A DNA stretch of 64,000 bases from Octopus vulgaris (taxonomy: Eukaryota), in NCBI GenBank assembly GCA_951406725.2, contig OX597823.1:54436001-54500000 (forward strand). Direction: 5' to 3'. The notes under the pieces were generated by a model that saw only the letters and a list, made by a program, of their open reading frames with translations, made no database searches and was not told where the DNA came from. The position numbers and the translations under genes are program-made. The first letter of the stretch is position 1. The number at the start of each line of letters is the position of its first letter. Positions 1 to 64,000 of this stretch are shown here, one piece after another.

Positions 1-713
1 TAGAAAGTTGAAAGGCAAAGTCCACTTCAACAAGATTCAAAGTCAGAACCTGAAAGGATGCAATTATTAACCTTGGACATTTTGTTGTTCTGTCGATTCT
101 ACCGATCCATCTCTACTCTGCAACCAACCAACCTGTTATGATATTATTACTGATATCTTACAAATGACAGTGTGATGAAGAGGTTCTGTGTGAAATTCCT
201 GTCAGTTTTTGTTTCAATAGTTAAACCTCTTCACAGTTCAGTCAAACAATTCTTTCATATGCACATGGTCACCCAGACTTATGAGACTGTGTGCTGTGTG
301 CCTAAATATATACCCTGTGACAATTGTCACAATTCAACCCTTTTAAATTTATATCATAAATGAGATATGCTAAAATACAATCTTGAAACCTTCCCTTCAT
401 AAGTCACAGGTGTGGGTGGGTCACAGAATGTAACTTATAGCAATATATGTAGGTGTGTGTGTATGTATGTATGCATGTGTGTATATATATATATATATAT
501 ACACACACATGCCACACCTGGAACCTACCCTGTGTTGGCTGTATGGTACATATGTGTATATATTTGTGCATGTGTGTGTACTCACACACTCTCACACATA
601 CAGTATAATGCCAACAAATAACTGTGATCTCAATACCAAATACCCAGTCATTCCTGGTGTCCTACTTGATATACCTAAATTCTAATGAATCCTGTAACTG
701 ATATATATGTATG

Positions 714-767
<54 letters not shown>

Positions 768-1081
768 CACACACACACACACACAATATAAAACTGTACC
801 TACAGGTTAGGGTAGGGAGGTTGGTTGGTACTGCAAATTAACCCAGTAAAGCAATCAAGTTTCAAAGCAGTGCTCCTACTTTTTAAGCAACTACCCTTTA
901 TCTAGACAAGATGAGTCATTCACTTCTCTGTAGGTTGTAAACACAGTATCTAGCTACACAGTAAGATCCTAAAGTCTTGGCTGTGGGTACAGTGCAGTGC
1001 TGGTGGGCAAAATATAAACTGATAATCCTACACAATTGATTACCTGACATTTTACCATCTAAACCCTCTTAACTCTATTAT

Positions 1082-1087
1082 TTTATT
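1082..1087 (-). promoter_or_regulatory. Candidate polyadenylation signal of the CI-MPR gene
   Basis: AATAAA on the minus strand about 370 nt after the stop codon; no transcript evidence. Confidence 0.3.
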
Positions 1088-1456
1088 GTTACATTTATAA
1101 CAAAAATAAAGTCAGAAAGAAGAAAAAGTTGGATGACTTTGTTTTTTTTTTTTTACATTGGATTTTCTTTTTGTTATTTGTTTGTAGGGAGAGTGGGAGT
1201 TTCTCTTACTTTTTTCTTTGTCTTTTTTCTTTTTACAAAATTGTTTCTCTCTCACTGGCATAGCAAATAAGTAGGGTGGCGATGATGATGATGATGATGA
1301 TAATGTTGGTGATGATGATAATATTAGTGATGATGATAATGATGATGATTAACAGAGGGAAAAATATTTTTATGGACCTTTTTTTTTTAGCGGGAGTGGT
1401 GTACTGAAAAAAAATATGGGGTAGGGGAACAAAACAGGCGGTTAAAAAAGGTTCCA

Positions 1457-1558
1457 TCACAATATCATATCCTCATCACTGTCGTCATGATATGTTATGT
1501 TGTGTTCATCTTCCATGACCAGCAGACCTTCATCATCACCATCATCTATTTGAGGCAC
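1457..1558 (-). CDS. IGF2R: CI-MPR last coding exon
   Basis: VPQIDDGDDEGLLVMEDEHNITYHDDSDEDMIL*; acidic-cluster dileucine-type end; CAG acceptor at 1559-1561. Confidence 0.93.
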   Translation of the reverse strand: MPQIDDGDDEGLLVMEDEHNITYHDDSDEDMIL

Positions 1559-4500
1559 CTGCAAGAAAATAAATAAATAAATTAATAATTGTGGAAATGG
1601 GACAATAATTAGGTGGTACATGTAAAGCAATTCTGATATATTATAGTGTACAATAGACAAAACCATCTAACTAAAATAAGTCAGAGACCATGGTCCAGGA
1701 AAGAGATGGTAAATGCTTTTATTTTTCATTCCCTTCGAGAATTTATCCCTAATTAGTGGTTTGGACTTTAGCAGTTCTTTCTAGTGTAAAGGATTCCTAT
1801 GATGGAAACCTCTTAATGTGTTTAAATGTACACTGTATTTTATATATCTATATAATTTAGAGAAAAACCTCTATTAAGCAATTCAATAGTGAAATACATT
1901 ATTCACACCATATACAAAAAATTGAATATACTACAAAAAACATTATTTTAAAAATCAATAAAGTACATAATAAATAAATATTAAATAAAAAATATAAAAC
2001 TGTTCCAGAAAATACTCTTTATGATATAAATAAGGCCTCTAAATTAATCGTGATGAAATATAAGCTAGATAATAAAACTGAAACTTATGTACCTATGCAC
2101 CCTAGAATTACTTTAAAAGATCATAAGGATAACTTTTATTCTGACCCAAAATTTAGACTTATTTGTCCATGTAAATCAGATCTAGGTAAATTAAGTAAGA
2201 TCATTTTAGATAAATGTAGTGTCTGGAAGAATGGTTGGTTGGTCACTGTTTGTAGATCTTCAGTCATATTTTGGCTTAATAGGGCTAACCTTGAGCTAAG
2301 CAATAAGATCAGTTACAAGCATAAAGGAATAGATATCAGATAGCAGAGGAAGAATGTACAGGTGTTGACCCCCTCTCTCTGATAGAAGTCAGCAGTGTTC
2401 AGATCTGGAAATGATGTGTATCTAGGATTATATCCATTATACTGCACCCTAGTAGCCTTTGTTTAGGATAAGAAGGTACTTTTAAGGTAAGTTTCACTGG
2501 TATTCCTAGAAAGTTGATTAAATGAACTTAATTACCTTAAACTTTGGACTAGTACTAATGATACTTTAAAATGGTTTAATGATACTAACGATAAAAATAG
2601 ATATAAATTCATTCAAATAGATATAGATAATTATTATTCTTCTATTAATGAGATTGTACTCAATAAGGCCCTAATTTATGCAATGAATAAGGTAGGAATG
2701 ACTTATGATGAAGTTAATGTAGTTAAAACAGCTAGGAAATTGTTGATTAGATATAATAAATTGTGGGCTATGAAGGATACAAGGGACTATTTTGATATAC
2801 CTATGGGGGCAACTGATTTAGTAGGTATTTATTTATTGTTGGAACTTCAATTAGAAAAATTAAAGTTGGAGGGTGGTTTATATAGGGATGACCTTTTATT
2901 ACTAAGAATTGCACCAATAGAACACTAGAATTATATAAGAAACTATATAGCTTTTTAAAAGATCTGGATTAAGTATTACTATATATAATGAGAACTATAA
3001 TGTTAATTATTTAGATGCTAATTTTAATTTAATAACAGGTAAAACCCAACCATTCCATAAAATTAATGAAAACCTTAGATACATTAATACATTAATGTTA
3101 ATAGTAATCATCCACCCTCAATTAAGAAATCGTTGATAGATAATATAGGTAAAAGAATATTGTTGCTTTCTTCTAATTTTGAGATTTTCCAAAAACATAC
3201 ACCTTATTATAATGAAGCACTGCGGAAGGCGGGATATAATGATAATATTAAATTCGTTAATAATTGTAAATATAATTATAATATAAAAGATTATAATATA
3301 AATGATTCCTATATTTTTTATAATAATAAACCTAATGTTAAGAATTATAAGTTTTATTTAGGTAATTATGGTCTTAATAATAGGTATTATGATAATACAA
3401 AACATGTATATTATAATAGACTAAAAAAATAAGATTAGATTTAATTCGTTTAATGATAATAATAAATTTAATAATATAAAGAATAAATATAATAATATAA
3501 ATAATAACAAAATTTGGTTAATTATTCCTTATGGGGCTCAAGTTAAAACAAACATTAAAGAGATTTTAAATTTAATTGAAGTATTCATTAGAGATAATAA
3601 CAAATATAACATTTTTTCTAGTAATAATTTTGGAGTTGGTTATACTACTAATAATGTTGGTAACATTATTTATACTACTAATAATGTTGGTAACATTATT
3701 TCTTCTTTTAATAAATTTAAGCTGAATAAGTTTTACAAAAACAAATCAAATAATTATTCCAATAATAATAATAATAAAGACCAGAAATATAAATAAATGT
3801 ACATGTAGAGATAAGTCTACATGTAAATTTAATAATAAATGTAATTTGGATGATGTAGTTTATAAATGTGTAGTGACTTTGATTGATGATAATAATAGGA
3901 ATGGTTATAATTTAAACACGATTTGCATAGGGCTGACTGCTAATAAAATAAAATTAAAGGTGGCTCAACACATGAATTCTTTTAAGAATAGAAAATTAAT
4001 TAATTCTACTGGCCTTAGTAAATATATATGGGAACTAAAATCTAAACGTATTAAGTACAATTTAAATTGGGAGATAGTTTGTAAGGCAAAATCTTATCAA
4101 ATAGGTAGTAATTTTTGTTTGTTTATGTACTAATGAATTTAAGGAAATCTTATTAGGTAATAATAAAAAATTAATTCTCTAGATGAGTAAAAAATTAAAT
4201 GTAGACATAAGTTAAATTACTTATATAATAAGTTTAGCTAATTTGTGTGTGTGTGTGTGTGTGTATATCTATATATATATATATATATATATACATATAT
4301 ATAAACCCTATTTTATCTTACTAATTGTTGTAGTTATAATTTGTAGCAGTATAATGTGTAGAAATTAGCATGAGATTATATAGTGTATATACATAATTAG
4401 AATAATTACATAATAAATACATAAATTAATAAATATAGATTAAGTTATAGTAATTTAACATAATTTATGTATAGTATGTATTTTAGTTTTAAATTATATA

Positions 4501-7500
4501 GACTTTAAAATTTTCCAGTAAATGGTATATTACAGTTGTTTTCTTATTCTCACTGCTAAAATTCATTTTGTCATTTTCACAACTAAAATGCATATTTCTA
4601 TCTATTTATTCTATAATTTTTATTTACACCAGATTTTCACGTGATAAATTTCTTATAAACGCTAAGTTCTATGTTTTATGTTTAAAATTTTAGTTAACAG
4701 AATTTCTTCGATAAGATAAGTTATGATTTTATTTTAAGAAATAGTTAAATTTTATTCAATTATTTATTGTTAAAACATGTATTAAGTTAAGATACGTACA
4801 TTTATTTTATTATTCTTATTATTTTAGACCTGATGAGTGACTATATTTTTAAGCAGAATTAATTTTAAATCGATTTTATTATTATCGATTTGAAGATATA
4901 GCCATAAACGCACGTAGTCCATTTACTATTTATTTATTGTTTATGTACTTTATTGATTTTTAGAATAATGTTTTTTATAGTATATTTAATTTTTTTCTCT
5001 ATGGTGTGAATAACGTCTTTCACTATTAAATTGCTTAATAGAGGTTTTTTCTCTAAATTATATACAAATATTATATATTGTGAAATTTGATTTTAGAATT
5101 GCTAAATTGAATTTTTCCTTGTAAGTTTGGAATTATATTCTCTACTATTATTATTATAATTTTATATTTATAACTAATGTTTATCATTGTATTTAACTCT
5201 CAATTTCGTTAGTTATGGAACTTAGAGGTAAATTAGAATTGCTAGTTTGGAATTCATCTTTGATGGATATTCCTATACCATCTAGAAAAGAATATATTTT
5301 GAAACTTAATAATAATATTAAAGATTTTATTAATAGGATTAAATGGAAAGCCTACTATAATAATTGTAACATATCTAATATTAACGATGTAGAGAATAAT
5401 AATTATATCAATTCAAAATTTAAATCTAGAAAGGAACCCCCTTATAATAGGGAAATACAGGTTTTAGAGGATAATATTGGGAAGGTGGTGAAAAATATTA
5501 AATTTCATAAATACCCAAATAGACATAATGAATATTTAAGAAATCTAGCTATTAGAATAAGAGAAATGTGAAATATGGAAGGAATTATAGTACAATCAGA
5601 TAAAACTAGGAACCAGTATAAAGTAGACGTTAAATTATATGATAAACTTTTAGAGAAAGAAATAAAGAAAAAAGATAAAATATATAATAAATAATACTTA
5701 CATTAATGTATCGTGCTTTAACTGTTCGATTTCTGGTGAAGATATTTTTTATATTTTCCTTCATAATTTGCCTGATTATATATAAAAAAAATCAAAGTTG
5801 TAGAATTAAATCAGAAATGTAGGAAATGTATCAGACACTAAGAAAATTACATTTATAATATACATATTATACATATACATATTATACATACACATACAAA
5901 TCACCTGTGCATGTACCACGTATAAATCACTTGTGCTGGTGCCACATAAAAGGCACCCATGCTGGCGGCATAAAAAGCACACAGTACACTCTGTAAAGAG
6001 GCTAGTGTTAGGAAGATGTATCCAGCCATAAAAGCCATGCCAAAACAGACAATTGTTGCAGCTTGCCTGCTCCTGTCAAACTATTCAACCCATGCCAGCA
6101 TGGAAAACGAACATTAAGTAGTGATGATACATCCATCTACTGTGTGGTTTCCTGTTAACCAGCTGGAAGGATTCATAAGACACAAGAGACTGAGACAACA
6201 TTGCATGGATTCAGTGACATAGTTACTAAAAAAATAAAATATGGAGCAGGCTTTCTCACAACTGCCTTGCAAGTTCATAGCAATCACTTCAATGTATTGG
6301 CAAAAATAAACCCTGCTAAAAAAAAAAAGAAAAAAAAACCCACTGAAATATACACTATATGATAGCTGTTGACATATATTTCTTTATTAGCCACACAGGA
6401 CTTCACACAGACAGGACAAATTACAAGTTAGAGCTTTTTATGGGGGAAGAAAGAAAAAAAAATAGGGGGGGGGGGACACAGGTTTTCGATCAAAAGGGAT
6501 CGTAAAAGGAAAGAAAAGAAAAAAATGATCAATAGGGATCGTATATCACAGAAATGTCATGATATAAAGTGTAAAGGGGGAAACAGATGAGATTTATCCG
6601 TGGAAAGAAAAGCCTACGGAAAAGACCACGGTAACCTCGGTCAATAATGTTAACACATTTATTTGCAAGTAAGTAACTCTCTATTTTAGCTGTTGACATA
6701 TTAAAAGGCACCAGTGACATATAAAAGACATCCAGTACACTCTGGAGTGGTTGGCATTAGGAAGGACATCAAGCCATAGAAAACAAGCCAAAACTGACTG
6801 GAGCTTGGTGCAACACTGGCTTACCAGCTCCAGTTAGTTTTCTTAGTTGTCACCCAACTTTCGATATGGAGAGTTCAGCAGTCAAAGATTATCATAGAAA
6901 TGAGTACGTGTTTGAATTTGGCCAAAAGGAAAGAGAAAAACCACATGCACTTCAACGAGTGGAAAATGGGTGTACAATAACAGTAACAACAATAACTTTT
7001 TAAAACAGAAATAAGTTTTAAAAAAAAAAGAAGAAATAAACATGAAAGAAATGAAATGAGAGCTTACTTTTGTTCTGGTTTCATAAGTATTTTCAGTAAG
7101 ACAGCAATAATAATGATACTGAAGGTAACACTGGTAACAATAATTAATATGTGATAATTGCTTGATGCCACAGAAACTTGCTTTTTGGGTGACTGGTCAG
7201 AACTGAAATGTAAAAGTAAAGTTGTTATAATATATATGTCTGAACACATTTATGTCTGTGTGGATGTTAGCATGGAAAGGTTACCCCCCACCCCCACACA
7301 CACAAGAAGAAACCCAAATGATTTTACATATATATCTACACACACACACACACAAATGTAGAGGAATTATGGATTCTAAAAAATTTACCTAAAAAACAGA
7401 GACTCAGATAATAACATTTCTGAGAATATTTCTCGATTCAGAGTATAGAATTATTTCCCTTACGACTTTGTACAAAAGTCTCTGACCAAATTATTTTCTA

Positions 7501-10500
7501 ATTTTATTTTCAACTAAATTATTATCTCACATTGATTTTAATTTTGCGATTTAAACAAATTAAGCAACTAATGGTGGATCTCTTTTAATAACTGAGAACC
7601 TCCTTGGTAGACAGTTAGTTATACCCATTTTGTCTATATACATGAAAATATGTCTGAATATATATCTGTATGTTTTTCTAGTGGTGAATAGGCAACTATT
7701 TAAGTAACCCTTTTTAAAGTTCTCTTAGGACAACTGGAGGAGAGAAAGTGTTATCCTCAAAATGGAGACCTAACCTGAATGCTTGTCACAGAGTGGATTT
7801 GGATTTCCACTAAGGCACCCAAGGGTCATGAGGTGGACAAAAGACTACATCTATCACACAGATAGTTCAGATTAGGTGAATCTTGATCAAACAGACTTAT
7901 GATCTAAAGCATTTCTACTGTAAAACAAATTGCATTTTTAGAGTTATCTGGGGTTATTTAGTGTATTCTCTTTTTTGTTAGAGAATAACAGAATGGTCAT
8001 CATTCAACCTATGTTTTCCATGCTGGCATAGGCTGGAGGGTTGACAGCATCTGGTGAGCTACAAAGGCTTCATTGTGCTCCATGTCAACTTTGATATGGT
8101 TTCTAGAGCTGGATGTCTTTTCTAATGCCAAGCATCTAACAAAGTGTACTGGGTGCTTTCTGGTGGGGTTGTCAAGTAACTTGCAAGACAGAAAAGGACA
8201 AAAAAAAAAAAAAAAACCTGGGAGAAAGGTAATTGCTCTTTCAACTATGTGTTATTGGTGGTATCTCAAAGGATGAAGACATGATTTTTATGCCAGGAAC
8301 AAGCAGAGATATCTTGCTATAAAGAAGACAGATGGTAACTCTTGCATTTATATGAATGGGTGGAAATATCTGGGAATAAGGTAGTGATGAAGTGGTAAAG
8401 TAAAACCTTGAAGAAGCAAGAGATGATATGAAAAAAAAAGTTATAAGTGTGAGGAGAGAGTGCCAGATGGTTAGAGATAGGGGTAGAAAATGTTAATTGA
8501 AAGAGATTTTGCTGGTATTTCTAACAACTCAAAAAGCCACATGGAGGTTCTCTCATAGGTCCCTATCTTAGTATATGTATGTGTGTGTGTATAGAGAATT
8601 AGAAGTTAATAACTTTCATCTATTAAACACCATAAAGCTAGAGCTAGGCACTAGTCCTGAAATGAAGAGTGAGCCATTCAGAATCTAAGGGAGATGAGGT
8701 ATGTGTGAAGGGTGGAAGGTCGGTTTGATATATTTATAAATAGAAACAATAGCTGGAGACACTACTTACTTATTGTAATGAGGGCAGGCTAATTTGGAAT
8801 GCCAATAAAACAGAAAGACACATTCGTTTGATTCATATACAAAGGTAGGATTCTCCTGTAAATTAAAATAAATGAAACACAGGTAAAAAAAAAGTGACAC
8901 AAAATTTAAAACAAATTATACACAAAACATCAAATTCCCCCTACCCTCAAAAACTTCTGGCCCTGTGCCAAAATTTGAAACTTTTTATTATTTTTACTAC
9001 AACTACTGTTATTATTATTATTATTAAGGCAGTGTGCTGGTAGAATTATTAGCATACTGGACTATCCAAGTCCAGATGCTGCCAAGGTTGACTTTATCTT
9101 TCAACCTTTTGGGGTGGATGAAATAAGTACCAGTTATGTACTGGGACTGATGTAATTGACTAGCCCTCTCCCCTAAAATTTCAGGCTTTGTGCCTTTAGT
9201 ACACCAGACAAAATGCTTAGCAGTGTTTCTTCTACCTTTACATTGCTGAGCTCAAACGCTACCCAGGATGACTTTACTTTTCATCCTTTGGAATGAAGGG
9301 AAAATAAGTAGCAATTGAGCAATGTGGCCACGATATTCAATTAACTGCTTCCTCTAAAATTACAAGCCTTGTTCCAAAATTTGAAACCATTATTGCTGTG
9401 ATTATTATTATTATAAAGATTGTAAGCTAGTACAATCATTAGCACAGTGGACAAAATGATTAGCAGCATTTCATCTGTCTTGATGTTCTGAGTTCAAATG
9501 CCACCAAAGTTGACTTTGCCTTTCATCCTTTTGGGAATCAATGAAGTAAATACCAGTTGAATCCTGGGGTTGATGTAATTGACCATCCTCCTCCCACAAA
9601 ATTTCAAGCCTTGTGTCTTTAGTAGAAAGGATTATTATCATTACTACTACTACTACCACTACTAAGGTGACAACTGGCAGAATCTTTAGTACACCAGATG
9701 AAACAGCATTTCTTCCAGCTTTATGTTCTGAGCTCCACTGCTGCTGAGGTTTACTTTGCTTTTCATAATTTTTTTTTGGGGGGGGGATGATAAAATAAAT
9801 ACCAGTTGAGCACTGGGGTCAATGTATTCAATTACCTCCACCCCACAAATATCTGGCCTTCTGCCAAAATTTGAAACTGTGACCCACTGGTCTTTTGGAC
9901 TGGTACACCAATGACAAATTACCTTGAATCTCTTTAGTAGTGTGGCCAGCCTGCTGACGAGCTATGTTTTAGGTAATCCACTTCCCAAAGAAGGTTGCCC
10001 GTGCCTAGACAATATGGTCGTTCAAGCTGCTAGAAATAGCAGCCAACTCTACCTCAAACCACATATGATGTTTATTAGACAGAAGTGAAACTCTTGACTT
10101 ACCTGAGATGCTAAATGGGTGCAAAAGAACTCAAATACACTGACGATATTTTTAGATGGGTTTGAGTGACATTTCTCAGGTGAAGTAATTTCAAGGTCCA
10201 TGTAATCAGCTGGAAATTATCGATAAACAAAGATTAAGTAGGATTGAACAATAACAATAAAATATAGCTGTGTAATTAAGAAGTTTGCTTTATGATAACA
10301 CTGTTTCTGGTTCCATTCCACAATGTAGCATCTTGAGCAAGTGCTATGCTACCATGTATGAGACCCTACAATAAGTGTATTTAGTGTACAAATGTACCCC
10401 CTGGGGCACTTTTCCTCAGTCATAGAAAGTGAATTGGCAGAGTCATTAGAGTGTTGGCTAAAATGCTTTGTGGGATTTCTGGCTCCTTATATTCTTAGTT

Positions 10501-13500
10501 CAAACCCAGCTGAGGCCAACTTTGCCCTTCATCCTTTTTAAGTATTAAAGGCAAATACAAAAAGTACAAGCTAAGTACAATCGCTGTCTTCCACTTATAT
10601 TTGCCCTTTCAAGTGCCAGTGCCACCTAAAAAGCACCTATGCTGGTGCTACATAAATGCACCCGTGCTGGAGGCACATGGAAGGCACCCAGCACATTCTG
10701 TTAAGTAGTTGTCATTAGGAAGGGCATCCAATTGTAGAAAATCTACCTCAATAGACAGCTGGAGTTCGGACAGCTGCCTGCTAGCCAGCTTCACGTTAAA
10801 CTGTCCAACCCATGCCAACATGAAAAGCGGGTGTTAAATGATGACGACAATTCTTTATCCACATTAAGCTTTACCACATGCCAGGGTACATATGGGGTGG
10901 GTGAGGGCTTTTAAAACCTATGCCCTGAATTAAATAGTCAAATATGAGTGAAATTAGGTAGTGAAATAAGCTTGGGAGGGAGCAGTTCATGTTCTTAAAT
11001 GATAGATTTAATCTACTGCTCAGTTTAACACTACCAACTGGCTTTCCAATGCTCTTGATAGTTTACTCTGTGGCAAACATTTGAGTCAGGTCTCTGGTCT
11101 GACAATTTTTTTTCCTTTTCCTCCCATCCATCTCAGAAGCACTAGAACAGGCTATGGATGCTGTCTTTCCTGTTCTAAGTCATACAAATTATATTAAAAA
11201 AAAAAAAAAAGACAGTAACAAAAATAAATCATTTTCAGAGTTGTTAAGTTACGAATTAAAAGCAGTTCTAGTAAAGAACACAATGTTACAGACCAGGCGA
11301 GACAACTTGCCTTGGACTCACTGAGAATGGTAGATACTGACATGTTACTATCATTATGCCTTATTATCAATACCATGTACTCTGGTCATCTTGAAACAAA
11401 GTGAATCACTGGCCTGGGACTTATATGCAAAATAGAGTTAAGGTTAAAATAGAGTGAAGTCTATTTTCTGATGTGCTGCAGCAGAGCACATGTGAAAGAA
11501 AAGAAAATCCAGGGAAAGCTCCCTCCATGATACTGAATGTTAAAGAACACCAAGTGTTATATTTGTTAGGTAACTATTGTATATAGTCCTATGACAAGAA
11601 AAGTGAGTAAATATAATGATGTGTGTGTGTGTGTCACGAAGCTTTCATGTGCCTCTTCAACAGTTTAATTGCTATAAATAGGTACAGGCGTGGCTGTATG
11701 GTTAAGAAGCTTGCTTCCCAACCATGTGGTCTCAGGTTCAGTTCCACTACACAGCACCTTGGACATACACTACCGTCAGAAATTAATTAGCACCCTTGAT
11801 TTGCTCTTCACTCAAGGTATGTGCAGTCACCTAGTGGCCATATCTCGAACTATTGCTTTGTTGCAAGTTCACTGTTGCGCAGAACGATGACGTAACTTTG
11901 TTTGCAGAGCAGTTTGCGAGTCTACAGCCTTATGATGTTGACATAGCAGTGCAACAACAACTTGGAGTGCGGATGCAGACAAATCTTCCTTTGTTTAATA
12001 GATATAGGTAGCGCCTCGCAAGGACCGAAATCACACCATACTAAGTTTTCTCATCGCATAAGACGTTTTGAACAGCTCATAGGTTAATTGATTTAACCTA
12101 TTTAATGTACAAATTTGAGAAGTGCTAATTAATTTCTGTCGCAAGTGTATGTCTCCTAACAGCTCAAGCCTACGTAGACTTTGTGAGTGAATTTGGTAGA
12201 CAGGGATTGAAAGAAATCCATCATATATATATTTGCATGAGTTTGTGCACTCTTTTCCTGACATCATGGGATGCTTGTAAAACAAACAGCACTGTCATTT
12301 GTTTCCATTTTTCTGAGAAAAACATGTGTGCACTGTGGACAAAAAATCATCTTACTTGCAAACAAGTGATAGTTGGTGACAGGAAAGGCATTTGGCCATA
12401 GAAAATCTGCCTCAATAAATTTCATCTGATACATTGAAACATGGAAAAGTGAACGTTGAATGATGATGATGATGAATGTTAGTGAAATAAGTGCACTAAC
12501 AAAATATGATGAATAAATAGTCTACACTGTCAAGTGTTTGTCATTTGGAAGGGCATCCAGCTGTAAAAACCATGCCAAAACTGACCTCTCTACAATGATG
12601 ATGAAATAATCTGAATATTACTAATATTGGCTATGCTGAGCTCTCAGAACTTCAATGTTTATATGGCTATATTTTGATTAGGTAAACTAAAGGAATGAAA
12701 TGGTTATTTATCAAACTTCTGTCTGATAAATGATCAAGATATTTTCAATACACCATGAAACAAAAATATGGTCTATTTTAATAATTACTTTTATCAGAAG
12801 GGACGGTACCAACATCACCCAAAATATCATGTGAAGACATGGAAATAAACTCACAATCTCTCTCACAGATAGACACACACACACACTGGGCTTCAGTACA
12901 GTTTCCCTTCAATCAATTTTATTCACAAGGTATTCGCCAGCTCAAGCCTTATAGAAAACAACTACTCAAGTGGGATGAGACCTGAAACCACAGGACTTCA
13001 ACCATACAGCCATACCTGCAACTTAAAATGTTGAATTCAAAATAATAATAATAATAAAAAAGTGAACTAATAAAATAACGTATTTTCTTATCAAACCGAT
13101 ATTTGAAACAGAGCAAAAGGTTTTAAGATACAAAATAATGATGGTAAAAATTGTAACAAGAGGTTAAAATTTGATATAAGATAATAAAAACAAACTTATT
13201 GTATACAGTGCTCAGGTGTACTACATACTCAGGTGTAGTTAATAGAATAATGCACAAGAAGCGAAGAGTGAATGAATTAAAAAAGGGGCAGGAGCCATCA
13301 CATGTACTCTATTAGTAAATTTCAGGAAGCATAGAATGCTTTAAAAAGGATACTGTATTATAGCCCTGGATGTGGCATTAGGTACATTGGCATGAAAATA
13401 AATTTAAAGAAATAACAGATTTCCCAATTCCAATTTCAAGAAAACTCAAGAGAGAATTGCAACTTCATGAATGTAAAAGGTAATTCAAGCAGGAGCTCCT

Positions 13501-14956
13501 GCTTGAATTACCTTTTACATTCATGGAGAGGGTGGGAGCTGAAAGGTTAAAAACTGATTAACAAATACCTACCATCCATATAGAAACGTTTTTTAGTAGC
13601 ACTACCAAGATTTTTATAATAAGAACTGTCCCCTTTTTTGCGCTGGCACACAGCTGCATTTTTACATGTGTCACTTCCTTCATTTTCATCATCTGGGTAA
13701 AGCTTTCCGTCAAAGCTTATGTCATAGTAGAAATTCTCAGTGCCCCTTGTCTCTTCAACACGGAATGTTCTGTTGAAATAAATGACATTCAGTTAACAGT
13801 TTAACTACTTGGTAGAGGAATGAGCAGAGAAAAAAAAAGAAAAAAAAGCAAGTTATCAAATTATGGAATGGAAACAATACAAGAATATTACTACAGTGGT
13901 TAGAGCATTGGTCTCACAATCATGAGGTAGTAAGTTTGATTCTCAGACCAGGCTGAGTGTTGTGTTCTTGAAAAAGACACTTTATTTCACATTGATCCAG
14001 TTCACTCAGCTGTAGAAATGATTTGTGATAAGGCAGCAAGCTGGCAGAAATGTTAGCGCTCCGGGCGAAATGCTTAGCGGTATTTCATCTGCCGCTATGT
14101 TCTGAGGTCAAATTCCGCCGAGGTCGACTTTGCCTTTCATCCTTTCAGGGTTGATTAAATAAGTACCAGTTACACACTGGGGTCAATATAATTGACAATC
14201 TGTTTGTCTGTCCTTGTTTATCCCCTCTGTGTGTAGCCCCTTGTGGATAGTAAAGAAATAAAACCTGATTTGTGACGTTACTGGTGCCAAGCTGTATCAG
14301 CCTTTGCCTTTCCCTCAGATAACATCAGTGGCATGGAGAGGGAAGGTTGATATGCATGGGCAACAGCTGGTCTTCCATAAACAAGCTTGCCCAGGCTTGT
14401 ACCTTGGCAGGTAATTTTCTAGATGCAATCCCATGGTCATTCATGACCAAAGGGGGTCTTTTTAATTTTGTTATGTTGAATTCTTTACCCAGATTACGCT
14501 TTTCCACATGAAAAAGCTTTTCAAAGATATCATGGCATTAAATAGCTAACTGAATTTCCAAACAAACTGGACACTCAACTCATTATGTTTATTCATCTGT
14601 TACTGTTGCTGGGTTACATGTAGGCCATGTCGAGCAGACTTGTAACATAGACTACACACATATACACATGCATAAAAACCCAAGTGATTCATGAAATACA
14701 TACACCCATGTGTAATCATCAGATAACATCCATTTTCTCATGCTTGCATGGATCAGATGGAGTTCATTTGAGGTAAGTTTTCTCTGGTCAGATGCTCTTC
14801 CAGTTGCCAACTCCACCTGTTTCCAAGCAAAGTAATATTTCCCTATGGCTAAAAATGTTGACACAGAATATTGGAAATTAATGTCACTGCTTATATGATT
14901 TTGACAATCATTTTTACAGCCTTCAAGTAATGTCAAAATAAGGAGACATAAGCACA

Positions 14957-14992
<36 letters not shown>

Positions 14993-17900
14993 TAAGGTCC
15001 TGGCAGGATATATAGGTAGAGTGTTTCCAATGAAGCACTCAGCCAGAGTTCTGGGTTATTAACACTGTTGGATTCCAGACAAATACCAAAATTCTTTAGG
15101 TGTAGAAAATCCTGGTTTCATGACAGTAAAACTGTTGTGTGGGTTTAGTACTTCTTCTTCATCCCTCTCATATGCTCTCTATACTGATTATTAATCCCCT
15201 AACCATAATTTTATTTACTTTTTGTTTCCTCCTGATGAGTAAAAAAACCAAAAAAAAAAAACAATGTCAAGAAGACAATGTGAAAGTGCAAGTCTGATGA
15301 AGTGCCACTTTAATGTCTAAAACCACAAATATTGCATAAATTTTCACTTGGAATTTTTGTGCAAACTGGCATTGCAAGCAGAGTTGGAACAGAAACAATT
15401 GTAGCTGACTACAAAGGATGAGTTAAAGTATTTCTTTGTCTTATTATTTGGATTACACACACACACAGATATAAGATTCTTTTGGTTTCTGTCTACCAAA
15501 CCCACTCACAAAGCTTTGGTCAGCCCAGGGCTCTAGTAAAGACACTTGCCGAAAGTGCCTAGCAGTGAGACTAACTCAGAACCATGTGGTTGGGAAGCAA
15601 ACCACACAGCCACACCTGTGTATGAAACTATTCGAAGTTATCTTCTACTTTCTAAGAATGTTAGCCAAGATAAAATGATATCCTGTTCAACAAAATACTG
15701 GTTATCTTCGTAATGCCATAAAAGTGGAGTTAAGTACCAGTTCTTAAATATCTTCTGGCTTTTTAGGAGACATATAGCTTCCACTTTTACATGCTATAAA
15801 TCTTTGCACACAACATATTTTTAGAACATTCTAAATATAAAAGTCATCTGCCTCAGACCTGAAAATTCTACAATGACTACAACAGATTTCAATTTGAATT
15901 CTTGAATTTCTACAAATCAGTACTTGGAGTCCCAAATAGATAAAGTTGTTTGAAGGAAACCTGGGAAAAGAAATTTTTAAAAAAATACCTGTATAGCAGG
16001 AACGCACATACTTGAGGTGGCAAGAGGATTTGTACTGTTTTCAGTATTTAAAAATCCAAGATAAATTAAGGACTGAGATACCTGGCTGTACTCAATGCCC
16101 ATACCTTGCAGCAGAAGTGTTAAGACTGATCCTGCTAGGGGTGTAAGGCACTTGTGGCAGTGTCACATAAAAGTACCCATGTGGTGCCACATAAAAGCGT
16201 CCATGCGGTGCCACATAAAAGCACCCAGCACACTCTGTAAAATGGTTTGCATTAAGAAAGGCATCCACCTGTAGAAACCATGCCAAATCAGACTGAAGTC
16301 TGGTGCAGCTCCCCAGCTTGCCAGCTCTAGTCATACCATCCAACCCATGCCAGCATGGACAACGGACATTAAATAATGATGATGATGAAATTAAGTCAAA
16401 GTCACAAAACTAACTAAATGGTACTCACCTTCCTTGGGTTTGGTTGCCAAAATATATTTTTCTAGAAGATTTATAGTCAATAAGTACTCCATTAACTTCC
16501 TTCATAGCTTCCCTGAAATGAGAATTTAAAGACTACATATTAAATTTAACACTTTAACATTCAGATTACTATGTCAAATTAATAATTATTCACATTGTTT
16601 TGAGTTAAACATGTATTATCTTGAAACTTCAAGATCTCAATGATGTGACTGTATAGACTGACAAAAGTGAAATAAATAGATTTGCTGTGAAAAAGAAAAT
16701 GAGGCTAATATTTTGTGCAGGACTTTTTCATGGAGAAAGTTATCAAATGGCTCCAAACGAATAAATCAAATTTACTATTGCATCTGACTAGATCATGAAT
16801 TTAGGTATGACATCTCCATTATAATAAGGTTATGTCAGTTGATTTTACTAAGAACCAAAGGAAAGAATGGAAGCCACTTACCGATCCTCTTTGCAGGCCA
16901 AATATGTAGCCCAGTTAAATTCATATGTACATGTTTCCAAATTCTTTTTACTATAAAAGAAATAGAGGCCAATATGGTTCAACTTTGTAGCAAGATAATT
17001 GTATGGCAATACTAGATTACTTAAACAGAGTTTTCAATAATAAAAATAACTGGTACTAATTACTAGTGTTTTAACAACTAAGTCCAGAGCAAAAAATCAA
17101 AGTACATTCTATAGAATCAAATTCATTTAGTTTCAAATGTACCTACTGATGAAAATATACACCACACTGTTCTGTTCAGTTTTGTGAGATTTTTAATGAT
17201 GTACTCATTCACTTTGTAACCAAAGTGCATTTGATTCTTGTAGTACAGTACTGGAACTCTTATCCAGCTTCAAGAAATCTGGAACTTTCAAAAATGCAGG
17301 AATATTGTGCAAAACCATGCACTACACTGTACCTTATCTTGAGTAAATAGACCCTGTTTTTTGAAGTTGGTTAACTTGCAGACGGCATGTTAAAATGAGA
17401 TGGCAATGACTCTTGAAACTAGTTGACGGTTATCTTCTGTGTAAGTCGGATATTTTTATATGTAAACATATGTACATTTTTTTGTATTAAATGTATTTAA
17501 TATTTCTTGCCTAACATTATTATCCTTACATTTACGTTATATATATATATACAAACATACATACACACACATATATATATATGTGCACACACATACGCAT
17601 ACATGCATCTTTGTGTGTCATTGTGTTGTATTTTTCCCCCATCACCATTGTTTGATAACCAGAATTGGTTTCTTTATGTTCCAGTAAATTAGCAGTTCAG
17701 TAAAATAACTGATACAATGAGTACTAGATTTAAAAGTATGTAGATGGGTCAATTTGTCCAACTAAACCCCCAAGGTAGTGCTCCAGATAGCCACATTCTG
17801 ATGGCTGAAACATGTACAAGATAAAACTATACCAGCTGGGTGTAAAACTGGCCCAAGCACATTACATGTTTAAATTGTGCATGTGTGGAGAATACACTAG

Positions 17901-19218
17901 GATGCTTGCAAACAGGTGTACAATCTGTTGAAAATAACAGTCAAATTTATTCAAATCCTATCCTACCATTTTATAAAAACATGGACACACTGGTCAATGC
18001 AGATATACAAATAAATGAGATATATGCTTATTAAATGAACACATTTAACTATTCACAAACACAGTGTGTGTGGAGATACATTTAAGAGAGAAAAGAAAAA
18101 CAAAACAATAATCTGAAAAATAAAAATAAACAATGGAAAGAAGCAAATAAACAAATGCATAATATTTATAATCTTTACCTGAACACGGGCCTGCCCATGG
18201 TTCTAGAACAAGAAAACCTAATGATGGTCGTTGCCCTTTTATTGCTGCAGACAGGAGTATCACTGGAATACTGGAGGATTATCACTGGGTTATTTACTGG
18301 ACTGTTCCCTAAGCATTTACAAAACAGAGTAACAACAACATAGATTAAAACAGTTTATATAAGTTGGTCATACGTACGATCTACATAACTTGCACACGGA
18401 TGTTGTGTGTAAAACCTGTGCATGCTCATCTGAATGCAAAACCTGTGTATGCACATTGGGTGCAGGTGTAACTGTGTGCGTAAAAAGCTGGCTTCCTAAC
18501 CATGTGATCTCAGGTTTGGTCCAAATGTGCAGCATTTTGGGCAAACACCTACTATAGCCCCAGGTCCACCAAAACCTTGTGAGTGGATTTGGTAGATGGA
18601 AACTGGAAAAAGTGTGTGTGTGTGCGTGTGCGTGCGTGTGTGTGTGTTAAACAGCGTGACTTACACAGGATAGAAATACCAGAATAAAAATTTTATGAAT
18701 CCAACAACTGTTTCTGGAGGCTTGGTGGTCCAAAATAATGATTGTAAATTGATTCCATCATCAGATAACACCAGCCTATATTTTCAGGGAAGAATTTTTA
18801 CATTTGAGGTGTTGACATAAAGGGGATTAAAGATGGAATGATTTTGTGGAGAGCTAAGTGTTTAATTCCTGATATCATTTCTATTCTGTGTAAGTTGGAT
18901 TTTTTATATGTAAAGATATGTACATTTTTTTTGTATTAAATGTATTTAATATTTCTTGCCTAACATTATTATCCTTACATTTACTTTATCATCATCGTTT
19001 AGCGTCCGCTTTTCATGCTAGCATGGGTTGGATGGTTCAACTGGGGTCTGGGAAGCCAGAAGGCTGCACCAGGCCCAGTCTGATCTGGAAATGTTTCTAT
19101 GGCTGGATGCCCTTCCTAATGCCAACCATTCCATGAGTGTAGTGGGTACTTTTTTACGTGCCAGACGAGGCTGGCAAACGGCCACTATTGGATGGTGTTT
19201 TTTAAATGCCACCGGCAT

Positions 19219-19258
<40 letters not shown>

Positions 19259-22171
19259 CATACATACACACACATACATACATGCATCTATGTGTGTCAT
19301 TGTGTTGTATTTTTCCCCCATCACCATTGTTTGATAACCAGAATTGGTTTCTTTATGTTCCAGTAAATTAGCAGTTCAGTAAAATAACTGATACATAGAG
19401 TACTAGATTTAAAAGTATGAAGATGGGTCAATTTGTCCAACTAAACCTCCAAGGTAGTGCTCCAGATAGCCACATTCTGATAGCTGAAACATGTACAAGA
19501 TAAAACTATACCAGCTGGGTGTAAAACTGGCCCAAGCGCATTACATGTTTAAATTGTGCATGTGTGGAGAATACACTAGGATGCTTGCAAACAGGTGTAC
19601 AATCTGTTGAGAATAACAGTCAAGTTTATTCAAATCCTATCCTACCATTTTATAAAAACATGGACACACTGGTCAATGTAGTTTTAGATATACAAATAAA
19701 TGAGATGGTCTTAGAAGGGATGTTTTTGATTTTAAGTTTTTAATCAGGGTCAACTTAGTATTAACAACTTTTCTCTTTGTGGTTATAAAACAATCATGAT
19801 ATTACTTTACATTAAAAGCAGTTAGGGTAGTTGTTCTTTATGTTGTTTGCAATAATTAATGCAGTGTTATTTATAATATTATTTGCTATTTGACTAGAGA
19901 TTTTAAATATATTATTTAGCTATTTACCCATAAATAAATAGCATATTAAATAAATAGCATATTATTATTATAACATGTATTTTTCAATAATATGAAAGAA
20001 TGGAAGGGATATTTCTTATTTCGCCATGATTTTTTGAAAATATTTTCCAAAAATATTTTCTTAAATATTGTTCCCAGTATTTTAAAAAAAGTAATGAGCT
20101 AAGATATATTTAGTTTAAAATACTTAATAATATACAAATATATCTTATGACCATAATTAATTTATTTTTCATATTTTATTTTTTATTCTTTATCTTTGTT
20201 TTCATTTTTAATTATTGATGTTCATGATTGAAAACATAAAAATATTTAAATTCAGTCTTTCCTTGGATCCGTGAATCCTCAATCAAAAATTAAATTGAAG
20301 AGATTCTTATCCACAAAGAATGGATTTTTATAATTTTATTATGGGTAAGAACTGAAACAATTGTACGTAATTTGTATTTAATATTTATTATATTATTATA
20401 ATAATATAATATAATATTATGTTAATAAATTTTAATTTTTAAATTGACAATTGTATATCTTCATTTTCTATTCATATCCATGTGAATTCTAAAAATTTTC
20501 TCTACAAAATTGGGTATTAAACAATGGAGCCAGTGAAAGATTGGATGTTTTCATCCCTATTTTCCTTGTACTGGATTTAACTTTTGTCTGTTTGCATGCA
20601 TGCATGCATGCATGTATGTGTGTATGTGTGTGTGTGTATGTATGTATGCATTTTTTCACGACCATATGGCTCCAGGTTCAGTCCCACTGTGCATGGCACC
20701 TTGGGCTAGTGTCTTCCACTATAGCTTCAGGCTGACTTAAGCCACGGGAGTGGATTTGGTAGATGGAAAGTGAGTGAAACCTGTCATATATATATCTGGA
20801 TAGGACAAGTAAAAGACAGAAGAAATGTTAAAGAACTTGATACTATTCTTTGGCACTTGCGACATGCCTTCAAGTGAATATTATGAATTATGAATAAATT
20901 TTAAGAAAAACAAAACATAAGTACAAAATGTCTCTCATGACTGCTTAATACCAACGAAACTTAGTATAAGCTTCTGTATGACATTTCTTTCTTTTTATTT
21001 TTTCTATTTTTAAAATTTAATTCATCGCTTAGTTTAACACGATCACACAACCATTTAGACTTGCCACATTAACCCTTTTGACAGCCTGCCTGAGACTGAC
21101 CCTGTTTCTATGATAGAATTTTGTTTTCCTTCAGAATTTCATGTTAAAGCTGTTAAACTCCAGCTTTATAATGACAAAATTATTTTGATAAGCTCATTAT
21201 TATTTCCAAAATTAGTTGAAGCAAAATCAGTATATTTCAACAAAAATATGATAATGAATAAGTGTTTGGACCAAGTCTCTGATTTGTGGAAAACCAAAGA
21301 TTTATGATTACTTTCTTCCTCCTATTCTCCCACTGCCAGCCACAGAGATTTTGTAGAAGGTCACAGGCACTGCCCTTCTTTTCTTATTGAACCATAAAGA
21401 CAAATCAAAATTAAAATATGAAAAAAAATAGAAAGAAAGAATAAGAAGAAATCTTATTTCCTAAAGGCTTCAGAGACTGAAAATAGAATGCATATAATAT
21501 GCTTATTTATCTAAACTGTTTGAATTAATCATGTATTATCTTGTAGCTTTGAAATTTTAGTGATAGAATTATTTACTTTTTACAATGACATTGTAGGGTA
21601 TGTGTGAGAGGCTGCATCTGGCCAGTTCGAATATAAAATGGATAGAATATTTGAGTTGGACATGGCCAGCTGAAATACTAAAGAGTTAATTTTTTGACAA
21701 GAAAATCTGTTGAATGAATCCAAACCTAGTTGTAGTTTTAGTCTTACCACTAAAGCATTTCATTTAAACAAGAGTATACCTACTATCGACATATAAGACA
21801 ACTCGTGAAGCAGATCCAATTGTCATCACTTCATTTTTACTTTCGACACAAACAGCTGCACCACTACCAGAACAATTTTGAGACTTTGGTCGAGTGTACA
21901 GACTTTGGCAGACATTGATCCAATAACTGAAAAGGAATAAATAAATAAATAACAGAGGAAAACATACCAACTTCAAGGAATTTGTTTTGTGTTTTATTCT
22001 TGTCTATAAATGCTGGCATGGCTATGTGGGCAAGAAGTTTGTCTTTCAGTCACATGGTTTCAGGTTCAATCTCATTGTATGGGACCTTGGGCAAGTGTGT
22101 TCTACATATATAGCTGTAGACTGACCAAAGCCTTGTGAGTAGATTTGGTAGGTGGAAACTAAAACATGTCC

Positions 22172-22208
<37 letters not shown>

Positions 22209-25200
22209 GTGTGTAGATGTATGCATATCTGTGTGTGTCAGTACCATAACAAGTGTCATCCATTTCGAATAATCTTATGAGGAAACAGATTAGGAATGGC
22301 AACAAGGGCATCCAGTCATTAAAAATCTGCTCCAATAAACATTATCTGACCTATGCAAGCATGGAAAAGTGGACATTAAAATGGTAATGGTCATCATAGT
22401 TTAATGTCCACTTTGGGTTGGATGGTTTGACAGGAGCAACCCATGTCAGCATGGAAGGTGGACATTAAATAATGATGATGATGATGGTGATCATTGTTTG
22501 TCTGTGTCAGATTTGTCATTGTTGTTTAACTCTGAGTATGATAAAAGGAATTTCACCAATGGCCATCTGATCTTTTTCTATAAATAGGACTGCCTTGACC
22601 AATGTGTTTCTAATTTATGACAGGAAGTTGTGATTTGAGGGAGATTAGGCTGCTCTTTCTAGCAGGTCAATTGATTAAGAAGTTTTGTTGTTTCATTGTA
22701 GTTTTTTGGGTTTTTTTTTTTGTGTTGCCATTTTATATTCATTTTTTTCTTTCCAAAGAATAAGAAGTTTTACAATTCTTGATAGTCCCCCCTATTGTCC
22801 TCTCTCCACTGCCTACCTACCTGAGTTGCTTTTATGGAATTCCCTTTTCCCCTACTTCTATGGTAACCCCTCTTTCTCTCACTGTATACACTGGGCTCTC
22901 TTACACTCTGCCTCATTTTCTCTTCCAGCCCTCTTGCCAAAGTTCCCTAAATACCTCCTTTCATCTTTCCCCTCCCCTCTAGCCCACCCCCATAAATTCA
23001 AACCTCTCTTTTATTCAATGACTCCCTAAGGATTCCCTAAAACTAGAGTGTTGGGGAATCCCTTTCTGTTCCTTTCCCTTCCTCATAGCCTTAGATCCTA
23101 CTTTTACAACCCAGCCTATCACCTTTCCATTGTCCTCCTTTTTTCTCAAAAGTCCTGACACTAATTCCTTCCACCACCAGCCATCATACTCCTTTCCACC
23201 AATTAGGGCCTACTACTGTTATTCTTCCCAACACCACCCTATCACAACCATAAATCTGTTCCTTTGATCTTACTTACCCTGTCTTATCATCCTGTCTAGA
23301 ATCATCACATCCTCTCCTATTTTCCTTCAGTTACAAGGGCCACTCAAGGAATTCAGTCTTTCAAGTTACAAAGCAATCTTCACCAGTGCTGGTGTTATGA
23401 AAAATGCACCCAGTGCACTCTATAGAGTGGTTGGCATTAAGAAGGGCATCCAACTGTAGAAATCATGCTTAAGCAGACATTGGAGCAGGGCACTGTCCTC
23501 TGACTTATTAGTTCCTGTAGAACCGTCCAACTCATGCCAACATGGTATGAGTTGGACAGTTCATTATGTGTTTGCCATTGTTGACCATTCTATCTTTTTT
23601 GATAGGGGTGTGGGGACATTTAGCAAAGACTGTATTCAAGTGTTTACTTGTGCATGATAAGGGATAGTTTTAGGGAAAAGTGTCTGCTATTTCTTGCAGA
23701 TCAAATGACCACAGAGAGACTCTTAGTTCACAGCTCAGCACCAGTGATATCACAACTCATTTCTACAGATCAGTGAACTGGAGCAACATGAAATAAAGTG
23801 TCTTGTTCAAGAATACAACACACAGCCTGGTACAGGAGTTGAACTCTCTACCTCAAGATTGTGAGCCTGACACTAACCACTTAGCCATGCACCATCACAT
23901 ATACACGTCTATTGGGTCATACCATAAATAATGCAGCCTTTTCAATTGCATAAACTAAAGGTAAGAGGGGGACAGGATAAACTACCTGCATAAACTTGCT
24001 ATAAAAGCAGGTAGTAATTTTACCTTGACCTTATTCTTAGTGCAAGTTTTGAAGAGTGCAGTTTTAACAGTTAATTTTTCAAAGCTATAATGGAAGCAAC
24101 AAAGGAGTATATTCGGCACATTTTGTTTTATGAGTTCAATAAAGGCAGCAATGCAATGGAACGTGTGAGGAATATTAATGCAGTATATGGAGAGTGGACA
24201 ATAAGCATAAGCCAATATTAATGGTATTTCCAGAAATTCCAAGCCAGAAACTACAACCTTGAAGATGAGCCTCATTCTGGAAGCTCTGTAGAGCTTGACA
24301 GGAATGTCCTGCAAACCCTTGTGGAGCAAAATCCCATTGTAACTGTTGATGAACTAGCAGAAGAGCTTGGATTTTGTCATTCAACCATTCAACATCTGCA
24401 TGTCATTGGAAAAGTCAACAAATTGGGTCAATGGTTTCCCCACAAACTTTCCAAGTCTAACCATGTGCAGAGAGTGAATGTGTGCTCTTCTTTGCTATCA
24501 TGTTGCACAAATGAACCTTTTTTTAACTAAATAGTGATTGATGATGAGAAATGGATTCTCTATAAAAATGTCAAGTGCTGAAGACAATGGGTAGGGAAAG
24601 CACCCCAGACTAAAGAAGGTAAGGTGTTGTTATCTGTTTGGTGGGATATGAAAGGTTTGGTTCACTTTGAACTTTTAAACCCAAACCAAACAATAACAAA
24701 GGCAATCTACTATGAGCAGCTTGAGTAGCTGAAGTCAGAGCTAGAAAAAAGAAGGACCATCTTTGGTTTCAAGATGAAAGGTGTTCTTCCATCAGGATAA
24801 TGCTCAACCACACACAGCGAGGATGACATTCTAAAGGCTGGAGCTGTTTGAATGGGAAACAATGCCCCACCCACCATATTCGCTGGACACTGCTCCATCT
24901 GATTATTCATTTATTCTGCCGTCTTCAAAATCATTTGGACAGAAAAAATATGAATTCTACAGACAAGGTCAGAACAGTATTGGAGGATGATCTGTCATCA
25001 TGGACAAGTTAATTTTGAAGGAGGGGTCTTGCAAGTCTACCAGATAGATAGAAGAGCATTGTAGAAAATAGAGAATATATTTTAGATTAAAAAAAGAACT
25101 TTGTATATCTTTATTTTGAAAAATAAAAGAAGTATAGAAAAATCACATTATTTGTGGGATGACTCAATATACATATATCCTCATCATCATTTAACATTCA

Positions 25201-28200
25201 TTTTCCATGCTGGTATGAGTTGGACGGTTTGACAGGAGCTGGTGAACCAGAGGATTGTGCCAAAGTCAAATGTCTACTTTGGCATGGTTTCTATAGCTAG
25301 ATGCCCTGCCTAATGCCAAACACTCCAGAGAGTGTACAGAGAATTATTTATGTGGTTTTAGCACAAGTGAAATCAACAAGTAATTCACAAAAAATACCCC
25401 TCAACTAACAGGAGTGGCTTTATACCAGATGATGAGAGCTTAAAGTATGATAGAGGAATAGGAACAGGTCTCTTACTGTAAAGGAGATACACAGTTACCC
25501 CTGTTGGAAAAGAAAGACGTTGGCGATGTGTTAGGGCATACCTTTGAGTTACATGAAACAAAAAGTGCAGCGGATTGGACTGAATGGGTGGGTAGGTAAG
25601 TTCATGAGTGTATGAAAGGAGAGTGGCAGATGAGAGTAGACGTGAATGCAGTAGATGATGAATACAGATGGAGGTGCAGTTAATCATGAATATACATGTG
25701 CATTTATGTGTGTGCCTGTACGTATACACAAATAATTTATCTCAATGTTATAGTACTGCCCCTGCTAACATAATGAAATTCCTCTCCACTTCATTCCAAA
25801 GTTAAATGATACAAACAAATTTCTAGTCTAAGTCATACATGCCAAAAGTGAATGAATAAGGTGGAGGTACTCACGTCTCACCAGTAACTGTCATTGCTTT
25901 CCAAGATTGTGTATTAGCCAGACTGCTGAGATCATAACTGCTATTCAAATAGGACAAGAAACAGTCTTTGACAGCAGGAGGACATGCAAATTTGGTTTTC
26001 CAGATGAATACCAACTGACATGACGTTTTCTGAAACAGAAACATAACAACATATCTTTATCGTCTACATTTCAACTATGTCCATGGTAACTTTATAACAT
26101 CAATCATATTCTACTTCATTATGGTCACAACATAACATTGACCTTAATTTATATTGTGATGTTATCATAACACAACAGTCTTATCTACATTCTCATATTA
26201 TAACATCAACCATATCAATATATTGATGATAGCATTATAAGATTGGCATTATCTACATGATGAATATGATAACATTGTAATAGCTTTGGGGTTCTTATTC
26301 TAGGCTTTAAACGATTTTCAAGCAATAGTGCTACAGCAGTGTAAGGTGTTAGTCAGGCTTCCTAAGAGACTGGTCACACAATACAGGTAGTGATCATCAT
26401 CATCATTTAACGTCCACCTTCTATTCTGACATGGGTTGGACACTTTGACAGGAGCTGGCCAGGCAGGAGCCTGCACCAGGACTTCTGTGTCTGTTTTGGC
26501 ATGGTTTCTCGGCTGAATGCCCTACCAAACACCAACCACTTTACAGTGTGGACTGGATGCTTGTTACGTGGCATCAAGTTTGTATATGCTTATTTGTGAT
26601 ACTTACTGAAAATGAAAAGCAAGGAGTCCCAAAGAGTTACATACTTTGCTGAGTGTCAAAGGTGTTGACTTACCTCAAATAGCACAGGTTTCCCAAGACC
26701 AGCAGTGTTGTTACATAAGAAGAGAATCTTTGTACTGGCACGTGTTCCCGCTAAAAATAAAGAGAAAAAACATTAAATAAGTTTAATTTTTGTATTTGGT
26801 TTGAAAGATTCTTGATATAAATTCATGTTTTGAAAGAAATTTTCTTGTCTAGTGAGGGTCTATTATGCAAATAAAAATTGAAATAGACACTCAGTGGTTC
26901 AGTACCTATGGTATTAACCCTTCAGTATTCAAATCAGCCACATCCAGCCCAAATATTCTACCTGTTTTATGCTAAAACCAGCCAGGTTTGGCCTCTCACA
27001 TCTACCCTACAAATGTCATTCTAAAAATAAACAATTACATCAGTAAAATCTTGAAGCTAAGAGATAATGCATGGCTAATTTAAAACAAAGTGAATAAATA
27101 AGCATTACATTTGACAGAGTAATCTGAATGCTAAAGGGTCAAACCAGTGCATGTGTCTATTTTAACTTTTATTGGTATAATGGATCCTTCCCGTGTCTGC
27201 TTATATCGACACATGTTTATGGATGCACACACTATTTTCTTTTCTCTTGAGCTAATAACAAAGGAGCTTCTATATGGTTGTCTCAACCTACTAGAAAAGG
27301 CAGTGAAATTTCCCTCAAATCATATTTCATCAACATTTAATGTCTGCCTTCCATACTGGTGGGAGCTGGATAGCTTGATAAGAACTGGCCAGATAGAAAA
27401 CTGCACCAGACATCTGTGTCTGTTTTGGCATAGCTTTTACAGATAGATGTTTTTCCTAACACCAACTACCCACAGAATGGACCGACCGAGTGCTTTTTAC
27501 ATGACACCAGCATAGGTGAGGTCAGTTTTGGCATGGTTTTTAGAGCTGGATGCCCTTCCAAATACCAAATGCCATCTCAAAAAATAAATGAAGTACATAT
27601 TAAATAATGTAGTTCTTCATATACAAGATATGATGGTTACATATTAGAAAACTTTTGATCATAGTTTGCTCAGTCAGATCTGACCTGGGACACACAATAA
27701 CATCCTTTTTCTTGACTTTCTCCCAGATGCTCCTACTCGCTCTTATATAAGTAGCCATATATCTTCTCTATAGCAAGACACCTTTGCCTGTCTCTGGTAT
27801 AAAGCTACCTATCTGCCTTCTCAAATACTACCCAGCACCCCACTCCCTTCAAGACAGCCTTTAACCTTTTTCTGTTCTTTCCCATCTTACAACTTACTTG
27901 GAAACTTCACTAGTGCTGGTGGCATGAAAAAAACACCCATCCCGTACACACTGTAAAGTAGTTGGCATTAGAAAGGGTATCCAACTGTAGAAAATGTACC
28001 AAGGCTGACATGGAGCATGATGCTGCCCTGCAGCTGACTGGATCCTATAAAACCATCCAACCTATGCCAACATAGAAAAAAGATATTAGATAAATATTGA
28101 TGATTGCATCAATTAATGCTTATTTTACCAACTTTTGAAGGATGGAGAACTTTGGTGAGATTTCAACTCAAAACATAAAACCAAATCTTAACAGGTGTTT

Positions 28201-28916
28201 TATTTGATATTCGACTAATTCTGCTTTAACTCACTACAACTTAAATAAAATGCCGCCCCCCCCCCCCCCCCAAAAAACATCAAAAGGCAACAACAAAATT
28301 ATTTAAACATAACTTACGCTCAGATGAACATGGGTCTCCATTTTGATAAGTCAAACTTATCAGATTTCGGTCAATAGAAAACACTGCATCACTGGCGTTC
28401 CCATAGTTAACTTCATGATTGATTGTGTCAGCATAGCAGGCACCTGATGTTTTACAGTTGTTTGAGAGCCCACTCACAGGCCCACATACCCGGAGAAGGA
28501 AATTGCCAGATGGATCAGCAGGAATCTTTAAGAGGAAGAAAACAACAAAAACAAACATAATTGGGTGAAAACTCAAGATTTACAGAAAGCAGGGAACAGG
28601 TGCATCCATGCAATGTTTCCATAGGTACTAATAATATAAAGCTAAATACTGTTAAGTCTTCAGCCCACTGGGTTGGCATTCTGCTCCTCCACCATCATTT
28701 GATTAAAGGAAAAGGAATGAAAAAATTAATTAACATTTCTGAACACTTAAACTCATTATTTGAATGCTTTTGTTTACTGCATTTCATGCCTTCTGTTAAA
28801 TAGGAGATTCAGGCATGACAGTATGCTGAAGAAGCTCACTTTGTAACCATGTGTCTTCCACTATAGCCTCAGGTTGACAAAGTCTTGGCAGACAGAAACT
28901 AGAAGAAGCCTGTTAA

Positions 28917-28949
<33 letters not shown>

Positions 28950-29326
28950 TGTACATGACCTTATCTTGTATGATGTGATGGTTATAAATTAGCATCAGTC
29001 ATACGAGCAATGCTGCTAGTTTCCAATCTTCTACGAAAACATGTCTGACCATGGGGAAATATTACCTTACCTTGAAACAGGTGAGGTTCATGACAGGAAG
29101 ATCATAGAAGAGCTATTTACTCTTTTACTTCTTTCAGTCATTTGACTCTGGCCATGCTGGAGCACCGCCTTTAGTCAAGCAAATCGACCCCAGGACTTAT
29201 TCTTTGGAAGCCTAGTACTTATTCTATCGGTCTCTTTTGCCAAACCGCTAAGTTACGGGGACATGAACACACCAGCATCAATTGTCGAGCGATGTTGGGG
29301 GGACAAACACAGACACACAAACATAT

Positions 29327-29381
<55 letters not shown>

Positions 29382-31355
29382 CATATATACGACGGGCTTC
29401 TTTCAGTTTCCGTCTACCAAATCCACTCACAAGGCTTTGGTCAGCCCAAGGCTATGGTAGAAGACACTTGCCCAAGGTGCCATGCAGTGGGACTGAACCC
29501 GGAACCATGTGGTTCGTAAGCAAGCTACTTACCACACAGCCACTCCTACACCTGAACAAATTCTATGGAAAAGTGGATGTTAAACAATGATTATGATGAC
29601 GCATGCATGCACAGATGTATATTTGTGAAATATATAAGGACATTAGCAAGAAAACTGGTGTTTTTTAACATAAAAATGTTGTATTTGATCTGCCAACATT
29701 GCACAGATGCTCCAATAGCACACTTGCCATCATAAATACTATGAATTAGCAATAGGCTCATTGGAAAACTACAACCAGCAATGCTATTGTTAACAAAATG
29801 ACACTCAATACATTTTGTAAAGTGGTTGATATTAGGAAGGGCATCCAGCTGTAGTGACCAATAGATGATGGAGCCTGGTACAGCTCCCAGCCTTGCCAGC
29901 TCCTGTCAAATCATTCAATCCCTGCCAGCATGGAAAATGGATGTTTAATGATAGATAGATAGATAGAAAAAACGCTTTTAATATTATACCTCACCTTATT
30001 CACACCTGAATTATGCAAAGATGAGAAGTCATATTCAATGAGTGTCCGAGTATCTTTATAAACACAGTGTTTAGGTGCATCAGGGGCAGATTTGTTACAA
30101 ACAAGATTAGTCTCCCAGTTGAAGATGTATGTGCAGCTGTCAATAGCATCCATCAGTACAGGATGGCCCTGAAAAAAGGTTTACAATAGTAATGATAATT
30201 ATTGATAGATGATGATGATACAATGATAACAACAAAAGGGATACAAAATCTATGTTTCACCATAAAAAGCAAAGACACAAATTGAGCTCAGGCTTGTCTC
30301 TTTCACTTATCAAAATAATTAGAATAACGTTAGTCATTGATTAATATTATTTTTACCCCCACCACCCAATTATTTCTAGCCAGCTTTTCAATGTCCATTT
30401 CATTTAATACCTAAAAAACATTTTTTTTTTTTTAATGTAGATAACATTTTGAATTATTCATCTTCTAATTCTTCCAAATCTTTCTGCTGAAATTATTTTG
30501 AAACCATAGGTGGGGAAACCAAACCCTGAAGTATTGGGACCTGGCAGTGAAGTATCTCTTCCAATCCCTGGTGTTTGAGACATTCAGAAGGACTGGGCCA
30601 CTAACCGTGAAGTTCTTATCATTGACAGCTCACCTCACTGAGGAATCAGGTGATGCCCATGATGGTGCTTTGCTTTTCCAATGCCTTAGCCTCGCCACTG
30701 CCCATAGTAATGCTGCAAGTGTGCTGGCTTGCTTCACTAGCTTCCATTGAACCTTGCAATGTGTGGCCAATCAAAGCATTTGGAGTTGTATTGTTGGCTT
30801 TTTTTCTTCTTCTCCACAAATGGTTTCAAAACAGTTTTGGCAGAAAGATTTGGAAGAATTAGAAGAAAGTTCTCCATTATAATAAATAATTACCTATTTG
30901 GTTATAATACAGTTCTTAACCCTTTGTCTGTCTTCTGTATTACATGTGATACACAAGACACACTTCCCTGGTGAGCATGCATCATATACAATACACATTC
31001 CCAACATTTTTTATTCACCAGAGTAACTTGAGACTTTAGTTAGCCCTTGTTTCATATGCTCTGAGTAATAATATAAAGCTTTTCTTTCTTCAGACCCAAA
31101 TATAAAAGAAAGCTTTATATTACTTAGTATGAAACACAGGCTAACTAAAAGACTGGAAACAAGCATAGACGCTTAGGACAAACATTTGAAAATACTTTGG
31201 ACAGGCACGGCTGTGTGTTGAGAAGCTTCCTTCCTAATCACATGGTTCCGGGTTCAGTCCCACTGCCTAGCACCTTGGGCAAATACCTTCTACTATAGTT
31301 TCAGGCTGACCAAAGCCTTGTGAGCGAATTTGGTAGATGGAAACTGAAAGTCTGT

Positions 31356-31398
<43 letters not shown>

Positions 31399-32871
31399 CT
31401 TCATCATCATCATCGTTTAACGTCTGTTTTCCATGCTGGCATGGGTTGGATGGTTTGAATGAGGTCTGGAAAACCAGCGGCTGCACCAAGCTCCAATGTG
31501 ATCTGGCAATGTTTCTACAGCTGGATGCCCTTCCTAATGCCAACCACTCCGAGTGTGTAGTGGGTGCTTTTTATGTGCCACTGGAATGGGAGCCAGCCAG
31601 GAGGCCCTGGCAGCATTCACATTTGGATAGTGCTTTTTATGTGCCACTGGCAAGGGAGCTACCGGCAAAGGGCACTGGCATTGACCACGTTCAGATGGTG
31701 CTTTTTACATGCCAGCAACACAGGAGTCAGTCTGGCAGACCTGGCATCAACCATGTTCAGATAGTGGTTATTACATGCCACTGGCATGGGAGCCAGTCAG
31801 GAGGCATTGATATTGATCACTTTCAGATGGTGCCTTTTGCAGAATCCAGCCAGGCAGCACTGGCCACAGCTGCGATATTGATTTTATTTGACTCAACAGG
31901 TCTCTCAAGCATGTCATATCACCTGATTCATCAAGGGTATTTTTAAATGGGCCGGATATGCAACACTGGCATCGGCCATAGCTGCAATTTCACTTTACTT
32001 GCCGGATCTTCTTAATCACAGCATATCTCTAAAGGCCTTGGCCTCCTGTCATTGCCTCCATGAGGCCAAACATTCATAAGTCATGCTTCACTACCTCATC
32101 CCATGTCTTCCTGGGTCTACCTCTTCCACAGGTTCCTTCCAGAGTTAGGGTGTGGCACTTCCTCACATAGCTGTTCTCATCCATATGTAACACATGACCA
32201 TACAGTCGTCTCTTGCACACTGCATTTGATGCTCTCTATGTCCAACATTTCTCTGTCGTGTATGCTCATTGACATTACACATCCAGCAGATCATACTAGC
32301 TTCATTTCTTTCAAGCCTGCACATGTCCTCAGCAGTCATGGCCCGTATTTCACTGCCGTGTAGCATGGCAGTTCGCACACACGCATCATACAGTCTACCT
32401 TTCATCCTGAGCGAGAGGCCCTTAGTTGCCAGCAGATGTAAGAGCTCCCTGAACTTTGCCTAGGTTATACATATTTTAACTGCTACACTCTCAGAGCATC
32501 CACCCATACTACAGACTTGGCTGCCTAGGTAACGGAAACTATCAACTACTACTAGTCTTGTCCCCTGGCATGTGATGGAATCTGTTTTCTGAACATCTTC
32601 AGTGCTTATTACCCCTGTGCATCTGCCACACACAAAAACTATCCTCCCAGTTAACTTTCCTTTGATATTGCTGTACCTTTTATGTGTCCCTAGTTTAAAC
32701 CAGGTACATCTTATAGATTTTCTACCCACACCTTTTCCACACATCAAGCAGGGCCACCTACCTAAAAGAATTTGTGATTTGCCAGCCTTCCTACTTACTA
32801 AGACTTTGGTTTTTGCTAGGTAACCCTAAGGCCCTTCAATTCTAGACCTTCCTTCCACACTTTAAACCTTG

Positions 32872-32906
<35 letters not shown>

Positions 32907-34947
32907 CCAAATTTTATAGTATTAAGTATCCATCATGGCTGGTCTTACCAATCGGTTTCAAGCAAAAATACAATGGAGTGTTGGGTAACAATCTAATTAT
33001 AATTACGCTCATTTGTATTTTTGCATGAAACCGATTGGTAAGACCAGCCATGATGGATACTTAATACTATAAAATTCAGATAATGTATACCCACTCTACT
33101 AACAGTTATACGAGTGCATTTTCTCTTTGACTTATGGTCTCTTAGACAACTCATGAATGTTATCTGAATATATATTCACACACACACACACACACACACA
33201 TACATACACACACACATTCAGATAAGAGAAGAAGTGGAGCAACAATTAACAATTAGAAGCTGATCATTGGTATTGAATAGTCATAGTTTAATTATAGTTA
33301 AAAGAATATAATTTACAGCTGTTTCAGTTTGTTATTTTTGAGGTAAACTTGCATTTATCAGAATTTTTTCCTTTTCCTTTCCTTCTGTCAATATTCCTCT
33401 GATAAAGTTCAAATCATTCTGATGATGTTTGTTACATGGAATGAAATAAATTCAAGTTTACCTCAAAAATAACAAACTGAAACAGCTGTAAATGTTATCT
33501 TAACGATAATTAAACTATGACCATTCAATACCAATGATCAACTAATTGTTAATTGTTGCTCCATTTCTTCTATTATCTGAATATATTAAGCCACGGTTTA
33601 CCATTTAAATTACCAACTGCTGTTAACCTAATAACAAGGCCTATACATAGTTAGGTAAAACACCAGTAGTGCCTACAGATACATTTATCCCTTAGATGGT
33701 TGCATAAACTCTAACTCATAATTTTTTTATATATATATATATATATATATCATCATCATCATCGTTTAACATCTGCCTTCTGTGTATGGGTTGGACAGTT
33801 TGAAAGAAGCTGGCCAGGAAGGAACCTGCAGACTTTTGAATAAGTACCAGGCTTCAAAAACATCAGTCCTGGGATCGATTTGTTCAACTAAAGCCCTTCA
33901 AAGCAGTGACCCAGTGTGGTTGTAGTCAAATGACTGAAACAGGTAAAAGATAAACAACAAAAAAATATGAGGCAAAGGGTCAATATTGAACTAGAAAAAA
34001 AAAAACAGTTACTCAAAATTAAAACATTTTTCTTTCATAGAAATCAAAAAGGCAGACAAAAAAAAAAGCATAAGTGAAAATGACTTACTAAAGATGGACC
34101 AACTTTGCATCTAAACTTGATGATTGTACTTCGGTTTTGCTTAGAGTTGGGACAAGGTGCACCATTTTTGTAATGAATAGTCACAGCTTGATCATTTGGA
34201 TCAATGTATGGACCATCAGAAACTGAACCAAGACTCTAATGAAAGGAAAAGGAAAACAAACATAAAATTTACATAGTTTATAGAGGTATAATAGAAAGCT
34301 AAGATAAATGAAAGGTACAAGGAGCATTGCAGAAGTTTTCAGACTTTTTCAGGATAGACTTGATAATTTCAAAGAAGTAAAAAAAAACTGTAAGATCATT
34401 CAAAGTAGGATCCTTTGACTTCAATGCACTTGAAGTGTTCCAGCCACTTTCTGAAGGGCCATATGGAAGTCCTTCAAATTGAAGGTGTCCAGTACCTTTA
34501 TCACAGCCTCTTTCATCTTCAAAACAAATGCCCCTGAGGTTCTCCTTCATCTCAGGGACAACCTAAAGTCACAGGGAGCAAGGTTTGAACTGCAGGGAGG
34601 GTGAGGGATAGTTTTGATACTCTGTCAAGTACTTGGTTACCAGGGTGCTTGTCACTGAGCACCAGAAGAATGAATTTTGTACAAACTTTGTGTATGTTCA
34701 GATCTTCATGAAAAATTCTATGTAAAGTTGCCATGCAAACTGTACATGTATCATTTTCATAGATACATAGATATGTAGGCGTAGGAGTGGCTGTGTAGTA
34801 AGTAGCTTGTTTACCAACCACATGATTCCGGGTTCAGTCCCACTGCGTGGCACCTTGCGCAAGTGTCTTCTACTATAGCCTCGGGCCGACCAAAGCCTTG
34901 TGAGTGGACTTGGTAGATGAAAACTGAAAGAAGTCTGTCGTATATAT

Positions 34948-34983
<36 letters not shown>

Positions 34984-37900
34984 ATATGTTTGTGTGTCTG
35001 TGTTTGTCCCCCCAACATCGCTTGACAATCGATGCTGGTGTGTTTACGTCCCCATTACTTAGCGATTCGGTAAAAGAAATGGATAGAATAACTACTAAGC
35101 TTACAAAGAATAAATCCTTGAACCTCTTATGAAATAAAAAGTTAATCCATAAGCAGTTTGGGGGTGTTTGTTAAGTTTCTGTAGTGTTTTTACCCAATTC
35201 ATCATGAACCTCTATTGTATATTCTTTTGTTTCAGTCATTTGACCGTGGCCATGCTGGAGCACTGCCTTTAGTCAAACAAAGTGAACCCAGGACTTATTC
35301 TTGGTAAGCCTAGTACTTATTCTATCAGTCGCTTTTGCCAAACCGCTATGTTACAGGGATGTGAACATACAAACATTGGTTGTCAAGTAATGGTGTGGGT
35401 ACAAACACAAACACACATACATGACAAGCTTCTTCCAGTTTCTGTCTACCAAATCCACTCACAAGGCTTTGGTTGGCCCAAGGCTATAGTAAAAGACACT
35501 TGCCCGAGGTGCCACGCAGTGGGACTGAACCTGAAACTATGTGCTTGGTAAGCAAGTTACTTACCCCACACAGCCACTCCTGCGCCTATATAGCAACCTT
35601 CCAAATATACTGACTGCATTCTGCAAACTAGTCAGCTGTGACAAGCAGTGTTAAGTAGGGTGTGTTCAAAGTGCTGTTATGGCCATATCAAAAGTTGGCC
35701 AATCAGCTTATAAGATGTAAAGTAATTATATACTGATGTTGATCCAGTCAACTAAAAAAATTCTTCAAGGCATACCCAAGCTTGGTGGTAGTCAAATGAC
35801 AAATGAGTAAAAGATAAAGGAACAGTTATAACAGTCTCTATCCAAAAGTCTCAAAACTTCTAGAATGCACCATGTTGTTAAATAGGAGTTCAATCATTAT
35901 ACTTAGACACTAAATATCTATTTGGAGATGTTTTGCACTTATGTAATTGCATTCGCTGCCTCAAGCGCCAATTTTGGCTGCTTGGTTAAAAAGCTCACTT
36001 TTCATCCATATGGTTTCAAGATAGTTGTCTCATATCAAGTAATGACTTTATATTCTCAAGCAAATTTCCAAGATTTTACCCATCACGTGTGAAGGCGCAT
36101 GGCTCATTGGTTAGAACTTTGGCTCAAAATCATCATGAGGTAGTGAATTTGATTCCTGGACCAGGCTGTGTGTTGTATTCTTGAGCAAGACACTTTATTT
36201 CACGTTGCTCCAGTTAACTCAGCTATGGAAATGAGTTGCAATATCACTGGTGCCACGCTATATCAGCCTTTACCCTTCCCTTGGATAACATCAGTGGCAT
36301 AGAAAGGTGAGGCTGGTATGCATGGGTGACTGCTGGTCTCCCATAAACAACCTTGCTCTGACTTCTCCCTTGGAGGGTAACTATCTAGGCACAATTCCAT
36401 GGTCATTCAAGACTGAAGGGGGTCTTTACTCTTTACCCATCATACTTGTACAACTTTTTTTTGTCTTTCTTGAAGTTTACTTACCAGGGATAACCACAAG
36501 TGAAGCAAATAAACAGTCTTTGGAGCAGGCAACAATATTTCTAGTCTTGAAGTAGATTAAAATTTTTTTTCCTCTCCTACAATGATCTGAAGCTTACCAA
36601 TAACAACTATGTTGCATACTCTTTGCTTAGGTTTCATCTCCATTCACTATCTGTTCAATGATTTTTATTAATTATTTGAAAGTAATCATTACAGGTATGA
36701 TTTTAATTAAGTGAAAATTGTTTTGATTCACTCTATAGAGTATACTATCCACAGCTTGATTGTGTGTCTTCCTATAGAAGGCAGCCTTTGAGAAATTTTT
36801 CTTTGAAAAACAGCTTGTAGTCCATTCTTCCTTAAGAACATACAACAGTCATTTTTCCTGTAAAAGTTCTGACTTTCATGATTCCTGCCTTCAGAAGCAC
36901 AAACCAAAGTATGTTAACTTCAACTTGGCTGTGGGTGTCACTGCAGAGGGTGTCCCTGGAAAATTTACTATAAACCATGACATCTTGTTAAAAATAACAC
37001 CTAAGCACTTTTAAACAACATTTTGATGAAGAAAAAAAAAAAACATTTAATATAGTTCAGGGTACATTATCAGAAAACAAAGTTGGGATAGTCAGAGCTG
37101 GAGTGTTGCTCATCATGGGCCGATTTGATCAGGATGACATAGAACATAACAAAATCAATATACTTACCACACCATTTTCATCAACATGGGTCTCACAAAC
37201 AGAAGCAAGAGGGGGACAGATAGACCCATAGATGGGATTTAAGGGTCGGCAAATATTTATGTAGTATGAAGCACCAGGATCTTCCGACGGTGCCATGCCT
37301 TCAGCAACATGATGTCCGGACATCTGTACCAGTGGAGATAAATCAAACATCTGGCCACCTTTTATCACTGTACAACGAACCTACACCAAAGAGAGAAAGA
37401 ACATCAAAACTGGACTTCAAAAACAAAAAATAATAATATATAAACAAATAAATACATAAATTGGTGCCATATAAAAGGCACTCATGCTTGTGTCACTTAG
37501 CAAGCACCCGTACATATGCTGGTGTCATGTAGAAAACAACCATGCTGGTGCCACACATAAGGCACCCATGTAGGTGTCACATAAAAAACACTGGTGCTGG
37601 CACCATGTAGAAAGCACCCAGTATACTCTGTAAAGTGGTTGACATAGAAACCATACCAGAACAGACAATTAGAGCCTGGTGAAGCTCACTGGTCTGTCAG
37701 TTACAGTCTAATCGTTCAACCCATGGAAACAGATGTTAAATGATGACAATAATGGTAAGTGTAGGCAAAGGCATAGCATCGTGGGTAACAAGTTTGTTTC
37801 ACCATTACATGGTTTTGGGTTCAGTACCACCATATCGTGGGCCTATGTCTGCTGCTATAACCTTGGGCCAACCAATGCATTATGGGTGAAATTAGTGGAT

Positions 37901-39213
37901 TGAAACTATGGTTTGACAAAGAGATTAATAAAATAAGTTCCCGAGTTAAGAAATAAATACTATAGGTACAGGCATGGCTATTTGGTTAAACTTGCATCCT
38001 AACCATGTGGTCTCAGGTTCAATCCCACTGTCACACTATGGGCAAGTGTCGACTATAACTTTTGGTTGACTACAACCTTGTGAGAGGATCTGATAGGGGG
38101 AAACTGGAAGCAACCCATTGTATATATATATATGTGAGTGTGTGCAATTTTGTTTTGATGTAATGTTATGGTTGTAAATGAGCATCACTGCCATACAGGT
38201 GGTGATGTTCGTTTTCAGTCATCTTCATCATTTAACGTCTGCTTTCCATGCTGGCATAGGTTAGATGGTTTGACTGAAACTGGCAAGTTGGAGAGCTGCA
38301 CCAAGTTCCAGTCTAGTTTACCATGGTCTTTACATCTGGATGCCCTTCCTCACACCAACCACTCCAAGAGTGTAATGGGAGCTTTTAACATGCCACTGGG
38401 ATAAGTGCTTTCAAGTGCCACTGGTACAGGTATCACTTATGTGGTACTGGTATCGGCCATGACTATGGTTTCACTTGGATTGATGAGTCTTCTCAAGCAC
38501 AGCATATCTTCTGTAAGAAACATATCTGGCCATGGGGAAATATTACTTTGCTTGGTAACAGATGAGGGCTAGCAACAGGAAGAGTATCTAGCCATAGGAA
38601 ATCTACCTTATCAAATTTCGTCTGGCTCATGTAAGCATGGAAAAAGGAGACACTAAATGATGATGTAGTTGATCAACTAAAATCCTTAAAAGTGATGCCT
38701 CACCAGGAGCTGTATTCTCTCCATAAAAACCCAAGCCAAACTATACTTTGCTCTGGGTGAGTTGGCATGTATCATGACGATCCAATAATAATGAGATGAA
38801 ACTGAAGGTACATCTTGAGTACTGGATTTGCAAACTTCCTAATCAATGGTCCATAAATATTTCCTTTCTGTATTTTTCTAACCTCATTGGTGTCCAGATG
38901 GCAGCTGATTTCCACAACAGTGTAAATTTTCTTCTTGTGGTCCTACATAACAATATCTGGCTGACTGTTTTAACAGGCCTGGTTATTAAGTATTATTGCA
39001 AAAAAAAAAAAAAAAAAAAGGATTGGGTGCAGGTATGGCTGTGTGGTAAGTAGCCTGCATCCCGATTATATAGTCCTGGGTTCAGTCCCACTGCATGGTA
39101 CCTTGGGCAAGTGTCTTCTATTATAGCCTTGGGCTGACCAAAGTCTTGAGAGTGGATTTGGTAGACAGAAACTGAAAGAAGCCCGTTGTGCGTGTGTGAG
39201 TGTGTGTGTGTAT

Positions 39214-39266
<53 letters not shown>

Positions 39267-42200
39267 CATACATACATACATACATACGTATGCATTTATG
39301 AGCGTGTCTTTGTGTTTGTCCCCACCACCATCGCTTGACAACCGATGTTGGTGTGCCTATGCCCCTGTAACTTAACAGTTCAGCAAAAGAGTCCAATAGA
39401 AAAAGTACTAGGTTTACAAAGAGTAAGTCCTGGGGTTGATTTCTTTGACTAAATGGTGATGCTCCAGCATGGCTGTAGTCAAATGACTGACACAAATGAA
39501 AGTATGAAAGAAAAATTAATTACCTGTTTTTCACAAACTAAATCTGTATGCCAGGAAAAATAGTAAGTGCAATTTTTAGATTCAGCTAGATACACAGGAG
39601 CACCTATTCCTTTTGAGGGGTTGCACACAAAGTTGATGATTGTGTTTCGTTCAAACTTGCCTCCATGACATTTATCACCACCAGAATAGTTCAGGAAAAT
39701 GACGCCTTCTTTGAATTGAAGGTTGCTGTTAGCTTTTCCACAATTAAAAGATTTATTGGTGTTCGTGTTGGTCTGGCAGGAGCCTTCATTAAGGAGAAAA
39801 AAAGGGAGAAGAATGTAAGAGAATATAAAATTTAACAATACACTTTCTGTGGTTCAAGTAAAGGCACCATCACTGATTGTATGTTAAGAGGAGGAAAATT
39901 AACCCAAATATGGCAAAAAAAAAAAATAAATAAAATAAAGAAATCAAACTTACTGGATTCTTTTGAACATTGGCTATTTGCCACTGCACCACAAATGTTA
40001 AGTTGGAATGAATGTTCTTTTTGATCACTTATGGTGTATCCCTTAGATTTCTTCAGTTGAGACAGGTCAAAGGAAACTCCTAAAATAAACAAACAAATGT
40101 GAATAAATGAAATAACAACAGGTCTGAAAACAATGATTAAAAAAACTGAAGCAACCAAATCTGTTCTAACAAGCAGCATTGATATGATTGGAATTCCGTG
40201 AAACTGGTGAGGAACATCCACTCATTAATAGATGATGATATAGGATGAATTTTATCAGAGATAGTCTGTTGCACACCAGCCATATCTCTCTCTCATATGT
40301 ACACACACATACCAGATTCTGGATTTAGTAGCATGGCAAATAGAAACTGCTCAAAAGTTTAGCTCCAGATTAATGCAACCAGTTGATTAATTAAGCACAT
40401 TTAAGCAATGACTATCCCCTTTTCCATTGTACAGATATAGTACCTAGGTGGTTTTATTGTTTTTTTTTTATGCTAGTAAGTTATGGGTTGAGGTGGATTT
40501 GGTTGGTACTTTCAACAGATCAAATCTCTACATTCACATGAAGATTTTAATACTGCAATCTGGTAAACAACTTGTTGAATTTTAGATTGTTGCCATTGTT
40601 TAAAACACCAGACACTTGAAGACAATGTGCAAGACTCTAGATAGAAGTGCCAATTATCCCTCAAAATACTCAACCATCTTTACAAAACCAAAAATGAAAA
40701 GAGAGAGAGAACAAACTTTTTTATTATGGCTTAGCCATCTTTTTTCTCAGAAACAAGGCAAAGTTGAAACTGACTCAGTATCGAACAGACCAATGTCTCT
40801 TTTCAGTTCAATTGCAAGGTTTTTTAAATAGTGTTTTCTATCCTCAATCAATGCCCATCTAGTTCCCACAAAACTGCCAGCATAGATTCAGGTCTGAGCA
40901 CTACAGCTTCACCACTTTTGTTCCTCTCAATATTCATTACAGCTGGATTTAACCAGAACCACCAATCACCAGTCAGTTACTATGGGATTAAAGTTAATGA
41001 AAGCTTTTGATATGATTACCAGTCACAGTTTGTTGGAAGATCTTCAAAATAGCACTCTTTCACAAGGTATTATAAGATGATCAGCAATGTATTCAAAAAG
41101 TAGATTAGCAGAAACTAAACCCCAAAACAGAAATCTAAAAGTAGAATTGGGAGACATAGAATTCCCCTGGGAAGCAGTATATCTCACCCACTTTTTAATT
41201 TTTATGGCTCCAAAGTAGTGATAAATAGCAATGAGCAGCTCAAACTCACAAATTATGCAAACAATTTCAGTTTTTGGTTCAGACACTGCTGCTCATTTGG
41301 CCACCACTAAACTCAATAAATACATGCCCAACAAAATTGGTTTTTAAGCAAGCAGAGAAGCAAAACACTCAGCACCTTAACTGGCTGTGACTTTGTTCCT
41401 CCTCAAACTACCCAGTCCCAAATCCAAGTTTCTGGCCATATACTTTTTGTAGAGCAAATACCCAAGCAACAAGAAATTCTTAGCATTCAGAAATGCCTTT
41501 TTATTCACATTGTTTTGAACTGATCACATATTATGTTGTTATCTTTAAGATTTCAATGACATGATTGTTTATTTTTATAATGACAAAGTAGGGTAGGTGT
41601 AAGAGGCTGGATCTGACTGGTGTGAACATAGAACAACTAGAATTTTCAGGCTGGTCGAAATGCTAAAAAGTTAATGGAGTCCACTCTGTTGCAATCATTC
41701 AGGTTAAGTCTCTGGTTTGAAGATACTGTCCTCCCTCCCACACACTTAAAAGCCTTGAGCAAGCGATCTTTAATTTTTACTGCTTTCAGTTATTAGACTA
41801 TGGTTATGCAGGGACACCACCTTGAAGAATTTTTAGTCAAACAAATCAACCCCAATACCTTTTTCTTCTTTTGTTTTTAAGCCAGGTACTTATTCTTTCA
41901 GTCTCTTTCATTAAACCACTAAGTTAGAGACGTAAATACACCAACACTGGTTGTCAAACTGTTGCAGGGGACACACAAAGTCACAACACATACACACGCG
42001 CACACACTTGATGGACTTCTTCCAGTTTCTGTCTATGAAATCCACTCACGAGGCTTTGGCCAGCTTGAGGTTATAGTGGAAGACACTTACCCAAAGTGCC
42101 ATGCAGTGGGACTGCATCTGAAACCATGTGGTTGGGAAGTAAGTTTCTTACCACAGAGTCATGCATGTAAAATAAAGCTAAAAATATAAACTAAACATAA

Positions 42201-45200
42201 TGCTAAAAATTTAAGTCGATTGCTGAGATTTTGACTTGGAGCCCAGAAAAGATGCTGAATACCTTTGATATGCATATTCTCTTACTGTTTCTGCCTAACT
42301 GAAAGGTTCTATGAAGTCATTCAAATAATGAGAAATAGCAACCAAATATTTCTCATATCACATTTTCTTTTAAAGAAGAGCATATAAGACAATGATGTAG
42401 TTCTAGCCATATTAAACAAGAAAAGAAACAAAAGATCATGGCAAGAATACCTTTGACCACAAGGGTTTTAAAAAATACAACTCACTACATGCGTGCATTA
42501 AATAAAAATGATTTACCTGTAGACTCATCAGTTACACTACAGGTGTCATTATGAGATGGGATCTGGTTCAAAGGACAAGCTTCTCGTGCAACCCACAAAA
42601 AGTGATGTTCACATTTACTTTCTATATAGTAATACTCTTTGGGGCTTGAATCCTGAATTCAGAAAGAAAGGAAAATATTAAAGGCATTTCAAAACTGTAA
42701 ATATTTTTTTATCCTTTTACTGGTTTCAGTGATTGGGTGACAACCAAACTGAGGCACCGTTTTCGAAAGTATTTAATTAATCATTTAGACCATACCAGCA
42801 CTTATTTCAGTCCGACTGAATGAATAAATTACATGTTTAAAAAGTCACCATACAACACTGAAAGCATATGGCCCAGTAGTTAGAGCATCAGACTGACTCG
42901 AGTAGGATGAAAGGTAAAGTAGATCTTGGTAAGATTTGAAATTAGAGCTCAGAAGGCAAAAACAAATACTGCAAAGCATCGTATCCAACAGCCTAAAGGT
43001 TGTCATATCACCAACAGATAATTGTGTGTGTATGTGTTTGCATGGGTGTGCACAGATGTGTGACAACCACTACATATGTGAAGAGTATGGTTTATTGCTG
43101 TTGCAAACTCCTGCCAATAGAGTTCCTGCCACTATATGTTCAGTTGCCCTCAACAACCAAAACACTACTTCAACACCATTCTAAGAACAATATTTCTAGA
43201 CATTCATCTCAAAATATTAAGAGTAAGTACAGATGCATAACTAATAACAGCAGCAGCATCAATAACCTCATCAACTCCAAATGCTATGTATGGATGTATT
43301 TATTCCCACCTGAAACCATAGGTAGCCTTGTTAACCCACAAATAAATAAATATACATGCACGTCTTCTTTTTGTTTCAGACAAAATAAATTCAGATTTAT
43401 AAATTAGATAATGGCTTTAGACCAAAATACAATCATAACCCACCACAAAGGAGGTGAAAGTAATACAGCTTTAGCTAAAAAGCTTAAAATTAACCAAACA
43501 ATAATCTGGAAAATTGCCATGAAATTTCAAGAGACTGGTTCCATCACTGATCAACCTGAACGTAATTAAAAACGGAGAGTGTGGACCCTCCAGATTATCA
43601 AAAGTACGAGAGAAAACATATGGTGAAATCCTTGTCATTCTGTCAGAAAACTGGCTACCACAGCAAAAATAAGCTGAAGATCAATGTACTGTGTGCTGAA
43701 GGAGGATCTCAGGACCCACCTCTACAAGATGATCTGCCTTCATAAGCTCACACAAGTTTATAAGACCATGAGACTGGGGAGAGGTCATCTTATCCTGCGT
43801 CAGATTGCTGAAGGCATGCTGCCCAACCTGGTGATCACTGATAAAAAGAAATTTGATATCAAACAGACAATAAACCACCAGAATGACTAATTTTGGAATG
43901 TATCTGGCTCCATCGAGGGTAGATTTGTAAATCAACATCAAAATCCACAGTCCTTTATCGTTTGGGTGGCTGAGGCAGTCACAGGAAGGTCTCATCTTGT
44001 TTTTGTGTCCTTGGGTGTTAAAATTAACACCCATCAATACATTAGTGATGCTCTGGAAGCTGAACTGCTTCCATGGGTGAATGAGCACTTCCAAGGTGCA
44101 CTTTGGAGCCTCCAACAGTACTTGGCACCATCCAACAGCTCCAAACAGACAACACTGGATTCAAAAAAACGTTGTCGTTCATAGGAAAAGATGTGTGGCC
44201 CACAGGAAGCCCGGATCTCAACCCGTTGGGTTTTTCTGTTTCATCTATTTTGTAGACAAGGATCTTGAGCATTCCTCATGCTTCGCTTGATGCTCTGAAG
44301 AAAAAACTCTGAAGGAAAAATGGACTTCAATTCCATAAGAACAGCTGCATGCCACATGTGAAGTATTCACACCTAGACTTAAGACAGTGAGCTAAAACAG
44401 AAGTGGTCATATTGAATAAATGTGGTAGAGTCATAATTGTGTCTCCTTTACCATTGCATTGCAATGCTTTGGCAAAATTGAAAAAAGTTGAAACAACCTG
44501 TATATATATTCTTTGTGGGTTAACAAGGCAAACAATAGTTTCATGTTAGGGGATTTTCACAACTGTTTGAATATGTCACATGAACGTGTTGGTACTTGTC
44601 TCTATTTTAGATGGAAATCACATGAAATCATTGGTAGCTTTGTTGACCCACAAATAAAGAATATCTATCCACCAACACTTGAGGACTCATTTTCCCTTTT
44701 CAACATTAGTGTGTGTGTGTGTATGTATGTAACTAACTACAGGTGACAACAGGCATATCAGTCCATGATGGAGCTTCTATATGATTGTTAATGATCATTT
44801 AATGCCTATTTTTCCATGCTTGCATGGGTCAAATGGAATTTGTTGAGACAAATTTTTCCTGTCACCAACTCTTGCCTGTTTCCAAGCAATGTAATATTTG
44901 CCATGACCAGACAGGTTTTCCACAGAAGATTGGAAACAATCAACACCACTTGTATGACAGTGATGCTTGTATACAGTCATCACATGATGACAAGACATGA
45001 GGACAAGCAAACACAAACACACACACTGCCTGTGTGTGCACAGGATGGGCTTATTTCATTTTCCATTTACCAAATCCACTCACAGGGCTCTGGTTGGCCT
45101 GAGACTGTAGCAAAAGACACTTGCCCTTAGTGTCATACAATGGGGCTGCACCCAAGATAATATGCCAGGAAAGTAAGCCTCTCCATGACACAGCCCCCCA

Positions 45201-48200
45201 CACACATAAGCTAAAACTAGCAGCCAAATCTCCCTTAAATTACATTGTTTTGTAAAGGCAAAACAGAAGAGACAATGTAGTCCTAGCTACGCAATGACCA
45301 ACAGACGGATGACATGATGGGTATGACTAGAATGTCTATTTTTTATTTAAAAATTTGGCTGTCTATTCGAAATAGAAGTTAAATGACCTTCAAATCACAT
45401 CTTACCATCATAGAAAAGAAAATAATTCAAAATATATTGAATGTTGTTGTTTCTGATATAAAAAAAATGACAGGCTGATTACAGCTAAAATACCTGAATC
45501 AAAGGTCTGCTCAATCAAAACTGACCTGGAGCAAATTAACAAGAGAGCAATTACATGATTGCTCAGCTTGGTAGAAATAGCAGCTAAATCTCCCTTAAAT
45601 CATACCGCATTGTCTTAATAAAAAAGAAAAAGATAAAGCATAATGTAAAACTTAGATGTTAGGAAAAAAATGGGACCATAATGGCCAGAACATCATGGAT
45701 CATAATAAGTGTGTGTAATGCAAGGTTGCAATTAAACAACAACCAACATAAAAGAAAACCAGCAAAAAAAAAAAAATGAAAGTCCCTAAAGACACTTACC
45801 ACAGCAGATAAATCACACTGAAATGTGATGTAAGTTGAAGAAGTCTTCCCTTCTCCACAAGGTTCTCCATTCTTATACACCAACCGTGGGAAATTACCAA
45901 AAAATTCAAGAGGATTGGAACCAAGTTCTCCAATATTGTGATATCTGTAAGAATAGGAAGACAAAAAAAATTTATTTAGTAATTCACTAAGAAAAAATAA
46001 ATTAATTCTTATGTAATTCAATTGCACTGGATATCATCATCATAATCATCATTTAACATCCATTGTCTATGCTGGCATGGATTGGACAGTGTGACCAGAG
46101 CTGGCAAGTTGTGGAACTGCACTAGACTCTGATATGATTTGACATGATTTCTACAGCTGGATCACCTTTCTAATGCCAACCACTTTACAGAGTATGATGA
46201 ATGCTTTTATGTGATGCTACACAGTTGCTGTTATGTGATACCGTATGGGTGCCTTCATGTTGTTGTTGTTTGTTCCTTCTCGAGCCATGCCTGGCTCATA
46301 GGGCCAGTTTCCTGGTTTCCTTGGCGTATATGTTCCCCACCTGGATGGGACGCCAGTCCGTCGCAGGTGAGCTGCAAGATGCAGGAGTAAAGAGTGAGAG
46401 AAAGTTGTGGCGAATGTGTCGGCAGAAGTTCGCCATTACCTTCTGCCGGAGCCGCGTGGAGCTTAGGTGTTTCGCTCATAAACACACACATCGCCCAGTC
46501 TGAGATTCAAACCTGCGATCCCTCGACCGTGAGTTCGCTGCTCTAACCACTAAGCCATGTGCCTTCATGTGTCACCACATGAGTGCTTTTACATGACACA
46601 CAACTGCACGGGCATTTTTACATGGTACTTCCCCAAGTGCTTTACATCACCAGAGGATCAGTTCGAACACTTTTGCTGCTGAGTACGGATCTCTCTAGGA
46701 ATATAATTTTTTGAACTTATATTTTATCTTCAGAGATCAAACACTTGAAAAACATTATAGAATTGCATAGTTTTAAAAAACGCTTTTATTCTTTTTCCTT
46801 TTTAAAGAAAATGAAATGTCAAACTCATAATCTAAAGTAGTAGTTCCCAAACTTTTCCAGGCTGCTGCCCCTTGGTTCCCAGGTTACATTCCAAGCACAC
46901 ACCCCGACTCACTATCACAAACATAGAGCAAATTCAAAACAACTGTATTTCAGAAATAAAATTTAACCGAATTAACTCATTTTGGCAGTGGGGGTTATAT
47001 CCATTGCCTCCTTTTAGCCACCCCATTATTGCCACACTTTTCTTCAATGCCCCTCACCCATCTTTCCATTACCCTCAAGGGGGCAGTACCACCCACTTTG
47101 GGAACCACTGATGTAAAGAGTATGAAAAAATAGTACAGAACACGTTTTCCAATGTTGTAATGAATCTGACCTCAACTCCCACCCAGGAGGTTTCTACAGG
47201 ACAACCTGCTGAGAGCCATGGAAGACAACTGGAGGTTTCTACGGGACAACCTGCTGAGAGCCACTGATCAGATCTGTGGATGGTGCAAAGTCTCCTCTCG
47301 ACCCAAGGTAATGTGGTGGTGGGACAATATTGTTGACAGGGCTATTAGACAAAAGAAACAGGCTTGGAAGGACTGGAAGAATGGTGGTAGCAGGGAAGTG
47401 TATCAGACTGCCAGAAGGGAAGCTAGGAGGCAGGTGTATTTAGCCAGAGGGGAAGCAGATAAGAAAAAATTTGCCAATGTTCTGTGCCGTGAGGACCAAA
47501 GACTTGAGGTTTTCGTGTTGCAAGGCAGTGTGTGAGAGAGAATTGAGATGTGGTAGGAGAGAAATGTGTTCGCATGGATGATGGTTCACTTGCGCTAAAT
47601 GAGGATACAAAGAGAGAGGTTTGGAGATGCCACAATGAAAGGTTGCTGAATAAAGAAAATGAATGGGATAAAGAGAGTCTGCCGAATGTCGACCCAACAG
47701 AGGGACCAGCTATCCAAGTTGACAGTTCCTTGGTAGTTAAGGCAATTAGAAGCATGAAGACAGGGAAAGCCCCAGGCCCATCAGGAATTACTGCAGAGAT
47801 GCTCAAAATATCTGGCAGTGTTGGCTATAGCCTAGTCACCTGTATAGTTAACCAGGTGATACATGAAGGAGTCATACCCAATGACTGGTGTAGCAGCACC
47901 ATAGTCCACCAAGGTTCAGTCTTCAGCCCCCTCCTATTTCTCATAGTCCTCCAGGCAATAACAGAGCAATGCAAGACAGGATGCCCCTGGGAGCTCCTCT
48001 ATGCTGATGACCTTGCTCTAATTGCTGAGTCATTATCAGAACTAGAGGAGAAGTTTCAGGCGTGGAAGCAAGGATTAGAATCGAATGGCCTTAGAGTGAA
48101 CCTAGCTAAAACAATAGTCCTAAGTAGGAAGGCAGACAAACCACAAATCCCTTCAAGTAGATGGCCCTGCTCGATCTTTAGAAAAGGCGTAGGTAGAAAC

Positions 48201-51200
48201 TCTATAAGATGTGCCCAGTGTAAGCTATGGACACATAAGAGGTGCAGCAATATCAAAGGAAGGTTAACTGGGAAGATAGTTTTTGTATGTGGCAGATGCT
48301 CGGGAGCAATAAATAACAATGAAAATATGCAGAGAACAACTTCCGCCACATTCCAGGGAGAAAAACTAGAAGTAGTTGATAGCTTCCGTTACCTAGATGA
48401 CCAAGTCAGTAGCCGGAGAGGGTGCACTGGAAGTGTAGCTGCTAGAATAAGAATAGCCTGGGCAAAGTTCAGAGAGCTCTTACCTCTGCTGGTGACAAAG
48501 GGCCTCTCGCTCAGAGTAAAAGGTAGACTGTATGATGCATGTGTACGAACAGCTATGCTACATGGCAGTGAAACATGGGCCGTGACTGCTGAGGATGTGT
48601 AAGTTTGCAAGGAAAGAAGCCAGTATGCTCCACTGGATGTGTAATGTCAGTGTGCATACTTGATAGTGTTAGTGCCTTGAGAGAAAAGTTAGACCTAAGA
48701 AGCATCAGATGTGGTGTGCAAGAGAGACGACTGTGCTGGTATGGTCATGTGGTGAGAAGGGATGAGAATAACTCTGTGGAAGAGGTAGACCCAGGAAGAC
48801 CTGGGATGAGATGGTGAAGCATGACCCTTGAACATTAGGCTTCACTGAGGCAATGACTAGCGACCGAGACCTTTGGAAATATGGTGTGCTTGAGAAGACC
48901 TGGCAGGCCAAGTGAGACCACAACCTGTAGCCTATGCCTGTGGTGTAACCAGTCCACTTAGGCATACCTTTCCATCATTGGACACTAAACTCTGCTTGTG
49001 AAGACCTGTTGAGGCAAGTGAAATCGAAATCGAATTCGATGACAGCACCACATGACTGGCATCTGTGCTAGTGGAGCACTAAGAGCACCATCCGAGCATG
49101 ATCGTTGCCAGGGCCACTGACTGGCCCCCGTGCCAGTGGCACGTAAAAAGCACTATTCGAGTGTGATCGTTACCAGTATCACCTTACTGGCACATGAAAA
49201 ACAACATTCGAGCGAGGTTATTGCCAGTGCTGCTGGACTGGCTCCTGTGCAGGTGCCACGTAAAAAACACCATTTGAACATGGCTGTTGCCAGTACCGCC
49301 TGACTGGCCCTCGTACCAGTGGCACATAAAAGTACCCACCACACTCTCGGAGTGGTTGGCATTAGGAAGGGCATCCAGTTGAAGAAACTCTGCCAGATCA
49401 GATTGGAGCCTGGTGCAGACATCTGGCTTGCTAGTCCTCAGTCAAACTGTCCAACCCATGCCAGCATGGAAAGCAGACGTTAAACGATGATGAGGATGAT
49501 GATGAATAAGGGTGTCAAATTTTGGTACAAGGCCAGCAGTTTTGGGAGGGAGGGTAAGTCGATTACACCAACTCCAGTGTTCAACTGGTGCTTATTCTAT
49601 TGACCTGAAAGGATGAAAGGAAAAGTTAACCTCAGTGGAATCTGAATGCCACTAAGCATTTTGTCCAGCACGCTAACAATTCTGGCAGCTTGCTGCTCTT
49701 ATGATGATGATGCTGATGATAATCATTTCTACTAAAGGAACAAGGCCTACAATTTTGGGGGAGGGGAGTAGTTGATTATATTGACCCCCGTGTTTCACTG
49801 GTACTTAATTTATTGACTCCGAAAGGATGAAAGACAAAATCGACCTTGGCAGAATTTGAACTCAGAACATGAAGACAGACAAAATGTTGCTAAGCATTTT
49901 GCCCAGCATACTAACAATTCTGCCAGCTCACTGCCTTTATTATAATAATAATAACTACAACAACAATGGTGGTTCTCATGGTTTCTGATATTAAATGATT
50001 GGAAGTGTTATCATGTACATGTTTTGTCTTGGTGTAAAAGATGGGCTACAGCAAATATTCTGATCAATACCCAAGAGATTTGTTTGACCATAACCAGTTG
50101 AGCATGTCCCTTAGTGGCTGATGATATGTGCATCTCTGATCCCAAGAAGTAGTGGGAGAGTACTGTATAGCCATGTATTGAGAGGAATTCTTTGGGGTTT
50201 GAATAATTCACCTTTGGAAACGGGTGTTTTGTTCATCATACTTATGCAAACTTTATTCAGGGACCTTCTGAGTGGAATGGGCTACCCATCCCGAAGAAAA
50301 TTCTAATTGGGCTCAACCTACAAGGTCATGTACTGTTTATCTTGATATGAGATCACCTTACTATGCACTGATGGTTGTGATGCATGTGCATGGTGTACCC
50401 TTTGTCTATTTGTACCCCAGTGTCACTTTGATGACATGAATTGTTCCTTCACTCAATAATAATAACAATTGGTGCATTGGGAACTGTAAGCAAAGATATG
50501 GACAAATGGCTGAAGGAGATTGGAATAGAATGTCCTGTAGAGCTTCTACAGAAAGTTTGCCTCTTAGGGACAGGAAAGATTATCAGGAGGGTACTAAGCA
50601 ATTGTGGATACCTAAGTTTACAAGAAGTAACTTGCTACTCTCATAAATCCTGCCAGGAATAAGACCAAACCTGAGTCAAATCAAAAATAATACTAATAAT
50701 TATTTCTACTCTAGGTACAAGGCCTTCAAAAAATTTTTTTTTTGGGGGGGGGGGGTAGATGATTATATCAACCCCAGAGCATAAGTGGTACTTATCTCAT
50801 CAACCCTGAAAGGCTGAAGGTCTGAAAGATACTGGAACCAAGATTTGCATAAAAAGTGCAATCCTATATTCTGCAAGAATCCTAAGATTTGAGGAGCTGT
50901 ATTGTTACCAAACCTCATAATAACATTTCTGTCAATTAAATTAGCATGTAATAGCTTTTGAATAATGATGAGGATGATGATGACAAAATACTAGGCAGTG
51001 GCTCTAATGGCTTCTGATCTTAACTGATTGGAAGTGTTAACATGAACATATTTTGTCTTAATGGGTGTAAAAGACAGGCTATAACAAATATTTTGCTCAG
51101 TACCATTGATTTTCCTGTCAGTTGCTTGCCCTCAACCAGTTGAGCATGTTCCTTTGTGACTGACAACATGTGCATCTCTGATCAAGAGCAGGAGTAGTGA

Positions 51201-54200
51201 TGGAGAGGAGCATCATAGCCATGTGTTGAGAGGAATTCTTTAGGGTTTGAAAAATTCACCCCTGGAAACAGGTGTTTCATTCATCATCCTGAAACAACCT
51301 ATATTCAGGAATCTTTCAAGTGGGATGGGCAACTTGACCTGAAGAAAATTCTAACTAGGCTAGATCACCCAGTTTACCTGAGATCATGTTGTGCACATAT
51401 GGTTATGATACAGATATCTGTGCTGCCCTTATCAAACAGGTAGTCATGATGGGTGTATTGGGCTTCATATATTTGTACCCCACTGTCACTTGATGGCGTT
51501 AACTGCTCTCTCAATAACAACAACAGCAACATAACAATAGTAATAAGAATAAAAAGAAATATTCGTAATTTTAGCACAATCCAGCAATTTTGAGGGGGTG
51601 GGGCAAGTCAATTACACTGATCCTAGTACTTGACTGGTACTTAATTTTACTAAATCTAAAAATGTGAAAGACAAAGTTGATCTCAGCAGGGTTTGAACTC
51701 AGAATATAAAGAGCCAGACGAAAGACTGCAATGCATTTTTTTCATCTGTTTTAATGATTCTGTCAATTCACTATCCTCTTAACAACAATAACAAAGAGAT
51801 AGAAGAAAAAAAACAACAAAAAATGAAATGAGAAATAGTCTTACTTCTTTGTTGAATCAGTCTCATTCAAATATATGCGACATGCTGCTGAACTGGAGGG
51901 ACATGTTTCACCTGAAAATATAGGAAAGGAGAAAATTAATTGACCCAAAACTGTATCTAGTTACAGGATAAAAAAAAAAAAAACATATTTTGTTTTATAG
52001 AATTTCTATTGAAATTTTAAGTACTGAAATTGTATTTAATTTAATTCAAGAATCTCTTGCTAAGTTATGTCCCAAACACCAGATTAGCCCTTTGCCTGTT
52101 GAAAGCACTTTTATGAGTTTATCTTAAACATCTATGATTATTTTCAGACTTTTAGTCAGCCCTTGTTTCATACATCATTATCATCATTTACTGCCCATTT
52201 TCCATGCTGACATGGGTTGGACAGCTTGACAGGAATTGGTATGGTCAGGGGCTGCACCAGGGTCCATAATCTGTTTTGGCTTGGTTTCTATGGCTTGATG
52301 CCCTTCCTAATACCAACCACAACACACCACAGTGTACTGGGTGCTTTTTATGTGGCACCATCATAGATGCTTTGTTAGTGGCACCAGCAATTTACATTCT
52401 GAATAATATAAAGCTTTCTTTTCATTAGTCCCAAATAATTCTGGTTGTTGAAAAAAATTGAGAATGTGTATCACATATGATGTAAGGATGCCAGGGAAAT
52501 AGGTCCAGTGTATCATATGTGATACACAGGACATGCAAAGAGTTCAATAAATGAATATTTCTTCATTATATTCAAAAGTGGCAAAGGTCAGTGTAAGTTC
52601 ATAAGAAATATATTCCTCGCCAGGAACCTGTTTCCAATTAGCTTTAATAGGTCCTCAATTTCATGTTTTGTATGCCAGAATTCAGCAATTCAAAGGGCAT
52701 ATTTGGGAAGAAATGAATGATTCTTACTCTCATTTTTTTCTTTCAGAAAACCAAGACAGAATGAAGAAAGGAAACTACAGAGGATCAATTTTGAAAAGAT
52801 TGAAAATGAACCAGACATTCACATTTCATATTTCTTTTTTAAGTGGCTACAATTGTGATGGGTTTCACCACCCCTTGCTTGGAATCTGTTTCCTATTAAC
52901 TTTACAATTATAACAGTGAGTTACCACTTTTATAACGATGGTTTTACCACTTTTATAAATTGGTGGATTTATCTTCTTTATATGGTGATTATTCTCCCAA
53001 GCAGACTTTCCTAAGACCACGTCAGTTTGTCACCAATTAATAACGTTGTGATGGATTACCTGGTTTATAATGTTTTTAACTCGGAAAAGGTAATAAATAT
53101 AGATGTTTATTGAACTGAAATCTATGGTGATAAACCTGTCAATTATAAGTAATATCACTATGCACAAATCTTAACTCAGGTTGCATAAACGCCACGATGA
53201 ATTATATACCAAGATGCTGAAATGTGCATGTTTGTTTAAGATAAAAAAGCTTGCTCTTTTTCATCACTATAATAAGTTTCATAGTTACAGAAATAAATTT
53301 CATTAACAGGTTGAAGAAAATGAAGAAAAAGAAATTATTTACTACATTAGTTTATTTACGAACATTTAATATTTACACATGCCAGCGCTGCCTGACTGGC
53401 GTCCGTATCGGTGACACATAAAAGCACCAACCGATCATTGCCGTTTGCCAACCTCCCCTGGCCCGTGCTGGTGGCACGTAAAAAGCACCCACTACACTCA
53501 CGGAGTAGTTGGCATTAGGGAGGGCATCCAGCTGTAGAAACACTGCCAGATCAGACTGGAGCCTGGTGCAGCCTCCGGTCCTCCCAGACCCCGGTTGAAC
53601 CATCCAACCCATGCTAGCATGGAAAATGGACATTAAACGATGGTGATGATGATGAATATATTTAGAAGTCAAAGAAAATTGTCGTAGAGAATTAAAACAT
53701 TAGCTAATTCTTCCATACTAAGCTATTAGAGTTTTACACAACAATTCAAAATAGTCTTGTTGAATTAAGTAATAGACATGGCATAACAATAGCCAATATC
53801 TCAAAAAAATGATCACTGGGTGTGAGTGTCGTGAAGATGAGTAACAACCAACGATCACTGACTAATTTTCCAAAAATCAGGGTTTTTATAACTGCTCATA
53901 CCTGAATTCTAAGAACCGCATTTCATGAAAGATTTCACTTTGACAAAAGTTTAGAATTCAAATATGGGCAGTAATTTTAACCAATGGGAAACTAACAATC
54001 ATACCTATTCGGGAACATGACCATTGTGTCATATTACTGCCAATAATGTTTTATTATGACTTGCACAATGTAGTTAATGCTCTCTGTCCTCTATTATGGT
54101 GAGGAATTCTCCAAAATATAACGTCTGATGTAGGTTACTGTTTGGTTTGATAGCAATGGCCAGGAAAGCTTACTTTATATTGAGGAACAAAAGAGATTTT

Positions 54201-57200
54201 AGACTGTCCTTAAATCTCCTCTTTGGTCTATGTGCTCATGTCATACAAGGTACTGAGCCTCATGAAAAGCTTGGTGCCTATACCTTCAAAGGCATTCTTG
54301 AAGCTGTTTCAGCAGCATCTTTTTAGTAATGAATAGACTGATTACATCAATTATATTACAAAAAAGTTTTTCTTTTATCAGGTGAGTAAAAACTAAGGTA
54401 AAAGAAGACAATTTTGAATGACCTGCTTTGTTAAGCACCATTCAAGTGAGTGAGAAAATACAGAGAATAGCTGAAATTTAAAAGGCTTCAATGCAACCAC
54501 ATGAGGCAGAGGTCAGCGACAATAAACTCTCAAAGAACTATCACAACCTATTTATGTCTTCAAAGGGAACTATGGAGATAACAGAAGACGGGAAGAAGAC
54601 ATAGAAAAAGGAGAAAAAAAGAAGGATTAAGGGAGAATGGGGGAAGAATTGCACTTGTAGATACAGCATAAATAAGTAAATGTTACAGGTAATGTCAAAA
54701 AGTCTTTAAACAATTCATTATATATGCACGAATAGGTTGCAATAGAGTTCATAGATACACTATGCCTGAAAAGAAAACAAAACAAAAAAAGAAGATGTTT
54801 ACAGTTGGGACATATTTAATCATAAATTAGCTTAATCAAGGTCAATCTGGTGTGGTTCAGCAATAACAAAAGATTTATTTACCTTTACGATGCACAAGAG
54901 TCTGACATACATTTAAAATAAACTTCTGTTTATCCTGCCCAGGCGATAAGTAAATGTAGTTGTTACTACTAAGTCTTAGTCCACTAAAATCATATTCATT
55001 GCCCTTGCTATCCTGTATTTTGCAGTTACTGGTTGTTATCTTTGGACAGACATGTCTTGTGGGCCACTCAAAGAGGTAGCTACAGTCATCTTTTTCTTCA
55101 ATAAAATGAGGTCCAGTTGTACCCTCCACATTTGGATCACAGGTGAAAATTATTATTGTCTTGCGGTTGAACTTCTTATGGCAATTTGATTTACCATCTT
55201 TGTAAGTCAAAAAAATGATGCCATCTTCATAAACAAGTTCATCACTTGTTTTTCCTGGAAATAGGAAAATAACACAAATAAATAAATAAAAATATAGATA
55301 ATATGATGATTTGGTCATTCCATTTATAAATATGTATGCATCTATGTGTGTGTCAAGGAGTGAAGTTGAGGAGTGAAAATGTGGAAAAAAAGAAAAGATA
55401 AATTATTGTTATGAATCTGCATTACAGAATAGTGTTTGTGTATGTGTGTGTATCCAGCTCCCCTTTAGGATATGGAAACACTAAAAAAAAAAAAAGGCTG
55501 GTTTCAAGAAAAAGTTAGAAATGGAATAATTGCCATATCACCTGAATAAAGACAGTTTTCTTCATTGTATGGTCCAATAAATTTAATTTGGAGGTGGTGA
55601 GTCTGTTGTATAGAAGTTTAGACTTTCATTTGATGAATGGGAAATATTTGCTCACAAGGGTTTATGTAATGTAGCAGTTTTGTTTTTCAAGGCTTCCATA
55701 GCTGGGAGGAGGAAGAGAAAGTATCCTTAAACTGAGGAGTTGGTCCCAATGCTAGTAGCATTAAGGGATTCACTAAAGGTACACAAAAGGCCTGGTGATG
55801 ATAGGGCCAGTATAGGACCCTGGACATTTACATAACTGTATAATTGTAAGCATAGCTATGTAGCTACAAAACTGATCAATGCTTTGTGAGTGGAACAGTT
55901 AGATGGAAACTGAGAGGAAGCTTGTGTGAGTGAGAGTGTGTATAATCATCATCATTTAATGTTTGTTTTCCATGCTGATATGGGTTGTATGGTTTGGCAG
56001 GATCTGGTAAGCCAGAGGACAATGCCAAGCTCTACTGTCTATCTTAGGAAGGTTTTTTTTTTACAGATGGATGCCCTTCCTAATGCCAACCACTTTACAG
56101 AGTGGACTGGGTACTTTTTAGACGGAACCAGTACCACATGGCACCAATATGTATATGTGTGTGTGTGTGTGTGTGTGTGCATCTCCACATTAGAAACACT
56201 TGAACAAAAGATGATGACCTTAGTTTGTGACTTTTAACATACAAAGACCAGTGGTATGAAAAATACCTTACTTGGAAAACAGATAAGGATTGGTGACACC
56301 TAGCTATAGAAAATCTGCTTCAACAAGTTTCATTGAACTTGTCTCAGCATGGAAAATAATCAACATGAAGATGATGATGACAACAACCCAATAATTGTAA
56401 TAGTTTCAATACAGCACAAGTTATGAATATTACCTTGCCCTTTTGGGTAAAGTACAACACTCTGCTCTTCTCAGTGCTTGCCTCACTACCAACAGGTTCT
56501 ACTCCTAGTTAATAATTGTTGTTGATGTTTAAGTTAGGCCTGGTCAATACATGCAAGCCATAACCATCTCTATTTTCTTTTCAGGCATAATTTATCTTGG
56601 ATAACAGGCCAAGTGACCATGTAGAGTTTGCCTTACTGGTTCAACTTCATAATTGTTGATGTTACTGTTAGAAGCTCCCATCAAGTATCAATGGAGAGGG
56701 AAACACAATTCTCTAACTCTCAGATATGCTAATGTATTTTTACCTAATGACTCGGGCTGTGAAAGGTTTGGTTTCCGTCTTGTCACAATTCCTGTCACAC
56801 TGGTTTGGTATGGGAATTACACGAAGGGTACACTTGTCTGTAGAATACTCAGTCACTTGCACATTAATTTAATCAAACAACTGACTGCGCATAATCAAAA
56901 CTGATGGCAGATCCATTATGTGGTCACTCAGTCTATTAGAAATAATAATTGTGCTCACAAACACAACCTCCTTTTTTAAATAAAGGGACACACTAAATAA
57001 TGTTAACCCTGGATACAGTATAAGAAAATGAAAGGCAAGATGACAATGGCTAGGATACTTCTGATCATATGCACTGAGGGTAAATTGAGCTGAATCACAA
57101 CCTACCCACACTTATACACACATATATACACATAACAAGCATCTTTCAGTTTCCCTCTACCAAATCCATTCACAAGGCTTTGGTCGGCCTGGGGCTGTTG

Positions 57201-59505
57201 TTGAAGATGCTTGCTCTAGGAGTCACAAAGTGATACTGAACCCAGAATCAAGTAGTTGAGACGCAAAACTTAACCACACAGTCATGCCTGCACTTATTAT
57301 TATTACTAATATTATCATCATCATCATCATCCTCAAAAGGTAGTGAGCCGGAAGAATCGTTAGCCCTCCATGCAAAATGTTTAGTGGCAATTCATTCATC
57401 TTTATGTTCTGAGTTCAAGTTCTGCTAAAGTTGACTTTGCCTTCCATCCTTTCGGGATCGATAAAATAAGTACCAGTCGAGAACTGGGGATCAATGTAAT
57501 CGACTAGTCCCCTTCCCCAAACTTGCTGGCCTTGTGCCTATAGTAGAAAGGATTATTATCATTATCATTATTGGCAGCGAGCTGGCAGGATCATTAACAC
57601 AACAGGCAAAATGCTTAGTAGCATTTCGTCTGTCTTTATGCTCTGAGTTCAAATTCTGCCAGGGTCAACTTTGCCTTTTCATCCTTTCGGGATCGATAAA
57701 ATAAGAACCAGTTGAACAGTGGGGTTGATATTATCAATTTAACCCTTCCCCAAACTTGCTGGCTCTGTGGCAAAATTTGAAATCCTCATCATTATTATTA
57801 TCATCGAGGAAGTGAGCTGACAGAATCGTTAGTATGCCAAGCAAGATGCTTAGTAGCATTTCACTTGTTGCTATGTTCTGAGTTCAAATTCCACCAAGGT
57901 CATCTTTGCTTTTCATTCTTTCAGGGCTGATAAATTAAGTCCAGCCTGGCCGTTTGCCAGCCTCGTCTGGCTCCTGTGCTGGTGGCACGTAAAAATCACC
58001 CACTACACTCATGGAGTGGTTGGCGTTAGGAAGGGCATCCAGCTGTAGAAACATTGCCAGATCAGACTGGGCCTGGTGCAACCTTCTGGCTTCCCAGACC
58101 CCAGTTGCACCGTCCAACCCATGCCAGCATGGAAAGTGGACGCTAAACGATGATGAACGACCAGTGAAACACTAGGGTCAATGTAATTGATTTATTCCCT
58201 TCCCACAAATTTCAGGTCATGTGCCGGTGGCACGTAAAAAGCACCATCCGTTCATGTCCGTTGCCAGCCTCGTCTGGCCCTCGTGCCGGTGGCACATAAA
58301 AAGCACCATCCATTCGTGGCCGTTTGCCAGCTCTGTCTGGCACCTGTGCGGGTGGCACGTAAAAAGCACCCACTACACTCACGGAGTGGTTGGTGTTAGG
58401 AAGGGCATCCAGCCATAGAAACACTGCCAGATTTGACTGGGTCTGATGAAGCCTTCTGGCTTCACAGACCCCAGTAGAACTGTCCAACCCATGCTAGCAT
58501 GGAAAACGGACGCTAAACGATGATGATGATGATGCCTTTAGTAGAAAGGATTATTACTAATCTGAGGTTAACTTTGCCTTTCATCCTTTTGTGGGGTTGA
58601 TAAAATAAGTACCAGTCAAGTCTGGGGTCGATGTAATTGATTTATCTCCCTCTCCCAAATTCCAGACCTTGTACCGATAGGAGAAAAGTTTATTATTATT
58701 ATTATTGATAAAGTGGTGAGTCGGCAGAACTGTTAGCACACCGGGGGAAATGCTTAGCAGTATTTCATCTACCTTCACATTCTGGATTCAAATTCTGCTG
58801 AGGTCAACTTTGCCTTTCATCCTTTCGGGGTCAATAAATTAAGTACCAATGAAACACTAGGTTTGATGTAATTGACTAGCCCCGTCCTAACAAAATTTCA
58901 GCCCTTGTGCCTTAATCAGAAAGGATTATTATTATTGTTGTTGGTGGTGGTGGTAGTGGTAGTAGTAGTATTTCTGTTAATTTTCTTACCAATATTGATT
59001 GCGAAAGATGGGTCTGAAGAACGTGTTTGGCAGGCTGCAGATCCAGTGTCCTTGTTGCATTCTGTTTTTTCAGTGTTCAAAGTTCCACACACATTGAGTA
59101 AAAAATCATAGCCACCGCCAATTACATGATAATTACCAGTTGATTTCCGTAACAGGTTCAAGTCAAATTCATTTTTATACAAAGGGTCAACAACTTTGCA
59201 AGACTTGCCTGTGATACGCTAGAAAGACATGCAAAAAAAAAAAAAAGAAATTTAATGAAAGAAAATAAGCATTTAAAAATGTGTCTAAGGAGAGTCATTA
59301 TGCTAATATAATTAACACACATACACTCTGGTTCAATTCCACTTCATTATTATTAGTCAAATGGCTAAATATCCAACTAACTCATTGATTTGTTTAATTT
59401 GTTTTGTTTTTGTTAGTCGAAACTCTTTCCTTGCCATTTGCAACCTTTTCCATGACTATTGACTTAGTCCGTAATGGAGACTGCATTTGTCTGTTTGAGA
59501 TATTG

Positions 59506-59581
<76 letters not shown>

Positions 59582-60379
59582 ACTGCTGCCACATAAAATG
59601 CACCCAGTACACTCTGTGGAGTGGTTGATATTAGGAAAGGCAGCCAGCCATGGAGATCATGCTAGAACAGACAACGAAGCCTGGTGTAGCCCATGGCTTT
59701 ACCAGCCCTGGTCAAATCATTCAACCCATGCAGCTGGCTGTAGAATATTTGGGTCAGATATGGCCAATTTAATGTGAAAGGTTTAAAAGAGAGATAACAA
59801 AGGAATATATAATTATCTGATAAACTTCAACTACAAGTCTACTGCATCTTATAACAGAAACAGCTGTAAGCTAATGAAGTTCATAAGATAATCATTTATT
59901 CCTTTGCCATCTCTCTTTCTTATATATATATATGTCATCATCATCGTTTAACGTCTGCTTTCCATGCTAGCAATGGGTTGGACGATTTGACTGAGGACTG
60001 GCGAACCAGATGGCTGCACCAGGCTCCAATCTAGATCTGGCAGAGTTTCTACAGCTGGATGCCCTTCCTAATGCCAACTACTCTGAGAGTGTAGTGGGTG
60101 CTTTTATGTGCCACTTGTACAAGGGCCAGTCAGGCAGTACTGGCAACGGCCACGCTTAAATGGTGTTTTTTTTACATGCCACCTGCACAGGAGCCAGTCC
60201 AGTGGCACTGGCAACGACCTCGCTCGAATATTTTTTCACATGCCACTGGCACAAGTGCCAGTAAGGAGACGCTGATAACAATTATGCTTGAATGGTGCTT
60301 TTTATGTGCCACTGGCACAGAAGCCAGTTAGCCACTCTGGCAATGATCATGCTCGGATGGTGCTCTCTCTCTCTCTCTG

Positions 60380-60435
<56 letters not shown>

Positions 60436-63400
60436 TGTATATATACACATATATCTATACATGTGTGTGTGTGTGTCTTTGTCTCCCACCATTGTTACAT
60501 TGTTTAAGTCCCCATAATTTAGCAGTTCAGCAAAAAGAGACCGACAGAATATAAATAAGTACTGGGGTTGATTCATCTGACTAAAAGTTCTTCAAGGTGA
60601 TACCCCAGCATGATATAAGAACTCAGTACCCTCAATAGTAAAATAGAGCCTTCAGCTTCATAGCATCTATCACATAAAGAAACCTTAGTTGAACCTGACT
60701 GAATAAGATTTCAATGTACACCTAGTGTCCACATATAGCTTGGCCTGAAAGAAATACCAGCAAAATCTCTCACCTCTCACACCTTAGTATCTTAGAAATA
60801 AAAGGACACACTAGATAAGGAATATCGAGAGACATTTTACCAGCCAAAAAAAAAAAATTGGATGCTGACAAAATGACAGGTATCGAGTCATAGCTAGCCA
60901 AGGATTAAACATGCTCAAATGGGTCCTTTGCCTAATTTCCTTCTAAAGACTTCCGCCACACAGCATCTCCCTAACTGCAGCTCTTTCTTGGTATAACTTA
61001 TTTTCCTTAACACCCAGAACCAATTCATTTGTGATCCATCCTTCATCCATTAATAATTTTCTCTACTAAAAAAATTTTCAATTCAATTTTGCTGCTTTCT
61101 CCACCTTTTTGTGCACTCTTAGTCATCTATTCTTCCAACCTCACCCAACTCGCACATCATTGATCATTGCCCACCCCTTATCCATCGTTCAAGCTTACCC
61201 AATCATTACAGTTGTCACCTACATCTCCCCCTTACACCCATTCTCTACCTCCCACTCCCTCAAACACTCTTGCAGCCTCCACTCAACCACATTCCTGGTT
61301 CCTCTATCTCCACTCATTCCTATTCACTTCATATCCTGATAGACGGAAACTGAAAGAAGCCCATCATATTTATGTATCATCATCATCATCATTTAACGTC
61401 CGCTTTCCATGCTAGCATGGGTTGGACGGTCCAACTGGGGTCTGGCAAGCCCGAAGGCTGCACCAGGCCAGTCAGATATGGCAGTGTTTCTACAGCTGGA
61501 TGCCCTTCCTAACGCCAACGACTCCGAGAGTGTAGTGGGTGATTTTATGTGCCACCGACACAGGTGCCAGACGAGGCTGGCAAACGGCCACGCTCGGATG
61601 GTGTTTTTTATGTGCCACCGACACAGGTGCCAGACGAGGCTGGCAGACGGCCACGCTCGGATGGTGTTTTTATGTGCCACCGACACAGGTGCCAGATGAG
61701 GCTGGCAAACGGCCACGATCGGATGGTGCTTGTTACGTACCCACAGCACGGAGGCCAGTCGATGCGGTACTGGCTACGGCCACGTTCGGATGGTTTTCTT
61801 GTGTGCCACGTGCCACCGGCACTGGTACCACAAAGATACAAATTCCATTGATGTTCATCTATTTTGATTTGTTTGTGTGTGTGTGTCTTTGTGTCTGCTC
61901 CCACCCCCACCCCCACCATCACTTGACAAATGATGTTGATGTGTTTACGTCCCCATAACTTAGCAGTTTGGCAAAAGAAGCCAATCGTATAAGTATTAGG
62001 CTTACAAAGAATAAGTCCTGGGGTTGATTTCTTTGAATAAAGAAAAAAACTCTTTAAGGCAGTGCTCCAGCATGGCCACAGTCAATTGACTGAAACAAGT
62101 AAAAGAATATAGCTCCTCTACAGCAAGAAGCCTGTTCTGCTCCACCTCCTTCCTTCATACTTTAACCCCTCATCTAGCATAAAGCTAATCCCACCACTAA
62201 GGGATCATAGCCTTTCTAGCTGCATTGCAATCTCAATAGTGCAGGTGCTATGAAAAAAGGCTTCAGTACAAACTATGAAGAGGGTTAGAGCTAGGAAAGG
62301 CATCCAGTCATAGAAACAATACCAAAGCAGTCGCTAGAGTGTGATGCAGTCCATGGACACACAATGAGGAAGACAACCATCTCTAAAGATCCACTATGTT
62401 ATCACTCAATGTACTATAAAACAGCAACCAAATCATCACAGCTTCACTGTTTTAAAAATGGGAAAGAAACATTGGATGATAGAATCCTAGATATACTTGG
62501 CCAGTTCACAGACGACCTGGAGCTAAGCAACAACAGCAACAACGACCACTATATGTAAGTGAATAACCTGTGATTGATGTGGCTACTGTCAGATTATAAT
62601 GCTGACGCAGCGCTTTATATGAAACGGTGACTGTGTTATAACTATCTCTTATCTGTCGCTAAGAACAGCAGTCAAACACCAGTTGGCACTGAGCGCTTTG
62701 TACAAACAGCAGTTGTGTAGTTACTGTATCACTCTAAGAACAGTAACCAAACACCAGCCTTTGACTGCTGTGACTACTGTCAGAGATAATGCTGTATGCT
62801 CTGTACAAACAGTAGTTGTATAGTAAAAATATCTCTCTAAGTACAGCAGCTGGACATCAATGATATTTCATGTAAAGCACAAAACAGTAGCTCATTACTT
62901 CTGATTTCCAAATCTATTACATTTCATATATGATTTTTTTTTCTTTTACTTGTTTCAGTCATTAGACTGCAGCCATGCTGGGGCACTGCCTGGAAGAACT
63001 ATTAGTCAATTGAATTGACCCCAGAATGCAATTTCTTTTCATTTCTTTTCTTTTTTTTTTTTTTAAAGTTGGTACTTATTCTATTGGTCTCTTTTGCTGA
63101 ACCACTGAGTTAAGGAGATGTAAACACATCAACACTAGTGTGAAGCTGCTGTGTGGCACACACACACACACACACACTGGGCTTCTTTCAGCTTTCAACT
63201 ACCAAATCCACTTGCAAGGCTTTAGTCAGCCTAGAGTAGAAGACACTTGCCAAAGTGCCATGCAGTGGGGCTGAACCTGGAACCATGTGGGTGGGAAGCA
63301 AACTTCTTACCACACAGCCAAACCTGTACCTATAATCATGATAATTCTTTTACTGCTTTCATCCACTAGACTTTGGCCACTTTAGGGCACCACATTCAAA

Positions 63401-63580
63401 GGTTTTAGACACTCTCAATCCTATGTTATTTGGTATAGAAAAACAGATAAAGACTGAAAATTAAATAAAAGGAAGAAAAGCAAAGAAAATGGCAATCACC
63501 TTAATAGGACAAGCTGCTGGTGTCCTCCAAGTAAATATATATTCACAGAATTCTGTTTCACTCTCAAAAGAAATATAATG
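1457..63580 (-). CDS. IGF2R: Cation-independent mannose-6-phosphate receptor (CI-MPR/IGF2R orthologue), 3' part, 24 exons spanning introns; 5' part outside window
   Basis: 24 manually spliced GT-AG exons with compatible phases give 1170 aa. Repeated MRH domains (C..YDLS.L..YxINVC..C..C..C..C.Y.F.W....C), a TM helix, a YINV motif and C-terminal HDDSDEDMIL* (human HDDSDEDLLHI). Confidence 0.96.
1848..5668 (+). mobile_element. Degenerate Penelope-like retroelement (RT + GIY-YIG; possibly Naiad-like), permuted, with inverted 5' pLTR piece
   Basis: RT fragments ITLKDHKDNF..RLICPCKSDLGKLSKIILD, FIQIDIDNYYSSI, IPMG, GGLYRDD, YLD, SNHPPSI; C-rich linker then VVY..CIG..H..SF..LSKYIWELK GIY-YIG (3800-4230); ORF N-terminus at 5215-5668; 1848-1980 is the reverse complement of 4931-5064; many stops and frameshifts. 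Confidence 0.9.
4827..4919 (+). ncRNA. Degenerate type I hammerhead ribozyme motif in PLE pLTR
   Basis: GAC-CTGATGA-long stem II (GTGACTATAT..ATATAGCCAT)-AAA-C-GCAC-G-TA-GTC; the G of the GAAA box is lost. Confidence 0.6.
5702..5771 (-). CDS. IGF2R: CI-MPR exon, cytoplasmic tail
   Basis: QIMKENIKNIFTRNRTVKARYIN; CAG/GTAAG; phase 2/0 bridges the TM exon and last exon and creates the Yxx-phi motif YINV. Confidence 0.85.
6378..6686 (-). mobile_element. 5'-truncated non-LTR element 3' end with 15-bp TSD
   Basis: TAGCTGTTGACATAT at 6363-6377 and 6687-6701; ends AATAAAGAAAT on the minus strand. Confidence 0.75.
7068..7202 (-). CDS. IGF2R: CI-MPR exon, stalk and transmembrane helix
   Basis: SDQSPKKQVSVASSNYHILIIVTSVTFSIIIIAVLLKILMKPEQ; CAG/GTAAG, phase 2/2. 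Confidence 0.92.
8770..8855 (-). CDS. IGF2R: CI-MPR exon, end of domain 15
   Basis: ENPTFVYESNECVFLFYWHSKLACPHYN; CAG/GTAAG, phase 0/2. Confidence 0.92.
9028..9880 (+). mobile_element. Head-to-tail cluster of about 4 SINEs (core GCCTTTCATCCTTTCGGGGTCGATAAAATAAGTACCAG, Meta-domain-like)
   Basis: Repeated ~220-bp units mostly separated by (ATT)n tails; same family at 1-115, 14030-14265, 49510-49940, 50700-50820, 51560-51780 and 57339-58935. Confidence 0.85.
10103..10209 (-). CDS. IGF2R: CI-MPR exon, domain 15
   Basis: DYMDLEITSPEKCHSNPSKNIVSVFEFFCTHLASQ; CAG/GTAAG, phase 1/0. Confidence 0.9.
11768..12147. mobile_element. Tc1/mariner-type MITE inserted in a SINE
   Basis: TIRs CACTACCGTCAGAAATTAATTAGCAC / GTGCTAATTAATTTCTGTCGCAAGTG, TA on both sides; splits the SINE starting at about 11685. 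Confidence 0.85.
13466..13525. repeat. Perfect 60-bp palindrome without spacer
   Basis: CATGAATGTAAAAGGTAATTCAAGCAGGAG|CTCCTGCTTGAATTACCTTTTACATTCATG. Confidence 0.97.
13573..13769 (-). CDS. IGF2R: CI-MPR exon, domain 15
   Basis: TFRVEETRGTENFYYDISF...TCKNAAVCQRKKGDSSYYKNLGSATKKRFYMD; CAG/GTAGG, phase 2/1. Confidence 0.92.
13893..14460 (+). mobile_element. tRNA-derived SINE with a nested second SINE (14030-14265)
   Basis: A/B-box-like head AGTGGTTAGAGC..GTTTGATTC; uninterrupted relative at 36091-36430; nested copy flanked by TGATTTGTGA (14019-14028, 14266-14275). Confidence 0.8.
15291..15406 (+). ncRNA. Hammerhead-like motif (PLE type), irregular stem II
   Basis: AGT-CTGATGA...GAAA-C-AATT-G-TA-GCT; a second decayed CTGATGA motif lies at 15232. 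Confidence 0.5.
16429..16512 (-). CDS. IGF2R: CI-MPR exon, start of domain 15
   Basis: EAMKEVNGVLIDYKSSRKIYFGNQTQG (cf. human EVQMVNGTI, Cys-less start of domain 15); CAG/GTGAG, phase 2/2. Confidence 0.85.
16882..16950 (-). CDS. IGF2R: CI-MPR exon, end of domain 14
   Basis: KKNLETCTYEFNWATYLACKED; TAG/GTAAG, phase 2/2. Confidence 0.92.
18179..18308 (-). CDS. IGF2R: CI-MPR exon, domain 14
   Basis: NSPVNNPVIILQYSSDTPVCSNKRATTIIRFSCSRTMGRPVF; TAG/GTAAA, phase 1/2. Confidence 0.88.
18699..18767 (-). ncRNA. Degenerate hammerhead motif
   Basis: Minus strand CTGATGA-TGGA..TCCA-GAAA-C-AGTT-G-TT; stem I is mismatched. Confidence 0.5.
21784..21926 (-). CDS. IGF2R: CI-MPR exon, domain 14
   Basis: YWINVCQSLYTRPKSQNCSGSGAAVC...VLYVD; CAG/GTAGGT, phase 2/1. 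Confidence 0.9.
23912..25167 (+). mobile_element. Full-length degenerate mariner (DD34D) transposon
   Basis: TIRs TTGGGTCATACCATAAATAATG / CATTATTTGTGGGATGACTCAA with TA TSD; 1256 bp; motifs MEATKEYIRHILFYEF, WFPHKL, DDEKW, HQDNA, HPPYSLDTAPSDY; stops and frameshifts. Confidence 0.93.
25875..26029 (-). CDS. IGF2R: CI-MPR exon, end of domain 13 and start of domain 14
   Basis: KTSCQLVFIWKTKFACPPAVKDCFLSYLNSSYDLSSLANTQSWKAMTVTGE; CAG/GTGAG, phase 0/2. Confidence 0.93.
26674..26750 (-). CDS. IGF2R: CI-MPR exon, domain 13
   Basis: GTRASTKILFLCNNTAGLGKPVLFE; TAG/GTAAG, phase 1/0. Confidence 0.9.
26918..27138. mobile_element. piggyBac-type MITE
   Basis: TTAA-CCCTT...AAAGGG-TCAA ends; related fragments near 16550, 21490-21690 and 41480-41675. 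Confidence 0.65.
28318..28525 (-). CDS. IGF2R: CI-MPR exon, domain 13
   Basis: IPADPSGNFLLRVCG...SGAC...LTYQNGDPCSSE; AAG/GTAAG, phase 0/1. Confidence 0.9.
29116..29553 (-). mobile_element. tRNA-derived SINE with internal (TA)n/(TG)n tract (most abundant family)
   Basis: Head GGTGTAGGAGTGGCTGTGTGGTAAG..GGTTCAGTCCC, core CACCTTGGGCAAGTGTCTT; other copies at 31203, 34777, 35225, 39027, 41775, 62940 and many fragments. Confidence 0.9.
29995..30168 (-). CDS. IGF2R: CI-MPR exon, end of domain 12 and start of domain 13
   Basis: GHPVLMDAIDSCTYIFNWETNLVC...HCVYKD...YDFSSLHNSGVNK; CAG/GTGAG, phase 0/0. Confidence 0.93.
31399..32869 (-). mobile_element. 5'-truncated RTE-clade LINE
   Basis: Minus-strand peptides KGVGRKSIRC..HKRYSNIKG..VDSFRYLG and KGRLYDACVRTAMLHGSE; 3' UTR with ~60-bp repeats and (GAT)n tail. 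Confidence 0.9.
32902..33170 (+). mobile_element. Fold-back pLTR-like mini-element in (TA)n
   Basis: About 80-bp inverted arms 32902-32981 and 33005-33084, including GAAA-CC-GATT-GG-TA (hammerhead 3' half). Confidence 0.55.
33216..33720 (+). mobile_element. Fold-back pLTR-like mini-element between microsatellites
   Basis: About 135-bp inverted arms 33216-33351 and 33453-33582; contains a hammerhead; flanked by (CA)n and (TA)n. Confidence 0.65.
33415..33494 (+). ncRNA. Minimal type I hammerhead ribozyme (PLE type)
   Basis: CATT-CTGATGA-T-GTTTGTTA..TAACAAAC-T-GAAA-C-AGCT-G-TA-AATG: both core boxes intact, 4-bp stem I, palindromic stem III loop. Confidence 0.75.
34089..34235 (-). CDS. IGF2R: CI-MPR exon, domain 12
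   Basis: SLGSVSDGPYIDPNDQAVTIHYKNGAPCPNSKQNRSTIIKFRCKVGPSL; TAG/GTAAG, phase 0/0. Confidence 0.93.
34318..35878 (-). mobile_element. Degenerate, internally deleted mariner with SINE insertions
   Basis: TIRs ACAAGGAGCATTGCAGAAGTTTTCAGACTTTT / AAAAGTCTCAAAACTTCTAGAATGCACCATGT; minus-strand PHPPCSSNLAPCDF (YSPDLAP motif). Confidence 0.75.
34777..35120 (+). mobile_element. tRNA-derived SINE, same family, nested in a mariner
   Basis: Well-preserved head and core; an inverted copy follows at 35225-35587. Confidence 0.88.
37168..37380 (-). CDS. IGF2R: CI-MPR exon, domain 12 N-half
   Basis: VRCTVIKGGQMFDLSPL...YYINICRPLNPIYGSICPPLASVC...; TAG/GTAAG, phase 0/0. Confidence 0.95.
39027..39498 (+). 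mobile_element. tRNA-derived SINE, same family
   Basis: Full head, core, microsatellite and tail; ends about 25 nt from the donor at 39523. Confidence 0.88.
39524..39783 (-). CDS. IGF2R: CI-MPR exon, domain 11 C-half
   Basis: SCQTNTNTNKSFNCGKAN...CHGGKFERNTIINFVC...AESKNCTYYFSWHTDLVCEKQ; AAG/GTAAT, phase 1/0. Confidence 0.93.
39954..40079 (-). CDS. IGF2R: CI-MPR exon, domain 11
   Basis: VSFDLSQLKKSKGYTISDQKEHSFQLNICGAVANSQCSKES; TAG/GTAAG, phase 1/1. Confidence 0.93.
42517..42652 (-). CDS. IGF2R: CI-MPR exon, end of domain 10 and start of domain 11
   Basis: DSSPKEYYYIESKCEHHFLWVAREACPLNQIPSHNDTCSVTDEST; CAG/GTAAA, phase 0/1. Confidence 0.92.
43308..44547 (+). mobile_element. Degenerate Tc1/mariner transposon, probably maT/DD37D type
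   Basis: Inverted ends GAAACCATAGGTAGCCTTGTTAACCCACA / TGTGGGTTAACAAGGCAAACAATAGTTTC; motifs ITDKKKFDI, LVFVSLGVKIN..Y, LQQYLAPS, WPTGSPDLNPL; exact ends uncertain. Confidence 0.85.
45800..45944 (-). CDS. IGF2R: CI-MPR exon, domain 10
   Basis: YHNIGELG...LVYKNGEPCGEGKTSSTYITFQCDLSAV; CAG/GTAAG, phase 2/0. Confidence 0.93.
46261..46567 (-). mobile_element. Young CpG-rich tRNA-derived SINE (V-domain-like)
   Basis: Head TGGCTTAGTGGTTAGAGC..GGTTTGAATC; CCTGCGACGGACTGGCGTCCCATCCAGG; (AAC)n tail; GTGCCTTCATGT repeated at 46249-46260 and 46559-46570. Confidence 0.8.
46838..47110. mobile_element. hAT (Charlie-like) MITE
   Basis: TIRs TAGTAGTTCCCAAA / TTTGGGAACCACTG; 8-bp TSD ATCTAAAG / ATGTAAAG. 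Confidence 0.85.
47186..49505 (+). mobile_element. 5'-truncated, internally deleted RTE-clade LINE
   Basis: ORFs 47218-47535 and 47550-48602: WWWD, MKTGKAPGPSGI, HQGSVFSPLL, LLYADD, Cys/His cluster, FRYL, MLHGSETW; 3' UTR repeats and (GAT)n tail. Confidence 0.93.
49975..51530 (+). mobile_element. Two copies of a ~500-bp (AAT)n-tailed element enclosing R4/Dong-like LINE 3' fragments
   Basis: 49975-50460 resembles 50997-51530; 50465-50600 encodes IGALGTV..LLQKVCLLGTGKIIRRVL (C-terminus of RLE-type non-LTR elements); 50845-50890 encodes KSAILYSARILR. Confidence 0.7.
51845..51911 (-). CDS. IGF2R: CI-MPR exon, domain 10
   Basis: ETCPSSSAACRIYLNETDSTK; CAG/GTAAG, phase 1/2 fits both neighbours. 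Confidence 0.9.
54883..55254 (-). CDS. IGF2R: CI-MPR exon, domain 9 C-half and start of domain 10
   Basis: KTSDELVYEDG...CHKKFNRKTII...EEKDDCSYLFEWPTRHVCP...FILNVCQTLVHRK; CAG/GTAAA, phase 1/1. Confidence 0.95.
57339..58935 (+). mobile_element. Cluster of about 5 SINEs of the same family, interrupted by two RTE tails
   Basis: Units start near 57339, 57573, 57808, 58561 and 58712; RTE tails at about 57941-58157 and 58221-58533. Confidence 0.85.
58990..59218 (-). CDS. IGF2R: CI-MPR exon, domain 9 N-half
   Basis: RITGKSCKVVDPLYKNEFDLNLL...FLLNVCG...AACQTRSSDPSFAINI; TAG/GTAAG, phase 0/1. Confidence 0.93.
59507..59580. repeat. (TG)n microsatellite, about 74 bp
   Basis: Uninterrupted TG run; many other (TA)n/(CA)n tracts occur across the window. 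Confidence 0.95.
61376..61830 (-). mobile_element. RTE 3' tail with tandem ~62-bp repeats
   Basis: Three near-identical units plus diverged ones; same tail at 5905, 10600, 16140, 18987, 53380, 59935 and many other sites. Confidence 0.88.
62575..62858. repeat. Degenerate tandem repeat (about 3 units)
   Basis: Recurring blocks CTACTGTCAGA.(T)ATAATGCTG, GCT.TGTACAAACAG.AGTTGT and CTAAG.ACAG.A..CAAACACCAG. Confidence 0.7.
63500..63580 (-). CDS. IGF2R: CI-MPR exon, end of MRH domain 8
   Basis: HYISFESETEFCEYIFTWRTPAACPIK; ttctag acceptor, GTGATT donor, phase 0/0. Confidence 0.9.
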
Positions 63581-64000
63581 CTAGAAAACAAAGAAAAGAG
63601 ATTGTATTTTTCAGTCAGCATATTTTTCAAATATCATTTTTGGGGTTTAAATTTTATTTTTTTAAATTTCTGTTCCATACTCTGCTGCACATTGATCCAT
63701 GTGGACAGTTCCAGTAGAGAATCAATTTTCTCCCTGCCCATAGGAAAAGGTCATTAGTCTCTCAATAATCCTTCCACCATTTCTTGAGAGAGGATGGTGT
63801 TTGTGTGATTCCCTGTAGCTCTTCTCAGAGTACAAGATAGCTATTTATCTAGCTAGAGTAAGAGTGAGAAAGAGAAAGAAAGAGATGGAAGTGGGTAGAT
63901 GGAAAAGAGAAAGAGAAAAGGAAGGGAGAGAATAAGAATTATCATCTGCAGTACATTCGTATTTTATCAAGTCCAGAATGATGAAAGACAAAATTAACAA

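Follow-up and report, generated by a model that had tools for sequence, protein, structure and literature searches.

A decayed two-armed Penelope-like element in Octopus vulgaris with a circularly permuted long arm of unit length

The locus at positions 1836-5680 of the window, the 64,000-nucleotide stretch of Octopus vulgaris DNA analyzed here, is a decayed, two-armed (head-to-head) Penelope-like element (PLE) of the Hydra clade. Its long arm carries one unit of the element in permuted order plus an overlap of about 14-18 nt, and a short inverted arm is fused to its upstream end. The copy is a dead element that has no intact ORF and no sign of a host function. We tentatively favor, at a little under an even chance, the explanation that the long arm was made by a reverse transcriptase that went once around a circular, hammerhead-closed RNA of an autonomous PLE.

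The permuted order claimed in the preliminary description was confirmed: the ORF middle and C-terminus (1984-4235, + strand) are followed by a non-coding spacer with a hammerhead-like motif and then by the ORF N-terminus (5233-5680). In tblastn comparisons with eight long relatives (P0001 and seven others), all eight aligned to the downstream piece over residues 1 to about 150, and their match to the upstream piece began at about residue 143 (P0001 numbering). Together the pieces are colinear with residues 1 to 754 of 759 of full-length relatives, which have a single ORF with an RT followed by a C-terminal endonuclease. The upstream piece includes the RT, the thumb, an Asn-rich linker, a CxCx5C motif (about 3798-3824, + strand, reading CTCRDKSTC) and the endonuclease region, which by position and clade is probably of the GIY-YIG type. 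It is broken by frameshifts, stops, a small deletion and a later 280-nt insert of 39% GC in the RT region (2221-2500), located in the gap between P0001 residues 219 and 234; no second copy of this insert was found in the window. The N-terminal piece (5215-5680, + strand; homology starts at 5233) has RIKWK and SDKT motifs and an in-frame stop at 5569-5571.

These motifs and the alignment place the element in the Hydra clade. The RWK-like motif of that clade is found near the N-terminus as NRIKWKA, the DKG to DKT change as QSDKTRN, and the relatives carry RxRWxA and DKT. The clade also has a CxCx5C linker before the endonuclease, a CxxC after it and no CCHH; here the linker alone matches cleanly, the downstream CxxC being decayed (FCLFMY, then a stop). 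The relatives were obtained by an exhaustive protein search with the RT piece, which gave 878 matches. Word-indexed protein searches gave no match for the N-terminal piece (among longer proteins) or for the first upstream piece (among proteins of similar lengths), Pfam returned no PLE family for any of seven pieces, and the 68 pattern matches in viral contigs included no relatives.

The reading register across the breakpoints is fixed at an offset of 3681 because of the spacing in homologous proteins. This offset predicts a spacing of 9 residues, which was found in 46 of the 47 relatives, out of 150, that align over an anchor codon in each piece; the other one has 12. In this register, the 3′ end of the long arm (5663-5680, + strand), which lies about 450 nt into the ORF and about 600 nt beyond the usual start site, is identical at 16 of 18 positions to its 5′ end (1982-1999, + strand), of which the first 5 nt (1982-1986) also belong to the inverted arm. 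A unit-length permutation with a small overlap had been proposed before, and the breakpoints indeed overlap by about 14-18 nt. The overlap is not the AAATAAA suggested at that time, which corresponds to an out-of-frame offset of 3677. Nor does the element end near 5668: it runs to 5680, because the overlap match of 1984-1999 is unique (no other match of at least 14/16 among the 59,884 16-mers of the rest of the window). Weaker A-rich registers at offsets 3688, 3690 and 3702, which score 10 versus 12, are excluded by the protein spacing alone. The unit is 3,681 nt long, or about 3.4 kb without later inserts, and 77% AT. Both breakpoints lie within its most A-rich 15- and 18-nt tract, in agreement with the suggested priming at an internal A-rich site.

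The spacer consists of a 3′ non-coding region (4236-4824, + strand) containing a (TG)n(TA)n microsatellite (about 4244-4306), a decayed type I hammerhead-like motif (4825-4921, + strand), and a 5′ non-coding region (4922-5214, + strand) with (G)AATTGCT at 5029, 5096 and 5236, repeats that may be likened to the start-site motif of the relatives. It had been called a pLTR, and it does sit between the ORF pieces; since it is present only once in direct orientation, the name is positional. The terminal non-coding direct repeat of the typical PLE partial tandem (pLTR-ORF-pLTR) is absent, and the only direct repeat is the 18 nt inside the ORF. The hammerhead-like motif has the first core (CTGATGA at 4830), stems I-III with a long stem II, and the cut triplet, with a predicted cut after 4916, but its second core is TAAA (4905) in place of GAAA. 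A relaxed hammerhead descriptor matched it and a strict version did not. The stem II fold had a z of -1.76, with 9 of 200 shuffles equally good. A covariance model built from 37 relatives' hammerheads, chosen by a descriptor requiring GAAA, matched the first half of the motif only (E 0.051), a weak test as the model kept 4 base pairs. Rfam gave six weak matches, none of them a ribozyme, and no hammerhead.

The upstream breakpoint (1983) had been taken as the edge of one simple unit. It is not a junction with host DNA; it is fused to an inverted arm that had been overlooked. This arm (1836-1986, - strand; 151 nt) is the reverse complement of 4921-5077, with 138/157 identities in blastn (88%, E 1e-49). 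Its divergence is 6.5-8.7% (9 mismatches over 138 aligned bases or 13 over 150), with 6 gap columns in addition. The inner end is joined to the long arm through the 5-nt shared stretch 1982-1986, and lies 5 nt past the predicted cut site of the decayed hammerhead. The outer end, blurred by the TA-rich flank, falls between 1836 and 1849, which corresponds to the position where Hydra elements normally end. The insertion looks head-to-head and doubly primed because the arm ends at this usual position and beside the hammerhead cut. From the arm end and the 3′ end positions of relatives, the usual start of reverse transcription in this family is likely near 5064-5077. The direct arm ends about 600 nt beyond this site, unlike a typical partial tandem. 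Thus, the earlier interpretation of a single lap on the template holds for the permutation and the A-rich priming, but not for the insertion as a whole, which is two-armed, with an inverted arm that starts at the usual site of the clade.

Short, imperfect TA runs are found at both flanks within an AT-rich context. The longest word common to both flanks, TATATAAT, is a candidate 8-bp target duplication, with its left copy at 1849-1856 and its right copy at 5681-5688 (both + strand), the latter opening the TA-rich non-element flank. However, this word occurs 15 times in the window, counting both strands, and the reading as a target duplication is suggestive only. As its left copy also matches the element in reverse (5057-5064), it may represent a priming microhomology or simply arm sequence. 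No further element sequence was found by blastn in the 1.8 kb upstream or the 58 kb downstream within the window, and no element homology was detected past 5688.

Taken together, the insertion looks like two arms of different origin: the short one began at the usual start site, and the long one was primed off-site on the A-tract and stopped one lap later. In the mechanism that we favor, the endonuclease would cut both strands at a TA-rich site. The top-strand end would prime at the usual start (about 5064-5077) and copy about 150 nt to the 3′ edge of the hammerhead, and the bottom-strand end would prime off-site on the A-tract at 5680. The long cDNA would then extend through the 5′ leader, across a hammerhead left uncut or religated, and over the remainder of the unit, and would halt after displacing just the weak, A-rich start of its own cDNA. 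Finally, the two cDNA ends would be joined through the 5-nt microhomology. Without an intact ORF, such a product would be dead on arrival.

A template longer than one unit, circular or tandem as originally proposed, is required because the long arm passes the hammerhead and continues 600 nt on into the next ORF. The circle is supported because the long arm begins and ends within the same 18 nt of a 3,681-nt unit, away from any natural start site, because the overlap equals the A-tract, and because stops near another start site occur in relatives (L073, L003, L012, L019 and L040). The microhomology at the join cannot explain the coincidence of the ends, since 24 of the 43 TAAAT sites are as good; this also led us to reject the idea that an extended microhomology determined where the join formed. 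We also rejected twin priming with both primers at sites equivalent to 5680 and later loss of the left arm: there is no reverse 5078-5680 sequence upstream, and the outer end of the arm fits the usual start. Several points stand against the circle. The evidence is one copy, whose hammerhead is decayed and weakly supported. Priming and stopping can each be explained without a circle because the site is the top A-tract of the unit, and a stop after one lap is not the rule, since many relatives overrun it. If both arms came from a single circle, the long cDNA would have run into the short arm at 600 nt, which calls for a second RNA or for displacement of that arm. In addition, hammerhead cleavage of an anole PLE was dispensable for insertion in vitro, with no reads ending at the cut site (PMC11167929).

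The same double priming on a linear read-through RNA transcribed from a tandem master locus accounts for the copy nearly as well and is a serious possibility, although it falls distinctly short of an even chance. The RNA would begin at the upstream hammerhead cut or close to it, and its internal hammerhead would be uncut. The arm would have been primed in the upstream repeat and run to the RNA 5′ end, and the long arm would have ended one unit upstream, in the same A-tract, because of pausing, cleavage at a cryptic poly(A) site or chance. A single RNA would account for both arms, as in L1 twin priming (PMC2837659), the arm does end 5 nt from the predicted cut, and tandem and partial-tandem loci are described as the norm (PMC8557442), one tandem being seen among the related loci (L067). 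Both ends fall in the A-tract that ranks first at 15 and 18 nt, but at 10, 12 and 20 nt this tract shares the first rank with others, and at 25 nt its upstream copy is outside the top eight A-rich stretches. Similarly, there is an AATAAA 14 nt ahead of the 3′ end of the long arm, but this hexamer is common (16 occurrences, with 8% of unit positions 10-30 nt downstream of one). A linear RNA also requires two independent events at one tract and leaves a gap of about 590 nt between the two priming products. By our estimate, a stop within 20 nt of the unit point would be expected in about 1% of cases at random, and perhaps in 3-5% with A-tract pausing.

An origin at the DNA level is unlikely. A unit could have been cut from a tandem array, or a DNA circle opened, by staggered cuts at the same AT-rich site of successive units and captured at a break along with a short cDNA, or a longer array could have been trimmed by later deletions. 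In favor of it, both strands of AT-rich DNA, the element's own included, are targets of the PLE endonuclease (PMC11167929), staggered cleavage would leave element sequence duplicated at the two ends, and later indels are present in the copy. Against this, the remainder of an array is missing from the surrounding 1.8 and 58 kb, deletions would not meet in register, and the candidate 8-bp duplication suggests a single insertion event. An assembly artefact, in which the assembler followed a partial tandem through one lap and then attached an incorrect flank, is very improbable: such permutations do arise, in 4 of 77 related loci and in two circularly permuted Penelope copies on isolated Adineta contigs ascribed to copy fusion (PMC3846280), but the one-lap contigs stop at contig ends with near-identical overlaps, whereas this window has no N, and misassembly is disfavored because the repeats are diverged (2 mismatches in 18 in the overlap, besides the arm) and non-element DNA continues on both sides.

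Those four ORF-internal one-lap contigs (L013, L015, L034 and L052) have overlaps of 71-76 nt with 96-99% identity. Ten relatives are bounded by non-element DNA on both sides; only two of them deviate from unit length by 20 nt or less (L012, +9; L011, -20), and the ends of these two lie at natural start sites; L068, L070 and L073 are 5′-truncated. A full lap is exceeded by 59-1,200 nt in L013, L015, L026, L027, L029, L034, L043, L052 and L067. The inverted arms of L073 and L003 run from the second start site and stop 49 nt (L073) and about 51 nt (L003) past the hammerhead cut, shortly before the first start site is reached, while the 5′ ends of L012, L019 and L040 are 26-29 nt before a GAGCACT motif, a few nucleotides beyond the usual 3′ end position. 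A sequencing-run search listed 24 runs, of which 20 contained part of the sequence, with a best share of 0.36; no RNA run was listed as containing it.

A PLE copy of unit length that is flanked by host DNA and broken inside the ORF was not found in the open-access literature; one may be described in older subscription papers on Drosophila Penelope. The circular-template idea itself has been in print as a proposal since 2014 (PMC4209133), yet one in vitro study found cleavage dispensable, and both more-than-unit copying and the role of the hammerhead are at stake. Copies primed at the usual site cannot separate the models, because the start-site sequence or a bound protein recurs in each unit. 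Off-site-primed copies can, since on a circle their lengths should pile up at one unit irrespective of the priming position, which is not expected of a linear tandem. The present copy belongs to this kind and points to an inexpensive genome-wide test. If the circular reading is correct, this copy is a fossil of a product whose unit length does not depend on the priming site, which would not be predicted from a linear template. Recurrence of such copies at unrelated positions would then be enough to show, from genome sequence alone, that PLEs replicate via hammerhead-closed circles, like retrozymes and viroids.

The element shares with Hydra-clade families such as Hydra-1_Obim a single ORF with a C-terminal endonuclease, RWK-like and DKT motifs and a CxCx5C linker; its hammerhead-like motif after the ORF and the TA runs at its flanks may correspond to the type I hammerhead and the TA-rich target of these families, and an inverted 5′-truncated arm like the present one was noted for Penelope-13_HM (PMC8557442). 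It differs in its AT content, Asn-rich linker and very long hammerhead stem II, and in its size, most Hydra families being under 3 kb. Six consensus sequences in File S7 of that paper end, by eye, about 35-105 nt after the hammerhead cut, in contrast to the direct arm here. The Poseidon element PAc of Anolis carolinensis similarly shows internal initiation of reverse transcription, cleavage and extension of both target strands, AT-rich targets, a tandem RNA and a predicted dimer, but it starts at two fixed sites about 111-118 nt into the ORF, whereas the long arm here starts off-site; a unit-length permuted product or a circular template does not appear in the available text (PMC11167929). Non-LTR retrozymes and the circular-template proposal (PMC7229834, PMC4209133, bioRxiv 10.64898/2026.07.22.740005) are comparable in having a type I hammerhead, to which the decayed motif here may correspond, tandem copies and a circle put forward for more-than-unit copying. 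Retrozymes, however, are 170-400-nt non-coding units with demonstrated circles (PMC7229834), and no circle of an autonomous PLE was found in the text consulted. In L1 twin or dual priming, two opposite cDNAs from both target strands are also joined internally, but L1 cannot yield a permuted unit because its RNA is a linear monomer (PMC2837659). Head-to-head Penelope copies of Adineta vaga have an inverted pLTR fused at the 5′ end with a short overlap and Asn-rich inserts, and their target duplications of 8-10 bp resemble the candidate found here (PMC3846280).

A single copy of an AT-rich retroelement is present at ~1836-5680 of the window, where blastn with positions 1501-6200 as the query detected no second copy. 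Its RT piece matched 878 relatives in an exhaustive protein search (E ≤ 0.001). Eight long relatives were compared, and in all of them 5233-5680 corresponds to residues 1 to ~150, whereas the piece starting at 1981 extends from ~residue 143 to the protein end. Since both pieces are colinear with these proteins, the order middle/C-terminus, spacer, N-terminus, as proposed in the preliminary description, is real. The register was measured over 150 listed of the 878 relatives, 47 of which align across one anchor codon per piece; the anchors are 9 residues apart in 46 of them and 12 in the other, and 9 is the spacing predicted by an offset of 3681. At this offset the ends overlap, with 16 of 18 bases identical between 5663-5680 and 1982-1999, and the overlap is translated as K-K-K-D-K in the downstream copy and N-K-K-Y-K in the upstream copy. 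The AAATAAA overlap described originally corresponds to an offset of 3677, which is out of frame, and was abandoned. None of the 59,884 16-mers in the rest of the window matches the overlap equally well; it is unlikely to be mere flank, and a divergence of two bases is consistent with how old the copy is.

The window protein includes RIKWK, SDKT, and CTCRDKSTC, marks given for the Hydra clade in section 11 of PMC8557442, and the octopod Argonauta hians has an annotated close relative, P0010, which together with the microsatellite-rich surroundings suggests a cephalopod host. A hammerhead-like motif is located at 4825-4921, with a predicted cut after 4916 and TAAA as its second core. A relaxed descriptor finds it, a strict descriptor and Rfam miss it, and a model built from the relatives' hammerheads scores just its first half (E 0.051). 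This candidate is probably a decayed hammerhead. Its stem II (4838-4903) has ~65 nt versus 8-25 nt between cores in relatives, where the search was limited to 45 nt. Between the RT thumb and the endonuclease there is an Asn-rich expansion (3256-3793, 26-29%), which contains an exact 30-nt tandem duplication (3640-3699) and resembles the Asn-rich inserts reported for Adineta Penelope elements in PMC3846280. The RT region also holds a GC-richer 280-nt insert (2221-2500), which is bordered by TA on either side, has CACTG close to the right end, and may derive from a DNA transposon that has since decayed.

An inverted arm, absent from the preliminary description, directly adjoins the 5′ breakpoint on the upstream side. 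Positions 1836-1986 match 4921-5077 in reverse complement (138 of 157 blastn columns identical, 6.5-8.7% substitutions), and five bases, 1982-1986, are common to both arms. Therefore, the insertion is head-to-head: this inverted arm is short, the direct arm is long, and such layouts are called common for PLEs (PMC8557442; PMC3846280). The sequence TATATAAT, present at 1849 and 5681, is a candidate 8-bp target duplication, but the window contains 15 occurrences of this word, and the outer end of the inverted arm can be drawn at 1837 as an alternative to 1849. Microhomology at the join is ordinary; the unit contains 43 TAAAT sites, 24 of them with a 12-base match as good as that at the join.

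A scan of metagenome contigs yielded 77 related loci, a sample biased to whole ORFs because selection was by ORF coverage (best 80 of 230). Within this sample from the best 80 of 230, a conserved motif, GAGCACT, occurs 137 times in the sense and 15 in the antisense orientation, at least once in 63 loci and at least twice in 48. Its positions are typically ~50-72 and 114-135 nt past the hammerhead cut; there are usually two in that stretch (50-135 nt), ~60 nt apart (e.g., L013:3170 and 3234), and GAGCACT often serves as the 3′ arm in a GCTC...GAGC hairpin. Of 18 loci with non-element DNA beyond the 3′ end, 11 end 10-35 nt before GAGCACT, four end farther away, and three have no GAGCACT within 400 nt. 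The paired motif and the 11 ends ahead of it indicate that these relatives have two usual start sites, both ahead of the ATG. From its placement, GAGCACT looks like a putative RNA signal setting both the start sites and the tail; a search of the open-access literature found no account of it. Two sites likewise define the tail of the anole element (PMC11167929), and six Hydra consensus sequences in File S7 of PMC8557442 end, by eye, shortly past the hammerhead. Three 5′ ends (L003:765, L026:1426, L027:2280) lie 37-43 nt before the cut, at the ribozyme's 5′ edge, with transcription start or a structure-dependent stop as candidate readings. Two 3′ ends (L042:2574, L022:2762) are within the hammerhead, followed by TA-rich DNA.

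The outer end of the window's inverted arm lies 148-161 nt past the cut and 19-32 nt before the repeated GAATTGCT, and by analogy with the relatives would be the usual start. On that reading the 3′ end of the long arm, which lies 450 nt inside the ORF, is off-site. Those of L047 and L048, also within the ORF, are off-site too, and the 5′ ends of both are contig starts. The breakpoint is the unit's most A-rich tract at 15- and 18-nt windows in both copies; the upstream copy ties for first at 10, 12, and 20 nt, and the rank is weaker at 25-30 nt. AATAAA is found 14 nt before the 3′ end, a property shared by 8% of unit positions. Hybrids of rA:dT are generally weak, and reverse transcriptases tend to pause on A-tracts. 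The proposal of A-rich internal priming gains support from the location of the breakpoint, but the same tract offers a sequence reason for stopping.

A unit-spaced direct repeat was found in 43 of the 77 loci (best 80 of 230), with one or both ends at contig ends in 39. Four (L013, L015, L034, L052) are permuted inside the ORF like the window copy; all halt at a contig end and their overlaps are 71-76 nt with 96-99% identity, which is the signature left when an assembler stops inside a partial tandem. Seven picked copies that are flanked by non-element DNA at either end differ from unit length by -39, -20, +9, +59, +75, +82, and +787 nt, and three more double-flanked copies (L068, L070, L073) are 5′-truncated within the ORF. 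Two of the ten are within 20 nt of unit length, both at natural sites, and L012's near-unit length is explained by a TA word common to element and target. These ten include no second off-site one-lap copy. Short inverted arms beside (TA)n at L073:255-300 and L003:710-762 extend from roughly the second start site and stop shortly before reaching the first, as though a single RNA had been primed by two polymerases at a distance of 60 nt, and the 5′ ends of L012, L019, and L040 lie 26-29 nt before GAGCACT. These patterns, small in number and noticed after the fact, suggest that the RT stops on reaching another start site or a bound protein. The ENA protein P0003, on a 501-kb contig, has a Hydra-type RT fragment ~4 times in tandem in one reading frame.

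For one PLE it is established that each strand of the target is cut and then extended, and that reverse transcription begins inside the RNA (PMC11167929). Here, the top strand would prime at the usual site and make the short arm, ending at the hammerhead's 3′ edge, the bottom strand would prime on the A-tract and make the long arm, and the two cDNAs would be joined via the five bases. Because the long arm reads through the hammerhead and contains sequence from two successive laps, the template was circular or tandem, as first suggested. Copying of the long arm from a circular RNA, which we hold tentatively as somewhat short of an even chance, explains the coincident ends with one extra assumption, that the RT stops on meeting its own start. 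Its cost is that the short arm then calls for displacement or for another RNA molecule, and the many relatives that extend well beyond one lap count against it. A circular template for PLEs was proposed in the discussion of PMC4209133 and circles were demonstrated for retrozymes (PMC7229834); hammerhead cleavage is dispensable in vitro (PMC11167929). A linear tandem RNA, a real possibility to which we give slightly less credence, would supply both arms from one molecule but leaves the coincident ends to A-tract behavior or chance, which we estimate at roughly 1-5%. A DNA-level origin is improbable, and misassembly more so still.

The Hydra clade, head-to-head arms, and internal initiation were already known. 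The literature covered contains one report of Penelope copies with a circular permutation, which were on contigs lacking flanks and were attributed to assembly (PMC3846280); in the open-access literature searched, no host-flanked, ORF-internal, unit-length PLE copy was found. The window copy, a dead element of the Hydra clade, has a structure that is odd, genuine, and well defined. It is no proof of a circular intermediate; it is of the kind that separates the circle and linear models and points to a simple genome-wide test.

A SINE-like common host repeat begins ~220 nt to the right of the element, at 5900-6130, and recurs at many sites as far as 61,600, with ~20 diverged copies in the window. 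On the forward strand, 47547-48599 is a frame of 351 codons with no stop, which by eye belongs to a LINE-type reverse transcriptase ORF.

What the first reader, a model, noticed from the sequence alone, without database searches (positions are those of the whole stretch)
39524..42545. Domain 11 (mammalian IGF2-binding domain) carries a complete M6P-lectin signature
Seen: the spliced domain 11 reads ..SSCQTN..GGDKCHGGKFERNTII..YLAESKNCTYYFSWHT.., with Gln, His, Arg, Glu and Tyr at the same positions as domain 9 here (AACQ..CHKKFNRKT..EEKDDCSY). Known: Q/R/E/Y (CD-MPR Q66/R111/E133/Y143, plus H105) define mannose-6-phosphate-binding MRH domains. Mammalian domain 11 lacks them and has a hydrophobic IGF2 pocket instead. 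The domain number follows from counting back from the TM and from domain-11 landmarks (GKAN..L, FSWHT.L.CE). Inference: this receptor has an additional sugar-phosphate site at position 11. That may be the ancestral state later converted to IGF2 binding, and the protein is unlikely to bind IGF2 the mammalian way.
Basis: partly seen in the sequence, partly recalled or inferred. Interest (0 to 1): 0.8.

Follow-up and report, generated by a model that had tools for sequence, protein, structure and literature searches.

The report
Ancestral sugar site beneath IGF2 pocket
In the octopus version of the mannose-6-phosphate/IGF2 receptor, and in many other invertebrates up to amphioxus, domain 11 carries the full set of sugar-binding residues at the positions where mammals have their IGF2-binding pocket, so the mammalian hormone site likely arose by remodelling an older, predicted mannose-phosphate site.

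Summary
Confirmed and extended. [quoted passage not shown] Domain 11 carries Q1559/H1595/R1601/E1623/Y1629, the QREY set (plus His) of domain 9. Numbering is firm: the protein is collinear with a primate receptor, and a recent copy of domain 9 is rejected (36% identity; AU p=0.003). The full set occurs at domain 11 in 35 of 55 named invertebrate receptors (molluscs, chelicerates, a myriapod, echinoderms, hemichordates, amphioxus, Trichoplax), in 0 of 118 vertebrate and 0 of 3 tunicate domains, and in 0 of 458 control domains. Q and R align with human F1567 and Y1606, documented IGF2 contacts. Best reading: an ancestral phosphomannose site, lost near the tunicate-vertebrate stem and later co-opted for IGF2. 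Sugar binding is inferred, not shown; a nearby Tyr is His here and QREY also serves non-phosphorylated mannose lectins. Ten literature searches found no report of this, but key subscription papers were unreadable.

The parts
42517..42652 (-). Exon: end of MRH domain 10 and start of domain 11 (first Cys C1506 at 42541-42539)
   Evidence: joints in transcript contigs
39954..40079 (-). Exon: domain 11 strands A-C region; H1536 (40014-40012) at the place of domain-9 Y1255 and human G1546
39524..39783 (-). Exon: domain 11 core with Q1559 (39775-3), C1594-H1595 (39670-65), R1601 (39649-7), E1623 (39583-1), Y1629 (39565-3); sequon N1626; unpaired C1570
63500..63580 (-). Exon: C-terminal end of domain 8 with E1178 (63559-7) and Y1184 (63541-39); Q1113, H1149, R1158 of the same set lie upstream of the window (read from P0004)
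58990..59218 (-). Exon: domain 9 N-half with Q1261 (59029-7)
54883..55254 (-). Exon: domain 9 C-half with H1299, R1304, E1327, Y1333, and start of domain 10
45800..51911 (-). Two exons of domain 10 (51911-51845, 45944-45800); no signature
8770..37380 (-). Thirteen exons coding domains 12-15; domain 13 has no fibronectin type II insert
7068..7202 (-). Exon with the transmembrane segment
1457..5771 (-). Two exons of the cytosolic tail (5771-5702, 1558-1457) ending in an acidic-cluster motif DSDEDMIL and stop

Best explanation
Octopus CI-MPR domain 11 is the positional orthologue of the mammalian IGF2-binding domain and keeps the Q/H/R/E/Y residues of a likely mannose-6-phosphate site, which was likely the ancestral state in animals and was likely lost near the tunicate-vertebrate stem before being rebuilt as the IGF2 pocket. 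Shown: residues, splicing, domain number, distribution. Inferred mechanism: as in domain 9, Gln, Arg, Glu and Tyr would hold the mannose hydroxyls and the His after the disulfide-tied loop cysteine would contact a phosphomonoester, with release at endosomal pH (established for mammalian domains; carried over by homology). The octopus receptor would then have five complete sites (3, 5, 8, 9, 11) and capture lysosomal enzymes with more valency than the mammalian receptor. Inferred history: QHREY in Trichoplax, protostomes, ambulacrarians and amphioxus; L/I-x-H-x-H in Ciona and all fish sampled; Tyr at the Arg position in some amphibians and reptiles; F1567/Y1606/L1636 in mammals. The receptor would not bind IGF2 the mammalian way: the contact positions hold Q, R, E and D, and the FnII insert is absent.
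For: Signature and splicing. Collinearity and residue map Q1559=F1567, H1595=P1599, R1601=Y1606, E1623=D1630 (or L1629, one-residue ambiguity), Y1629=L1636; F1567, Y1606, L1629, Y1542, I1572, K1631 are named as IGF2 contacts in PMC7467306 (passage); QREY = Q1283/R1325/E1345/Y1351 governs domain-9 binding in PMC10865371 (passage). Complete set at domain 11 in 35 of 55 named invertebrate receptors, all 35 with the His; domain 9 in 49 of 53; vertebrates 0 of 118 at domain 11 versus 118 of 118 at domain 9; tunicates 0 of 3; control positions 0 of 458. Amphioxus keeps it. Profiles built from vertebrates only put octopus domain 11 at 11 (135 bits vs 117 for domain 9) and the 11th domain of 35 of 41 fifteen-domain invertebrate receptors at 11. 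Octopus D11 is 36% identical to its own D9 but 42-47% to D11 of abalone, mussel, spider, starfish, acorn worm and amphioxus; AU test rejects a cephalopod D9+D11 clade, p=0.0027; intron positions of D9 and D11 differ. Capsaspora's 18-domain receptor has QHREY in 15 domains, so the complete set is the basic state of the repeat. AlphaFold model pLDDT 95.6, MRH fold, Z 21.1 to human D11 and 20.9 to D9.
Against: No binding data. 20 of 55 invertebrate D11 lack one or more residues (13 gastropods, 2 unionid mussels, Lingula, 2 nemerteans, Saccoglossus, a tick), and later-named Dendronephthya, Procambarus and Armadillidium also lack it, so the site is dispensable. The accessory Tyr (Y1255 in D9) is His in 47 of 54 invertebrate D11 and mostly Leu in D8. 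Octopus has a sequon (N1626) three residues before Y1629. The D11 clade has weak support (59/78), the AU test does not reject invertebrate D11 grouping with D9 apart from vertebrate D11 (p=0.18), and 6 of 41 invertebrate 11th domains score best as domain 9. Side-chain convergence in the model could not be measured (no coordinates returned).
Confidence: 0.72

Rival explanations
1. Domain 11 is an ancestral lectin site, but for a different glycan (non-phosphorylated high mannose, M6P diester, methylated or sulfated mannose) rather than M6P monoester.
For: QREY reads the mannose ring and is also used by OS-9, XTP3-B and glucosidase II beta (recalled; these folds appear as weaker hits). The conserved His in place of the accessory Tyr (47 of 54) suggests a specialised site.
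Against: All 35 complete D11 keep the Cys-His loop of domain 9, which domain 5, the diester site, lacks.
Confidence: 0.15
2. The residues are ancestral but the site is weak or silent in octopus (masked by the N1626 glycan or by neighbouring domains), kept for folding or domain packing.
For: Repeated losses in 20 of 55 lineages sampled; sequon at Y-3 in only 4 of 55 invertebrate D11; neighbouring domains occlude domain 9 in one mammalian conformer (PMC7481795 passage).
Against: Five polar residues co-conserved from Trichoplax to amphioxus, against 0 of 458 in control positions; a sequon at the same place occurs in 50 of 119 vertebrate domain 5, a binding domain.
Confidence: 0.09
3. Invertebrate 'domain 11' is a copy of domain 9 (duplication or gene conversion) that replaced the original, so it says nothing of the IGF2 domain's ancestry.
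For: AU test cannot reject an ancient invertebrate-D11 + D9 grouping (p=0.18); 6 of 41 score best as domain 9.
Against: Recent copy rejected (p=0.0027; 36% identity; different introns); collinear 15-domain layout; best tree has all 12 D11 on one side of a branch; amphioxus, inside chordates, keeps the set; C-terminal FSWHT landmark shared with vertebrate D11.
Confidence: 0.04

Closest known systems
Mammalian CI-MPR / IGF2R domain 11 (human P11717; PDB 1GP0, 1E6F, 2V5P)
   Same: Same position in a collinear 15-domain receptor; same fold (Z 21.1, rmsd 1.4 A over 129 residues); shared landmarks; 33% identity to the primate domain.
   Different: Q/H/R/E/Y stand where human has F1567/P1599/Y1606/D1630/L1636; Asp at Y1542 and Lys at E1544 positions; no FnII insert in domain 13.
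CI-MPR domain 9 (M6P monoester site; PDB 6Z30)
   Same: Complete Q/H/R/E/Y in register, same loop disulfide; Z 20.9, rmsd 1.5 A.
   Different: Different position and introns; His instead of Y1255; sequon next to the site in octopus; binding untested.
CD-MPR and other QREY MRH lectins (OS-9, XTP3-B, glucosidase II beta)
   Same: MRH fold (Z 14 for CD-MPR, 9-11 for the others) and the QREY set (recalled for these proteins).
   Different: Single-domain or ER proteins; OS-9-type domains bind non-phosphorylated mannose (recalled).

Membership tests
CI-MPR / IGF2R orthologue | 15 tandem MRH (CIMR) repeats collinear with the vertebrate receptor | tested here: met
   15 Pfam CIMR stretches in P0004; collinear global alignment; window matches P0004 at 1161 of 1170 residues
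CI-MPR / IGF2R orthologue | Single TM segment and acidic-cluster C-terminal sorting motif | tested here: met
   exons 7202-7068 and 1558-1457
M6P-binding MRH domain (domain 3/9/CD-MPR type) | Q, R, E, Y tetrad in register | tested here: met
   control mapping on domain 9 exact
M6P-binding MRH domain (domain 3/9/CD-MPR type) | Disulfide-tied loop with His/Ser next to the Cys (H1320 type) | tested here: met
   C1594-H1595 aligned with domain 9 C-H
M6P-binding MRH domain (domain 3/9/CD-MPR type) | Accessory Tyr (Y1255 of domain 9) | tested here: not met
   His1536; His in 47 of 54 invertebrate D11; His also in 4 complete invertebrate D9. That this Tyr is non-essential in CD-MPR is recalled
M6P-binding MRH domain (domain 3/9/CD-MPR type) | MRH beta-barrel with the residues converging on one pocket | tested here: inconclusive
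   fold met; side-chain geometry not measurable, no coordinates returned
M6P-binding MRH domain (domain 3/9/CD-MPR type) | Measured M6P-inhibitable binding | not testable with these tools
   needs recombinant protein
IGF2-binding domain 11 (mammalian type) | Hydrophobic pocket F1567, Y1542, Y1606, L1629, I1572 | tested here: not met
   Q, D, R, A/E at the first four; Phe at I1572 (contact list from PMC7467306)
IGF2-binding domain 11 (mammalian type) | FnII insert in domain 13 supporting IGF2 binding | tested here: not met
   48-residue gap against the primate; no Pfam fn2 hit; role from PMC7015683

The most novel reading that the evidence does not exclude
The mammalian IGF2 pocket is a decommissioned M6P site whose working ancestor survives in octopus, starfish and amphioxus: the first animal receptor had complete sugar sites at domains 3, 5, 8, 9 and 11, chordates lost 8 and then 11 (two of the three domains that clasp IGF2 in the cryo-EM structure), and the sugar-contact positions themselves became the hormone contacts by a traceable path (R to H to Y1606; Q to I/L to F1567; Y to H to L1636).
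Probability: 0.6. Interest if true: 0.82.

Novelty: new variant of a known kind. Interest (0 to 1): 0.72.

Why it matters
IGF2 capture by this receptor is a textbook case of a new function in an old protein and is tied to the parental-conflict theory of imprinting. Papers seen here describe the gain of IGF2 binding in mammals and count sugar sites at domains 3, 5, 9 and 15 only. Living orthologues with a complete sugar signature at domain 11 give the missing starting point, date its loss hundreds of millions of years before the gain, and make the lectin-to-hormone switch testable with natural intermediates (amphioxus, Ciona, shark, caecilian, echidna). They also predict that many invertebrate receptors have more sugar sites than ours.

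Tried and rejected
No whole genome is held, so the M6P-tagging enzymes of this octopus could not be looked up. A 'longer' word-index search with the single exon found nothing; the exhaustive search did. Recent duplication from domain 9: rejected. Mis-splicing or mis-numbering: rejected. Single-sequence BLAST scores were misleading: octopus D11 scored higher to primate D5 (106) and D3 (94) than D11 (79), as expected for a domain keeping the lectin residues. The structure search cannot tell D11 from D9 or D5 (Z within 1). In the unmasked FastTree a degenerate Trichoplax domain labelled 9 fell inside the D11 clade; with signature columns masked all 19 D11 formed one clade at 0.795. My rule for Glu (5 or 6 residues before Tyr) misses Lineus, where Glu sits at 7, so 35 is a floor. 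Domain 15 scores 0 under my rule in all groups because its Arg lies elsewhere (recalled), so it was not assessed. No run is on record as RNA; the spliced contigs show splicing, not expression level. No lamprey, hagfish or sponge receptor was among the named hits; annelids, insects, crustaceans and cnidarians are thinly sampled. No complex was predicted: M6P is not an offered ligand. Earlier scan notes gave nothing on this finding. Papers not held: Williams 2012, Bochel 2020, Frago 2016, Olson 2015, Brown 2008, Kim 2009; their alignments or supplements may bear on novelty, as may the closed supplements of the bioRxiv preprint.
Full report
Gene. [quoted passage not shown] It differs from Octopus sinensis XP_036361842.1 (P0004) at 9 of 1170 residues, and from two Octopus vulgaris records at 0 of 790 and 0 of 289 compared. 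Numbering below is that of P0004. Contigs of runs X5 and X9 join the six exons from 45944 to 34089 in one piece with GT-AG joints and no other letters; 4 runs of 24 listed were laid, and their RNA nature is a guess of the tool.

Observation. A global alignment with a primate receptor of human length has only two gaps of 15 or more residues, maps octopus domain 9 exactly on Q1283/H1320/R1325/E1345/Y1351, and maps the domain in question on human domain 11: Q to F1567, H to P1599, R to Y1606, E to D1630 (L1629 with the gap moved by one), Y to L1636. PMC10865371 (passages) gives Q1283/R1325/E1345/Y1351 as the QREY motif of domain 9; PMC12284618 (passages) models H1320 and R1325 as ligand contacts; PMC7467306 (passages) names F1567, L1629, Y1542, K1631, Y1606 and I1572 as IGF2 contacts. 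So two of the four sugar positions are documented hormone contacts in mammals and a third is adjacent to one. That the IGF2 pocket lies on the same face as the CD-MPR sugar pocket is recalled from the domain-11 structure papers, which I could not read.

Distribution. All proteins of 1250 residues or more were cut into MRH domains with a profile, numbered with position-specific profiles, and read at five positions; domains with a numbering margin under 10 bits or a gap at a signature position were left out of counts. Among 55 named animal receptors outside tunicates and vertebrates, the tetrad is complete at domain 3 in 33 of 51, 5 in 46 of 53, 8 in 41 of 56, 9 in 49 of 53 and 11 in 35 of 55 (all 35 with the His); at the nine control positions in 0 of 458. 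Among 119 vertebrate receptors it is complete at 3 in 116 of 116, 5 in 117 of 118, 9 in 118 of 118, 8 in 0 of 117 and 11 in 0 of 118. Domain 11 is complete in cephalopods, abalone, most bivalves, spiders, a scorpion, a sea spider, a centipede, all echinoderms sampled, two of three hemichordates, amphioxus and Trichoplax (whose 12-domain model is numbered by flanking domains), and in a partial Limulus protein named later. It is incomplete in 20 of 55 and in Dendronephthya, Procambarus and Armadillidium. The sample is rich in molluscs and the rows are not independent.

History. Three tunicates lack the set; the two Ciona share His at the Arg and Tyr positions with 7 of 7 cartilaginous fish, 70 of 70 ray-finned fish, coelacanth and lungfish. 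Tyr at the Arg position appears in 2 of 5 amphibians and 4 of 8 sauropsids; Phe at the Gln position and Tyr at the Arg position in all 27 mammals. The simplest reading is one loss after the amphioxus split, then stepwise building of the hydrophobic pocket. Amphioxus has lost domain 8 but kept 11. Unicellular relatives have long receptors rich in the motif, Capsaspora in 15 of 18 domains, so the complete set is the basic state of the repeat and regain is an unneeded assumption.

Is it a copy of domain 9? Octopus D11 is 36% identical to its own D9 and 42-47% to D11 of six distant invertebrates; introns differ; vertebrate-only profiles, which lack the signature at 11, still rank it as 11 (135 vs 117 bits) and do so for 35 of 41 invertebrate receptors, the other 6 ranking as 9. 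In a 60-row IQ-TREE run (12 taxa, domains 3/5/8/9/11, signature columns masked, LG+G4) each domain number forms one side of a branch, strongly for 3, 5, 8 and weakly for 9 (46/79) and 11 (59/78). The AU test rejects a cephalopod D9+D11 clade (p=0.0027) but not an ancient invertebrate-D11 + D9 grouping (p=0.18).

Structure. AlphaFold2 on a 26-row alignment gave pLDDT 95.6; the model matches human D11 (Z 21.1), D9 (20.9) and D5 (20.4) about equally, CD-MPR at 14. This shows the fold; pocket geometry could not be measured.

Mechanism. Shown: residues, position, conservation. Inferred from homology with domain 9: mannose ring held by Q/R/E/Y, phosphate by the Cys-His loop, giving five complete sites (3, 5, 8, 9, 11) in octopus and in 12 of 41 fifteen-domain invertebrate receptors, the commonest pattern. 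Reasons for care: the accessory Tyr is His in domain 11 (47 of 54) and mostly Leu in domain 8; octopus has a sequon at N1626 and an unpaired C1570; QREY is also used by lectins for neutral mannose (recalled). IGF2 binding of the mammalian type is unlikely given the polar pocket and no FnII insert; PMC6779898 and PMC8805411 (passages) state that invertebrate receptors do not bind IGF2 or insulin-like peptides. PMC7015683 (passages) reports that IGF2 is held by domains 6, 8 and 11; domain 8 uses other loops, so its link to the lost sugar site is only suggestive.

Novelty. PMC11541866 and PMC7481795 (passages) list sugar sites at 3, 5, 9, 15; PMC6684648 (passages) describes the gain of IGF2 binding in monotremes; PMC9109462 and PMC11186620 (passages) add nothing on invertebrate domains. 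A 2026 preprint (10.64898/2026.10.22.760878; abstract, passages, part 1 of 2 of section 5 and the Discussion) surveys the M6P system across eukaryotes and scores QREY in Trichomonas only; its main text has no occurrence of 'IGF2', 'domain 11' or 'invertebrate'. Ten searches of the open-licence library found no report of the tetrad in invertebrate domain 11 or 8, but six central papers were not held and older work on mollusc and starfish receptors (recalled) could not be checked. Verdict: a real, well-conserved, apparently undescribed variant of a known receptor with a direct test; interest 0.72.

Noticed in passing
window 63580-63500 and P0004 1053-1194: Domain 8 also carries a complete Q/H/R/E/Y set (Q1113, H1149, R1158, E1178, Y1184), as in 41 of 56 invertebrate domains and 0 of 117 vertebrate ones; amphioxus has lost it.
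   Followed up: partly
P0173 (Capsaspora), P0270 (Salpingoeca), P0012 (Hartaetosiga), P0002: Unicellular relatives of animals have 16-18-domain TM-type MRH proteins with many complete tetrads (15 of 18 in Capsaspora): a highly multivalent candidate receptor.
   Followed up: partly
P0153 and P0154 versus window 63580-1457: The Octopus vulgaris annotation splits this one gene into two records (1972 aa and 289 aa); the window shows one open reading through domains 13-15.
   Followed up: yes
window 39742-39740 and 39574-39566: Octopus domain 11 has a ninth, unpaired cysteine (C1570, Ala or Ser in most relatives) and a sequon (N1626) beside the predicted pocket.
   Followed up: partly
P0178, P0188, P0189, P0028, P0184 and heterobranch snails: Gastropods other than abalone show graded decay of the domain-11 set (Glu lost first, then His, Gln), a natural parallel to the chordate loss.
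   Followed up: partly
P0054 (Halotydeus mite), P0058, P0063, P0073, P0112, P0128: Shortened 8-9-domain receptors that appear to jump from domain 5 to domain 12, deleting 6-11 and keeping only the domain-5 tetrad.
   Followed up: no
P0174 (Lingula): The 3344-aa model repeats domains 4-8; internal duplication or assembly artefact.
   Followed up: no
window 47547-48602 (+) and 32460-32825 (-): Intronic retrotransposon fragments; the first has a Pfam RVT_1 hit (E 5e-12). Many short interspersed repeats fill the other introns.
   Followed up: partly
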